A stretch of 64,000 nucleotides of DNA from Phyllobates terribilis (taxonomy: Eukaryota). This document shows positions 1 to 64,000 of this stretch, one piece after another. The stretch covers positions 858,390,001 through 858,454,000 of the forward strand of contig NW_027362762.1 in the NCBI RefSeq assembly GCF_046119375.1, given 5' to 3'. Below the pieces are notes generated by a model that was not told the origin of the DNA, made no database searches, and was given only the letters and a program-made list of their open reading frames with translations. Positions within the stretch are counted from its first letter, which is position 1; each line of letters begins with the position of its first letter. Position numbers and translations under genes: made by a program.

Positions 1-515
1 CACGTCATTTCAAGTATCTACACTGTCCCCAGTGCGGTGTTAGTGATGAAATGGGCATCACTAACACATTATTTTCATTAAAAACGGGGCTGTAATGATG
101 TTCAAAAAGCACTTTATATTCTTATATCGTACCTGCTCATTTAGTCACAGGGGTGTGCTTCATTTTGTGTTCAGTCACAGGAGTCACCGGCACTCAATTT
201 GATTGATTTCCCTGGTTGCGCCAACGGCAGTAGAATCCCGCGCTTGCGCAGTGTGTAGCCGGCCGCGCTTGCAGCGTCGATCGTGCAACTGCCCGCTTGA
301 CACTGCGCAAGTGCGGCTCCAAGCGCCACACTGAGCACAAAATGAAGCACACCCCTATGATCAAACGAGCAGGTACGATATAACTAAATAAAGTGCTTTT
401 TGCACATTAGACAGCTGTTTTTAATGAAAATAACGTGTTAGTGATGTACATTACATCACTAACAATGCACTGGGGACAGTTTAGATGCTTGAAATGACGT
501 GACAGGTTCCCTTTA
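1..515. mobile_element. Foldback MITE, T2/Kolobok-type (left end just outside window)
   Basis: 1-175 is the approximate reverse complement of ~335-505; right end GACAGGTTCCCTTTA resembles the TTAAAGGGAACCTGTC terminus of frog T2-type MITEs. Confidence 0.7.
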
Positions 516-594
516 CCAACATTTGAAACAAATTCAATTAGCTCATCTCTAATATACATGATATTATGCTTCGTTTACGCCGCACTGCTCTTAC

Positions 595-736
595 CATGAC
601 CGCTGTGTAACGCATCTCTAGGGAAAAATGGTGTTCTGATCAAAAGCCACGACATCCAGCCCAGGACACTGCAGTAAGAATTCCCAGTATCCAGTGCCCT
701 GGACAGACAGCCGACAAAGGAGGAATAAGCAAAGCG
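595..736 (-). CDS. Candidate internal coding exon of an unidentified gene (RFAYSSFVGCLSRALDTGNSYCSVLGWMSWLLIRTPFFPRDALHSGH)
   Basis: Acceptor cactccttgcAG, donor GTAAG, 142 nt open in phase 0; phase-compatible with the 868-907 candidate exon. No homology search possible. Confidence 0.35.
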
Positions 737-867
737 CTGCAAGGAGTGCGGTCACCGCTCATCACACATGTAAAGGTGTTCACCAGCAGGTCGGGAGGGC
801 TCTTTATTCTCTCACTCTAGGGGAATATTTGGTGTAAATCATTATTCCACCACTAGCAGACACTTAC

Positions 868-907
868 CTTATGAAGGCAGATTAGGACAAGTGTTATATA
901 TGTAAGC
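868..907 (-). CDS. Candidate small coding exon (LTYITLVLICLHK)
   Basis: Acceptor tacAG and strong donor AAG|GTAAGT; ends in phase 0, matching exon 595-736. Confidence 0.3.
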
Positions 908-1141
908 CTGTATTACAGATGCAAGTCCCAGCCCGACCACGGGATCTATGAAGCTGCCAGTTTGGGACCTTGGAGCTGCGGTTTGGCCAGAACTTGTATC
1001 TGTAAGAAGCCTCATACACAATAGACGGCAGTCAGCCGAACAATGATTTGGCCAATTGTGAACTTAGGTCAGGTGGCTGGGCACTGCAAACATAAGGCTG
1101 GGGCCGCAAGGAAAGTTGTGTCAGGGAACCAAAAATATTTA

Positions 1142-2248
1142 CCGTATTTTTCGGACTATAAGACGCACTTTTTTCCGCCGAAATTTTGGAGGAAAATGGG
1201 GGGGTGCATCTTATAGTCCGAATGTTGGGGCGGGGTGTATATTTATGTGTGGTGTGGGGGGAGCAGTATCGGTGGAGGAGCGGGGCACAGGAGGCAGCAG
1301 CCGCCCACTGTCCCCGCTGCTAAAGAAAATGAATATTCACTGCCCATAGGGCGTGGGTAGCACTGAATATTTATGCTCCTTAATAGCGGTATACAGTGTA
1401 GCCGCACTGCGGCTGCTGCCAGCTATCTCCTGTGCACGCTGTTAAAAGGCATGAATATTCAACCTCTCTCCACGCTCATGGGCGTGCGGAGGAGGTGAAT
1501 ATTCATGCCCTTTAATAAGCGGGCACAGGAGATAGCCGGCGGTAGCAGCAGCAGCCACAGCGCGGCTACACTGTGTACCAGCTATGAAGAAGCATGAAGT
1601 CACTGCTTCCCGCGCACACAGTGCTGGCGTGGGGAGCAGTGACTTCTGGCAGCTGATCTCTCCTTGTGAGCAGCGCATGGCAGTGACGTCATGCGCGGCT
1701 CACATGGAGAGATCAGTGCAGGCAGACCGGACGCAGCGCTGGAGGAGAGAAGAAAGGTGAGTAGCAGTGTTTTTTTTTAATGTGCAGCATGATGGGGATT
1801 AGGGGTGCCACGCATACCAGGACAGGGATTAGGGGTGCCACGCATACCAGGACAGGGATTAGGGGTGCCACGCATACCAGGACAGGGATTAGGGGTGCCA
1901 TGCATACCAGAATGGAGGGGTTCCATGCATACCAGAATGGAGGGGTTCCATGCATACCAGAATGGAGGGGTTCCATGCATACCAGAATGGAGGGGTTCCA
2001 TGCATACCAGAATGGAGGGATGCCAGGCATACAAGGATGGGGACCACGTATAAAAGGAAGGGGGGTGGCATATATACCAGGGATATTGTCAGAATTGGGG
2101 GACATTACCCCTATACCAGTGTCAGAAGACCCCCTACCCATTAAAAGTGCATCATGACCACATTTTTTGCTTACATTTTTATTTTTCTCCGCTAAAATCT
2201 AGGTGCGTCTTATGGTCCGGTGCGTCTTATAGTCCGAAAAAAATACGG
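1142..2248. mobile_element. Non-autonomous Tc1/mariner (Tigger/pogo-like) MITE
   Basis: TIRs CCGTATTTTTCGGACTATAAGACGCAC / GTGCGTCTTATAGTCCGAAAAAAATACGG flanked by TA on both sides. Confidence 0.85.
1780..2050. repeat. Minisatellite inside MITE (30-bp and 25-bp units, GCATACCAG core)
   Basis: Direct tandem units gcataccaggacagggattaggggtgccac and gcataccagaatggaggggttccat. Confidence 0.9.
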
Positions 2249-2829
2249 TAATTATATTTTGCTGAAGCACAACTATTTTAAAGCTGTGATTTTACTGTAA
2301 AAAAAAAACAAAAAAAAAACTCAGCCAAATCTAAGTTGCATGTTATGTGCAATCAACTCTATTGTAAGTCACATTTGCAACCGCGTGTAATTGTCAGTCG
2401 TAGTGAGACACCATAGGAAATCAGATACAATTTAATGCAACAAGTGCAATCCTGATATTGCTGTGGAGCGTAAGGCCAGGATTACACAGCGACATGTCAC
2501 AGACATTGAGATCGCTGGGTCACATTGCAACATCGCACTTAATCAACTATGGTGTCGGAATGAGACATAAAGCTGAAAAAGAGCTGAAATGATGGATCAG
2601 GGCCTATGGCCATGGAGACATCAAACTGACACATTGCAGCACAGGCTGTAATGATTTCCTATGGTGTAATGTTGCGATCTGTCTACAACTTAGCTGTTTT
2701 TACTTCCAGAAAAATTACAGCTCTAAAATAATGGCAGACAAGTGATGTTCGGATGTTGTTGACGCACAACTATTCTGAGAATTGCTGGTATGCGACACGT
2801 CAAAATGTAAGAAGGTGCAAGGGCAAAAG

Positions 2830-4670
2830 TGGGCGGGGGGGGGCAGGGGATGCGCAGGCCAGGAAAGAGAAAATGCGGGAGCAGGGCGCGTGGGGATGTT
2901 ACGCGGGGCAGAGGGGGGGCAATGCGGACACAGGGTGAAGCGGGAGGTGCTGTCGGTGCAAGGCGGGGGGGGGGGGGGGAGTCACAAGGGCAAGGTAGGA
3001 GGTGACGCGGGCACAAGGTGACGTGGGCACAGGGCAGAAGCAGGGGGAGATGCGGGCGCGGAGCATGGGGCGGGGAAGACGCGGGCGCAGGGCAGAAGCG
3101 GGCACGGGGGCACGAGGAGACGTGGGGCGGGGGGGACTCGCAGGCGCGTGGCAGGAAGGGGGACGTCACGGGGTCGAGGCAGGAGGTGACATGGGCGCTG
3201 GGCAGGGGGGGTGACAGGGGCGCAGGACAGGCGATGATACGGGCGCTGGGCCAGGTGAGCAAAGCGGGCAGGGGGTGATGCGGGCAGAGAGTGATGTGGG
3301 CGCAGGGCAGGCGGTGACAAGAGCAGGTGGTGATGTGGGCGCTGGGCAGGCGGTGATGTGGGCACAGGGTGATGTGGGTGCAAGGCAGGCGGTGATGTGG
3401 GCGCTGGGCAGGTGGTGATGTGGGCGCAGGGCAGGCGGTGACGAGGGCAGAGGGTGATGTGGGCGCTGGGCAGCGGGTGAAGCGGGCGCAGGGTGATGCG
3501 GGGTGCAGGGCAGGCGGTGATGCGGGCACAGGGTGATGTGGGCGCTGGGCAGGGGGAGATGTGGGCACAGGGTGATGTGGGCGCTGGGCAGGGGGAGATG
3601 TGGGCACAGGGCAGGGGTAGATGTGGGCACAGGGCAGGGGGAGATGTGGGCACAGGGCAGGGGGAGATGCGGGCGCAGGGTGATGTGGGTGCAGGGCAGA
3701 GGGTGATGTGGGCGCAGGGCAGGCGGTGATGTGGGTGCAGGGCAGGGGGTGATGTAGGCGGTGACGAGGGCAGAGGGTGATGTGGGCGCAGGGAAGCGGG
3801 TGATGTAGGCGCAGGGTGATGTGGGCGCAGGGTGATGCGGGGTGCAGGGCAGGCGGTGACGAGGGCAGGTGGAGATGTGGGCGCGGGGCAGGCGGTGATG
3901 TGGGCAGAGGGTGATGTGGGTGCAGGGCAGGCGGTGATGAGGGCAGAGGGTGATGTGGGCACAGGGCAGCAGGTGATGTGGGCACACGGTGATGTGGGCG
4001 CAGGGTGATGCGGGGTGCAGGGCAGGCGGTTACGAGGGCAGAGGGTGATGTGGGAGCTGGGCAGGTGGTGATGTGGGCGCAGGGCAGGCGGTGACGAGGG
4101 CAGAGGGTGATGTGGGCGCTGGGCAGCGGGTGATGTGGGCACATAGTGATGTGGGTGCAGGACAGGCGGTGAGGAGGGCAGGGGGAGATGCGGGCGCAGG
4201 GTGATGTGGGTGCAGGGCAGAGGGTGATGTGGGCGCTGGGCAGGTGGTGACGAGGGCAGAGGGTAATGTGGGTGCAGGGCAGGCAGTGATGTGGGCATAG
4301 GGTGATGTGGGCGCAAGGCAGGCGATGAGGAGGGCAGAGGGTGATGTGGGCGCAGGGCAGGGGGTGAGGAGGGCAGAGGGTGATGTGGGCGCTGGGCAGC
4401 GGGTGACGTGGGCACATAGTGATGTGGGTGCAGGACAGGCGGTGAGGAGGGCAGGGGGAGATGCGGGCGCAGGGTGATGTGGGTGCAGGGCAGAGGGTGA
4501 TGTGGGCGCTGGGCAGGCGGTGACGAGGGCAGAGGGTGATGTGGGCGCTGGGCAGCGGGTGATGTGGGCACATAGTGATGTGGGTGCAGGACAGGCGGTG
4601 AGGAGGGCAGGGGGAGATGCGGGCGCAGGGTGATGTGGGTGCAGGGCAGAGGGTGATGTGGGCACGGGGC
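2830..4670. repeat. G-rich ~23-bp minisatellite (gggcagagggtgatgtgggcgca)
   Basis: Long degenerate tandem array; accounts for the overlapping Pro/His/Cys-rich ORFs. Confidence 0.95.
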
Positions 4671-4676
4671 ACTCAC

Positions 4677-4979
4677 AGCTCCGGCTGACACCAGTGGTAA
4701 GTTCAGGGCACACAGCAGCTCCAGCACCTGCGGGCTGGGCACAGAGAAGGAGAAGAGGATCTGCAGGCGCTGGCAGCTGCAGCCGTCCTCCAGGCTCCGG
4801 AGCAGGTGCAGCAGCTCCTTCCTGCGGTGCGGGGACGTCTCCGGGTCACAGAACCTGTGCACGTCTGCAGGCAGCTGCTGCATCTTCCACACGTGCAGCT
4901 GGTGATCCAGGTTCTGTCCCTTGTGCCTCCTCTGCTCCATCGTGTCCCACTGCAGCTCGGGCGACACTGCCGCAGCCAT
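4677..4979 (-). CDS. Probable first coding exon of an unidentified gene (MAAAVSPELQW...LPLVSAGA)
   Basis: Non-repetitive, CpG-rich ORF segment with ATG at 4979 and a phase-0 donor GCT|GTGAGT at 4677, directly before the minisatellite; protein-like composition. Confidence 0.55.
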
Positions 4980-7039
4980 ACCAGAGCCGCCCGCCCTGCG
5001 ACTGGGAGAGATCGGCGCAAATTCAAAGTGGCGCCTCTCACTGACAGCAGAGGAAGAGGAAGACGAGCGAGAGGCCGGGACAGCAGACGGCCTGTGCTCC
5101 ACTGCCACCGGCTGGACGTCGCGGGAACTGCACGGTGGACATTGTGACTCGTCCTTGTATCACAGGGAGCAACAGTGACAGGTCGTTACAAGTCAGGAAG
5201 GAGTTAATTCCCACCCGTGACTGCACTGCAAAAATGGCTGTGGACCATCTAGGTTTTTATATATATATCTGCCTTTTATTAAACCCAACTTTCCAACACT
5301 GGCAGTGACTCAAAGTAAAAAATAGGTCTATCCTCCGCGATTTCAGGGTACAAGCCACCCAGAAATCAATTCCATAAGTGACGTGTAGTAAACAAGGGGT
5401 TAAACTAATGCTATAGAAATGATGTAATAAAATAACGATTGGCTGCATTTTTCATGAATTTGGGAGCGGTAAACGCACCGTGTCTGTGTGCAAACCTGTG
5501 TGAACAGACCCTTAGACAGTTTCATCATGTGAGATGCAAGTTGTTCCTTTAAAGGGGATGTTCTCCACTGGGGACAATTTCTTTTCATTTAAATGCATGT
5601 ATTTGAGGCTAAAAATAATTTTTGCAGTTGAGTTTCATTAAAAATGTTGCACATTTTGACTTTTACAGTCTTTGTGTTTCCCTGGGCACAGTGGCATGGC
5701 TACAGGGGGGCAGAGGCAGCCGGGGCCCACCTGGAGCAATCGCCACACTTAACTGTATCAACCTGCACAGCAATGGTCTCCCGACTCTACCGCTCTCTAT
5801 CCTGTAGGCCACGGGTCGCTCTAGGCTTGCAGTCTACAGAACAGCAGGTGCATGCACAGAGACGTCAGAGTCCTGGCGTGATCACATCACCACGTCACAC
5901 CATTGCGCCGAGACACGTTAAGTGATTATATAGCATTTAATTTATGACTCAACACTTGTAGGGGGCCATAATACTGGCGGGGTCATCCTACTGTGTGGGA
6001 GGCTATGGGGACATCATATTATGGGTAGGGGACTATGTAGGTATCATTCTGTGTGTGAGGACATCATACTGTGTGGGGGCCATCAGGGCCACCATCAGGG
6101 CATTACTGCCCTTACTGGGGTATGGGGCACAGTGAGCAGTGGGTGGCCAGTTCCGGGCCCTATCTGTTCACCGGGCCTCAGTGGCACAATCCTGCCGCCT
6201 CAGTAACTGGACGCACGTTCAGTTAATATCTGCTGGCATGTGGGAAGCTGCACGGTAATAGTTAAAAGCTGCTAGCCAATAATAGGCCGGCAGCTGACGT
6301 CATTGTCATGGACCGACACATCCACTCCTCAAATGTATGAGGGAGAGCCGGGCGCCGCTGTACCGCCACCAGGTAAGGAGAAACTTTTTTTTTTTTACTT
6401 TTTTTTTAAACTGAAAGTGGCAAGCCGCAATATGGGGACAGATGGGGCTGGATCATGCGAAACAAAACATTGGGATGGGGTCTATCCAAAAATGAGAAGA
6501 GACCCTGAATTTATTTCTTAAGCTTAAGCTTTCACATTACAAATTGCCCATAGAACGCAGGGCCGTATTTGGCATTCATGCTGCCCTAGGCACTTTAAGT
6601 GGTCATGCCCCCTTCTTGTAAGTCAGAATAAAAGTGCCCATACCGCTTAGTTGGTTGTTAAGGCCCCTATATACATTTGACTATCGTCGATTGAATCTGC
6701 CGATATTGATGGATTCGGTGATAGTCTAATGTGTATGGGACACCTGATAAATATTATCTGGAAAGATAAGGGTCCAAGATGTCCAATTTCGGACTGTAGC
6801 TACTTTTGTTCCTTTAAGAGATGTCTTATACAGAGCACAGTGGCTTCTGTGTATGGGAGAGTCAGCTGTCAAAAATGTATTGGGATCTTTAGTCAAACAC
6901 TTGTTTTGCTAACTCATATGGCCTCTTTCAGATATTTCTAGTTCCAATTTTTGTGTTGTACATGTGTGCAACACTAACACTTGACCCTATAATGATATAT
7001 TTTCATGTTTAACAAATTAAGGATTACTACATCTACATT

Positions 7040-7520
7040 ACTATATCACCAGACCCATCATCAGAACATGAATACAGCAACAGAATCATCATCTGTGCAT
7101 TAGTACATTAATACAGCACAAGAACCATAATCAGTACATGAATGCACTACCAGAACCATCATCAGTATATGAATACACCACCAGAACAGCTATTAGTATA
7201 TAAATATATTACCAGAACCACCATCAGTACATGAATACTCCACCAGAACCACCATCAGTACAAAAATACAGCACAAGAACCATCATCAGTACAAGAATAC
7301 AGTACCAGAAACATCATCAGTATATGAATACACTACCAAAACCATCATCAGTATATGAATATACCACCAGAACAACCATTTGTATATGAATACATTACCA
7401 GAATCACCATCAGTATATGAATACATCACAAGAACCACCATCATTACATTAATATGGTAGCATAGCTGTCATCAGTATATGAATACAGCACCAGAACCAT
7501 CATCAGTACTTGAATACAGC
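7040..7520. repeat. 31-bp minisatellite (cagcaccagaaccatcatcagtacatgaata)
   Basis: About 15 degenerate direct tandem units. Confidence 0.9.
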
Positions 7521-7613
7521 AACAATATACAATACGGCAGCAATATCATGCGATATACAATGCTATATATAAATGCTATTGCATGACATGAACCTGCAAC
7601 TCCCTGTATGACC

Positions 7614-8101
7614 TTAAAGAAGCACTCTCATTAAAAAATGTTATGGCCTAAACCTGTGTGAATGTATATGTAGTCTAGTGTAGGTATATTAATATACTTA
7701 CTGATTGCTGTCTTCTCTGGTGTCCAGCGCCACTCTGGTCCTCTTCAGAAATATGCAACAAGGAGTTCTGACAGTCTAGGTCACGGAAGTAAAGAACTGG
7801 AAGTGACTTTTCCAATGCAAGTCTATGGAGTGAGAGAACGAGGCTTTTACAGTGTAAGCCTATGGTGCATCAAAGCGAAGCTCCATAGACTTACATCGTA
7901 ATAGCGACCTCCTGCTCACGCATAGAACCCTGTATGATCCGGAGAGTTGGACCTTCAGTCGGGTGACTCAGAAGAGGACGGGAATAGTGTTGGTCAACGG
8001 AGACGACAGCGATCGGTGAGTATATTAAAACACCTACACTTCACTACATAAACATTCACATAGCATTAGTCCCTAAAATGTTAATGGGAGTGCCCCTTTA
8101 A
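7614..8101. mobile_element. T2/Kolobok-type MITE with TTAA ends
   Basis: TTAAAGAAGCACTCTCATT ... AATGGGAGTGCCCCTTTAA imperfect TIRs. Confidence 0.6.
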
Positions 8102-9008
8102 CAATGGGAAGGAGATGATGGGAGTTGTTACCAGCCATAATCAAACTGCTGACCACACAGAAACCACAGTACTGATTAGACACAGGCAGTAGCACCTATA
8201 AACAATTAAACAGCAACTTAACTTTTGGTAGATATTTTATATACTTTAGGCCATTTAATTCTTAGCAGATCGGTGGTCTCTGGGTCTCTGGGTTCTGTGA
8301 CCTCCACAGATAACACAAAAGACCTCTTAAAAGTGGAGATAGGAGCCTATGACTTTCTACTACATCTGTACTTTGTTGTGTGCTCTCCTGTCTCCTAAGC
8401 TGCACACTTCTAAGCGGTATTTTGAGTATCAGTTGGGGTCTCAAGAAGTGGTTTCCCACTGATCTGCTCAGAACTAAAGGAACTAAAGCATATTAAAAAA
8501 AATCTTCCAAAAGTTTAGTTACTCTTTATGTTCACACGTTGAGTATTTTACATCATCATTTGTAAGCCAAAATCAGGACTGGAACAATTAGAGGAAAAGT
8601 ATAATAGAAACACGTCACCATTTCTGCATTTTTCACCCACTCCTTGTTTTGGCTTACAAATACTGATGTAAAATACTGACCAAATACTCAACGTGTGAAC
8701 ATGGCCTAAGATGTATTTATACTGGTGCCATTAATCAGGAACTATTAATACTGCCCCCATACCAGTGGCGTACTGCCAATGGCGACAGGCCACGCGACAG
8801 CTATGGGGCCCGTGAGCCGGGGGGGGCCCGGTGTCAGCGCCTGCACCGTATACCCCCCGCATCAGGCCCACGCCGTTCCTGCATCGGGCCTCCACATCGA
8901 CTGACCCCCACTCTGCATCGGGCCCCCCCCTTCTCTGGTCAGTCAGATGCCGATACAGTTGAAACCAATGAAGGAGGAGGCAGCGTCATGTGACACTCCC
9001 TTTCCCAT

Positions 9009-10117
9009 TGTGGCGCCCCTGAGGGTTCAGTTGCCACAGAGGTACTGCACCTCACCCAGAGGTGTGGTGTCTCCTTCTCTCAGTTAAGGAGGGAGTGCTG
9101 CCCGGAACCCCAACACCCACATTCAACACTACACTGCTCCAGGCCGGCTGGAAGGGCAAGATGCACTGTGTCTCCTGCTGAGCCCTGTCCCTGGATGGAG
9201 TGGGGGGAACCAAAGAGAGGGGGAACCAGTAGTGGGTGTGGGTGGAGGACGTAGGGTAGGGGAGCACCATTGTAGGAGGTATTTAAAGGGAAGCCATCTT
9301 AGGGTGGCAAGTCAGTGAGTGAGGACAGTCAGTGAGTAGGAGGGGAGCAGAGTCTCTTCAGGAGCTCTGCTCCACAAGTGGGGCCTAGTAACAGAGGCCC
9401 AAGAGGGGAACAGAGGAGAAAGGCTCAGTTTTACAGAAGGGATCCCAGGGGGTACGGTGAGTGCAGGACGGCACCCGTACGCAGTCTCACCCTAGTCACC
9501 GTGAAGGGCATCAAGCAGGTCCGGGAACTCCAGGTTGCCCAGAGGGATTTCAGAGCACCCGATCAGGACTGTGTGTGGGAAGGGCAGGAGGGAGAAGACC
9601 CAGCGTGAGAAGTCGGTCTAGTAGGAACATAAAGAAAGTGGGGTTCCGTCAAGCGCTCCTGATATATTTGAGAAAGTGCTGAACCCCTGGTCTGGTGAAC
9701 GCAGAGCGACGCGGAGACTGACACCCGTACAGTGTACCTGAGAACCTTGAACAAGAACTGTGAGTAAAACTCGGATGACTGCACTGCACTGCCTCTGTTA
9801 GTTATTTCCGCTGCGCTATCTCTCCTGTACCACAAGTCCCAGCCTCACCACCATCTGCACCTACATTGCCCCGGGGGCCTGCTCCGCCTGTGGGGAGCAG
9901 GAACATCCCAGCTGCCATCCCATCACCCCCGGAGGTCTGCAGCAGCGCCGGTAACCATTACCGGAAACCACAGGTGGCGTCACGAGACAAACTGTACACT
10001 AAAACCCCTTTTTAAAGAGAGACCCAGAGTACGGGCCCGGGTGCAGACTGCCGTGACCTCCTAAACAAGGTAAAAGGCCGGGGTACCGAGTCCCCTATAT
10101 TCCCCCTGGGTGACACA
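9009..10117 (+). mobile_element. Solo LTR (tRNA-Ser LTR family) nested in hAT element
   Basis: TG...CA ends (TGTGGCGCCCCTGAGGG ... GGGTGACACA), 4-bp TSD CCAT, TATA-like TATTTAAA near 9277, AGTAAA at 9763; homologous to the other LTRs in the window. Confidence 0.9.
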
Positions 10118-10309
10118 CCATCCTTCCTCCTGTGCATCTGACGCAGCGGTGTGATGATGCGCCACGCTGTGTCAGACAGTGGAGCTGGCAGCTGCTGAGG
10201 TGATGAGAGGAGACGCGCTGCAGAGACTGGAGCGGCGGGGGAGTGAGGAGGGGTAAGTATTTTTTTTTTAAATCAGTTAGTACTGATAATACTGGATGAC
10301 TGGGGGCTG

Positions 10310-11650
10310 CATTTTACCCTATTAGGGAGGCTGCATTTTACCCTATGGGGGAGCTGCATTTTAACCCTTGGGGGGGCTGCATTTTACCTTATTGGAGGGC
10401 TACATTTTACTCTATTGGGGGGGCTACATTTAACTTATGGTGTGGATGCAATTACCTTATGGGGGCCACATTTTTACCCTATGGTGGAGGCTGCATTTTT
10501 ACCCTATTGGGGGAGCTACATTTTACCCTATGGTGAGGCTGCAATTACCCTATGGCTGGCTGCATTTTAACCTACGGGGGGCTGCATTTTAACCTATGGG
10601 GGCTGCATTTTACCCTATGTTGGGGGGCTGTATTCTATTCTTTGGTGGGGGCTGCATTTTACCCTGTGAGGGGCTGCATTATACTGCGTGGGGGACCATG
10701 GGGGGTACATTACACTGCGTGCAGGACCATGACGAGTGCATTATACTGTGTAGAGGACTATGGTGAGTGCATTATACTGTGTGCAGGACCATGGGGAGTG
10801 CACTATACTGTGTGGAGAGCCATGGGGAGTGCATCATACTGTGTGGAGGACCATGGGGAGTGCATTATACTGTGTGGAGGACCATGGCGAGTGAAATATA
10901 CAGTGTGGAGGACCATGGTGAGTGCATTAGACTGTGTGCAGGACCATGGGGAGTGCGCTATACTGTATGGAGGTCCATGGGGAGTGTCTTATACTGTGTG
11001 GTGGACCGTGAGGAGTCCATTATACTATGTGGAGGTCCATGGGGAGTGTCTTATACTGTGTGGAGGACCATGGGGAGTGTCTTATACTGTGTGGAGGACC
11101 ATGGGGAGTGTGTTATACTGCGTGGAGGACCATGGGGAGTGTCTTATACTGTGTGGAGGACCATGGGGAGTGTCTTATACTGTGTGGAGGACCATGGGGA
11201 GTTTCTTATACTATGTGGTGGACCATGGGGAGTGTCTTATACTGTGTGGAGGACCATGGAGAGTGTCTTATACTGTGTGGAGGACCAAGTGGAGTGTCTT
11301 ATACTGTGTGGAGGACCATGGCGAGTGTCTTAAACTGTATGGAGGACAATGGCGAGTGTCTTATACTGTATGGAGGACCATGGCGAGTGCATTATACTCT
11401 GTGGAGGACCATGGCGAGTGCATTATACTCTGTGGAGTGTGAAGGTTTGTGTGGGGGCCATTATACTGTATGTAGGGCCATTATACTGAATAGACAGCTG
11501 TGTGGGGGTCACAGTTGGGGGATCATACTGTGTTGGGGTCACCATAATTTTCTGGGGGAGTTGAGGTGGGGTACAGTAGGGTCATCATACTGTGCATGTG
11601 GAGGGTAATGTGGAGGAATTCACCATGGGGGTATCATACTGTGTCTGGGG
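10310..11650. repeat. Compound minisatellite (21-bp then 31-bp units) inside hAT element
   Basis: ggggctgcattttaccctatg array followed by gaggaccatggggagtgtcttatactgtgtg array. Confidence 0.9.
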
Positions 11651-11857
11651 GGCACTTTTGTTGGCCTATTTTATGGGCAATGAAAGAGGAATCTAGGACT
11701 TCAGCAGGAGGAAAATTACTATGTAAAGGCTGGAAAGTTGTGAGATCTGCTCTTCTGTAAACTCAACAATTATTTACCTATTATTTTTTTGGGGGCCCAA
11801 TTAGAGCTTCTGCTATGGGGCCCCATGATTCCTATGTACGCCCCTGCCCCATACTAT

Positions 11858-12260
11858 TCCCAGATTTGAATAAGTAACTGGTGTTTTTAAGGGGTTTAAT
11901 GACTTTGAGACACTGATCTCACACCACCATTACACAGATAGTGTTGCCCCAAATCAAATTCCGATCATTTCAGCATTGCCCAAATGGTTTCTGAGTATCA
12001 GAACTGGTATCAGAATGGGCAAATAGCCAATTCTCCTAGATTTGAATAAGTAACTGGTGGTTTTAAAGGGTTAAATGACCTTGGGCCACTGGTCTTACAG
12101 CACCAGCACAAAACAGGAAGATCCACATCAAAATCAGTTTTTCCCAGGCTGACGGAGTGGCTACTGGTTACTGATCAAAAAAACTGGCATCAAAGTGAGC
12201 AAATTACAACTTTGTACTGATTTGAATAAGTTACTGGTTTGTTTTAAGGGTAAAAGGGCT
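11858..12260. repeat. Diverged ~180-bp tandem repeat (2-3 copies)
   Basis: GATTTGAATAAGT(A/T)ACTGGT recurs at ~11862, ~12039 and ~12220. Confidence 0.6.
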
Positions 12261-12504
12261 TGTCCGATCTTAAAGGGGTATTCCCATCTCCAAGATCCTA
12301 TCCCAATATGTAGTACTGTATTTTTCAGACTATAAGACACACTTTTTTCCTCCAAAATTTTGGTGTAAAGTGGGGGATGCGTCTTAGGCTAAGTGCCCAC
12401 GATGCAAAAATGCTCCGGATTTTTCCTGAGCGTTTCTGCATCTCCCTGGCAGAAAAACGCATGCGGATTGTACATGCATTTTTCCTGCCAGGGACAAGCG
12501 TATG

Positions 12505-14994
12505 TGTGGCGCCCCTGAGGGTTCGGTCGCCGCAGAGGTACTGCATCTCACCCAGAGGTGTGATATCTCACTCTCAGGTAAGGAAGGAGTACAGTTCAGG
12601 ACCCTAACACCTGCATCCAACACACACCACTCCAAGCCAGCAGGAGGGGCAAGATGCCTCCCACGTACTTGCTGAGCCCCTTTCCTGGCTGGAGTGGGGG
12701 GAACCTAGCTGGTAAGGGGAACTAACTCGCCCCCTGGGCAGTGGGGTACTCGGAGCCGGGCAACAGGAGACGATGGGGGTAGTGGTGGCAACCCGGTTCC
12801 GTGGCTCAGGGCGGTCAGACCAATGGCAGTCTGCTATGTGCTGTTCATGTTGTCCGACTATGCCACCCGTGGATTGCGGTTATTATGAACCGCCGCTGCA
12901 AGGTAATCCCCTGAGGCTGATGGTGTACGCAGCTGAGGTTGTTTAACTCCCCACGGGAAGAGTGTAGCCCCAGGGTTGTGCAATGGATGATGGGGGTGAT
13001 GGTGCAGGGAGTCCCAGTACCGGTAGTGCTGGAGAAGCGAGAAAGTACACAGACAACGTACTGCAATCCAATGTCTTTTACTCACAGTTCATGTGCTCCG
13101 GGTCACTTCTGTACAGGTAGTGACCGCCCGAGCCGTGCTGCGTCCACCAGGTGTGGGGCTCGGTCAACTCCCAGGCAGTTCAGAAGTCTGGCTCAGGACC
13201 CCCTTTTGTACTTTCTCTGGCCTGCCTCACCAGTGACCCACTTTTGTCCAGCTGCCGCGGATCTGCGCGGGTAAACGTGGGCCCCATTCCCCGCTGTCCT
13301 ATATGGTGCCTTCCTAGCAGGTTTGATGAGGTGTCGCACCAATAAATGATCACGACCTCTGGTCTTTGGCTGAGGGTAGTTTCTCCTCCACCAACTTGGG
13401 ATCCGGTACCCTTAATCTACCTCACCTTTCACCCGGTATTCTCATGGGTTCTTAGGGTCCCTTCCACCTTCTTGTTCCTGAGCCCTTCTGTTTCTCTCTC
13501 TCTTCTCCTTCTTTCCTGTTCCTTCTTCTCCTGTTCCTTCTTCTCCTGTTCCTTCTCGGCCTCTTCTCTAGGCCCACCTCTGAGCGGAGCTCCTACAGAG
13601 CCTCCACTCCCTGTCTTCTCCTCTGACTGAACAGACTGACCCTGATCTAAGATGGTGCCCGCCTTATATACCTCCCTCTAAAGCATGAGCCCAGGTGACC
13701 AGCAACCAATGGGCTCCTACCTACGCTCAGGAACCGTCCCCTCCTGCTCCTACAACACTGGGTTTTCCTCCCCACTCCAGCCAGGGACATGGTCTGTCGT
13801 GCCTGCATTACTGTCTAATGGGAGCACCGTTGAACTGTCCCTCGGAAATGGGGTGTGTGTGCTGTATGCAGCTACCTGAGCCCTGGTCCATACTCCATCA
13901 TTACCCGGGAGTGGAATATCACACCTCTGGCAGAGGTGCAATACCCCTGTAGCGGCCGAACCCTCGGGGCGCTACAGAACCACATAGTGGGTGTGGGTGG
14001 AGGAAGTAGTTAAGGGGAGCACATAGAAGGGAGATATAAAATGGGAAGCCATCTTAGTGAGTTCAGATTAGTCAGAGGAAGAAAGTGAAAGGAGCAGAGG
14101 CTCTGCAGGAGCCCTGCTCCAGAGGCGGGCCTAGCCAGTAAGGCCCAAGTCTGAGAGGAACGAGAGAAGAGAGGAGAGGGAGCAGAGAGGCTCCAGGAAC
14201 AGAAGAAAGGACCCTAGGGATATGGGCCGTGCAGAAGGCCACCCATACTCCCGCATCTGCCTGGTGGTGGAGGGGTCAGGCCATCTAAGGGGAACCGGTC
14301 CCTCAACTAGTAGAAGATTGCAAGTCTCAGCTAGAAACCGGAAGCTGCAGTACTTTATGTCCTGTAGCCACAAGTCCACACCAGTCTCACCGAGAAGGTA
14401 GCCATATAGGACCCAGGGGACAGAACAGACGTCGCCCGCCAAGGTGCGCGGGTACTGGATTGGAGATACTAGGTGTGAGGTGCAGGGAAAAGGCCAGGTG
14501 GAGGACACAGAAGGGGGTCCTGCTAAGTACTCCGGAGCTATCTGGGGGTGGACTGAACCCCTCACTGAGTAAGCACAGCACGACGAGGGAGATTACTTTG
14601 GCGCCTGTAATCTGGATTGCAATAACTGTGAGTAAAGACCCTGGGACTGCACTTCCTTGTCTCTGTATTTCTTGCTGCGCCATCAACCCCTGCACTATAA
14701 CGCCCAGCACAACCTGCAACATCATCTACACTGCCCTGGAGCTAGCTCTTCCTGTGGAGAGCCACACCATCCCTGCTGCAGTAACATCAGCTTCAGAGGA
14801 CTGCTCCGCAGCGGCGGCTCCATTTAATCGCATTCCACAGGTGGCGTCACGAACTCTATAAAAACTCTATAAATCCCCTATACTTAACCCCTTTTATTGA
14901 CCGCCCTGGGTCACGGACAGGGTCACCGCCACTGTGACATTCCCAGCATCCACCGGCCCGGCACCAGGTACCCCACGGTCCAGGGGGCGCGTCA
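12505..14994 (+). mobile_element. Solo LTR (about 1.23 kb net) split by a nested LTR
   Basis: TGTGGCGCCCCTGAGGG ... CCAGGGGGCGCGTCA; TSD TATG at 12501-12504 and 14995-14998. Confidence 0.9.
12723..13976 (-). mobile_element. Solo LTR inserted antisense into another LTR
   Basis: TSD GAAC at 12719-12722 and 13977-13980; host LTR is continuous across the junction compared with 9009-10117; close relative of 61701-62982. Confidence 0.9.
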
Positions 14995-16713
14995 TATGTG
15001 AAGCGTTTTTCACATGCATTTCCGCATGCGGGTTGTCAAGCGCTTTCCAAGCGATTTTAGCATCACTTGGAAAGTGCTTGACAACTTGGTCACACTATAT
15101 AAATCCATACAACCGGCATGGAATTATATAGTGTGACCGTAAAAGAATGGTAAAAAATCCGATCCGATGCATCCGGTCTCCCCGGTGTCTCGCGGTTGTG
15201 CCGATGTCAGTGGTCGCGTGACCCGTCACATGACTAAATGATGTCATGGCAGGTCCTTTTAGGCCATCGCCAGCTGCCGGGGAGACTGGACGCATCGGAT
15301 AAGGAGACCGGGGGCCATCAGAAGGTAAGTATAATATTTATTTTTTATTTTAATTATTTTTTTTTTTACAGGTACTATGGTACCCGGGTCTGGAGAAGAG
15401 TCTCCTCTTCTCCAAACTCGAGTACCATCCGCACATTGAATCGCTTATTATCCGCATGTGCACATGTAGTCATGCGGATATCATGCGATTCAATGCAAGT
15501 CAATGGTAAAATAATTGGTAGTGCTGCGGATTTTTGCGCAATGATAATCCGCAGCGGAAATTTCCGCGGCATGTGCATAGCACATGCGGATTATCATTGG
15601 GGAACATAGCAGATCTTCTACCAAGCGTTTTTTATGCGTTTCTGCGGCGTAATTGCCGCTGCAGAAACGCTTAAAAAACGCATAGTGGGCACACAGCCTT
15701 ATATTCCGATATTCATAAATACTGTAGCTGTGGGTAATGAGGGATGTGGGGGGAGCGACAGCGGCGGAGTAGCGAGACACAGGAGGCAGCAGCCGCCTGT
15801 TGCAGCCCACACTGTGCCCGCTACTAAAGAAAATTAATATTCACTGCTCCCCACACCCATGGTCGTGGGGAGCAGTGAATATTCATTTTTCTTAATAGCC
15901 GGCACACTGGTATATATGGCATCCTTCATCCCTATATGTATGGCCCCCCTCATCCCTCTTCCTTGTATGTATGGCACCCTTCATCCCTGTATGTATGGCC
16001 CCCCTCATCCTGGTATGCTTGGCACCCCTTGATCCCCGTCACGCTGCACAGAAAAAAAAAATAAATTATACTCTCCTCCTCTGTCCTCCAGCGCTGCGTC
16101 CCGCTCTGGAGCCGACAGGGTTCTCAATGTGTGAGCCACGCATGGCGTAACTGCCATGCGCCCTCACACAGTGAGATGTTGTGCCAGAATAGTCACTGCT
16201 CCCCACACCAGGAAGCGACCCCGTTCTGTATTTTCACCAATTATTCAGAATGGAGACGATCAACAAACAGCGTCATCTGCTCTGGAGGACCCAACACTTC
16301 CATGATTTCCATGGATAGCCCAGTGATTACAGACAACCATGTGCAATACTTCATTTCTTCTTTGGAGGCGCTGTAGGGAAATTCAGCACTTGCTGCCGGG
16401 TACTCGCTTACTGCAGGAGGTTTGTGCAGAAGGGACCAATTTGGTCTTTATTCACAGCACATTGGGGCTTTACCTCTGACCCATATGGAGAAACCTCACA
16501 TGAGACTGGACGACCCCATCAAGGTCCATAGTGCTGGAGAATAAGACTCAGGGGCTAAACCCACATTCACTACATGGACGACCGATGGAATAAAGGCAAG
16601 AACAACGATGTAGGGGCTAAAAGAGAGATTTTATTTATAAATTGGGGTTATTATATATTTTACTATTATGTATATGTGTAAATTATTTATCTATCAGAAT
16701 AATCCTATTTATG

Positions 16714-16841
16714 GGCCGTGTTGATCCAGAGGAAGGCGAAAACCCCCTGTGAGGAACAGGCCAATTCTCCTCATATCAGGGGGAAAAATTCCTTCCTGAC
16801 CCCAAATAAAACATGGCGGTCAGAATAAATCCCAGGATCAA
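16714..16841 (-). ncRNA. Structured RNA repeat copy 1, ENE-like (U-rich internal loop)
   Basis: Closing stem TTGATCC/GGATCAA; on the minus strand GGAAGG-AAUUUUU-CCCCCUG...CAGGGGG-UUUUCG-CCUUCC; side arm CTGACC/GGTCAG. Confidence 0.65.
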
Positions 16842-17071
16842 GGGCTGGTACCGAACCTGTGGAATTAAATTCACTGCTAAAAATGTAATAAACTATTCAT
16901 CTTTTTCTAATTTTTGTACTGAGCTACTATGTATATTATGTGTGTGTCAGCTACAAATTATCTGAAAACCTGCCTATATTTAAACTGTATTTATTCATTT
17001 ATTTTTATGTATTTATAATAAGCCATTAATATATGAATTACTTATGCAACTATAAGATTAAATCTATTTAA

Positions 17072-17149
17072 GGCCGTGTTGATCCAGAGGAAGGTGTAAA
17101 ATTCCTTCCTGATCCCAAATATGGTGATCTGGATGAATCCCAGGATCAA
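17072..17149 (-). ncRNA. Structured RNA repeat copy 2, internally deleted (upper stem and U-loop lost)
   Basis: Same outer stems as the other copies, but GGAAGG and CCTTCC are joined by only about 10 nt. Confidence 0.55.
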
Positions 17150-17346
17150 GAGCTCATAGCTAATGTGTTATACATAAGTGAAATTATTTTATTTCAGTAT
17201 TTAATTATTTATATTTTTAGAATAATTTATTTTTATATTTATGTTAACTAATTTTTTAAACCAAAAAATAAATTATATTTTTTTATATATTTTTTTCATT
17301 ATAAATATGAGAATCTGCTTATTTTATTTTACTAAATCTATTTATA

Positions 17347-17468
17347 GGCCGTGTTGATCCAGAGGAAGGCGAAAACCCCACGTGAGAAATGTGCCAATTG
17401 TTCTCGTGACGGGGGGAAAATTCCTTCCTGACCCCAAATATGGCGATCGTGATGAATCCCAGGATCAA
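17347..17468 (-). ncRNA. Structured RNA repeat copy 3, ENE-like
   Basis: Same architecture; inner helix GAGAA/TTCTC replaces GAGGA/TCCTC (compensatory change). Confidence 0.65.
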
Positions 17469-17671
17469 AGGCTCGTACCTAACCTGTAAGTAGTGGAAGT
17501 GAGATTTTTTTTAAAATATTTTAATTAATTGTTATATATTTAGACTAAAAATGTTTTTGGTTTTGTGTAAAATGAACTATTTTTGAAAATATGTTTTAAA
17601 AAGTTGAAAGGTTTTTTTTTCATTGCTTATGTGTGAATCTTACTTATTGATATATAACTAAAGCTATTTAA

Positions 17672-17793
17672 GGCCGTGTAGATCCAGAGGAAGGCGAAAA
17701 CCCCTAATGAGGAATGGGCCAATTGTCCTCATATTAGGGGGAAAATTCCTTCCTGACCCCAAATATGGCGATCAGATTAAATCCCAGGATCAA
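17672..17793 (-). ncRNA. Structured RNA repeat copy 4, ENE-like
   Basis: Same architecture; helix CCCCTAA/TTAGGGG replaces CCCCCTG/CAGGGGG (compensatory change). Confidence 0.65.
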
Positions 17794-18153
17794 AGCCGAA
17801 ATCTCTTTCTATGTGCTATATGTCTATGTGTGCGTGTGCCTATACCTATAGTGTAGTGTGCGGCCTATACCGATCATGTAGTGGGGGTCTATACCTATAG
17901 TGTAGTGTGCGGCCTATACCTATCATGTAGTGTGGGTGATGGGGATGTGATGGGTGTAATACTTACCCGGCCTGTGCTGAGTGAGTTCAGGGATAGTGGG
18001 CCTATATTACACTATTGTTCCTGAACTCACCAGATGGACACTAATCACAGGCCGCTCCCTGGGGCGCTGAAGATCTTCGTGCTGGTTTGATGTCAATCGC
18101 CAGCCCAGGATTGGAGGATGCCAAGTCAAGGTCCTGGTGCAGCGACATGATAG

Positions 18154-19388
18154 TGACGCGCCCCCTGGGCCAGTGCTGTTTGGGGATTACCCGGAGCCGG
18201 ATCAGATGGGGGTTGTAGTCTCCGAGTGGCGGTGACCCGGTCCGTGCCCAGGGTGTCAAACTCAGTGTGTGGCAGTCTTTACAGATGTTGTTAAAGGTCC
18301 TTAATGTCGACTACGCCACCCGTTGATTTGCGGTCACAAGGCCGCCGCTGCAGAAGGGTCCGCTGAGGCTGGTGGTGTGTGTGCAGCTCTGGTAGTATAA
18401 CCCCCAACGGGAGGGGTATAGCCTCAGGGGGTCAGGTGTAGAGGATGGTGGTAGTGAAGGTGCAGGATGATTCAGCAAGAAGACTCAGAGTCGGGCTGTG
18501 CAGTTCAGGGGTTTTTACTTACGGGTGTTCTTATGGTCACTCTGGCCTGAAGTGACCACCCGAGCCGTGCTGCGTCCACCAGGTCCTGGACTCGGCCAAC
18601 CCCCAAGTAATTCTGGAGCGTGGTTCTGAGCTCCCTTTCTGACTTTCCCTCTCTTCTGGCCGTTCTCACCAGGGATCCACCTATGTCCGGCTCCCTCGGG
18701 TCTCTTGGTGGGTACACCTCTTCTGGGTTCCCTGACCCTATACTTGGTCTGCCTTCCTGGTGGATTTGGTGAGGGTCGTGGCAGATCCTGCCCACGACCT
18801 CCGGTCTCTGGCTAAGGTGTGCTTTTCTCTCTGCCAGCTTGGGATCCGGTACCCTAGGTGCCAACCCTTCACCCTGTTGCTTGTATTCTGGGGTCTTGGG
18901 GTTCCTTCTCCTTCTCTCTGGGTCCTTCTGACTCCTCTCTCTCTCTTGGCCTTGGAGCTGGGCCCAGCCGGAACCACAACTCCCTGTCAGCCCTTCTGGC
19001 TGAGCTTCTCTGCTCTGCTCCTCAGGCTAAACTCTGACAGACTGACCCTGATCTAAAATGGTGCCCACCTTATATACTCCCTCTATGTGTGAGCTCAGGT
19101 GACCAGCACCCAATGAGCTCCTAGCCTTACCCAGATTGCTCCCCCTATCTGCCCCTACACTACTGGGATGTTCCACCCCCCTCCCACTCCAGCCAGGGAC
19201 AGACACTATCGTACCTGCACATAAACTAGTGGGAGTACCGTCGATCTGTCCCCCGGAAATGGGATGTATGTAGTGTATGCAGCTAACTGAGCTCAGTTCC
19301 ACACTCCATCCTTACCCGGGAGTGGAATACCACACCTCTGGCTTGAGGTGTAATACCCCTGTAGCAGCCAAATCCTCAGGGTGCTACA
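18154..19388 (-). repeat. 3' LTR of the CSD element
   Basis: Near-identical to 21737-22971; TATATAA at 19070-19076, AGTAAA at 18514-18519. Confidence 0.95.
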
Positions 19389-19398
19389 TTCCCCCCTG
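19389..19398 (-). other. Polypurine tract
   Basis: Minus strand CCAGGGGGGAA directly precedes the TGT of the 3' LTR; near-identical tract at 60910-60919. Confidence 0.85.
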
Positions 19399-19815
19399 GT
19401 AAATCACAGCACGTCCTCGGGCTGTAAGAGAACAAAAACATCCACAAACATACATTTTTTTTTTCATAAAACATAAACATATAAAACAATATATATATCA
19501 GCATAAACTTTTCATAAATAACACTCTTGTTCTTCCGGCCACGGTGCAACTTGTGACCGGGTAAAGTGCGACAGTCTCTTCAAGAAAAACAACAGTTTCC
19601 TATAAAACCGGTAGGGGGCGCCTTAGGAAGCGCAACTATATACAAGGGAAGGTATTAGGAAAGGAATGACCGCTCTCAGTCCTCGGTCAGTGGGAATAGG
19701 GACACACGGGTTTCAGTTCAATTTGCTGGTCCCAACGGGGACTATATTTTAACTAGCAGCAGTAACAGTTCTTATACCCTTGACGGGTAACTATGTACAG
19801 TCTCTTTACCGTACT

Positions 19816-21621
19816 TTAATGACGGCGTACTCCTGCTCCTCCCTCAGACCCGTCCGGGTCCTCTTGCTCCTCTTCACACCGTAGCTCCTCCTCCGTCAGC
19901 CGGTGTACATGGAGGGCGTAGGGTCCTTTGGCACACTTGTGCCGGGTGAACGTGACCTCGTCCCCTACATATAGGTCACGTCCTCTGCGTCCCTCCGGCA
20001 GATGGGACTCCACGTCTCTGCGGGTGACAAAGACGTCGCCGGGGGTGTGATGATCCCTGATGAAACCCCAACCGTGCTGCAGTTGGAATTTAATTACAGT
20101 CCCGGTGGCACGGGGACCATGGGCTGCACGGGGGTTCCTCCTGGTCCGGCTCTTCTGCTCTGCACTCTGTTCCTGCAGCCGCTGCTCTCGGACCCGCCTC
20201 TCTCTTCGCTCCCGGTCGAAGACCTCTAACTGCTGCCGGCAGCACTCCGCACGCTCAGCTGCGGCTGCCCGAGTCTCTTGGGTGAATCCCATGAGGTCTC
20301 CTCCGGTGGGGTCCCACGCAAACTGCGCTTCCTCCAACGAGAGTGGGGTGATCTTAACGGGCTTCGGAACCGGAATCAGGGGCTCATCTAGGGGTCTTTC
20401 TTTCCGGAGTCGGGGATGGTGGAATTCCGGTGGCCACACAAAGGGCTGCCCATCCGGGCACGTGTGCTGGGCAAACAAGTCTTCACCCAGGTGCGGCACT
20501 CTAGATGTTGAGGGCGCGGTGGTGGAAGCGGCGCCCGGGTTCGCCAGGCCTTGCGACCAGGCCTGGGGTACCCTGAACGTAAAGGGCACCGTGAAGACGG
20601 CGGCGCCCGGGGTTACTTGGCCCAGCGACCAGGCCGGTGGCTCAGTGGAGGTAGAGGGCGCTGTTGGTACTGCGGCGCCCGGGGGTACTAGACCTTGCGA
20701 CCAGGCCGGTGGTGTTTCCTGCTTTGCCGCGCTCAGGGTTGAGGCGCGTGACGTCACAGGGGTCGCGGCCGCGGCTTCTGCTTGAGGCCTTGTCTGGAGC
20801 GGTGACGATGCAGCGACGGGCACGGCAGGGGGAATTTCGGGCTCTGCGACGGGGAGCTGGGGCAGGCACGCGGTTTCTCGGCTCGGGGTAGGGACGTCCC
20901 CTTTACCTGCCTCCGTCTGTTCAGCTCCCTCCTCGGCGCCGTCTCCGGCCTTCACTCCTCCTGCACCATCCTCAGAGGCGGTCTGTCTCCTCGTCTCGGG
21001 TGGCGTGCTCCGCTGGCGGGTTCTTGCCTGCAGGGCCATCTCTCGGCTCCACTCCGTCAGCGTCTCTCGCTGCACCTGGGCCATCCTCCATGCGAGGCGC
21101 TCCAGCGCGGTCTGCGCACACTCCCGGTCTCGGGGGAGCTGTGCCAGGACCTCCACTAAGCCTAGTGGGGTTGTTGCTTGCAGCAGGCTCCTGACCACTG
21201 GGTCGGTGCTGCCTGACTCTCCTTCCATCTCCGGGTACGACTTCATCGGAGTCCTCTCCAGACTTCTTGTCTCCGGGTGCGCTCTCTCCAGACTCCTCCA
21301 GGCTGCACCCATCTTCGCTCTTTTCTTCTGTCTCCGCTCACATTGAAGGTGGTCCCGGGGCAACTTTGTGATTGTCAGTTCCAGGGGCAGTTCTCTCACG
21401 CTGATGGACATATCAATCATCACAGTCTCTGCTGGTGGGGGCGGTTTCCACTTTTGGCGCCATTTCTTGACCTGGCCCACGATGGGAGGTGACCTTTTGC
21501 CACCCTCTGGCACGCCCATAATGGCGTCCGCACTTCCAAGGCGGGAAATCTTCTGGAAATGGCGGGAAAAAGCTGCAGATGGCGGGCAACCGGCGGGAAA
21601 CGATCCGTGATGGCGTTCCAT
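19816..21621 (-). CDS. About 601-aa protein: low-complexity Ala/Pro/Thr region, coiled-coil-like segment, C-terminal cold-shock domain
   Basis: Open from the first ATG (gccATGG, 21621; ORF track extends to a GTG at 21711) to the stop. Residues at 19897-20109, GTVIKFQLQHGWGFI...DVFV...LYVGDEVTF...KGPYALHV, match the CSD consensus (GTVKWF..KGFGFI..DVFVH..L.EG..V.F..KGP.A..V). Confidence 0.85.
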   Translation of the reverse strand: MERHHGSFPAGCPPSAAFSRHFQKISRLGSADAIMGVPEGGKRSPPIVGQVKKWRQKWKPPPPAETVMIDMSISVRELPLELTITKLPRDHLQCERRQKKRAKMGAAWRSLERAHPETRSLERTPMKSYPEMEGESGSTDPVVRSLLQATTPLGLVEVLAQLPRDRECAQTALERLAWRMAQVQRETLTEWSREMALQARTRQRSTPPETRRQTASEDGAGGVKAGDGAEEGAEQTEAGKGDVPTPSRETACLPQLPVAEPEIPPAVPVAASSPLQTRPQAEAAAATPVTSRASTLSAAKQETPPAWSQGLVPPGAAVPTAPSTSTEPPAWSLGQVTPGAAVFTVPFTFRVPQAWSQGLANPGAASTTAPSTSRVPHLGEDLFAQHTCPDGQPFVWPPEFHHPRLRKERPLDEPLIPVPKPVKITPLSLEEAQFAWDPTGGDLMGFTQETRAAAAERAECCRQQLEVFDRERRERRVREQRLQEQSAEQKSRTRRNPRAAHGPRATGTVIKFQLQHGWGFIRDHHTPGDVFVTRRDVESHLPEGRRGRDLYVGDEVTFTRHKCAKGPYALHVHRLTEEELRCEEEQEDPDGSEGGAGVRRH

Positions 21622-21714
21622 GGCGGGGACCCTCTGGAACCGGCGGGAGACTTCTTTTTGAGGTAAATGTGGACTTTCTTCAGGCACGCAGTACCCGGTG
21701 GTTGCGGGCACGTA

Positions 21715-21732
21715 ATCCTGCCGACTACGCCA
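21715..21732 (-). other. Primer binding site complementary to the 3' end of tRNA-Ser (AGA/TGA-type)
   Basis: TGGCGTAGTCGGCAGGAT, 4 nt after the 5' LTR; 18/18 to the vertebrate tRNA-Ser 3' end ATCCTGCCGACTACGCCA as recalled. Confidence 0.9.
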
Positions 21733-21736
21733 AAGT

Positions 21737-22971
21737 TGACGCGCCCCCTGGGCCAGTGCTGTTTGGGGATTACCCGGAGCCGGATCAGATGGGGGTTGTA
21801 GTCTCCGAGTGGCGGTGACCCGGTCCTTGCCCAGGGTGTCAAACTCAGTGTGTGGCAGTCTTTACAGATGTTGTTAAAGGTCCTTAATGTCGACTACGCC
21901 ACCCGTTGATTTGCGGTCACAAGGCCGCCGCTGCAGAAGGGTCCGCTGAGGCTGGTGGTGTGTGTGCAGCTCTGGTAGTATAACCCCCAACGGGAGGGGT
22001 ATAGCCTCAGGGGGTCAGGTGTAGAGGATGGTGGTAGTGAAGGTGCAGGATGATTCAGCAAGAAGACTCAGAGTCGGGCTGTGCAGTTCAGGGGTTTTTA
22101 CTTACGGGTGTTCTTATGGTCACTCTGGCCTGAAGCGACCACCCGAGCCGTGCTGCGTCCACCAGGTCCTGGACTCGGCCAACCCCCAAGTAATTCTGGA
22201 GCGTGGTTCTGAGCTCCCTTTCTGACTTTCCCTCTCTTCTGGCCGTTCTCACCAGGGATCCACCTATGTCCGGCTCCCTCGGGTCTCTTGGTGGGTACAC
22301 CTCTTCTGGGTTTCCTGACCCTATACTTGGTCTGCCTTCCTGGTGGATTTGGTGAGGGTCGTGGCAGATCCTGCCCACGACCTCCGGTCTCTGGCTAAGG
22401 TGTGCTTTTCTCTCTGCCAGCTTGGGATCCGGTACCCTAGGTGCCAACCCTTCACCCTGTTGCTTGTATTCTGGGGTCTTGGGGTTCCTTCTCCTTGTCT
22501 CTGGGTCCTTCTGACTCCTCTCTCTCTCTTGGCCTTGGAGCTGGGCCCAGCCGGAACCACAACTCCCTGTCAGCCCTTCTGGCTGAGCTTCTCTGCTCTG
22601 CTCCTCAGGCTAAACTCTGACAGACTGACCCTGATCTAAAATGGTGCCCACCTTATATACTCCCTCTATGTGTGAGCTCAGGTGACCAGCACCCAATGAG
22701 CTCCTAGCCTTACCCAGATTGCTCCCCCTATCTGCCCCTACACTACTGGGATGTTCCACCCCCCTCCCACTCCAGCCAGGGACAGACACTATCGTACCTG
22801 CACATAAACTAGTGGGAGTACCGTCGATCTGTCCCCCGGAAATGGGATGTATGTAGTGTATGCAGCTAACTGAGCTCAGTTCCACACTCCATCCTTACCC
22901 GGGAGTGGAATACCACACCTCTGGCTTGAGGTGTAATACCCCTGTAGCAGCCGAATCCTCAGGGTGCTACA
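21737..22971 (-). repeat. 5' LTR of the CSD element
   Basis: Followed by the PBS; offset exactly 3583 bp from the 3' LTR. Confidence 0.95.
22653..22659 (-). promoter_or_regulatory. TATA box of the 5' LTR
   Basis: TATATAA followed about 10 nt later by a CCATTTT/GCCATCTT-like motif; equivalent sites in the other LTRs (about 9277, 13667, 14034). Confidence 0.6.
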
Positions 22972-23155
22972 ATAGCAGTGGTCCGGCATGAAGATGTTAT
23001 GGATAGAGATGATGTTTTAGGGCAGCCGAGGTGAGAAACAGCAGCAGAGATATGAGGTACGGGTCAGGAGGCAAAGAGTTCTGGGCAGTTGGCACGGGGT
23101 CATCCTGCACGGGGTCAGAACATTTGATGGGATTTATCCTCAGAGAAGGATGATC

Positions 23156-23705
23156 TTACCGTGCCCAGCTTGGTGACACGTAATTAAATCCGGGCACGGG
23201 GTTACGGGCTTTCTTTTCCTCCGGCCACTGCATAAGATGGTTCTCCAGAATTGGCCTGAATGGTGGCTGTGCTCTCCTTTTCTCCAGATCCTCCCAGCCG
23301 ATGTTGGTAAAGAATGGATGCAGTCTGATGTTCCCGCACACATCCAATCGCTTCTGAGGATTTTTGCACAGCAGCTTCTTGATACGATCTTTCAAGTCAG
23401 CATCAAGCCAAGATGGAATTTCAAGCTTTCCTTTGGTTATAGCTCTGTATGCCATATTGCTAATGGAGTCGGTGTAAAATGGGGAGCGTCCTGTGGCCAT
23501 CTTGGACACCACAATCCCCAGGCTCCACCAATCCACTGCTGTGCCATATCCTTTTTTGCGATGCACCTCGGGTGCCATGAAATGGAAAGTGCCCGTCACT
23601 CCAGAGATGTTATTGGAGGAGGTGACGCCATCTTGGGCGAGCCCCAGGTCGATAATACGAATGTGGCCATCTGCATCCAACATGATGTTTTCCGGCTTAA
23701 GATCT
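23156..23705 (-). CDS. PKC-delta-like (AGC) Ser/Thr kinase, exon 4
   Basis: Acceptor ttcattgcAG; (R)DLKPEN, DLG, GTFHFMAPE, DWWSLG and an AGC-type tail PPFRP...GFNYVSP; stop TAA at 23156-23158. Confidence 0.88.
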
Positions 23706-23873
23706 CTGCAATGAAATAAGACAATAGGATAAGAAATCTGCCCAGTGATACAGGAGATGGAGAATTGGTCACTGCAAGAATAGGAAGAATAGGCAGAAAG
23801 GAGCCCAGGAAAGTTGGGGGCAATATTTTTAGCATGTAAAGGGGACAGAGAGAAAGAGGAAAGTTCTGCTTAC

Positions 23874-23936
23874 CGATGGACGATGTTGTGTCCATGGAGG
23901 AACTGGAGGCCACATACAATCTCTGCTGTGTAGAAT
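23874..23936 (-). CDS. PKC-delta-like kinase, exon 3 (FYTAEIVCGLQFLHGHNIVHR)
   Basis: AG/GT bounded, 63 nt, phase 2-2, joins exons 2 and 4 in frame. Confidence 0.88.
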
Positions 23937-24092
23937 CTGATGGAGAGAACAGAGTGTAGTATCAATGCCATCGCTGACACCTCCTTCCCACCTGGGCTAC
24001 ATTCCCTGTCAGCCCTCTTTCTGCTACATCCCAACCTCCACTTTTATTTCCACCCCTCTTCTCACTTTTTGGTAGATCTTCCTCTTTCTCAC

Positions 24093-24346
24093 CTTAAGGT
24101 GTCGATGTTCAAGTAGCCGCACATCTTAATCAAAGCCCCCAGGCTGCCGCCGGACAGATACTCCGTGATGAAATAAGCGCGCTTACGAGACTGCTGTGCG
24201 GCATAGAGATGACATAAGAACGGGCAGTCTCTGGCTGCCAGGAGTATCCGCCGCTCTCTCATAATCATGTTTTCATTGACCTCCCTTTTCTCGATCATTT
24301 TTACAGCCGTATAGATGTTTCGGCTGGGGATTGATGTGAGGACCAC
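24093..24346 (-). CDS. PKC-delta-like kinase, exon 2 (AVK, helix C, hinge)
   Basis: Acceptor ttttctcAG, donor GTGAG, 254 nt; AVKMIEK...ERRIL...PFLCHLY...FITEYLSGGSL. Confidence 0.88.
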
Positions 24347-24875
24347 CTGAGAAAAGAAATAGACAATGCTAAGAATTCAACGTATTTGAATTTGATCAAC
24401 GGGGGTTGCAAGGCCCTCTGTCCCGCTCCAGATTCGCCCAATTTGTCAGAGCTGGGCAAAACTGTCATGAAACCTCCAAAATGGGTATGGGAGGGGGAAA
24501 ACATCCGGTTTATCTACTGCACAAGAAATGGATGGACTGAGTGGTTTGTGAGTCTGCTAGTAATCTGGACCTTATAGCAGAGCAAAGCTAAGCTATCACC
24601 ATACTGCACTGTCTGCTCTATGACTGTCTATGGGTAGATCTAAAAGGGGTTTTCCATTATCACCATCTGTGAGCTGGTTGGGGTCAGTATTGGATGTATA
24701 TCAATGTGCAGCTGATTTAAAGTTTATGAAACATAGAGGTCAAAGTATATATTGTATCCTAATAGCAGCATATATGGACCAGGACATGGAAATAAACCAT
24801 GTCCCCCAATTCCCCACAGATTTAATACCTTAGTAACCACCAATACGTATTTTTACTGACCTGCGATATAAGAGA

Positions 24876-27800
24876 CTAGCTTTTGAACCCATTCTACACC
24901 CGGGTGGCGAGCATTTTTATTGGTATATGGACTACCATGCTGTTATTTGTGCTGCCCCCATCCTGGTATTTGTGCTGCCCCCATCCTGGTATTTGTGCTG
25001 CCCCCATCCTGGTATTTGTGCTGCCCCCATCCTGTCCACCCATCCTATCCTGGTATGCATGGCACCCCTCATCCCTATCCTGGTATGCATGGCACACCTC
25101 ATCCCTATCCTGGTATCCATGGCACCCCTCATCCCCATCCTGGTATGCATGGCACCCTTCACCCCCAATCCTGGTATGCATGGCACCCCTCACCCCACAA
25201 ACCTGGTATGCATGGCACCCCTCACCCCCAATCCTGGTATGCATGGCACCCTTCATCCCAATACTGGTATGCATGGCACCCTCATCCCTAATTTTGGTAT
25301 ACATGGCACCCCTCATCCCTATTCTGGTATGTATGGTACCACTCATCCTGGTATACATAGCACCCCTCATCCCAATCCTGGTATGTGTGGCCTCCTCATC
25401 CCCCAATCCTGGTATGCATGGTACACCAACCCTCGTCATGGTATGCATGGCACCCCTCATCCCTGTTCTGGTATGTATGGTAACCCTCATCCCTATCCTG
25501 GTATGTATGGTACCCCTCATCCTGGCATGCATGGCACCCCATCCCTCATCCTGGTATGCATGGTATCCCGCATCCCTATTCTGGTACGTATGGTACCCCT
25601 CATCCTGGTATACATGGCACCCCTCATTCCAATTCTGGTATGTATGGCCTCCTCATCCCCCAATCCTGGTTTGCATGGCCCCCTCATCCCTATCCTGGTA
25701 TGCATGGCACTCCTCATCCCCCAATCCTGGTATGCATGGCACCCCATCCTTTATTCTGGTATGCATGGTACCCCTCATCTCTATTCTGGTATGCATGGTA
25801 CCCCTCAAGCCCAATGCTGATATGCATGGCACCCCTCAACCCCAATGCTGGTATGCATGGCACTCCTCACCCCCCAATCCTGGTATGTATTGCACCCATC
25901 ATCCCCAATCCTGGTATGCATGGTCCCCTCACCCCCAATCCTGGTATGCATGGTCCCCTCACTCCCAATCCTGTTATGCATGGTCCCCTCACCCCCCAAT
26001 CCTGGTATGCATGGTACCCCTCATCCCTATTCTGGTATGCATGGTACCCCTCATCTTCCAATCCTGGTATGCATGGTACCCCTCATCCCTATTCTGGTAT
26101 GCATGGTACCCCTCATTCCTATTCTGGTATGTATGGTGCCCCAACCCTCATCCTGGTATGCATGGCACCCCTCATCCCTGTTCTGGTATGTATGGTAACC
26201 CTCATCCCTCTCCTGGTATGTATGGTACCCCTCATCCTGGCATGCATGGCACCCCATCCCTCATCCTGGTATGCATGGTATCCCACATCGCTATTCTGGT
26301 ACGTATGGTACCCCTCATCCTGGTATACATGGCACCCTTCATCCCAATACTGGTATGCATGGCACCCTCATCCCTAATTTTGGTATACATGGCACCCCTC
26401 ATCCCTATTCTGGTATGTATGGTACCACTCATCCTGGTATACATAGCACCCCTCATCCCAATCCTGGTATGTATGGCCTCCTCATCCCCCAATCCTGGTA
26501 TGCATGGTACACCAACCCTCGTCATGGTATGCATGGCACCCCTCATCCCTGTTCTGGTATGTATGGTAACCCTCATCCCTATCCTGGTATGTATGGTACC
26601 CCTCATCCTGGCATGCATGGCACCCCATCCCTCATCCTGGTATGCATGGTATCCCGCATCCCTATTCTGGTACGTATGGTACCCCTCATCCTGGTATACA
26701 TGGCACCCCTCATTCCAATTCTGGTATGTATGGCCTCCTCATCCCCCAATCCTTGTTTGCATGGCCCCCTCATCCCTATCCTGGTATGCATGGCACTCCT
26801 CATCCCCCAATCCTGGTATGCATGGCACCCCATCCTTTATTCTGGTATGCATGGTACCCCTCATCTCTATTCTGGTATGCATGGTACCCCTCAACCCCAA
26901 TGCTGATATGCATGGCACCCCTCAACCCCAATGCTGGTATGCATGGCACTCCTCACCCCCCAATCCTGGTATGTATTGCACCCATCATCCCCAATCCTGG
27001 TATGCATGGTCCCCTCACCCCCAATCCTGGTATGCATGGTCCCCTCACTCCCAATCCTGTTATGCATGGTCCCCTCACCCCCCAATCCTGGTATGCATGG
27101 TACCCCTCATCCCTATTCTGGTATGCATGGTACCCCTCATCTTCCAATCCTGGTATGCATGGTACCCCTCATCCCTATTCTGGTATGCATGGTACCCCTC
27201 ATTCCTATTCTGGTATGTATGGTGCCCCAACCCTCATCCTGGTATGCATGGCACCCCTCATCCCTGTTCTGGTATGTATGGTAACCCTCATCCCTCTCCT
27301 GGTATGTATGGTACCCCTCATCCTGGCATGCATGGCACCCCATCCCTCATCCTGGTATGCATGGTATCCCACATCGCTATTCTGGTACGTATGGTACCCC
27401 TCATCCTGGTATACATGGCACCCCTCATTCCACTTCTGGTATGTATGGCCTCCTCATCCCCCAATCCTGGTTTGCATAGCCCCCTCATCCCTATCCTGGT
27501 ATGCATGGCACTCCTCATCCCCCAATCCTGGTATGCATGGCACCCCATCCTTTATTCTGGTATGCATGGTACCCCTCATCTCTATTCTGGTATGCATGGT
27601 ACCCCTCAACCCCAATGCTGATATGCATGGCACCCCTCAACCCCAATGCTGGTACGCATGGCACTCCTCACCTCCCAATCCTGGTATGTATTGCACCCCT
27701 CATCCCCAATCCTGGTATGCATGGTCCCCTCACCCCCAATCCTGGTATGCATGGTCCCCTCACCCCCAATCCTGGTATGCATGGTCCCCTCACCCCCCAA

Positions 27801-29264
27801 TCCTGGTATGCATGGTACCCCTCATCCCTATTCCGGTATGCATGGTACCCCTCATCTTCCAATCCTGGTATGCATGGTACCCCTCATCCCTATTCTGGTA
27901 TGCATGGTACCCCTCATTCCTATTCTGGTATGCATGGTACCCCTCATCCTGGTCTGCATGGCACTCCATCCATCATCCTGGTATGCATGGTACTCCGCAT
28001 TCCTGTCCTGGTATGCATGGTACCCCTCATCCCTATTCTGGTAGGCATGGTACTCCTCATCCCCAATCCTGGTATGCATGGTACCCCTCACCCCCCAATC
28101 CTGGTATGTATGGCACCCCTCATCCCCAATCCTGGTATGCATGGTCCCCTCACCCCCAATCCTGGTATGCATGGTCCCCTCACCCCCCAATCCTGGTATG
28201 CATGGCACCCCTCATCCCTATTCTGGTATGCATGGTACCTCTCATTCTCCAATCCTGGTATGCATGATACCCCTCATCCCTATTCTGGTATGCATGGTAC
28301 CCCTCATTCCTATTCTGGTATGCATGGTACCCCTCATCCTGGTCTGCATGGCACTCCATCCCTCATCCTGTTATGCATGATACCCCGCATTCCTCTCCTG
28401 GTATGCATGGTTCCCCTCATCCCTATTCTGGTATGCATGGTAATCCTCATCCCCAATTCTGGTATGCATGGCACTCCTCATCCCCAATGCTGGTATGCAT
28501 GGCACCCCTCACCCCCCAATCCTGGTATGTATGGCACCCTTCATCCCCAATCCTGTTATGCATGGTACCCCTCACCCCCGAATCCTGGTATGTATAGCAC
28601 CCCTTATCCCCAATCCTGGTATGCATGGTACCCCTCATCCTCCAATCCTGGTATGCATGGTACCCCTCATCCCCCAATCCTGGTATGCATGGTCCCCTCA
28701 ACCCCAATCCTGTTATGCATGGTCCCCTCACCCCCAATCCTGGTATGTATGGTACCCCTCATACACCAATCCTGGTATGTGTGGCCCCCTCACCCCCCAA
28801 TCCTGGTATGTATGGCACCCCTCATCGCTTTCACAGTGCACACATGCAAAATAAAAAAACACTTATACTCACCTGTGCTCCAGCGCTGCTGTGTCCTGTT
28901 CTGCCGGAGGCAGGGGGAGGAGTGCGGTGCCGGAGTAGAAGTGCGTCTTCAGTAAAATGGCGCCAGAGAGCACTATGCGCATGAGCCGATTCCGACTCCT
29001 TCACTCCTGCCCCAGTCTCCGGTGAGAAGAGAGGCGCCGCAGCACCGCTCCTCCCGGTCAGGTAACTATGTAAATATGGCGCCGGAGTTCGCGGTATGCG
29101 TTCAGGGTCAACGCATACAGCGATAACCGGAGCCATACACACTCCTCTTACCGGTAACGGCTCCATGCGTTCTTCTGTCTGGAGCCAGACTGCGCAGGCG
29201 TGTCGCACTTGCGCAGTCTGTAAAGACTTCAGACAGAGGGTCGCTTGTAGCGTTATATTATAGA
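24876..29264 (-). mobile_element. Non-autonomous Helitron carrying a ~3.9-kb minisatellite, in kinase intron 1
   Basis: Minus strand starts TCTATAATATAACGC (29264) and ends with a CCCG...GGG hairpin then CTAG (24876), followed by T. Confidence 0.7.
24945..28825. repeat. Minisatellite (about 21-32-bp units, CTGGTATGCATGG core) with 1086-bp and 715-bp higher-order duplications
   Basis: Identical or near-identical ORF translations recur at +1086 (25747/26833, 26257/27343) and +715 (26833/27548). Confidence 0.95.
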
Positions 29265-31011
29265 CTAGCGTTCCCCGACAGGTGACTATCCTGTAACTGT
29301 CACCTGTACATTATAGCTGACAACTTGCTGCATCAGCCACGATCAATGTTGGCACACACCATGGCCGTTTAACCCCTTAGATGCTGCTGTCAATAGTGAC
29401 TACAGAATATAAATAGTTAGCAGAGTGCGGGGGCTTCCTCTTTAACCCCATTGGTACCCTGAGATCTTGATTGTGTGGTCCTGATTTTTGCCATGGCAGT
29501 TCATGGCTAAATAACAGCCTTAGAGTCTGCCGGCTATAGTGACCTGTTGAGAAGTTATCAAAATTTAGGTGATAAAAATACATTTTTTCATTCCTTTTAT
29601 TCCACTTTGTATTAACAACTGAAAATCAGCTGAAGGGTTAATGAACTACCTGAAAGCAGTTCTGAATACGTTATGCGGTGCGGTTTTTAAACTGATATAA
29701 TTTTTTGGGTGGGTTCCTATATATAGGACCCCCAAAGTCACTTCAAAACTGAACAGGTCCCTATAAAAATAAGTTTTGTAAATTAACTTGAAAAATGAAA
29801 AATTACTGCTACATTATTAAACCATCTAAAACGCTAACAAATAACATTTTTCAAATGGTGCTGATGTAAAGCAGACAGGAGGGAAATGTTATTTATTCAT
29901 GTTTTTGTGTGGTATGACTATCTGGATTAAAGGGATAATCATTCAAAGTTTGAAAATTGCAAATGTTGTTACATCTTTGTCAAATTTCTCATATTTTTAT
30001 AAATAAACGCAAAACATGTCAACATAAATTTACCAATTTTATTGTGTCACGAAAAAACATTCTCAAAACCAATGGGATATGTCGAAGCATTCCAGAGTTA
30101 TTACTACATAAAGTGACACTGGTCAGATATTAAAAAATTGGTCCGGTCACTAAGGGGTTAATCCCTGAGATCAGCTCTTCGATTAATCAGAATACCCATT
30201 TATAGCAGCACTACACCTAACCATGGTGATTAGATGAACCAATATGTGAAATAATCATAGGGGCAGGGGAGCACATGGATATTTTTTCAATCATCCCACA
30301 GAAGTGCACTTCAATGAATGTCTACCTACAGAAGATGACGAATGGAGATAAAATGGCAAATATAGGTTAATAAAAAAATATATATTGACAGACCCGGACC
30401 TTTAGGAGGGGAGCATTTGGCATTATCATGCACTTGCTCTTCTTCTAAAGGGTTAAAAGTAAATAGGGTTTTTGGCGTGAATAATGTTCTCCAGCTGGGT
30501 TTTGCCGCCACAGCAGCAGGGTCTGGATTGGCTGCGGATCCCGCCAGTAGTGAGGTGTCGCAGGGGAAGATTGCGTTTCCTCCCCTGGCTGCACCTGCTG
30601 ATAGGGGAGTTATTTTGTAAATAAAATAAGTGGTGGGGGTATATAGTGACTGGCAGCGCCCATGAGCTTGTCAGTCCTCGGCGCTGCCATAAGAAATTGC
30701 TGAGCCCACCCTCCCTCCCCCCTTTATTTTGCTTTAAAGCTTTCATTTTACTAGTCACGGCCTGAGGGGTTAGTCATTCGGGGAACCGAATGAATAATAA
30801 GTTATAGGTAATGTAAACGGGCTTGAGCTTTGGCTGAGCTGCGGTTGTTTATAATTATTACGTTATTAATTGAAGTTACCTGTATTATATGATTTTAATA
30901 AAGGCCGTGGCCAATTAATCTTCCAAGCAAGTCAAGTGTGTCGGTGTAATTTTGTTTAATCATAGATAAGTTTAAGGTATGGTTTGTGCATTGTAATGCC
31001 AGAAAACTTAC

Positions 31012-31266
31012 TGTTCCAAAGCTGCCCCTACCCAAGATTTTATGGATGGTAAAATTGCTCATAATAAGCGTGGGGTAGGGGCTGGATGTTCCGGGGTCCC
31101 TGCTGCATCCAGGTGTTGGCGCTTCATCCTCCAATCCATGGTCTTCGGCCTCTCTTCTCTTCTTGGTGATATTATTTAATCCAGTGGTATCACTGTCGTC
31201 TTCTTTGTTCCTCTTCTCTTCCCGCTTCTTCTGATCGCTTCCTTCTCTGTGTCCAGTAGACGCCAT
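31012..31266 (-). CDS. PKC-delta-like kinase, exon 1 (basic N-terminus plus Gly-rich loop)
   Basis: ATG at 31266, 255 nt, ends HKILGRGSFGT|GTAAGT in phase 0; spliced product is 373 aa with no stops or frameshifts. Confidence 0.85.
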
Positions 31267-32446
31267 TCTCACATATATCTTCCCGTCTGTAGACTTCCGT
31301 CCGATCACTTCAGCCAACAGTTGAAAGTAAATGGCAGTTGGTCGTGTGCAGGTGACGTGAGGTCAGAGGTGATAGAACCCTCAGGTGGCACCAGCCAGGC
31401 AGCGGCTCATGGCCTGCTCTGCCCTATACACTGATGTGGGCATCATGGGTGACAGTTTAGAGTCCAGAGGAACGGCAAAGAACTTCATGGCGGCTTCTAA
31501 TGCTGTTTTTTTATTTTCATATTACATTCTTTTTATCCACATATACAGAAACTTAATAATACATTAAATAACCTAACATACTATAAACTACCAGCTCTCC
31601 CCATTACCATTGTAATCCTTGGGTTTCCATATATTTCAAAAATCATTACTTTTATCTTTTATGTTATAATACTATTTCTCATATATCACAGTTACTAGAG
31701 ATTGTTTTTAAAATATTTAGGAAACCATGTATAATTTCCTTTACACTTCACAAATACTTGCTACTTAGCGTTGATATCACATAAAAGCCCAATAAAATCC
31801 ATTTACGTTTTTGGGTGTTACATGAAAAAATATGGAAAAGTTCACGAGGTATGAATACTTTTTCAAGGCTCTGTATTGCCGGCCATTCTCTGCAATGCTT
31901 TAATAATTCTATTTTCCCGCTATATTTCCTGTTACATTGATATAAGAGTCTGTTGTACTTATTGAGTATTTTCTACTATTCTTGTATTTTTCCTGGGAAT
32001 CTTGCTCTTATTTTGTGTATGGGGAGGATTGTCCTTTCTGTCCATGACTTGGGACATGTTTTGGTCATTTTTCATACGTTGATGTGTATTTTTGATTTTT
32101 ATAATCCGTGGATTTGTTCTGCTTTTTTCTTGATAGCGCTCACAATAAAGATATCCTATTATTTCCTTGGATGTCTGATCCTTTGTTTAATTCTTGCTGA
32201 CAATACTGTAACGGTACATTTTTGGCTGGCACACTGGTCTTCATTTAGGTTGCACCTACCCAACCTTACTGCCCAAATAATACAAGCAAAATCAGCATCC
32301 TGCTGTCATATAGCAGCATTTTACTATAAGCAGTTCTCTTCTGTCATCTCCTGATGAAACGTGGTGGTGCGTGCACATTATATTACTAGCTAATTGTCAG
32401 TACTATAAGCATGATAGCACAAGGCCCAAAAATATAAACAATTAAC

Positions 32447-33482
32447 TTAAAATCAATGTGTCACCAGGTTTTTGCTACCCCATTTGAGAGCAGCATGATG
32501 AAGGGGCAGAGACCCTGATTCTAACAATATATCACTTACTGACTACTGTCACGGGTGTGTCAGGTGTTATAGACAGTAGCACTGGATCTGCCTGTAGAAG
32601 GTCACTGCGCTTGGCATTGCAGACGCCTTCTTGATTCCTTCTTCCTTTAGGACCCAGCAGCGACCTCTCTCATGCTATTAATTGAAACATCCTTGCATGG
32701 GAGTTAAAAACTCAGTTTGCTGCAGAAAATCGCCGGTGATACTTCTATATTCCTTTGTGCAGCTGTTGGCTGGTTTCTTCTCTGGTGCCCTTAGAGGACA
32801 GTTGGCGTTTCTCTTCTGGTGTCTGCTCAAGCAAAATTTTTCCCATTTGTTTGTCTACCTTGTTGTCTTTAGTTTGTAGTGGGGCTGACTAGTGCTCACC
32901 CCCTCCCCCTCTCTATCTAGGGCCAAGCTCTAGGGATATACAGGGTTTAGGGTCCTGCTCGGCGATAGGTGTGGAACCTATGTAGGGACAGTAGGATAGG
33001 CAGGGTGATATTAGGACTGCCTAGGGGTCTCCACTTCCCCTTTGCCTAGTGTTTTGGCTTCCTCCCCCTCTTCCCTCTGTGTTGCACTTAGTCTTTCCCA
33101 CACCTTGCGTGACAGCTGCTTGCTACAGTTTTTATGAAATCACTGTTTTCTCTTGTAGACCTCAGAATGCAGAGCAGTGTATAATCCGCCCACATCACTA
33201 ATTGGCAGATCTCTGTGTACACTGTGCACAGGCAGAAAGCTGCCAATCAGTGGTGGGGGTGGATTTATACAGGGCTCATGAATTTGGAGGACTTCCTGAT
33301 AGTAGGTTTACTAGTACTAGTTTACTAGTCCTCTAGTGATTTCCTGTTAATAAAACAGTGATTTTATCAAAAGTACAGCAAGCAGCACAGTAAGTGATAC
33401 ATCACTGGAATCAGTGTCTCTGTCTCTACATTACGCTGCTCTCAGATTAGGTGACAAAGACCTGGTGACAGATTCCCTTTAA
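32447..33482. mobile_element. T2/Kolobok-type MITE
   Basis: TTAA...TGTCACCAGG / CCTGGTGACAGATTCCCTTTAA termini. Confidence 0.65.
32547..33114. mobile_element. Probable solo LTR of a different family
   Basis: TGTCACG...CGTGACA inverted ends, 568 bp, interrupting the MITE; flanks ACTAC/GCTGC match only imperfectly. Confidence 0.5.
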
Positions 33483-34699
33483 CCTATTAATAAAAAAAGA
33501 CTAGACAAGTTTAGTTTGGATAAAGAATAGGCTCACGAGGCACGAGGTTTATTAAAGGTTACTTAAAACATATTATCAAGTCAATAAATATTAAAAACTA
33601 TGGAATAAATTAATCAGTCAGTAATCAAATAAATAATCAGCTTTGACTATCAAAAATGGACCAAGTCCTCCCAGCCTTAGCCGACTAATAGGCATCGCAA
33701 CAAAAAGAGAGTGGGTTAGCAGGATGCTGGTGACTTGCTGTGCACGGACTACCCCAGACTTTGGTGAATTTAGAACTTTCATGCAGAAATATTCCCGCCG
33801 CTGGCACTTCTTCACCAATTAGGATAAAGATGCATCTTCCTGCGCAAACAACAGAATTTTCCAAAACCTGCTCGTGGAGAACCACAGCTGAAAGAACATT
33901 GACTCTCAATTAATAAGTACCATTGCGGGAAAGAGTAGGAGGGGAAAACATAAAGGAAAGGGGGGCACAAATACAGCCAAAATATAGCTAAAATTCTTAA
34001 ATATAGAATATAGTGTCCCCCATGCCCACTCTGTGTCCCTCATGCTAACCATTCTGGGGGGCTCTTGGCATTAGTGTCTTACCAGACCTTACTCCTGTTA
34101 TCTGAATGATCTGTTCACACAATATTTTTGCCTATTTGACTCTACAGACGAAGTACCACCCATTACCAGGTCCTGGAGGGTCCTGTGCCCAACTTCTGCT
34201 ACCTCATCTGAAAGAATCCACTTATTGCGTTGGATTTACACTACTTAAATACAAGGACTTCTATATGTGCCTTTTTAGTGGACTCTAAGGAGAGGGGGAT
34301 TGACAATGACAGATCAAGTTTTGCCTCACTAAGCTCTCACATCTCACAGAACACAATACAGCTAGCTGGCTTCCTCGGGCGTTGGTCGTCACATAGAGGA
34401 ACTCTGTCATTGATCCTTCACTCCTTACTGAAACTGGTCCTATTGAATGCTTCCTATCCCTTACTCCTCCAATATCTGAGGTGGCTACGATACAGGAGAC
34501 CATGGCTTCTCTCTCTTCTTCTCAGTTGCTTCTGGAACCGATGTCTTGCCCTGCTTAAACATCTGACCTAGTGAATAATATTGGCCCCACTATGTCAACC
34601 CCTGATATGCCCAACCAAATCCAACATCCAATTCCTATAAAAAATGGCAAAGAACCTCTCCAACACAATGGAAGACTGGGACTGGAAAGATACGCCTAC

Positions 34700-35060
34700 T
34701 AAACAGGACATAGAAGGAGGATTGAAGCATCTCAGAAAAAAGACATGGAAAACCTAAAGAGAGAAATAAATATGTGGGTCAGAGAGTCAGTGATATAGAA
34801 GAGGCACAAGACCACATGTCAAAGATTCTGGAGTTACACAAGACAGTCATTCAGGAGCGTTCCTCACAAATTGCAGACATTGTCCTACACCTCAATGATA
34901 ACGAAAATACACACAGGAGGCTATCAGAAGAAATTGGAGCAGTGCAAATGGAGGAATGGGCACAGAAGTATTTTTGGCGAGTGCTGAGAAAATCTCACCC
35001 AATCGAAAAAGAAGTCATAGAGCTCTGCCCCCAAAGCCGACAGACCCATCTATTGCTATA
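34700..35060 (+). pseudogene. Degraded L1 ORF1 fragment
   Basis: GQRVSDIEEAQ...HLNDNENTHRR resembles the coiled coil leading to the LEDxENRxRRNN motif of amphibian L1 ORF1p. Confidence 0.55.
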
Positions 35061-35769
35061 AAAAAAAGAGCAATAGTGCTCCTCTAAGTTAGTATATCTC
35101 ACAATAATAAGGTGATACGAAAACATAGTGCTCACCTGTATGAGTTGTGCTAGGGTTTTGGCACAGCTCTAATGAAACTTATTAGATCCTTTCCTAGCTG
35201 AACCTCAGTAAAATAAGAGAAAAGTGACAAAATGAGGTAGCTGGGTGCCAAGGATGGTGGAAGATGGATAAGTATTGGCCATGGATTCAAACAAAAATAT
35301 TATATTGATAACAGGCAACACATTTCAAAAGTGGACTGCTATCCTCCTCAGACCCCATGAAGAAAGGCCCCAAGAAATGTGGGACACACAAATTATCAGT
35401 TTCCTGTAGGCTACAGGAACTCAACTACTTTTACATTGGTGACCTATTCTTAGGATATGTCATCAATGTCTGATAGGCCGGGGTCTGACACCCGGCACCT
35501 CGCTGATTAGCTGTAATTGGAAGTACTCACTTACCGAGCTGTCCGTCTACTATTAGTGGCCGTGGCTTGGTACTGTACATCCACCTTCTATTCAAAACAA
35601 TAGGAGGTGGATGTGTAGTACCCTGTAGCGGCCAATACAACTAGACAGAGCAGCTCGGTAAGTGAGTACTTCCGGCCGCTGATAGCAGCTGATGGGTGGG
35701 TGGTGACATCAGACATTGATGACCTATCCCAAGGATAGGTCATCAGTGTAAAAGTAGTGCACAACCTCT

Positions 35770-35890
35770 TTAAGATTCTCTCACAATGGTACAAGACCCC
35801 TGCAAAATTACATAAAATGTTCCCATCATTCTCGCACTTGTGTTGACGGTGGGCTTCAGCCTCAGGTTCAATTTTATATGTCATGTGGAG
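35770..35890 (+). pseudogene. Degraded L1 ORF2 C-terminal fragment
   Basis: KILSQWYKTPAKLHKMFPSFSHLC*R resembles the K..RWY.TP..L.K..P....CWRC region. Confidence 0.6.
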
Positions 35891-36629
35891 CTGATCTCCT
35901 ATATGTCTATTATGGTAGGAGATCTCTTGACTGTTGCACTAACCTCCAAATGATCCCTGATGTTCCATGCTCCCCGGATCCATTTCTACTAATTAAAAGG
36001 GGTGTACTGAGGAACTTTATACTTGCAATCACGGCCACCATCAGGGCATTACTGCCCTTACTGTTGTATGGGGCCCGGTGAGCAGAAGGAAAGAGGGGGA
36101 TTTGTGCTTCTGCTCACCGGACCCCAGGGTATAATATACATTGAACATTTCATCGCAGGGAGCTTTCCTGCTTGGTGCTGCACAGACGTCAATACAGAAC
36201 AGTCGCGCATCTCCAGGGCTTCCTCCGCCTCGTCTGTGATGCGATGGTGATGGCGCATACACGATGACATAATTGCGTACACGTGCCACTCGCCAGAAGC
36301 AAATGATTATGAATAGATGGTGAATGGTGAACAGCAAATGGTGATGAATTGAGACTGGGGGGTGGGGAACAGCAAATGGTGGTGACTTGAGGGAGGGGGA
36401 GAGCAAATGATGATGAATTGAGGGGGGGGTCCTGTTACTGTGCAGGGCAGCACTATGTCGCTTTTTCCTTCATCTGGAGTAGTGTAGAAGTTGAGGAAAA
36501 AGAGGGGAAAGTGCTCTGAAAGCAGTGCTCTAGATAACTGTGATATTTTATGCAGAGACGAGTCCTGGCTGCAAGAACTGATGGCAGTCTGCGCAGGATT
36601 AAGAAAAGCGAACATGAAGGACTTCAACT

Positions 36630-37100
36630 AGAGATGTCACTGGTGAGGTAGTGTGTTACCTGTACACTGACACTATACACTATATAGAGTATACAGAGCT
36701 CTTGTGTATGATGTAACTGGTGATCACTGTATTACCTATACACTGACACTATATAAAGAGCTCCTGTGTATTATGGCACCAGTGATCACTGTATTATCTG
36801 TACACTGACACTATATACAGAGCTCCTGTGTAAAATGTCACTGGTGATCACTATATTACCTGTACACTGACACTATATAAAGAGCTCCTGTGTATTATGT
36901 CACTGGTGATCACTGTATTATCTGTACACTGACACTATATACAGAGCTCCTGTGTGTAATGTCACTGGTGATCACTATATTACCTCTTCACTGACACTAT
37001 ATACAGAGCTCCTGTGTATAATGTCACTGGTGAGTCCCTATATTACTTGTACACTTAAACTATACACTGTATACTATGTACAGAGCTCCTGTGCACTAAT
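36630..37100. repeat. 62-bp minisatellite
   Basis: atacagagctcctgtgtataatgtcactggtgatcactgtattacctgtacactgacactat, about 7 copies. Confidence 0.9.
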
Positions 37101-38198
37101 GGCATTAGAATTGTGTTTTTTTTATTAATGATCAGTATTGTAGTATTCGGTCACTATATGGTGATGTGTGGTCTGGTCTTGGTGTGGCGGTATTTGTCCC
37201 CTGTATGTGGTATTATTTGGTTACTATGTGGTGGTAATATGCGGTCCGGCCATGGTGTGACAGTATTTGTCTCTTGTATGTGGTATTATTGATCATTTTA
37301 AAAAATGTATATGTCACATTCCTTTAAAGAAAAATAAATAAAAACATACCTAAAAAGAGTATTGGATAATTTAATAATTAATAGGTTAGAGTAGAGTAGG
37401 ACCCAGCCAAAAGAGTCTACCTTGTTGTGGTAGCAGGCTGAAAAAATCTTTTGGCAAATTGAAAGCTGATGGCTATGTATGTGATACGGTGTTCTATGGG
37501 AACTGTTAATGTGTGATTGGTGAGGACGTGGTGCAAAAGTGGAGTTTTTCCAAGAGTGGGTGGTGGGATTGTGGAAGGTTCAAGGGATGGAGGTGGAGCT
37601 GGGGTGGAGGCGGAGCTGTGGTGGAGCCTGCAACATTTTCAAGGGGGCCCGAAAATGTTGCCAGTATGTGGCACTGAAATTCCTGGTGGCAGCCCTGGGG
37701 GTCATCATATTATGTGGGGGATTGTAGAGGTATCAGTCAGATTATTACTTTTTAGAAGCACTCAGGGGACTATATTAAATGGTAAAGGGAACCTGTCACC
37801 AGCAAAAATGCTATGAACCTGCAGATATGGGGTTAATCTGCAGGTTAGTCCGGTGCCTGCACTTAGCCAAACACTGCAGGGAGAAATGTAACTTTATTCT
37901 CCCCGACAGCATTCGGTTTCAGTCTCTATCTATTATCTGTCTCTATTATTTAGCTCTATAGATCCAACAGAAAAAAAGAGACTCTATTCTCCAATGATTA
38001 TTGTAAAAATTCTTTACTGATACATCAATTCAAATGGATATACATATTAAAACCATTTAAAAAGAGAAAATAGGGGAATGTGTAGGATGGAAAAAGAAAC
38101 CCACAATATACCAGGGCACAATATAAAAACATTGTTGTCAATTATAACTAAAATTTACAACAAAATACAATCTACATATACCTGAAGAAGTAGAGTAA

Positions 38199-39452
38199 GG
38201 CTGTGTTCACACGATGCGTATTTCATGCGTTTCCGCGGCGTTTTTGCAGTTGCGTAAACGCCGCGGAAACGCATGAAAAACGCATGGTAGAAGGGAAGCA
38301 ATGTTCCCCAATGGAAATCCGCATGTGCTGTGCCCATGATGCGGATTTTTCCGCAGCGTTAAGGCTATGTGCCCACGTTGCATTTATGAAGCAGAAAATT
38401 TCTGCTTCATTTCTGCAAGTCCTCTCCCGGAAAAACGCATGCGGAATTCCGCACGCGTTTATCGCGCATTTTTCGCGCGTTTATCACACGTTTTCCACAT
38501 GCGGAATTGCCTTGCGTTTTTTATGCATTGGACAAAGGCAATTCTGCATGCGGAAACGCAAAATTAAATGACATGCTGCGGATTTTTGAACGCAGCATAA
38601 ACGCTGCGGAAAAATCCGCAGCATGTGCATAGAACTTGCGGAATCCCATTGGGGACCATGGGGTGCGGGTTACCAAGCGTTTTACAAGCGTTTCCGCTGC
38701 GGAAATTCCGCATCAAAAACGCTTGAAAAACGCTACGTGGGCACACAGCCTAACGCTACGGTCAAAAATCTGCAGCATGTCAATTAATTTTGCGGAAACG
38801 CGGCGAAAACGCCGCCATTGACTTGCATTAGAACGCGCCAATTCCGCAAGACTGCATCTGTACTTGCGTAATTGGTGCGTTCTAATGTGCGGATGGTACC
38901 CGGGTGTGGAGGAGAGGAGAGTCTCATCCACACCCAGGTACCATTAAAAAAGCTGTAAAATAAGAATAAAATAAAAAATAAATGTATTCTTACCTTCTGT
39001 CGGCCCGCGCTGCGCTCCCGCTTGGTTCCCGGCACTTGCAGTGAGTTGTAGGACCTGCGGTGACGTCAGAGTCATGTGACGGGTCACGTGACGCTGACGT
39101 TGGCAGGTCTTTCAATTCAAAGTTGCCGGCGAGGGAGAACAGATTGAGCAGGACAGCGCGGGCCATCGGAGGTAAGTATATACACTCTCTCGGTTCACAC
39201 TGTATAAATCCATGCTGTTTGCATGGATTTATATAGTGTGACCTAGTTATCAAGCACTTTCCAGGTGATGCTAACATCGCCTGGAAAGCGCTTGTCAATC
39301 TGCATGCGGAAACACATGTGAATCTGCATGTGGATCCGCATGTATTCTGCAGGAAAAACGCATGCACAATCTGCATGCGTTTTTTCTGCCAGGGAGATGC
39401 AGAAATGATGCAGAAATTTTCTGCTTCATTTCTGCATCGTGTGCACATACCC
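38199..39452. mobile_element. PIF/Harbinger-type MITE
   Basis: TAA TSD, GGCTGTGTTCACAC / GTGTGCACATACCC ends; reverse-complement homology to 12387-15698. Confidence 0.75.
38363..38750. mobile_element. Harbinger-type MITE nested in a related MITE
   Basis: TAA TSD, TIRs GGCTATGTGCCCACGT / ACGTGGGCACACAGCC. Confidence 0.75.
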
Positions 39453-40579
39453 TAAATCAACAGTTTTTAGTCCAATCAAGGTAAATTGTCGCCATACATA
39501 AGCAATAGAAAATCAAAACAGGCCATCCAAGTGTCCCAAAGGAGGAAAATGGAAAGAACCATGAGAAAACAAAAGTCAAATATAAATGTTATTAATGACA
39601 GATAAAATACATATTAAAATAGGTGCCTCTCATGTGAGGGACTAGCCTGACCACAAGCCAGATTGTCGAAAAAAGTACAGAAAGATTCAACTATCACTGG
39701 GACACTCGGAGTGCGGCGGACAGGTGAATATGAGGCGTTTTTATTTTAATATCAATTTATTTTTACTTTTTTTTTTTCACACTGCGCACAGACGCCGACT
39801 GAGGAGACTACTTAGCTATTATCAGCGGGAGCGGCCGTAGGATGATGGGGGGAGTAGTGTCCCGCGGGCAATTCTTTGTGTGTTTTTGACTCATTGACTT
39901 GAATTGAGTCAGTTAAATACACAGCAAACATCCGCAGCAAATATATTTATACCTGTGTTTTTGCTGTGGATTTGACTGACTAAATTGAAGTCAATGGGTG
40001 AAAAACGCTGCATAAACGCTACGAAGAATTGACATACTGTAGATTTAAACGCAATGATAATCCTGACAGGACAATTCCTGATCATGTGCACAGCACTTCA
40101 GGATTGTCATTGCATTAGCTGGCACACGGGTTACCTAGCGTTTTTGGCTCATTTCCACGAGGAAAAAGACGCTGCGAAAACGCACCAGAAACGCATTGTG
40201 TGCACATAGCCTAAATATAAGATGGAAAGGTCTACACACATAGAATATAATTAACATTTAAATAATGGACGGCAGTGTGATGCATAGAGTAAATAGATAT
40301 ACCATGTATGTAGAAAAACAAAAGAAAGAAAACAGGGTCCGTGCAAATAATGGTGTGACAGTATGGGAGTCTCACAAAGGGAGAACTAAGCCAGTGCAAA
40401 CAAATGAGCAGATCGAGGTGCAAAATCAAATAACAGACACATGTAACCATTATAATATATTTAATACACGTGTAAACAACGCAGGAGAATAGTTACCATA
40501 TGAATGTGCCTCAGGGGGCATTGGACTATCATATTGACCCTAAGGCAAAATAGGTTATTATCTATCTATCTATATTATC

Positions 40580-41010
40580 TATCTCATCACCACATTTAGT
40601 AATGGGGCAGCAGAAGTGAAACAAATTCTTCAAAAGTACTGGCCTACCCTGGAGATGGATGGGGATATTGTTCCTTTCTTTGGGGGGGTATCCGCATATC
40701 ACCTATAGGAAGGGACGCTCGTTGCGTGACAGATTGGTGTGGAGCCACTATCTAGCACCAGCGAGTGAGTCTTGGTTGAAATCAGACCTTAAGGGCTGTT
40801 TTAGGTGTGGCAACTGCATAAATTGCCTTTCCGTTGAAAACATTAAAGTCTTTAGAGGTCCCAATGTTGACAGAGAATTTATCATCAGGGATTTCATTAA
40901 CTGCCGAACGCAGGGAGTTATTTATAGAGGTGTATGCCAATGCGGCCTGGAATACATAGGCAAGACCATACGTGAATTGAGGCGTAGGATTGGTGAGCAC
41001 CTAGGTGACA
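40580..41010 (+). pseudogene. Penelope-like element fragment (linker plus GIY-YIG endonuclease)
   Basis: ITTFS...ILQKYWPTL (frameshift) P.ITYRKGRSLRDRLV...C..C.NC...INCRTQGVIY...C.CGLEYIGKT.R.LR.RI.EH. Confidence 0.8.
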
Positions 41011-41561
41011 TTGAACAGGTGAGGGGGAGATTGGGACCGCCTATTACTGCAAAAGGAGACAAGGTGGATCTTTGTGTTGAAAACCGTGTCTCCGCGGGGT
41101 TTGAATGAGCGGCTGACATACAGATGCTTCATATAAATTATGCTTTTTGCCTGCAGTTTTTAACTCAACCTATATACCTCATTTTTGTTTGTCCTTTATT
41201 CTACTTTTTGCAAGTGAACCAATACTATTGGACATTGATCCTGGGAACACCTCCACCTGAGTTTCCTTTTCTAACTTATGGAACACCATCCTGACATATT
41301 GTGCCATGTACTTGCATTACAGCTGCCTGGGGCTGTTGTTGTGGGCTCTTATTATTGGGCCATTGTGGAGTGCACAGTGTGTTTAGGAGCGAGGGTGTTC
41401 TATAATGATGCATCTTGAAATGCATCTTGCGGTCCAGCGCACCAGAAGCGACATGGGTGGGCGCTCATAGTGATGCGCTCTCTTGGAAGTGTACTTGCCA
41501 TTACCTAAAGTACAACCCAGATAGAGGGTGCCCAGCCCTGTGTTCTACAGTTCTTTGTGCC

Positions 41562-41618
41562 AGTCCCCTGATGACTCAAGATTTTTGAAGAAACGCGACC
41601 GGAGGCGCATAGGGTCAG
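41562..41618 (+). ncRNA. Degenerate minimal hammerhead-ribozyme-like motif downstream of the PLE fragment
   Basis: ccc CTGATGA c TCAA-gattt-TTGA a GAAA CGC...GCG...ggg; core boxes present, but the stem III / cleavage triplet is imperfect. Confidence 0.4.
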
Positions 41619-42561
41619 TTCAGGGCTGTCCAGATTTAAAGGGTCAGCTGTGGACTGCCCCTGTAAGGGCGGGAGTCTTGGGGTCTGAAGGGTCAGTCAA
41701 GTTAATAGGGACTGACAGGGAGAAGTCAACCCCTTGGACTCGATGATATGGGCCTTTATGGATGAAGATCTTTTGGAGGAACTCTGAGACCAACGAATTT
41801 GGTGAGATCTTTCCTTTTATCCATCTGCCCTATCGTACATAATTGTTTCTGAACTTTATTGTCTGGTCCTGTTAAAACATGTTATATATATATACTGTAT
41901 ATAGGTATTTACTGATGCCTTTGACACTTTTTGACTACTGTCAGGTTATGATCCTATACGGGGACATTGGCAATTTTTTCAGTTTTTAATATATCTGTTA
42001 TGTGTATTGTCAATTTTGTATTGAGGATTGCCAAAAATCTTTTATTCTTGGCAGTAAAAGTTAAGTTTTAAATCCACTATAGCTGCTATATATATTATCT
42101 ATCTCTATAGCATTCGCTGCTGGGTTATTATCTATCTCTATAGCATTCGCTGCTGTCTAAAAACACATGCAAAAAACGCTACAAAAAAAGGAGCAAATCC
42201 TCAATTATTTTTAGACCTGCATTTTATAGCATTTTTGCTGATTTCATTAAAGTCAATGGTTAAAAAAAACACTGCAAAAATTAGAAAGAATTGACATGCT
42301 GCAGATCTGAACCTGCACCAAATCTGCAAGTCACAAATAAGCAACGTGTGCATGAGACTTCAGGATTCTCTTTCAGGATTTGTGACTAATCCGTGCTGCA
42401 AAAACGCGACATGCACACAGCCTAATACAAACATCCAGCCACCACTAGGGGGATCCCACTGCCTATTGATCACATTTGAATTCCCCGGTTATCTCAGCAC
42501 TGCTACTCTGGTGGTACCAGCTGGTCTTAGTTCGCTTTGCTGTGCAATCATGTGTTGTACG

Positions 42562-44239
42562 AAGGGCCGGCGTCAGCTCCCGGCGCACCCGGGCAAATGC
42601 CGGGGCCCTGAGCAGGCAGAGGGGCCCACTGGCGGTCGCGCACCCCGCTGAGCTATGGGCGGAGGAGAGCGGTGTCAGCGCCCGCCCTTCTCCGCCGCTT
42701 GCTCAGTGCCCCGGCAGCCGGATACTTACCTCTCCCCGTGCCTCCGCAGATCCGCTGTCTTCCTGCTCTGCGCTCCCTGTGACGTCTCAGGTCAGAGGGC
42801 GCGGTGACGCCTTTACACCGCGTCCTCCCCTGAGCCGTCACAGGGAGCGCAGAGCAGGAAGACGCCGACAACGCTGGAGTTCGGACCCGAGCAGCGGGCA
42901 GCGGGCAGCAGGTAGCAGGTGAGAAGGAGGGAGGTGAGTATTTGATTTTTTTTTTTTTAATGTATGGAGGCATTGGGCAGTATAAAGAGAAGGGTGGGGG
43001 CATCCTGCATGGGCCATTATAAAGAGAGGGGGGACATCCTGCATGGGGCATTATAAAGAGAGGGGGGACATCCTGCATGGGGCATTATAAAGAGGGCGGG
43101 GGGGTGACATCCTGCATGGGGCATTATAAGGTGGGGAACAGCCTGCATGGGGCATTATAAAGGGGGGGGGCAGCCTGTATGGGGCATTATGTGGGGGGTA
43201 ACAGCCTGCATGGAGCATTAAAAGGGGGGGGGGCTGTATGGGGCATTATGTGGGGGGAACAGCCTGCATGGAGCATTATAAGGGGGGGGGGGCAGCCTGT
43301 ATGGAGGATTATGTGGGGGGTAACAGCCTGCATGGAGCATTAAAAGGGGGGACAGCCTGTATGGGGCATTATGTGGGGGGTAAAAGCCTGCATGCAGCAT
43401 TATATGGGGGCCAGTATCCTGTATGGAGCGTTATAAGGGGACCGGTATCCTGTATGGAGCGTTATAAGGGGACCAGTATCCTGTATGGAGCGTTATATGG
43501 GGGCCAGTATTCTGTATGGAACCTTATATGGGGGCCAGTATTCTGTATGGAACCCTATATGGGGGCCAGTATTCCGTATGGAGCCTTATATGGAGGCCAG
43601 TATTCCGTATGGAGCCTTATATGGGGGCCAGTATTCCGTATGGAGCCTTATATGGGGGCCAGTATTCTGTATGGAACCTTATATGGGGGCCAGTATTCCG
43701 TATGGGGCCTTATATGGGGGCCAGTATTCCGTATGGAGCCTTATATGGGGGCCAGTATTCCGTATGGAGCCTTATATGGGGGCCAGTATTCCGCATGGAG
43801 CCTTATATGGGGGTCAGTATTCCGCATGGAGCCTTATATGGGGGTCAGTATTCCGCATGGAGCCTTATATGGGGGCCAGTATTCCTTATGGGGCCTTATA
43901 TGGGGGCCAGTATTCCGTATGGGGCCTTATATGGGGGCTAGTATTCCGTATGGGGCCTTATATGGGGGCCAGTATTCCGTATGAAGCATTATATGGGGGC
44001 CAGTATTCCGTATGGAGCCTTATATGGGGGCCACTATTCTGTGTGGAGCGATTCACCGGTTTCTGAGCTATTGTGGAATTTACAATAGATATCACTCATG
44101 TAATGTAAGAAGTGAAATCTTTGCATTGTACTATATATATTTCTCCGCCGTATCTCTGCATCATGAATCGTGGTATGTGTTAAAGGGGCCCACTGAGACT
44201 CTTTCACCCGGGGCCCAGAAAAACCTGGAGCCGGCCCTG
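42562..44239. mobile_element. Non-autonomous hAT element with internal ~31-bp minisatellites (42990-44035)
   Basis: TIRs (A)AGGGCCGGC / GCCGGCCCTG; exact 8-bp TSD GTTGTACG. Confidence 0.85.
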
Positions 44240-44689
44240 GTTGTACGGCCACATTAGTGCTGGAGCCAATCACTGAACACAGCGATGATGCTAGTATGTA
44301 CGGAACAAAATTGCTGAGCCCAGTGTTGCAGTGAAGTAAACAAAGATCAGAGGAGACCACGGGAGCAGCAGGGAATTGAGTCATCTGTACATAGAAATCA
44401 TGGGGCCCCATAGCAGAAGTTCTAATTGTACCCCCCACCCGCCTCAAAAAATAAAAATAATAATAATAACAATCAGCGGGATCACAGAAGAGCCATCTCA
44501 CAAATTTGCGAGATACAGTAGGAGGAAAATTACTATTGAAGCCCTTAGATTCCCCTTTCATTGCCCCATAAAGTATGTTGCCAACAAAAGTGCCCCCCCA
44601 AAACACTGCAATACCCTTCAGTGAATTCCTCCTCACGCACGGCATGAGGGCCCTACTGTACATCCCCGCCCACCAACCATCTTCCACCC

Positions 44690-46145
44690 GGCAAAGAATG
44701 GTGGCCCCAACACAGTAAGAAGTCCCAACTGTGACACTCACACAGCCCTCCATACAGTATAATGGGCCTCCACACAGTATAATGGCCCCCACAACCGGCC
44801 ACACAGTATGATAGCCCCAATACAATCCTCCACACTGTATAATTGCGCCTACTAGCCCTCCACACAGTATGATGGACCCTACACAAACCTTCACACTGTA
44901 TAACTGCACAAATATAATAGACCCCACATAGCCCTGCAAATAGTATAATGGCCCCTATATAGCCCTGCAAACAGTGTAATGGTCACCACTCAGCCCAGAA
45001 AAAAGTATAAAGGCTCCAACATAGCTATCCATATAGTATAATGGCCCTCACATAGCCTTCCAAATGTTGTAATTGCCCCTACATAACCCTCCAAATAGTA
45101 TAATGGGCCCCACATAGCTCTTAAAATATTATAATGGCCCCTACACAGCCTTCCATCTAATATATATATAATTGTCTTATCCTTTCAGTCTGTCTGTCCA
45201 GGAAATCCCGCTTCGCTCATTGGTCCGGCCGCTGTCTGTCCAGGAAATCCCGCGTCGCTCATTGGTCCGGCCGCGGCCAATCAGCGACACGGGATTTCAG
45301 AAAAAAAGATGGCGGCCGTTAGCGGCTCATCTGCCACACGGAGGTCAGCGGCGATGCAGCCGGGAGATGAGCGGCGCTAACAGCAGAACTACCCCGACGG
45401 GCGGCGCCGCTGACCTCCATGCGGCTAACGTCGGGAGATCAGCGGCTTGGCCCGCTGATCTCCCGACGGCAAGTGTGAACGGAGGACCGGGGAGCGGCGC
45501 CGCCGGTCCGGATACTTCTGCTGCGAGCAGCCAGTCATCTCCCAGCTGCTCGCAGCGGAAGTACCCACACAAGCAGCACCGCTCCCTGGTCCTCACTAAT
45601 ACGACGCTGATTGGTCGCTGCCGCTGGCCGCGACCAATCAGCGATATTGGCGCTAAGTTTAAATACCGCTGTGCGGATTGGTCGCGGCAGCCGCCCGCAA
45701 CCAATCAGCAGTATTGGCCCCAAATGTAAACCCCGCTCTGCTGATTGGTCGCGGTTGCCGGCCGCTACTAATCAGCATTATTGGCGCCAAATGTAAACAC
45801 CGCTCTGCTGATTGGTCACGTTCGCTGGCCGCGACCAATCAGCGATATAGGAGCCAAATTTAAACACCGCTTTGCTGATTGCGCCCGGTCGGCCGCATAC
45901 ATATTCTAGAATACCCGATGCGTTTGAATTTGGCCACCATCTAGTATAGTATAATGGGCCCCACATAGTCCTCTATATAGTATAATAGGCCCCACGTTGC
46001 CTTCCATACAGTATAATGGCCACCACATAGCCCTCCATATAGTATAATGGGCCCCACATAGTCCTCTATATAGTATAATGGGCCCCACGTTGCCTTCCAT
46101 ACAGTATAATGGGCCCCACATAGTCCTCCATACAGTATAATGGAC
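44690..46145. repeat. 31-bp minisatellite (cagtataatgggccccacatagtcctccata) split by a Helitron
   Basis: Tandem units on both sides of 45156-45944; reverse-complement relative of the 10680-11430 array. Confidence 0.85.
45156..45944 (+). mobile_element. Non-autonomous Helitron
   Basis: Begins TC, ends CTAG, inserted between A and T of the host repeat unit (ttccA|Tatagtataat) with no TSD. Confidence 0.8.
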
Positions 46146-46309
46146 CCCACATGAGACATCAGACATAGAGGGAGAATGATGGCGGAGGGAATGTCAGCTG
46201 AGCCTCCCTCCTCCATCATTGCTTTCAACTCTATCGGCATTCAGGATGTTTCTGACATGCTGCAGTGTTTCAGATAAAACATTTTTTGTAAAGCCGTCCG
46301 GGGACTATG

Positions 46310-47276
46310 TGTGACGCTCGCAAGCCCTGCCCTGGGAAGATGGGGGATACTCGGAGCCGGTTCAGATGTTGAGGGGGATGCAGCCGTGGCCCGGACCCGT
46401 TCCGTGCCCAGGACCGTCACATTAAAAATGATGTTAGGGCTTTCCGGGTTGAGTGGTAATTGTCGACTACGCCACCTGTGGTGTCTGGTGAAGGGCCACC
46501 AGCACCGCTAGCAGTCCGCTGAGGCCCGTTGTCATTGCGGCTAAAGTTCTCGCTGCTCCCCACAGGCGGAGCGTGGCCTCAGGGCAGGCACGGCAGGATA
46601 GAGGAGGGTTAGTAGTGCGGGGAGTAAGGGCACCGCGTCGCGTGGTATGGCACGTAATGAACAGTCCGGAGGCCATAGGGATGAACTTCCAAGGCTTTTC
46701 TCACAGTTCTCTCTCAAGCAGCGCAAGGCTTCTCCCTGCTCCTCGCGGAGTCCTGCGGCCACCAGGGACGGGGGTCCGACTACCTCCGAGGAAGTCCAGT
46801 GTGAGGTAGCATCCCTACACCAGAGTGTTCCTGCACTACAGACTTTACCCTTTCCCGTCTGTGCGTGTGTAGATAGGCCGGGTCTCCCTCTGAGCTCCTC
46901 TCAGGTGTAGGGCTCGGGTGGCAATTCCTCTCCATCCGAAGCCCAGCGGGATCCTCAGGGCCTAACCGGGCTTTCCCGTCCTGGACGTAGAGTACAAGGT
47001 CAGGGGCCGGTACCCCTCTTGCAGCCGGAATCCCTCTGAATATATCAGGTAGGCGAGGACAGGTGGCGTGCTCCGCTCCGTCTGCATCCTCCCCGGGACC
47101 CATTTGCTAGCGAGCCACACTCTAAAGCTCCCGGGCCTTCTTGATCCTGGTCCTTGGCCGGGTTGAGACATTCCTTGTCTGCAACCTTCCTCTCGTCCCA
47201 TAGATCGGGGTACGAGAGCTGTGTCCCATGCCGGTGCAGGCCCACACAGAATCTGCGCTCCCGGAGGGAAGTCACA
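46310..47276 (-). mobile_element. Divergent LTR of the tRNA-Ser LTR family (no matching TSD)
   Basis: TGTGAC...GTCACA ends; internal GTCGACTACGCCACCTGTGG motif about 155 nt from the U5 end as in the other LTRs; flanks TATG/TTAC differ. Confidence 0.6.
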
Positions 47277-47553
47277 TTACACACAGTATTTTGACAGCAC
47301 AATACGACCACTTGACAGACACACTGTCAGAGACCAGAGAACAGACGGACCAAGATCAAAGATCGCATACTATTAAATATGAAATTTGAAGTGTACTAAC
47401 TAACTGTTCCTCCACCCACACCCACTAACTGGTTCCTACCACTTTGTGTTCCCCAGTATCCCTGTAACCAGGGGAGCAGCACTAGTGCAAAATAGCTCCC
47501 TCTGGTGAAATGTGGTGTTGGATGCAAAAGGCTAGGTCACTACCATCACACTG

Positions 47554-48495
47554 AACAAATAAAGTAGCACACTGTAACACTGAGTATATAGATGTGAAAT
47601 ATGAAATATGAATAGCATAACTGCTGTAAAAAATAGAAATAAATGAAAAATTTTTTGAAAATTTTTTTTAGCGCATGAAATATGAAGTATGGAAAATGAA
47701 TAGCATTACTGCTGTAAATAAATGAGAAATCTTAGCGCATAAATTGGCCAATTCATGTGTACCTGACAGCCGCGGTAAGGCGTTTCTCGATGTCAGGACC
47801 TACCAATGTGAATACCTCTCTAAGAGACCTCCGTCTGCTTATGTGTGGGAAAGACAGATCCTGATGCATTTAAAACCACCTGCGGCATGGGGGTGGGGGT
47901 GGAGTGCTCAGTCAACGCTAAATCTAGTAACAAAGAGAATGACGGCACTTCCACTACAAAAACTAGGTGTGAACAGGTGCTTACTAAGAGCAGCTACCTC
48001 CATATATAATGAACAAATAAAGTAGCACACTGTAACACTGAGTATATAGATGTGAAATATGAAATATGAATAGCATAACTGCTGTAAAAAATAGAAATAA
48101 ATGAAAAAAATTTTTAGCGCATGAAATATGAAGTATGGAAAATGAATAGCATTACTGCTGTAAATAAATGAGAAATCTTAGCGCCTTACCGCGGCTGTCA
48201 GGTACACATGAATTGGCCAATTTATGCGCTAAGATTTCTCATTTATTTACAGCAGTAATGCTATTCATTTTCCATACTTCATATTTCATGCGCTAAGAAA
48301 ATTTTTCAAAAAATTTTTCATTTATTTCTATTTTTTTACAGCAGTTATGCTATTCATATTTCATATTTCACATCTATATACTCAGTGTTACAGTGTGCTA
48401 CTTTATTTGTTCATTATATATGGAGGTAGCTGCTCTTAGTAAGCACCTGTTCACACCTAGTTTTTGTAGTGGAAGTGCCGTCATTCTCTTTGTTA
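47554..48495. mobile_element. Tandem-plus-inverted repeat insertion, probably a Penelope-like pseudo-LTR remnant
   Basis: A unit recurring after about 458 bp, followed by its inverted copy; 14-bp direct flanks CTACCATCACACTG (47540-47553, 48496-48509). Confidence 0.55.
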
Positions 48496-48509
48496 CTACC
48501 ATCACACTG

Positions 48510-48588
48510 GCTTACCTCAGAGGAGGAACACCACACTCCATTAAAAGTGCAGCATTCCTGTGGCGGTCGAACCCTCAGGGGCGCCACA
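48510..48588 (-). mobile_element. U3-end fragment of a tRNA-Ser family LTR
   Basis: GAACCCTCAGGGGCGCCACA is the reverse complement of the LTR start TGTGGCGCCCCTGAGGGTTC. Confidence 0.65.
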
Positions 48589-51013
48589 TTTACATCTCAG
48601 CAGGTGACTAATCCCCGGTCAACTGTCCGTCTTGGGGAGCACAGCGAGGAGAAGCCACAACGGCTGCAATAACTGAACTAGTTCCTGAATCAGATGACAG
48701 GCTGCTTTTAACATATTTTTTCTCTTAACCTTTTGTTTTTGTTTGTTAATACTCAGAACTTCCCCTTACTCTTATAGGAGTTTCCGGGTGATGGAAAACC
48801 CTCCAATGTTTCCCCATGCCAATTTACTTTGTTGTTTTGTTGGCTACATTAAAAATCCAATATAACAAAATAATAAAATAGAGGCAGTGATGGGTTTATG
48901 ACGCAGTTCACATGGTGGGACACAAACCACAATCAGGGTTTTCCTGTTGATTAGGGAAAGCATCGTTTTATGACGGCTCTGCTTCCTCTTTACATGTAAG
49001 TAGATTTATCACCAACACCATATTGTGGCTTTCTGACCTCCGCAGTCTGAATTTTCAAATGTCATGTCTCTGGTCGAGCTTAATTCTTTTTTTAATGAAG
49101 GTCCTTAAAGGGAAGCACAAAACGTCCCATTGTTTAAATCAGGTTTTTGTTTCAAATATTTTGTTTTTTTTACGATGTTTATATGTCATATCACAATCTT
49201 TATTAAAAAATACAAAATAGAAATCTTGCCGTTTTCACACTGACCACTGAGAATTTTTCAGACTCTAGCTTTGTGTTGCTTCAGGAAATCCACATGTACA
49301 TTAGCTGCAATGAAGAGACTCCGACCCTAAGTTTTGTATTAAAGCATCTAATGAGCGTGTGCACACATCATTGTGAAGGGAGGGGGAGCAGGTGAGCTGT
49401 GACATCGTCTATTGTGATTGGTGGATCCTGTGTTATAAGTGGTGTATAGACGTGTTAGGGTCTATGCACAGAGTGTATTTTATCCGCTGGCATTACCAAA
49501 TAATTTTTGCTGTAGAAAGACACTTCAAGAAAACGCTGGCGGTATTTTACTTAAAGCGTCTTTACTGACGTTGTTTTACACATCTTTTTTTGCCTGTAAT
49601 GTCTTTTTCTTTAAATTCTAAATAAAAAATAATGGCACCTTCAAAGTGGAAGCCACTAGAAGAAAGGACCAGTCAATTCTTTTAACCACATCACACCTTT
49701 CAAAGCCTGAAGCAGATAAAAGAAGTAAAAAAAAACTAGAGCATTTGCACAGCAAGTGATTTTGACATTGCTGTGCATATGTTAATTTTTTATGTTTTTT
49801 ACCACTTTTTCAGGTGGGTTCCAAGCAGAATCTGTGCACATACCCTTACCTGTCATTCAGGGGCATACATAAAATTGGTGCAATCTGTGCAGCCCCAGAT
49901 GTAATGGGGCCCATTACTACCTCAAAAGCAGGTGGAATTATGCATCTTTTCCCCTTTTCCTAGAGCCTTAACTTTTTTATTTTTCCATCGAAATAGCCAT
50001 ATGAGGGCTTGTTTCTAGCAGGACAAGTTGTATTTTGAATGACACCATATCATGTGATGTACTGGAAAGCGGTAAATAAAATGCCAAGTGCAACGAAATT
50101 TCGAAAAAAGTACAATCCCACAATTTTTTTTTCTTTTTTTATGCACCATGTTCACTATACCATAAGCGACCTGGCAATATGATTCTCTAAGTCAGGGGTC
50201 CTCAAACTTTTTAAACAGGGGGCCAGTTCACGGTCCCTCAGACCATTGGAGGGCCGGAATATAGTTTTTAAAAAAAACTATGAACAAATTCCTATGCACA
50301 CTGCACATATCTTATTTTGTAGTAAAAAAAACAATACAGGAACAAATACAATATTTAAAATGAAGAACAAGTAAAATTAAATCAACCGGTATTTCAATAG
50401 GTAGGTAACTGTACCCAATAGGCAGCATAGGTCCTCAATAGGCAGGTAAATGTCCCCAATAGGCAGCATAGGTCCTCAATAGGCAGGTAAATGTCCCCAA
50501 TAGGCAGGTAAATATCCCCAATAGGCTGCATAGGTCCCCAATAGGCAGGTAAATGTCCCCAATAGGCAGCATAGGTCCCCAATAGGCAGGTAAATGTCCC
50601 CAATAGGCAGGTAAATTTCCCCAATAGGCAGGTAAATATCCCCAATAGGCAGCATAGGTCCTCAATGGGCAGGTAAATGTCCCCAATAGGCAGGTAAATG
50701 TCCCCAATAGGCAGGTAAATGTCCCCAATAGGCAGCATAGGTCCTCAATGGGCAGGTAAATGTTCCCAATAGGCAGGCTGTTTCCCCCTTATAATGCCAT
50801 ATGCAGGCTGTTCCCCCCTTATAATGCTCCATGCTGGATGCCACCCCCCATATAATGCCCCATGCAGCATGTCACCCCCCCATATAATGCAGCATGTCAC
50901 CCCCCCATATTATGCCCCATGCAGCATGTCACCCACCCCCCCATATTATGCCCCATGCAGGATGTCCCTTTCCCCTCATATAATGCTCCATGCAGGATGT
51001 CCCTTTCCCCCCA

Positions 51014-54000
51014 TATTATTATTATTATTATTATTTATTATTATAGCGCTATTTATTCCATGGCGCTTTACATGTGAAAAAGGGGGTATAATACAAGAAC
51101 AATTTCAATAATCTTGAACACAATGTGACAGCGACTGGTACAGGCGGAGCGAGGACCCTGCCCGCGAGGGCTCACAATCTACGAGGGATGGGTGAGGATA
51201 CAGTAGGTGAGGGTAGAGCTGGTCGTGCAGCGGTATGGTGGAGCGGTGGTTACTGCAGGTTGTAGGCTTGTCGGAAGAGGTGGGTCTTCAGGTTCCTTTT
51301 GAAGGTTTCCACGGTAGGCGAGAGTCTGATACGTTGGGGTAGAGAGTTCCAGAGTAGGGCGGAAGCACGGGAGAAATCTTGTATACGGTTGTGGGAGGAG
51401 GAGATAAGAGGGGAGTAGAGCAGGAGATCTTGTGAGGATCGGAGGTTGCGTGCAGGTATGTAACGGGAGACTAGGTCGGAGATATATGGAGGAGACAGGT
51501 TGTGAATGGCTTTGTATGTCATGGTTAGGGTTTTGAACTGGAGTCTCTGAGCAATGGGGAGCCAGTGAAGAGATTGACAGAGAGGAGAGGCCGGGGAATA
51601 GCGGGGGGACAGGTGGATTAGTCGAGCAGCAGAGTTTATGATAGATTGGAGGGGTGCGAGAGTGTTAGAGGGGAGGCCACAGAGCAGGAGGTTGCAGTAG
51701 TCAAGGCGGGAGATGATGAGGGCGTGCACTAGTGTTTTTGCAGATTCATGGTTTAGGAATGTGCGGATCCGGGAGATATTTTTAAGTTGGAGTCGGCAGG
51801 AAGTGGAAAGGGCTTGGATATGTGGTTTGAAGGAGAGTTCCGAGTCCAGGGTTACCCCGAGGCAGCGAGCTTGAGGGACTGGGGAGAGTGGGCAGCCATT
51901 GACTATGATGGATAGGTCAGTTGGGAGGGTTGAATGAGATGGCGGAAAGATGATGAATTCTGTTTTGTCCATGTTAAGTTTTAGAAATCTAGCAGAGAAG
52001 AAGGAGGAAATAGCAGACAGACATTGTGGGATTTTGGTTAATACGGAGGTGATATCGGGTCCAGAGAGGTAGATCTGTGTGTCATCAGCATAGAGGTGAT
52101 AATGAAAGCCATGAGACTCTATGAGCTGTCCCAGGCCTAAGGTGTAGATGGAGAAGAGCAGGGGTCCTAGAACTGAACCTTGGGGGACACCGACAGATAG
52201 GGGGTGAGATGAAGAGGTGGTGTGTGAGTGGGAGACACTGAATGTCCGGTCTGTTAGGTATGAGGAGATCCAGGATAGGGCCAAGTCTGTGATGCCGAGA
52301 GATGAGAGAGTCTGTAGTAAGAGGGAATGGTCCACTGTGTCAAAGGCAGATGACAGGTCTAGGAGGAGGAGGACAGAGTAGTGTCGCTTAGATTTGGCGG
52401 TTAGTAGGTCGTTTGTGACTTTAGTCAGTGCAGTTTCAGTAGAATGGTGCGGTCGGAAACCAGATTGTAGGCGGTCAAAAAGGGAGCAGGAGGAGAGGTG
52501 GGAGGACAGTTCAGAATGGACATGTTGTTCCAGTAGTTTTGAGGCATAGGGGAGAAGTGATATGGGGCGATAGCTAGACACAGAGGATGGGTCAAGGGAG
52601 GGCTTTTTGAGGATGGGTGTGATTGAGGCATGTTTGAAACATGAGGGGAAGACACCAGTTGTTAGTGACAGGTTGAAGAGGTGGGCTAGGGCTGGGATGA
52701 AGATAGTGGTAAGGTTTGGGATGAGGTGGGACGGGATTGGGTCAAGTTTACAGGTGGTGAGGTGTGATTTGGAGAGTAAGGAGGAAAGTTGATCTTCAGA
52801 AATGGTGGAGAATGTAGTTTTGGAGGAGGAGGGTTGAGTAGGTGTGGGGAGGGGCTGTGGGGGCTTTAGGCAAAAGCTTTGTCTGATGGTGTCAATCTTC
52901 TGCTTGAAGAATGAGGCAAAGTCTTCGGCTGAAATAAGAGGAGAGGGAGGAGGCACTGGGGGACGGAGGAGAGAATTGAAGGTGTTGAATAGTTGTTTGG
53001 GGTTGTGGGACAGGGAGGATATGAGAGATGTGAAGTATGTTTGTTTTGCTGCAGTGAGTGTGGACTTGAAGGTAGTGAGGGACTGTTTGAATGCGATGAA
53101 GTGCTCATGGGAGTGGGACCTTTTCCATCTACGTTCAGCAGCCCTGGAGGCCCGTCGCAGTTCTTTAGTTAGGCTGGTGTGCCAGGGTTGTCTGTTGATT
53201 GTGCGAGTCTTGGTATGCATGAGGGGGGCGACCGAATCGAGAGCTGCAGCTGTTGTGGTGTTGTACAAAGTGGCAGCAGCATCTGCATCATGTAAGGAAC
53301 TAATGTCTGTAAGAGGGAGGAGGGATTCAGAGAGAGAGTGTAGGTCAAGGTGTTTGAGATTTCTACGAGGGTATTCAAGTTTGTGGAGTGGGGATTGTTG
53401 CCCCGGGGAGGAGAGAGAAGAGAATGTGAGTAGGTTGTGGTCAGAGAGAGGGAGAGGTGAGTTAGAGAGGTTAGATAGGGAACAGAGGCGGGTGAAGATG
53501 AGGTCCAGCGTGTGGCCGTCTTTGTGGGTGGGTGTGGAAGACCACTGGGTAAGACCAAAGGAGGAAGTGAGGGATAGAAGCTTAGAGGCAGCTGAGAGGG
53601 AAGTATCAATGGGGATGTTAAAGTCGCCCATGAGGATAGTGGGGATGTCAACAGAGAGGAAATGAAGTAGCCAGGTGGTGAAGTGGTCAAAGAAAGTGGT
53701 GGCTGATCCTGGGGGGCGGTAGATGACAGCCAGTTGGAGGTTGGAGGGGGAGTAGATGCGCACACAGTGCACCTCAAAAGACGGGAGAGTAATTGCGGGC
53801 GGCAGTGGGATCTGGGTGAAGGAGCAGTTTTCTGAGAGGAGGAAACCTATTCCTCCACCGTGCTTGCCGTTGGGGCGGGGGGTATGGGAGAGGTGGAATC
53901 CGCCATACGAAAGTGCAGCAGGAGAGGCTGTGTCGGAGGGGGTGAGCCAGGTTTCAGTGATTCCGAGGAAGGAAAGCTTGTTAGTGATGAAGAGATCGTG

Positions 54001-54423
54001 AATGTAGGAAAGTTTATTGCAGACAGAGCGAGCGTTCCATAGAGCTCCTGTTAGTGGAACTGGGGAAGCGGGGGCTGGGCAGATGGGTGTAAGGTTAGAA
54101 GGGTTACGAGAGTTTGGGATAGATCGGGGGTAGGAGGTGGAAGTGAATGTAGGGATGTGGTGAGGAGGGCCAGGATTTGGAGAGATGTCGCCGGCAGTAA
54201 GGAGGAGCAGAGAAAGCGTTATTAGGTGGGAGCAGGAGAGGGCATGAGGTGGCTGTCTGTGTTTGGAGACAAAGGATTGTATGTTGTGGAATAGCTCTGA
54301 GGAAGAGGTGAGATGGGTGGGGAGAATGGAGGGAGAGATGAAGAGTTCCTTTCCCGGTGTAGGGATTAGGGGTGGTTGAAAGAAGTGAAGGATTAAGGGG
54401 GTGAGAATGAAAACAAAAACAAA
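51014..54423 (-). mobile_element. L2/CR1-group LINE with (AAT)n tail
   Basis: Tail at 51014-51044 (plus strand ATT repeats), short 3' UTR, full APE-RT ORF; interrupts a 31-bp minisatellite. Confidence 0.92.
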
Positions 54424-54450
54424 CATATAATGCCGAATGCAGGATGTCAC
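51250..54450 (-). CDS. L2 ORF2 (APE endonuclease plus reverse transcriptase), uninterrupted
   Basis: WNARS, ITETWL, GDFN, SDH (APE); [31 protein letters not shown] (RT). The first ~9 codons of the tracked ORF lie in flanking minisatellite, so the true start is uncertain. Confidence 0.92.
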
Positions 54451-55194
54451 CCCCCATATAATGCCCCATGCAGCATGTCACCCCCCCATATAATGCCCCA
54501 TGCAGCATGTCACCCCCCCATATAATGCCCCATGCAGCATGTCATCCCCCCATATAATGCCACATGCAGCATGTCATCCCCCCCATATAATGCCCCATGC
54601 AGCATGTCATACCCCCCATATTATGCCCCATGCAGGATGTCACCCCCCATATCATGCCCCATGCAGGATGTCACCCCCCCATATAATGCCCCATGCAGGA
54701 TGTCACCCCCCCATATTATACCCCTTGCAGGATGTCACCCCCCCCCCATACATTTAAAAAAAAAAAAAAAAAATCCAATACTCACCTCACTTCTCACTTG
54801 CTGCCGCTGCTCTACTCTGGTCTGGACTCCAGCGTCGCGGCGTCGTCGTCCCGCTCTGCGCTGCCTGTGACGGCACTCGGGAGGGCGCGGTGTAAAGATG
54901 TCACCGCACCCTCTGACCTGAGACGTCACAGGAAGCGCAGAGCAGGAAGACAGCGGATCTGCAGAGGCACGGGGAGAGGTAAGTATCCGCCTGCCGGGGC
55001 CCTAAGCAGGCGGGGGAGAAGGGCGGGCGCTGACACCGCTCTCCCCTCCTCCGCCCATAGCCCGGCGGGCCGGATAAAAGTCCTCCGCGGGCCGCATGTG
55101 GCCTGCGGACCGTAGTTTGAGGACCCCTGCTCTAAGTCAATACAATTATAGTGATCCCAAACATGTATAGTTTTTTTAATTATTATTATATATA

Positions 55195-56807
55195 CAGTAC
55201 AGACCAAAAGTTTGGACACACCTCATTTAAAGATTTTTCTGTATTTTCATGACTATGAAAATTGTACATTCACACTGAAGGCATCAAAACTATGAATTAA
55301 CACATGTGGAATTATATACTTAACAAAAAAGTGTGAAACAACTGAAAATATGTCTTATATTCTAGGTTCTTCAAAGTAGCAACCTTTTGCTTTGATGACT
55401 GCTTTGCACACTCTTGGCATTCTCTTGATGAGCTTCAAGAGGTAGTCTTCCAACAATCTTGAAGGAGTTCCCAGAGATGCTTAGCACTTGTTGGCCCTTT
55501 TGCCTTCACTCTGCTGTCCAGCTCACCCCAAACCATCTTGATTGGGTTCAGGTCTGGTGACTGTGGAGGCCAGGTCATTTGGCGTAGCAACCCATCGCTC
55601 GTCTTCTTGGTCAAATAGCCCTTACACAGCCTGGAGGTGTGTTTGGGGTCATTGTCCTGTTGAAAAATAAATGATGGTCCAACTAAACGCAAACCGGATG
55701 GAATAGCATGCCGCCGCAAGATGCTGTGGTAGTCATGCTGGTTCAGTATGCCTTCAATTTTGAATAAATCCCCAACAGTGTCACCAGCAAAGCACCCCCA
55801 CACCATCACACTTCCTCCTCCATGCTTCATGGTGGGAACCAGGCACGTAGAGTCCATACGTTCACCTTTTCTGCGTCACACAAAGACACGGTGGTTGGAA
55901 CCAAAGATCTCAAATTTGGACTCATCAAACCAAAGCACAGATTTCCACTGGTCTAATGTCCATTCCTTGTGCTCTTTAGCCCAAACAAGTCTCTTCTGCT
56001 TGTTGCCTGTCCTTAGCAGTGGTTTCCTAGCAGCTATTTTACCATGAAGGCCTGCTGCACAAAGTCTCCTCTTAACAGTTGTTGAAGAGATGTGTCTGCT
56101 GCTAGAACTCTGTGTGGCATTGACCTGGTCTCTAATCTGAGCTGCTGTTAACCTGAGATTTCTGAGGCTGGTGACTAGGATAAACTTATCCTCAGAAGCA
56201 GAGGTGATTCTTGGTCTTCCTTTCCTGGGGCGGTCCTCATGTGAGCCAGTTTCTTTGTAGCGCTTGATGGTTTTTGCAACTGCACTTGGGGACACTTTCA
56301 AAGTTTTCACAATTTTTCACACTGACTGACCTTCATTTCTTAAAGCAATGATGGCCACTCATTTTTCTTTACTTAGCTGCTTTTTTCTTTCCATAATACG
56401 AATTCTAACAGTCTATTCAGTAGGACTATCAGCTGTGTATCCACCAGACTTCTGCACAACACAACTGATGGTCCCAATCCCATGTATAAGGCAAGAAATC
56501 CCACTTATTAAACCTGACAGGGCACACCTGTGAAGTGAAGACCATTTCCGGTGACTACCTCTTGAAGGTCATCAAGAGAATGCCAAGAGTGTGCAAAGCA
56601 GTCATCAAAGCAAAAGGTGGCTACTTTGAAAAACCTAGAATATAAACATATTTTCAGTTGTTTCACACTTTTTTGTTAAGTATATAATTCCACATGTGTT
56701 AATTCATAGTTTTGATGCCTTCAGTGTGAATGTACAATTTTCATAGTCATGAAAATACAGAAAAATCTTTAAATGAGAAGGTGTGTCCAAACTTTTGGTC
56801 TGTACTA
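55195..56807 (-). mobile_element. Tc1-family DNA transposon, full length, long TIRs
   Basis: TIRs of about 200 bp starting CAGTACAGACCAAAAGTTTGGACACACC, in TA context. Confidence 0.92.
55370..56350 (-). pseudogene. Inactivated Tc1 transposase
   Basis: HTH region and DESKF, QDNDPKH, SPDLNPIK (third catalytic E read as K); in-frame TGA at 55876 and a frameshifting deletion near 55445. Confidence 0.9.
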
Positions 56808-56823
56808 TATATATACATATATA

Positions 56824-56868
<45 letters not shown>

Positions 56869-56884
56869 CATACACACACACACA
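56806..56884. repeat. (TA)n-(CA)n microsatellite between two Tc1 elements
   Basis: Directly visible. Confidence 0.95.
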
Positions 56885-58062
56885 CGTACTTCTCACAAAA
56901 TTAGAATATCATCAAAAAGATCATTTATTTCAGTTCTTCAATACAAAAAGTGAAACGCATATATTATATAGAGTCATTACAAACAGAGTGATCTATGTCA
57001 AGTGTATTTCTGTTAATGTTGATTATGGCTTACAGCCAATGAAAACACTAAAGTCATCATCTCAGTAAATTAGAATACTTTATAACAACAGCTTGAAAAA
57101 TTATTTTAAAATCCGAATTGTTGGCCTACTGAAATGTATGTTCAGTAAATGAACTCAATACTTGGTCGGCGCTCCTTTTGCATCAATTACTGCATCAATG
57201 CGGCGTGGCATGGAGGCGATCAGCCTGTGGCACTGCTGAGGTGTTATGTAAGCCCAGGTTGCTTTGATAGCAGCCTTCAGCTCGTCTGCATTGTTGGGTC
57301 TGGTGTCTCATCTTCCTCTTGACAATACCCCATAGATTCTCTATAATAGATTTTCTATGGGGTTAAGGTCAGGCGAGTTTGCTGGCCAATCAAGCACAGT
57401 GATACTGTTGTTTTTAAACCAGGTATTGGTACTTTTGGCAGTGTGGACAGGTGCCAAGTCCTGGTGGAGAATGACATTTCCATTTCTAAAAAGCTTGTAG
57501 GCAGAGGGAAGCATGAAGTGCTCTAAAATTTCCTGGTAGACGGCTGTGCTGACTTTGGTCTTGATAAAACACAGTAGACCTACACCAGCAGATGACATGG
57601 CTCCCCAAACCATCACTGATTGTGGAAACTTCACACTAGACCTCAAGCAGCTTGGATTGTGTGCCTCTCTACTCTTCCTCCAGACTCTGGGATCTTGATT
57701 TCCAAATGACAATTGGAACTCTGGGACCTTGTGGAGTGTGTCAATGCCTGCCTTTTTGACATCTGTCAAGTCAGCAGTCTTCCCCATGATTGTGGAGCCT
57801 ACTGAAACAGACTAAGGGACCTTTTTTAACGCTTTGGAAGCCTTTGCAGGTGTTTTTTGTTAATTATTTTAATTTACTGAGATAATGACTTTTGTATTTT
57901 CATTGGCTGTAAGCCATAATCATCAACATTAACAGAAATAAACACTTGAAATAGATCACTCTGTTTGTAATGACTCTATATAATATGAGTTTCACTTTTT
58001 GTATTGAAGAACTGAAATAAATAAATGTTTTGATGATATTCTAATTTTGTGAGATTAACCTG
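56883..58062 (-). mobile_element. Second Tc1-family element, internally deleted
   Basis: TIRs CTCACAAAATTAGAATATCATCAAAA / TTTTGATGATATTCTAATTTTGTGAG; partial transposase at 57341-57787 (VMVWG, HQDLAPVH, NSPDLNPIEN). Confidence 0.88.
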
Positions 58063-61000
58063 TATATAGTAGGGAAGGAGAATTCGGAAATTCCGTTGGA
58101 GACTTGAATTTGCCATCATCAGGTCACTTGTGCAATATACAAAAATCAGATGAGCTCACATGAATACTGACATGACAGGTATGAGGGTCTTTAGCAGAGC
58201 CATGGCAACTCATTGGCGCCCCGCGAACATGTCATGCAGGTGCCGATGGGCGAATGGAATGAGGCACCCCCCTGCCGGTGCGCTGTAAATGCCACTGTCA
58301 GAGATTGATAGTAGCATTTAACCAGTCTACAGCCACGTGTGGAGCTTGCTACATGTGCGACTGTTAGAGGCAGATGATGGCTGAATTTCACAACCATCAC
58401 CTGCTGGGTAAGATACGGGCTCAGGAACTGAGCCCACATAAAAGTCAGGGAGCCGGCATATGTGTATGTTATATGTCGGTAAAGGGTCAAGACTGTTGTA
58501 GCACACAGTCTTATTCAAGGACTTGCTGGAGTACAATGCGCCAAATTTATTAAGAAGCGCAAAAGACTTAATGAATTTGGCACATTTTATGAGCAGCGTG
58601 CACTTCTGATCAGGAGAGCTGACTGTCAGTCATTACATGTCTCATACAGGTAATGCCCTCTTTCATCTAAAATAAGCTCTCGTGACAGATTCTCAGGGAG
58701 ATCTATCTCCGGCTCCATAGATCTTAACAGCTCCTTTACATATTGAGGATTTCTCTGGAATAAGAAGTCGGATCGCAGATATAAAGATATCATTTTATTC
58801 AACTTTCTATGACCTACATGCCCATATAGACGGCTTAGGAGGGTTGCTTCTACTGACAGATGCCCTTTAATGAATTTGCGCCTATGAGTCTTGCCCCGAT
58901 GGCAAGTGTGAAAATTTCAAGATTACTAATTTTGCTTTTTAAAGCATTTCTCCAGCATTATTTTCATTTCAGTGCTGGAGTGATGCCACTAACATAAGGT
59001 TCCCGCCCCTAGTATAATACTTATCAGCTGCCGTCTTCAGCTCTTCCTACTTTGCTCCAGACCCGTGTAAGGTCTGTAGGGCAGTAGTCATGGGCGAGGG
59101 GCTGCGTTCTCACACTCTGGCACCCCACAAATAAACTGTGTCCCAGTCCCTTAGTGTCACGCTGTGTACAATGCAGTGTACTCACATTTAGGCCGCAAGC
59201 ATCCGCTGTCTCCAAGATCCTGGATCCAGGAACAGCTGCTCATAAATCAGGGGACACTTGCTTCATAACAAACAGTTCAACTTTACTTAGCAGTCCATGT
59301 TCAATTGATGTTACAGCACAGTACGTTTACATCTTCTCCCTGAGCTATCCCTTCGTTTTAATCACTCCTTCGGCCCCTGGCATACTCTATTTGGCTCTGC
59401 AGCTCTCATGAGACCCGTCCCGTCTCCCTCATGCATCTCCCCGTCCAGCTTCCACTTGTTGCAAGGCAATAAGACACACTTTCCAGTCCCTATTTCTGGC
59501 CGTAGGTCCCGGACATTGCAGGGATGTCTGCTGAAGACAGTAGCCGACATTCTAATGCTGCCTGAACAGTGCGTACTTCTCGCACCCTCCAGCCCTGTGG
59601 CCTTGAATGCTTCTAACACTTTCTTTATCTTGTAATCTAATCTCTCACTCCAAACTCACTGCACTAACCAGGAAGTGCTCCCCTTCTTAACTGACCCAGA
59701 CCCTTTCCAAGCTGCGGTGGTATAATGCGCCACCTGGGCCGTGGGGTACTCGGTGGCGGGCGGGTCGGTGCAGGGGATGTCACAGTGGCAGTGACCTGGT
59801 CTATGACCCAGGGCGGTCAATAAAGGGGAATAACGTAAGAGGGGAAATGACGCCACCTGTGGTATGCGGCTATATGGAGCCGCCGCTGCGGAGCAGGTCC
59901 TCTGGAGCTGTTGGTAATGCAGCAGAGTTGGTTCAGCTCTCCACAGGCAGAGCTTAGCTCCAGGGCGGTCCTGTGATGGAAAATGATGAGGTAGCTCTTG
60001 TTGTGCAGTATAGTGCATGGCTGGTGATGGCGCAGCAATAATTCACAGAGACAGTGGGGTGCAGTCTTCAAGGTTTACTCACGATTATCACGTTGCTCCT
60101 GGTTACAACGGCCAAATTATCACCACCCGCGGCGTTCTGCGTTCACCGAGACAGGGGTTCAGCAATCCCTCAGGTAATTCAAGAGCACTTAATGGGACCC
60201 CGTTCTCTGTGCCTTCCTCGGTCGTCTTCCCGCCCTGGCTCTCACCCTCCTGCCCTGCGCCTTGCAACCAGTGTCCCAAGCCGGTAACCTCAGATCTTGG
60301 CGGGCAACCTGGAGTTCCCTGGATCCTGTGCGGCTACCTTTTTGGCGATTAATTGCGGCTGTGGGCAACTACACCCTGAAAATGTAGAAGCCTCCAGTTT
60401 CTAGCTGAATATTGTAATTCTCACTAGTTAGAGGCCAGTCCCCTTTGCGGCCTGATCCCTCCACGTCCTGGTAGATTCGGGCGTACGGGTGGCCTCCAGC
60501 ACATCCTGTACCCCTAGTATCCCCTCTTTCTTTCTGGAGCCTTCCTCTCTGCTCCTCTCCTCTCTTCAGTCTGACCTCCTTGGCATCTCTCACTCAGGCC
60601 TGCTCCTCCCGAGCAGGGCTCCTGCTCCTTTCACTGTCCTCCTCTGACTGAACACTGTCTTTCAAGATGGTTCACTCTTTTATACTGCTCCTGAAGTGCT
60701 CCCCTATTGCTCTTCCTCCACCCACACCCACTAAATTGTTCCGCTCTCACTCCCTTAGGAGCAATCTCGCCCTGCCCTCTGAAGTGGAGTGTAATGGATG
60801 CAAGTGTGTGGATCCCGGGCAGTACTCCATCCTTACCTGAGAGTGAGATACCACACCTCTGGGTGAGATGCAGTACCTCTGTGGCGACTGAACCCTCAGG
60901 AGCGCCACATACCCCCCTGGTAAAACACAGCACTTCAGCGGGCTGGAACAAAGTAAAAACCAAAGTATTTTAAAGACATGCAAATTTTTAGAATGCATTC

Positions 61001-61619
61001 ACATAGAAGAATTTCACACAACTTTTTCTTCCCTTTATGGGAGACAGGTTTTCTTAAACGTTACAGGTTTCTTTATCAGCTTACAAGGCATTATAAAACT
61101 TTCTTCCAGTAAAATTCTCTTCACCTTAATCAAACATTTTTCATATAAAACATTTTCAATAACTACAGTGAAACCTATAGCCGGGTGTCCATTTCACTGA
61201 ACAAGGTGCAATCTGATCAACATGAGGGACCCATCCGAAAACCCTCAACGTAGGCCCTGGGCGTGGCTGCAGGGCATAAGTGATCCAGCTGTTGGACCAC
61301 GTCTTCGGCCACGCCAAACGGGTTTTTGTTCAGTGGTCTTTGTATATAAAACCAATAAGAAGCACCTTAAGAAGTGCTAATTATGAACAGTTTAAAAGTT
61401 TTTGGCTGCTCACAGTCCTCAGCCTGTCAGTTCTGGTACCCTTACCGGGTAACTAAGCAATACACACAAAACTTTTTTAAACTTGCAGCATCCCTGCTTT
61501 ACCCTCCTGGGTAACTATGTACAGTACAGTTGCCACTTGAATCTCTCAATAGTGGTGCTCCCTCCTGGGAGACACCTGTCCACTATAGGCTGGCCCAGCC
61601 GGGTCGCCCGCTCTAGATG

Positions 61620-63200
61620 GCAGGGGTGCGTTCTCCTCTTCCTCCATTCTGCACACATTCAGGGCGTACCACCCATGTTCTCCATGGTGACGGGTGTAGA
61701 TTCACTCGCCCCCTGAGCCGTGGGGCACTCGGATCCGGGCAATAGGCAAACGGTGGGAGTAGTAGTGGCAACCCGGTTCCGTGGCTCAGGGTGGTCAGAC
61801 CAGTGGCAGCCTTTTAGATGTTTCAGATAATGTCCGACTACGCCACCCGTGGATTGCGGTTATTAGGAACCGCCGCTGCAGGGCGGACCGCTGGGGCCGA
61901 TGATGTATGCAGCTGGGATGGTGTGACTCCCCACGGGAAGAGTGCGGCCCCAGGGCAGTGTAGTGGATAGTGGGAGTGATGGTGTTGAGAGTCCCCGTAC
62001 CGTTAGTGCTGGAGGAGCGAAAGAGCACACAGACAACGTACTGCAGTCCAATGTCTTTTACTCACAGTTCAGGTGCTCCGGGTCACTTCTGCGCAAGCAG
62101 TGACCACCCAAGCCGTGCAGTGTCCACCAGGTGAGGGGCTCGGTCAACCCCCAGGCAGTTCAGGAGCATGGCACAGGACCCCCTTCAATCCTTTCTCTGG
62201 CCTGCCTCACCAGTGACCCACTTTTGTCCAGCTGCCGCGGACTTGTGCGGATAAACGTGGGCCCTGTTCTCTGCTGTCCTATATGGTGCCTTTCTAGCAG
62301 GTTTGATGAGGTGCTGCACCAATAAATGGTCACAGCCTCCGGTCTTTGATCCTCCACCAACTTGGGATCCGGTACCCTTAATCTGCCTGATCCTGCACCC
62401 TGGATTCTCGTGGGTTCTTAGGGTCCCTTCCACCTTCTTGTTCCTGAGCCCTTCTGTTTCTCTGTCTCTTCTTCTCCTTTTCTGTTCTGTCTTCTCCTCC
62501 TTCCCTTGGCCTCTTCTCCAGGCCCACTTCTCCTTCTCCTCTCAGGCTCCGGCCTTTTCTCTAGGCCTGCCTCTGAGCAGAGCTCCTACAGAGCCTCTGC
62601 TCCCTGTCTTCTTCTCTCTCTGCACAGACTGAACTTCTCCCTCAGCTAAGATGGTGCCCACCTTTTATACCTCCCTCTGACCATGAGCCCAGGTGACCAG
62701 CAACCAATGGGCTCCTTCCTACGCTCAGGAACCAACCTCTATCTGCCCCTACAGCACTGGGTGTTCCACCCCCCTCCCCACTCCAGTCAGGGACGTAGTC
62801 GGTCGTGCCTGCACTTCTGTCTAGTGGGAGCACCGTTGAGCTGTCCCTCGGAAATGGGGTGTGTGTGCTGTATGCAGCTAACTGAGCCCTGGTCCATACT
62901 CCACCCTTACCCGGGAGTGGAATACCACACCTCTGGCAGAGGTGCAATACCCCTGTAGCGGCCGAACCCTCGGGGCGCTACATAGATGACCCTGTCTCCA
63001 GGGTACTTAGCTGCAGTCGGAGCAGAAGCTGCTTGTGGACAGCCAGGGTCAGCGACACCAGAAATCAGGGGCATGTCCTCCGCGCTCGCCTTCTGTACAT
63101 CAAGTGCATACCACCCCCTCTCTCCTGAGTATTGTGGTAACCAAGCCGCTCCTGGGATGTATGGCATAGACAGTGGCAATATGAGGGCTGCGGCAGCACA
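61620..63200 (-). pseudogene. Disrupted cold-shock-domain ORF remnants (two CSD C-terminal halves)
   Basis: Removing the nested LTR gives YPGDRVIYTRHHGEHGWYALNVCRMEEE, aligning with LYVGDEVTFTRHKCAKGPYALHVHRLTEEE of the young element; a second ERGWYALDVQK at about 63091-63125. Confidence 0.7.
61701..62982 (-). mobile_element. Solo LTR nested in the CSD coding region of the older element
   Basis: TSD TAGA at 61697-61700 and 62983-62986; close relative of 12723-13976. Confidence 0.88.
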
Positions 63201-63677
63201 CGCTGTTGGAGCTTCTCCTAAGGTGGGCATCTTTCTTCCCCCCTAGTTCACCCTTGCCGGGGTAAGACTCACCACTCCAGATGCTTATGTCGTCGCTACT
63301 TGCACAGCCGGTCACCGAGACTGCTCTGCTGATCACTGTACAGCCGCACTCTTGCTGCACAGCTTCTCACACTTGTATTGTATTCACAGAGTTGCAGCAG
63401 CTGGGTGGATGGGATCACACAGCCCTCTGCAGGGGGAGGCAACAATCTCCCCCTCAGTCTGATGCAAAGGGGAAGGCTGGCACCTTTCAGCCTGAGTGAC
63501 AGACAACTCTGGTACGGTCTATGCAAGTGGGAGGGGCCTATTTTGGCACAGTTTCTGAGGCTCTGCCCACGATGGGACACCCCACATATCATTAACTTCT
63601 CATGTGCTACAGTAATGGCTGCAGTTTATACAGTTATACACAGTCTTTGTGGCACACAGGACCCATTTATACCGGGC

Positions 63678-63700
63678 TTCGAATTCTGTTCGTGACGCCA
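63678..63700 (-). other. Primer binding site complementary to tRNA-Ser(CGA)-type 3' end
   Basis: Plus strand TTCGAATTCTGTTCGTGACGCCA versus the recalled tRNA end TTCGAATCCTGTTCGTGACGCCA (22/23), 4 nt from the LTR edge. Confidence 0.85.
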
Positions 63701-64000
63701 AATATGACGTGCCCCTTGGGTCATGGGGTACTCGGTGCCGGGCCGGTCGGTGCAAGGGACGTCACAGTGGTAGAGACCCGGTCCGTGACCCAGGGCGGTA
63801 AATAAAGGGGAATAACGTAAAAGGGGAATGAAGTTTTTAAAGATAATGTTCGTGACGCCACCTGTGGTATGCGGCTATATGGAGCCGCCGCTGCGGTGCA
63901 GATCCTCTGGAGCTGTTGGTAATGCAGCAGAGTTGGTTCAGCTCTCCACAGGTAGAGCTTAGCTCCAGGGCGGTGCTGTGATGGAAAAAGATGAGGTAGC

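Follow-up and report, generated by a model that had tools for sequence, protein, structure and literature searches.

The locus analyzed here raises a simple question: what are the four similar repeats that lie, in AT-rich DNA and on the minus strand, behind a short kinase gene of the frog Phyllobates terribilis? An earlier note on this stretch of 64,000 nucleotides (hereafter the window) had read them as elements of the ENE type, which clamp poly(A), and had placed them either in the 3' untranslated region (UTR) of the kinase mRNA or in a separate lncRNA, with a possible origin from a transposable element. Four copies are indeed present on the minus strand, at the place given in the note, between 16712 and 17797; a 21-nt core pattern occurs four times, against 0.01 occurrences expected by chance from shuffled sequence, and a 27-nt core pattern occurs three times, against 0.00. 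In the order of the mRNA, the first unit is c4 (17670-17797, minus strand), identified by a covariance-model score of 144.8 bits and by its fold, with a 5' U tract at 17742-17745 and a 3' U tract at 17697-17700. It is followed by c3 (17345-17472, minus strand; 147 bits and fold), with the corresponding tracts at 17417-17420 and 17372-17375, and by c2 (17070-17153, minus strand; 88.6 bits and alignments), which is a deletion derivative. The last unit is c1 (16712-16845, minus strand; 148.2 bits, fold z = -4.6), with a 5' U5 tract at 16784-16788 and a 3' U4 tract at 16739-16742.

The spacers between the units had been described as unrelated, and this description has to be given up. A segment consisting of unit, spacer and unit matches at 75.5% over 384 nt in blastn, and most of each spacer can be aligned between the copies with MAFFT. 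Because the spacers are alignable together with the units, the array arose by tandem duplication; its period is about 320 bp, and the repeat also includes a poly(A)-signal-like sequence. Runs of A7-A9 occur about 60 nt past c3 and c4 in the window and are not conserved in other species. A B-box-like sequence, GGTTCGGTACC, ahead of c1 was dismissed, as it is absent as a conserved feature from the other copies.

Relatives of the unit exist in other frogs. A covariance model (R1) made from four units was used to search 144 kb on both strands at E < 1e-3 and recovered 17 significant units, in the window, at two loci of Pristimantis, in Engystomops and in Dendropsophus; the lineages that carry units are Dendrobatidae, Leptodactylidae, Hylidae and Pristimantis. 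All 17 matches lie on the kinase-sense strand, with zero significant matches on the opposite strand of the 144 kb, and 16 lie behind the last exon of a kinase gene, the exception being a Dendropsophus unit (L009 1008-1134) whose upstream sequence is beyond the locus. Among the loci with upstream sequence, the units are positioned 130-1030 nt after the end of the kinase. The earlier note had asked whether paralogous kinases carry the array; the unit is present behind kinases of Pristimantis, Engystomops and Dendropsophus. This distribution (17/17 copies in kinase sense and 16/17 behind the last exon, across both strands of 144 kb, a small part of each genome) gives no support to its suggestion of an origin from CR1 or another transposable element.

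In Pristimantis euphronides, each of two loci holds three units and a mini-unit that consists of the closing stem (P1) only, and a third Pristimantis locus has a degenerate copy 270 nt past the kinase exon. Engystomops pustulosus (L008) has two units, at 8043-8165 and 8309-8437, and Dendropsophus ebraccatus (L009) has one unit behind the gene and one close to the start of the locus. Unit c4 and the Engystomops unit at 8043-8165 have a GGAUCUAC variant in common and are 93% identical in the core, and the upper stem of c1 is 90% identical to that of the last Engystomops unit (8309-8437). Since c4 and c1 each have their own counterpart in Engystomops, the first and last units must have differed from each other before the divergence of these families. 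Core identity between frog families is 85-93%, and the flanking UTR aligns at about 70%. Viral and metagenome contigs, scanned for exact patterns, gave no match, nor did a protein-database search with spurious open reading frames translated from the unit.

The unit is about 100-130 nt long and folds as a three-way junction of helices P1, P2 and P3. In each full copy of the window, P1 is the closing stem UUGAUCC/GGAUCAA and P2 is a side hairpin, and the third arm carries the U-rich loop, so that the architecture originally proposed for the array is confirmed. The base of P3 is the helix GGAAGG/CCUUCC, followed by an internal loop, a set of C-G pairs and a variable apical part; in the window its core reads GGAAGG-AAUUUU(U)-CCCC...GGGG-UUUUCG-CCUUCC, with an internal loop of 6-7 x 6 nt, AAUUUU(U)/UUUUCG, below four or five C-G pairs. 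Unit c2 has lost the whole upper stem together with the 3' U tract and retains P1, P2 and GGAAGG/CCUUCC. Compensatory changes between the copies, another point of the earlier note that holds, are seen in the upper helix, which is GAGGA/UCCUC in c1 and c4 and GAGAA/UUCUC in c3, and in three successive pairs that differ between c1 and c4 with pairing kept. The top of P3 ranges from a hairpin of 5 bp in Pristimantis to about 13 pairs in the window and is always paired.

Across the units, the most conserved portion is GGAAGG-AA-U(3-5)-CCCC...GGGG-U(4-8)-NN-CCUUCC. U tracts are present on both strands of the internal loop in 13 of the 13 full units (5' U3-5, 3' U4-8), with the 3' tract of the unit at L009 1008-1134 taken from the alignment. 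On the 5' side, 12/16 units have U5 and one Engystomops unit has only U3, and the 3' tract varies from U4 to U8; the window has U4-5 on the 5' side and U4 only on the 3' side, and the 3' tract is likewise only four U long in two other families. The U tracts are conserved on both sides of the G-C clamp in four frog lineages. Above the loop, the unit sequences show the tracts running straight into the CCCC/GGGG stem. Within this stem, the innermost two C-G pairs are invariant (14/14), and the two that adjoin the loop include non-standard cells in the model-fitted alignment. Below the loop, two unpaired nucleotides per strand (AA on one strand; CG, CU, AU or UG on the other) lie between the U tracts and the G-C pairs, which are invariant. 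The minimal form, found in Pristimantis, is GGAAGG-AA-U5-CCCCC-loop-GGGGG-U6-CG-CCUUCC.

Several observations support the view that this fold is under selection. In the model-fitted alignment, which is biased towards the covariance model, 91.6% of the pair cells are standard, and a shift of the 3' partners by 1-3 columns lowers this share to 42-63%. Changes on both sides are seen in ten pairs, and none of 500 shuffles matched the observed pairing or covariation. When a plain MAFFT alignment was folded de novo with RNAalifold, P1, P2 and the base of P3 were recovered, with CG<->UA exchanges of 8:6 in P1 and AU<->GC exchanges of 9:4 at the bottom of P3. In the model-fitted alignment, the GGAAGG/CCUUCC helix never switches its pair type. 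G-U cells (43) outnumber A-C cells (12), which fits an RNA read on the kinase strand and speaks against both antisense RNA and a DNA palindrome. We take the repeats as copies of a cis-acting RNA element that is structured and conserved.

The host of this element is a short PKC-delta-like kinase gene, whose coding region of two exons with an intron of about 300 nt lies at 23156-24346 on the minus strand (open reading frame list and tblastn). The open reading frame of the last exon occupies 23156-23683 (minus strand) and ends with the stop codon TAA at 23156-23158, and two query kinases (P0001 and P0012) cover 24346-23159 with an intron-sized gap in tblastn. The best protein matches are annotated 'protein kinase C delta type-like', from Phyllobates terribilis itself (87%) and from Ranitomeya imitator (83-87%), so that protein similarity marks the genome as that of a poison frog (Dendrobatidae); the host family consists of short 'PKC delta/theta type-like' kinases that are expanded in hyloid frogs. 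Two Logan contigs connect the unit with such kinases. In L002, a contiguous kinase coding sequence leads to a unit about 235 nt past the stop codon on the same strand, the contig ending within the first 27 nt of the unit. In L003, a complete unit lies 207 nt past the stop codon, again on the same strand, together with the first half of a second unit; the complete unit folds as a three-way junction like those of the window, with an internal loop of U5/U7 and a G-C pair closing below. Because the kinase coding sequence is contiguous in L002 and L003 and interrupted by an intron in the genomic genes, these contigs represent spliced cDNA, and because they run from the coding sequence into the unit, the unit belongs to the 3' UTR of the kinase mRNA. 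This agrees with the original proposal that a spliced cellular kinase mRNA, read from the minus strand, carries the array in its 3' UTR, and leaves the separate lncRNA unsupported.

In the window, the array had been placed downstream of the kinase, and this needs one qualification: an LTR retroelement of 4.8 kb with a cold-shock-domain open reading frame (18154-22971, minus strand), delimited by its LTR copies and boundaries, with ends TG...CA and the target-site duplication CTAT, intervenes between the stop codon and the array. Without this insertion, the distance from the stop codon to the first unit is about 540 nt. The first part of the 3' UTR, upstream of the insertion (22972-23155, minus strand), is about 80% similar by eye to the UTR of L002 and has no poly(A) signal. 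The second part (17798-18153, minus strand) matches L008 7150-7443 (69%), L009 9591-9846 (74%) and the UTR of L002, and contains a GGGTAAGT motif resembling a 5' splice site and a 25/49-bp minisatellite. The 3' UTR of L002 aligns to the window UTR on both flanks of the insertion, and the LTR element is missing from the homologous UTRs of L002, L008 and L009; it entered the 3' UTR later and split it in this window. In this genome, the array may no longer be coupled to the kinase because of the insertion. A link between the units and structured 3' modules of LTR elements in this genome was ruled out, the sequences being unrelated.

The AATAAA hexamers in the spacers, to which the earlier note had drawn attention, are expected by chance in such AT-rich DNA, but the terminal signal at 16630-16635 is homologous in other frogs. 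It starts 77 nt beyond the end of c1, and a GU/U-rich downstream element follows at about 16585-16608. The terminal signal block is 74% identical to the 3' end of the Dendropsophus locus and resembles that of the Engystomops locus by eye. A terminal poly(A) site at 16585-16635 (minus strand) is thus probable, with a predicted cleavage near 16611; contig boundaries in two runs fall at 16604-16611, 19-25 nt past the AATAAA. From the end of the unit to AAUAAA, the distance is 54-77 nt in Pristimantis and c1 and about 177 nt in Engystomops and Dendropsophus, with an overall range of 54-178 nt. Some runs of one study contain 50-70% of the words of the array, compared with 1-2% in sister runs, the kinds of run being guessed. 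This contrast between runs and the contig boundaries are two clues that hint at transcription of the array in this genome, the contigs giving neither strand nor RNA ends. A reading of the array as a low-copy repeat, based on run depths, was withdrawn: the runs are probably RNA-like, and depth is therefore uninformative on copy number.

What might such an element do? An ENE is defined as a stem-loop with a U-rich internal loop beside G-C pairs that acts together with a poly(A) tail, and it cannot act without its U tracts and flanking G-C pairs (PMC7583470, PMC12501189). In the ENE of KSHV PAN, five U-A-U triples and three A-minor contacts are formed (PMC7583470). The frog unit has this shape, a stem-loop whose internal loop carries a U tract on either strand, and this placement, on the sense strand of a spliced kinase mRNA upstream of AAUAAA. 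From sequence and predicted fold, we therefore regard it as a candidate ENE-like clamp on the poly(A) tail of its own mRNA that would slow deadenylation, a reading to which we assign a probability of about 0.4. The two U tracts would grip a stretch of the tail by forming 4-5 U-A-U triples with it, the flanking G-C pairs would brace this short triple helix, and the clamped tail would lead to slower deadenylation and decay of the kinase mRNA. The unit and the downstream poly(A)-signal block have been copied jointly in tandem, so that every candidate poly(A) site has a unit 50-180 nt ahead of its signal. At the gathering score, Rfam gave no match in the 64-kb window, a search that covers the ENE families as far as the library holds them, and at E <= 10 there were only chance-level matches on the array and on the Pristimantis units.

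Two features count against a clamp: the tracts are short, U4/U4 in the window, and two unpaired nucleotides per strand set them apart from the G-C pairs beneath. It is also conceivable that the four tandem U-U mismatches just stack into a continuous helix. Moreover, sequence conservation of P1, P2 and GGAAGG/CCUUCC goes much further than an ENE requires, which suggests an additional or different ligand, for example a protein.

The likeness to the ENE of KSHV PAN extends to several details. Both are stem-loops with a U tract on each strand of an internal loop and a variable apex, with C-G pairs directly over the U tracts and a G-C-rich stem beneath, and both lie in the 3' region, roughly 80-200 nt before the poly(A) site; the minimal Pristimantis form, with U5/U6 and a 5-bp G-C hairpin, resembles the crystallized core (PMC7583470). 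On the other hand, the frog host is a cellular protein-coding mRNA, whereas PAN is a viral lncRNA; the window tracts are U4/U4, compared with five triples in PAN; and the frog unit has two additional nucleotides per strand below the U tracts, whereas the G-C pairs engaged in A-minor contacts adjoin the loop in PAN. The frog hairpin is also one arm of a conserved three-way junction, next to P1 and P2, and occurs in tandem copies, and its triple helix is putative.

[quoted passage not shown] The lower domain of double ENEs also tolerates non-canonical bulges beside the loop. The transposon elements are, however, mostly double-domain structures within one hairpin, whereas the frog units are single-domain, lie 250-325 nt apart and each have their own poly(A)-signal block; and their host is a kinase family, with no dispersed copies in 144 kb, rather than a mobile element. 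MALAT1 and NEAT1 (MEN beta) offer the parallel of a vertebrate cellular RNA with a U-rich internal loop flanked by G-C pairs, but the frog U tracts are much shorter and uninterrupted by C or G, and the frog locus has a canonical AAUAAA site in place of RNase P processing. ARAGORN found no tRNA-like structure of the MALAT1 type, cleaved by RNase P, in the window. A MALAT1-like locus with a mascRNA was dismissed on this ground and because the A runs past c3 and c4 are unconserved.

The main rival of the ENE-like clamp is a conserved 3' UTR structure that acts without a poly(A) triple helix, either as a protein platform for stability, translation or localization, or as a folded U-rich upstream element that adjusts cleavage, polyadenylation or the choice between the tandem poly(A) sites. 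We consider such a protein-binding or 3'-end-processing element a serious possibility, although it falls well short of an even chance. It would account for the invariance of GGAAGG/CCUUCC, the junction and the P2 loop, whose sequence is kept beyond the need of the fold, and it fits the copying of the unit with a poly(A)-signal block at the close spacing to AAUAAA seen in Pristimantis and c1; the short U4 tracts here and the 2-nt spacers, which depart from canonical ENE geometry, also speak for it. Two U tracts that face each other directly against a G-C clamp are, however, a specific signature of ENEs, and linear U-rich upstream elements require no such symmetry; in addition, the protein-binding 3' UTR families of Rfam (U1A PIE, SECIS, CDE and others) are unmatched. 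The units might instead descend from a transposon or be a selfish tandem repeat, palindromic in the core and without an RNA function today, the similarity of the copies being due to recent duplication, gene conversion and template switching between the inverted-repeat arms. The tandem duplication itself, the deletion derivatives (c2 and the P1-only mini-units of Pristimantis) and the three adjacent pair changes between c1 and c4, which could be a single template-switch event, are what such a repeat would leave, and ENEs have been described in transposons of plants and fungi and in fish retroviruses. We nevertheless think this explanation unlikely: the 144 kb yielded no copy outside kinase 3' flanks and none on the opposite strand, c4 and c1, with their separate Engystomops counterparts, are older than the divergence of the frog families, the core is better conserved than its flanks, and the excess of G-U over A-C cells is not that of a DNA palindrome.

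Action at the DNA level, as an array of transcription-factor sites or a cruciform-forming element for the kinase cluster, appears very improbable. GGAAGG and GGAATTTTCC-like motifs are invariant, and the unit contains candidate ETS-like CAGGAAG and Rel/NFAT-like GGAAAATTCC sites; but such action does not explain the compensatory changes in P1, P2 and P3, the strand-specific G-U pairs, the single fixed orientation relative to the gene or the position of the unit inside the mature mRNA. An independent small-RNA gene or precursor (snoRNA, miRNA, ribozyme or retrozyme, tRNA-like RNA) or a separate lncRNA has equally little to recommend it. Tandem arrangement is frequent among small-RNA genes, and the period of about 320 bp together with a three-way junction is reminiscent of amphibian hammerhead satellites and retrozymes. 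Against this, the ribozyme, snoRNA and miRNA families of Rfam are unmatched and a tRNA-like fold is lacking; C/D boxes, H/ACA boxes and a hammerhead core were not seen by eye; the internal UUUU runs would stop Pol III on the sense strand; and the unit is contiguous with the kinase coding sequence in cDNA contigs. The hammerhead and other ribozymes, retrozymes, snoRNAs, miRNAs, SECIS and U1A PIE were accordingly dropped as candidates, having no Rfam match and box motifs that are absent or unconserved by eye.

ENEs are known from viral lncRNAs, from MALAT1 and NEAT1, and from RNAs of transposons in plants, in fungi and in a small number of further lineages (PMC7583470). In a full-text search of the literature, we found no report of an ENE for amphibians or for vertebrate protein-coding mRNAs, and no paper on this frog element. 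It is well supported that the unit is at least a new, unannotated family of structured RNA hosted by frog kinase 3' UTRs. Going further, it may, although we hold this only tentatively and on the strength of sequence comparison, be the first ENE-type poly(A) clamp in vertebrate cellular protein-coding mRNAs, one that would predate the split of dendrobatids, leptodactylids, hylids and terraranans, reside in one massively expanded kinase family and be organized in modules of clamp and poly(A) signal, each alternative 3' end having its own stabilizer. If it is an ENE, it is a variant carried by cellular kinase mRNAs, in which each single-domain unit sits within a three-way junction and recurs along with a poly(A)-signal module. 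The natural variants at hand, with their minimal, long and deletion forms, make the triple-helix hypothesis directly testable. If the ENE-like reading is true, it would mean that ordinary mRNAs of animal cells are subject to poly(A) clamping and that such clamping is tied to alternative polyadenylation.

An LTR retroelement (window 18154-22971), bounded by TG...CA and flanked by a CTAT target-site duplication, interrupts the 3' UTR of the short PKC-delta-like kinase gene and is oriented like that gene. The element's sole long ORF (19816-21711, minus strand) carries a cold-shock-like domain at its end. Probably, either the kinase mRNA is truncated in the 5' LTR of this element, or read-through into the array of ENE-like units is driven by the element. 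A short inverted repeat, GGTGAGTTCAGG...CCTGAACTCAC, occupies 17990-18035 in UTR sequence that is absent from the spliced kinase cDNA contig L002, and may represent a small insertion resembling a MITE.

A consensus-like 5' splice-site motif, G|GTRAGT, was found 15-730 nt 5' of the first unit in the 3' UTR of five loci: the window (about 17966-17975), L002 (about 1113-1122), a second spliced kinase cDNA contig, L003 (about 1319-1339), Engystomops L008 (about 7308-7317) and Dendropsophus L009 (about 9781-9790), the match being a perfect CAG|GTAAGT in L002 and L009; the motif present in these five loci is missing in Pristimantis. It could serve as the donor for an intron within the 3' UTR; alternatively, it could be a site for U1 snRNP that influences polyadenylation. 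In the two Pristimantis kinase loci, the array begins with a mini-unit consisting only of the closing stem P1, UUGAUCCAGGGAAUAUU-CCCUGGAUCAACAC (L005 14092-14120; L006 5494-5535). These mini-units are deletion derivatives in which the closing stem is kept, as in the internally deleted copy c2 of the window.

Minisatellite arrays of 21-39-bp units are very abundant in the window (1795-2040, 3266-4671, 7047-7521, 10302-11437, 25047-28826, 42970-44049, 50395-51019 and 54424-54744), several of them giving rise to long spurious ORFs; one of these arrays, 3.8 kb long with a 30-bp unit, lies in the region upstream of the kinase.

Protein searches with the kinase revealed a huge expansion in hyloid frogs of a short, kinase-domain-only "PKC delta/theta type-like" family, with 2458 of the 8000 scored candidates reaching E <= 1e-30. 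Among the matches listed, Xenopus contributed only two distant PKC delta(-like) entries, from the last-exon search, and the sources included Dendrobatidae, Bufonidae, Hylidae, Leptodactylidae, Eleutherodactylidae, Rhinodermatidae and Pristimantis.

Follow-up and report, generated by a model that had tools for sequence, protein, structure and literature searches.

The window analyzed here, a 64,000-nucleotide stretch of the Phyllobates terribilis genome, contains a structurally intact long terminal repeat (LTR) element on the minus strand at positions 18154–22971 (Table 1). The LTRs run from TG to CA, differ by 5 substitutions, and enclose an interior of 2348 bp; the target site duplication (TSD), primer-binding site (PBS), and polypurine tract (PPT) are all present, and all these cis elements were confirmed as a first-pass annotation had described them. 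The primer site, TGGCGTAGTCGGCAGGAT, is offset by 4 nt from the 5′ LTR, and its complement forms the terminus of three genomic tRNA-Ser genes (AGA, TGA, and TGA), 3 of 10 candidate loci; two further tRNA candidate loci, along with most of the other seven of the ten, were read as element junctions rather than tRNA genes. Reverse transcriptase (RT), integrase, and protease were absent from the element in the profile search and in tblastn against three helper loci, and no Rfam match was obtained at the gathering level.

Table 1. Features of the LTR element and its flanking duplications (positions in the window)
Feature	Position	Strand	Remarks
TSD, left copy	18150–18153		ATAG
3′ LTR	18154–19388	−	1235 bp
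Poly(A)-like signal in 3′ LTR	18514–18519		AGTAAA
PPT	19389–19397	−	AGGGGGGAA
3′UTR hairpin	19667–19689	−	6-bp stem, loop AGGACUG(A/U)GAG
ORF (sole one)	19816–21519	−	567 aa from conserved ATG (GCCATTATGG)
Cold-shock domain	19903–20106	−	Residues 472–539, Y-box-like
Long Arg/Glu-rich helix (predicted)	20137–20271	−	Residues 417–461, ahead of the cold-shock domain
Three-helix segment (predicted)	21010–21201	−	Residues 107–170
Leader, first 61 nt	21676–21736	−	93–98% identity to autonomous Gypsy
PBS	21715–21732	−	18 nt, tRNA-Ser(AGA/TGA)
5′ LTR	21737–22971	−	1235 bp
TATA in 5′ LTR	22654–22659		
ATTGG in 5′ LTR	22693–22697		
TSD, right copy	22972–22975		ATAG

The ORF comprises 601 aa (21621–19816, minus strand) when counted from the first ATG; this upstream in-frame ATG is not conserved, and the table gives the frame from the ATG at 21519, which is conserved across subfamilies. 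The cold-shock domain (CSD) was the sole Pfam family match at E ≤ 1 (PF00313, E 1e-7, 32 bits, cut-off 27). The domain read by the first-pass annotation is therefore real, but the ORF does not end in it, as had been stated; the CSD lies near the end and is followed by a 26-aa acidic tail. Compared with reference proteins, the CSD profile scored 50–52 bits for YB-1/YBX2, 42 for CspA, and 27 for Lin28. The alignment with YB-1 contains one gap, with about 30% identity; the GWGF and VFV motifs are kept, and, relative to YB-1, K replaces the Trp of 'KWF' and T or N replaces the His of 'FVH'. As these Trp and His positions are RNA-stacking residues, the specificity of the putative nucleic-acid binding must differ from that of YB-1. 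A five-stranded OB barrel was predicted for the domain, and structure searches with it did not favor YB-1 specifically: CspA ranked at the top in Foldseek (E 1e-6, target TM 0.87), CRHSP-24 was the top among cluster representatives in VIA (Z 10.8, rmsd 2.7, 80 aligned), and the ESM Atlas matches were bacterial CSDs only, with scores below 0.9. The protein is Y-box-like by profile only, and is best read as a captured Y-box-like accessory protein of the element.

Signs of gag were sought in the same ORF. Pfam profiles detected no gag family in the ORFs of 15 of 15 members, although they detected the Gag of the Gypsy helper described below; no CCHC knuckle was detected in the ORF, and a profile–profile comparison of the ORF with helper Gag (hhalign) gave a probability of 0.1%. 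Two structure models showed helices and the CSD only, with low confidence elsewhere, and fold searches, which covered the models other than the N-terminal one, listed no capsid fold, the lists being filled by CSD matches. The earlier impression that no capsid can be recognized was borne out by profiles and hhalign. A likeness noticed by eye between the three-helix segment and the coiled-coil helices of helper Gag was unsupported (hhalign 0.09%), and the complex prediction for ORF residues 100–172 with the coiled-coil region of helper Gag (score 0.02) was uninformative either way. A highly diverged gag would have precedents, as known vertebrate pol-less LTR elements are gag-only and the Bik-1 ORF was recognized as Gag only via structure prediction (PMC12067270), and the AlphaFold model of the present ORF is mostly of low confidence (mean pLDDT 50.7). 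In view of the negative profile and model comparisons, we consider a diverged gag very improbable, as is its companion reading, a host fragment carried passively with no role for the element; both are already largely refuted, the latter by the selection analysis.

Codon models with kappa estimated were fitted to 32 intact copies. The ω values were 0.073 for the CSD (2ΔlnL 310), 0.21 for the pre-CSD region, 0.24 for the helical region, 0.55 for the low-complexity region, and 0.74 for the N-terminal region, of which the 97 residues are weakly constrained (2ΔlnL 4.4); shifted frames gave 2.5 and 4.5. In the CSD of 27 copies, N:S was 9:72 for shared changes and 19:11 for private changes, a contrast indicating that selection acts on the replicating lineages and, together with the low ω, excluding passive carriage. 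Shared indels were in frame in 24 of 41 cases in the ORF, 13 of 70 in the 3′UTR, and 15 of 93 in the LTR; indel counts taken pairwise are noisy, since a compensating pair of gaps is counted apart. Along the lineages that replicate, purifying selection preserves the ORF protein, most strongly its CSD, and once a copy has inserted its protein decays. The comparison across copies that had been proposed with the first-pass annotation thus returned a CSD ω of 0.07 and an intact ORF in 16 of 26 sampled CSD elements, rather than a ratio near 1 with frequent disruption.

Exact junctions of LTR end and primer site numbered 42,172 genome-wide, and as reversed-pattern controls gave 0 matches, these junctions are not due to chance. 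The first 40 junction loci comprised 26 CSD elements and 12 gag-pol Gypsy elements, and extrapolation from this 40-locus sample yields an estimated 27,000 copies of the CSD element, or about 130 Mb. The LTR pairs were 98.4–100% identical in 24 of the 26 sampled CSD copies, in agreement with the recent mobility claimed at first. An older subfamily, itself matched to an older Gypsy, also carries related CSDs, as do a second family with unrelated LTRs (no helper among 20 of its 471 junctions examined) and other dendrobatoid frogs. Contigs from four sequencing runs of uncertain type cover 30 of 30 element bins and are uninformative on transcription, strand, and splicing. In the annotation, element ORFs are turning up under the label of 'uncharacterized' host genes or joined to genuine genes. 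In the literature searched, no title or abstract described a CSD-encoding retroelement; the lone cold-shock mention, in a carp paper, refers to a host gene.

The element had been presumed non-autonomous, and the search for a partner sharing its LTR ends and PBS yielded a candidate Gypsy helper in the same genome. One such helper (L040) matched zf-CCHC, PNMA, Retrotrans_gag, protease, RT, RNase H, and integrase in Pfam, corresponding to a gag with a CCHC knuckle and a pol in the order PR-RT-RH-IN, both absent from the CSD element. Among 12 sampled helper-type loci, pol was open in five and the CSD frame occurred in none. The LTR tips, U5, primer site, leader, and PPT are common to both kinds of elements, with a similar G-run plus AA at the PPT of young helpers. 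From its poly(A)-like signal (22102) to its end, the 5′ LTR shows about 75% identity to the helper LTR; the part upstream is unmatched, and U3 is specific to the CSD element. In a tree of the U5-leader region, helpers and CSD elements were intermixed with four label changes, at least three of which were forced by strong branches and one of which was due to a DNA-level chimera. Chimera L048 consists of a helper 5′ part, a 298-bp piece of the CSD element, and a helper 3′ part, with matching LTRs and TSD; it lacks the CSD and accounts for 2,015 junction copies. Two types of CSD-deleted junctions were also found, one with 76 dispersed occurrences and the other with 31, many on small contigs. An older CSD element (L079) resembles an older Gypsy (L128) in U5 (81–83%) and the 3′UTR (85%), with no match to L040. 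From the chimeras and the shared cis signals, we infer that a co-resident autonomous Gypsy likely copies the CSD element in trans.

These data bear on the suggestion, made with the first-pass annotation, that the protein may be a nucleocapsid surrogate; as such, or as an annealing chaperone inside the particle, it would serve in tRNA annealing, dimerization, and strand transfer. CSD proteins have chaperone activity, and a basic helix precedes the predicted CSD fold. However, the helper Gag has an intact CCHC knuckle of its own, and derivatives that have lost the CSD still multiply, being reverse-transcribed and integrated, so this role is disfavored; no capsid to which the CSD might be fused was detected either, and we regard the role as distinctly improbable. 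As also suggested there, the protein may instead capture the particle of a helper or regulate translation in oocytes.

The 3′UTR hairpin occurs in 1–4 copies per element in 25 of 26 CSD elements. It is also carried by an older autonomous sister Gypsy; of 12 single-hairpin loci, four had open CCHC-gag and RT frames and four more matched helper pol DNA. The hairpin is therefore not CSD-specific, which weakens its candidacy as a CSD-specific response element. U3 is element-specific, and in 22 of 22 CSD-type LTRs with a recognizable TATA box an ATTGG precedes it at an upstream distance of about 38 bp; the same pattern finds a TATA in 0 of 11 helper-type LTRs. The protein could accordingly be pictured as a DNA-binding transactivator of its own LTR promoter via this inverted CCAAT, the Y-box core, and YB-1 owes its name to Y-box binding (PMC6040738). 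Such a transactivator would act on every copy with the same U3, so cis selection on it would be weak. Moreover, a CCAAT box near a TATA box is an ordinary promoter feature, and we give this explanation little credence.

On balance, we lean toward a reading in which the element, having neither gag nor pol, is copied by the co-resident Gypsy, and its Y-box-like protein binds its own RNA, thereby raising the share that is packaged and copied. None of the cis signals required for reverse transcription and integration is missing from the element, whereas no capsid was detected in it and the enzymes are absent. Co-packaged RNAs recombine, and co-packaging would explain the recombination with a Gypsy with which it holds cis signals in common. 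For a non-essential gene to stay under selection among about 27,000 family copies, its benefit would have to fall chiefly to the RNA that encodes it or to near relatives of that RNA. The protein therefore probably attaches in cis to the message from which it is translated and would stabilize it, export it, or deliver it to helper particles in germ cells, as a private counterpart of the action of host Y-box proteins on retroviral RNA; YB-1 supports the production of HIV, MLV, and MMTV in an RNA-dependent manner (PMC6040738). As the CSD-deleted junctions and the CSD-less chimera show the CSD to be dispensable in cis, any cis benefit would be quantitative. The domain may derive from an ancient capture of host YBX mRNA through template switching, a route by which host mRNA pieces enter LTR elements (PMC5131818).

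The spread of CSD-less derivatives and the chimera is also what cheaters on a shared product would show. The protein might then act in trans against host control, shielding family RNA from silencing or displacing the oocyte Y-box masking protein, and be kept by bursts that benefit near-identical relatives. Gypsy RNA is reported to be abundant in the ova of another poison frog (PMC6278860), and FRGY2 is described as an mRNA-masking protein of Xenopus oocytes (PMC1477856). Cheaters should, however, erode a pure public good, yet most sampled ORFs are intact and the CSD is strongly constrained, and no silencing-suppressor feature was detected in the protein; we consider trans action unlikely.

The cis-acting satellite that we favor can be compared with known systems. 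Xenopus 1a11 and xretpos(L), zebrafish BHIKHARI (Bik-1/2), and mammalian MaLR likewise have LTRs, one long ORF, and no pol, and depend on a partner; embryonic expression is described for 1a11 and xretpos (PMC4585706), Bik-1 has a 617-aa ORF and was recently mobile (PMC12067270), and MaLR is copied by MERVL (PMC5131818). The ORFs of 1a11 and Bik are Gag-like, whereas the CSD element shows no detectable capsid or knuckle; in contrast to gag-only elements, its candidate partner is a Gypsy in the same genome and its copies number in the tens of thousands. It has in common with Ty3/Gypsy (Metaviridae; PNMA-like Gag, tRNA-Ser primer) the shared cis signals listed above and a 4-bp TSD, and with the sister Gypsy family its 3′UTR motifs, but an unrelated CSD ORF stands in place of gag and pol, and the relationship does not extend to U3 or most of R. 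Cer1 CERV and the additional ORFs of plant elements are also element-encoded proteins other than Gag and Pol, and CERV acts on the RNA of its own element (PMC10309623). Accessory proteins of LTR retrotransposons, as treated in PMC7264820, reside in gag-pol elements, whereas the accessory gene here is the only gene and the sampled helpers lack it.

Among host proteins, the Y-box proteins (YBX1, YBX2/FRGY2) are the best CSD-profile match by sequence, with the same longer loop, an Ala/Pro-rich region before the CSD, and charged stretches around it. They differ in the low identity, the two replaced motif aromatics, and a long basic/acidic C-terminal domain in place of the short tail. To our knowledge, helices such as those predicted for the ORF are not typical of Y-box proteins. 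LTR-mediated host gene capture likewise places a host mRNA piece between LTR-element arms; such retrocopies are young and low-copy, whereas the CSD capture appears old, under element-level selection, and common to several families.

As a rule, LTR elements that are not autonomous either code for nothing or encode gag alone. With moderate confidence, we propose that the present element represents an undescribed class of frog 'satellite' LTR retrotransposons in which gag and pol were abandoned and a host Y-box CSD was domesticated as the only gene; selection would have preserved this gene in several LTR lineages and across dendrobatoid genera. The gene would let the satellites outcompete the Gypsy helpers by roughly two to one and would in turn be exploited by ORF-less chimeras, and the satellites would make up more than 1% of a 10-Gb genome. 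A captured, putatively RNA-binding domain under strong selection without gag or pol implies an uncharacterized step that favors element RNA in the borrowing of helper particles. Helper, coding satellite, and ORF-less chimera form a natural three-tier system in which cis-preference and cheating may be measured via copy numbers, and the estimated copy number would bear on the large size of poison-frog genomes.

The intact cis elements and the single interior ORF described in the first-pass annotation were confirmed for the LTR element at 18154-22971 (-), and the sole Pfam match of this ORF was a cold-shock domain (CSD; E 1e-7, exceeding the curated cut-off), which bears out the domain originally read from the sequence. 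Upstream of the conserved ATG, the reading frames vary among subfamilies. The primer site is the exact complement of genomic tRNA-Ser(AGA/TGA) gene ends (3 of the 10 loci examined). At an assumed substitution rate of 1-2e-9 per site per year, the insertion is ~1-2 million years old.

Features of the CSD-encoding LTR element and of its surroundings in the window
Feature	Position	Strand	Remarks
3' LTR	18154-19388	(-)	1235 bp; 5 substitutions relative to the 5' LTR
5' LTR	21737-22971	(-)	1235 bp
Target-site duplication (TSD)			ATAG on either flank of the element
Interior			2348 bp, between the LTRs; one long ORF
Primer site			18 nt, starting 4 nt past the 5' LTR
PPT			present
ORF start kept across subfamilies	ATG at 21519	(-)	yields 567 aa
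Splice-donor-like GGTAAAT/GGTAAGT	21660-21670	antisense	just past the shared 61-nt leader; also in helper leaders
Protein-kinase-like open frame	23156-23869	(-)	RDLKPENI motif; ends ~185 bp from the 5' LTR; looks like a multi-copy kinase family member or pseudogene
Two older LTRs	12855-13976 and 61771-62982	(-)	67-81% related to those of the element; no interior match; likely solo LTRs
Minisatellite arrays	2.9-4.8, 7.0-7.6, 10.6-11.5, 24.9-28.9, and 43.0-44.2 kb		16-39 bp units

The exact LTR-end and primer pattern matched 42,172 sites in the 10.6 Gb genome, and the reversed control matched none. The first 40 junctions listed were sampled; the sample is not random because all lie at the start of a single chromosome, within its initial 12 Mb. 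It comprised 26 CSD-type loci, 12 Gypsy-type loci (10 near full length and two deleted), one chimera, and one unassigned locus. Scaled from this sample, CSD-type junctions number ~27,000 genome-wide (roughly 20,000-33,000; ~130 Mb), with each copy of a tandem counted separately and subfamilies with different LTR ends missed. In agreement with the proposed recent mobility, the LTR pairs were 98.4-100% identical in 24 of the 26 CSD-type loci; as the interiors of those copies diverge from the window element by up to 35%, this indicates a family of long standing in which many branches were active recently. Head-to-tail tandems with one LTR in common were frequent in the CSD families (L011, L012, L058, and L092). 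At other junctions (L093, L094, and L098-L101), the primer site is continued by 30-45 nt of tRNA-Ser sequence copied by reverse transcription.

A candidate for the autonomous partner anticipated from the common LTR ends and primer site was found in a Gypsy element, represented by the 12 Gypsy-type loci. These helpers are 7.9 kb long and encode a PNMA-like Gag (Retrotrans_gag) with a CCHC knuckle, and protease, RT, RNase H, and integrase in a frame overlapping gag; pol was open in five of the 12. Helper and window element share LTR tips, primer site, and PPT, with ~75% identity over the terminal part of the LTR, which begins at the AGTAAA signal, and 93-98% identity over the 61-nt leader; the U3 and interior of the window element gave no blastn or tblastn match to the helper. 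Helper and CSD rows were mixed in the tree of U5 and leader (four changes, three of them forced), in which the L023 row is a DNA-level chimera. The chimera L048 (G000:C1:9101909-9110909), which has no ORF, is a composite in which 298 bp of the CSD ORF end and 3'UTR sit between 5' and 3' parts of a helper; its LTRs are 99.4% identical, a TSD is present, and its junction occurs in 2,015 genome copies. Such mosaics are described as the expected outcome of co-packaging and template switching (PMC6894440). Older CSD elements carry a different tRNA-Ser-type primer site and match the older Gypsy loci L128 and L133 instead of the young helper L040, to which they gave no match, which points to a second helper-satellite pair.

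A 3'UTR hairpin with the loop AGGACUG(A/U)GAG occurs, frequently as tandem copies, in 25 of the 26 CSD elements and is missing from all 12 young helpers. Its pattern had 57,103 genome matches; among the matches listed, 96 of 100 stems were fully Watson-Crick, three had a wobble, and one a mismatch (by-eye count; three stem types). Because older autonomous Gypsy copies carry one such hairpin, it is an inherited lineage signal that was retained and amplified by the satellites, plausibly for packaging. L048 retains both CSD-element hairpins, and the captured piece stops just past the second.

AlphaFold predicted three helices at residues 107-170, followed by a long helix at 417-461 and an OB barrel at 471-540; the remainder was low-confidence. 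Fold searches brought back cold-shock domains. As first annotated, no capsid was recognisable: a gag family was absent in 15 of 15 members, and the ORF profile did not align with helper Gag (0.1%). A hidden capsid fold is unlikely, and we consider it very improbable that the ORF is a cryptic gag or a passenger. A 15-sequence CSD profile scored YB-1 and YBX2 highest (50-52 bits; CspA 42, Lin28 27) and aligned to YB-1 with one gap, which favours a Y-box gene as the source of the captured domain; structure scores failed to discriminate. The Trp and His of the YB-1 motif are both substituted in the element CSD, for which RNA binding is predicted.

Codon analysis covered 32 intact ORFs from 45 interiors, with broken ORFs and those without the conserved start left out. 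Omega was 0.315 for the whole ORF, 0.073 for the CSD, 0.21 for the region before it, 0.24 for the helical segment, 0.55 for the Pro/Ala region, and 0.74 for residues 1-97. The CSD is far from neutral across copies, consistent with the annotated retention of the protein, and the ORF was intact through the CSD in 16 of 26 sampled copies. Shifted-frame controls gave 2.5 and 4.5; the 0.19 of the antisense frame with the same third positions is a shadow of the coding frame. For 27 non-duplicate copies, CSD N:S was 9:72 among shared and 19:11 among private variants; CSD variants are purged during replication and drift once inserted, a pattern that differs from that of a host-domesticated gene. In-frame cases made up 24 of 41 shared indels in the ORF, compared with 13 of 70 for the 3'UTR and 15 of 93 for the LTR. 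The protein is under selection at the element level.

Among named proteins, the nearest are those of Phyllobates, Ranitomeya, and Anomaloglossus, which marks the host as a poison frog. Relatives from other frogs, known as proteins alone, retrieved further CSD subfamilies and a second, non-autonomous CSD family when used as queries. The second family (L084-L090, L092, and L103-L122; 471 junctions) shares the primer site of the window element and has unrelated LTRs of 1.02 kb (TGTAATAG...CCTTACA) and an Arg-rich N-terminus; its CSD omega is 0.16 (14 copies). None of the 20 junctions sampled showed an RT frame, and no helper was found among them. The element CSDs formed two groups in a tree with long branches and no host outgroup. 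Two more divergent CSD ORFs (L091 and L083) have the unnamed proteins P0017 and P0033 as closest tree neighbours; that of L091 lies downstream of a tRNA-Ser-type primer-like site, with no LTR pair found. In the public gene models P0041 and P0042, this CSD is fused to a host gene with an R3H domain and to a transposase-like nuclease; these models are probably annotation artefacts caused by inserted copies.

Pol-less single-ORF elements are described in Xenopus (1a11 and xretpos; PMC4585706) and in zebrafish BHIKHARI (PMC12067270), which resembles the window element in having one ORF without pol but whose ORF is Gag, whereas the window-element ORF has no detected gag family. Capture of host mRNA between LTR arms (PMC5131818) and accessory domains in LTR elements (PMC6338049) are also known, with no CSD among the domains in the sections covered of the latter; 'cold shock' and 'non-autonomous' are both absent from the main text of the poison-frog TE paper PMC6278860. 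Among mostly open-access main texts, no published description of a CSD-encoding LTR element was found, and Repbase or Dfam may catalogue the family without comment. That the window element is a real non-autonomous LTR retrotransposon is strongly supported.

The suggestion that the CSD protein is a nucleocapsid surrogate is disfavoured: CSD-less derivatives have spread (76, 31, and 2,015 copies) and a knuckle is already present in helper Gag, which makes the protein dispensable as a stand-in for nucleocapsid. A role as a chaperone within the particle is improbable, and equally so is that of an LTR transactivator, in favour of which ATTGG lies upstream of the TATA in 22 of 22 LTRs. A trans-acting anti-silencing or unmasking factor ranks somewhat above these two and is still unlikely. 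YB-1, which assists retroviral RNA (PMC6040738), and CERV, which exports Cer1 RNA (PMC10309623), are offered as analogies. Strong conservation in so large a family calls for a benefit that flows back to the RNA encoding the protein or to its near relatives, and we modestly favour a cis-biased RNA-binding accessory factor over its rivals: the CSD protein would bind the RNA that encodes it, and the gain would go back to that RNA or its close kin.
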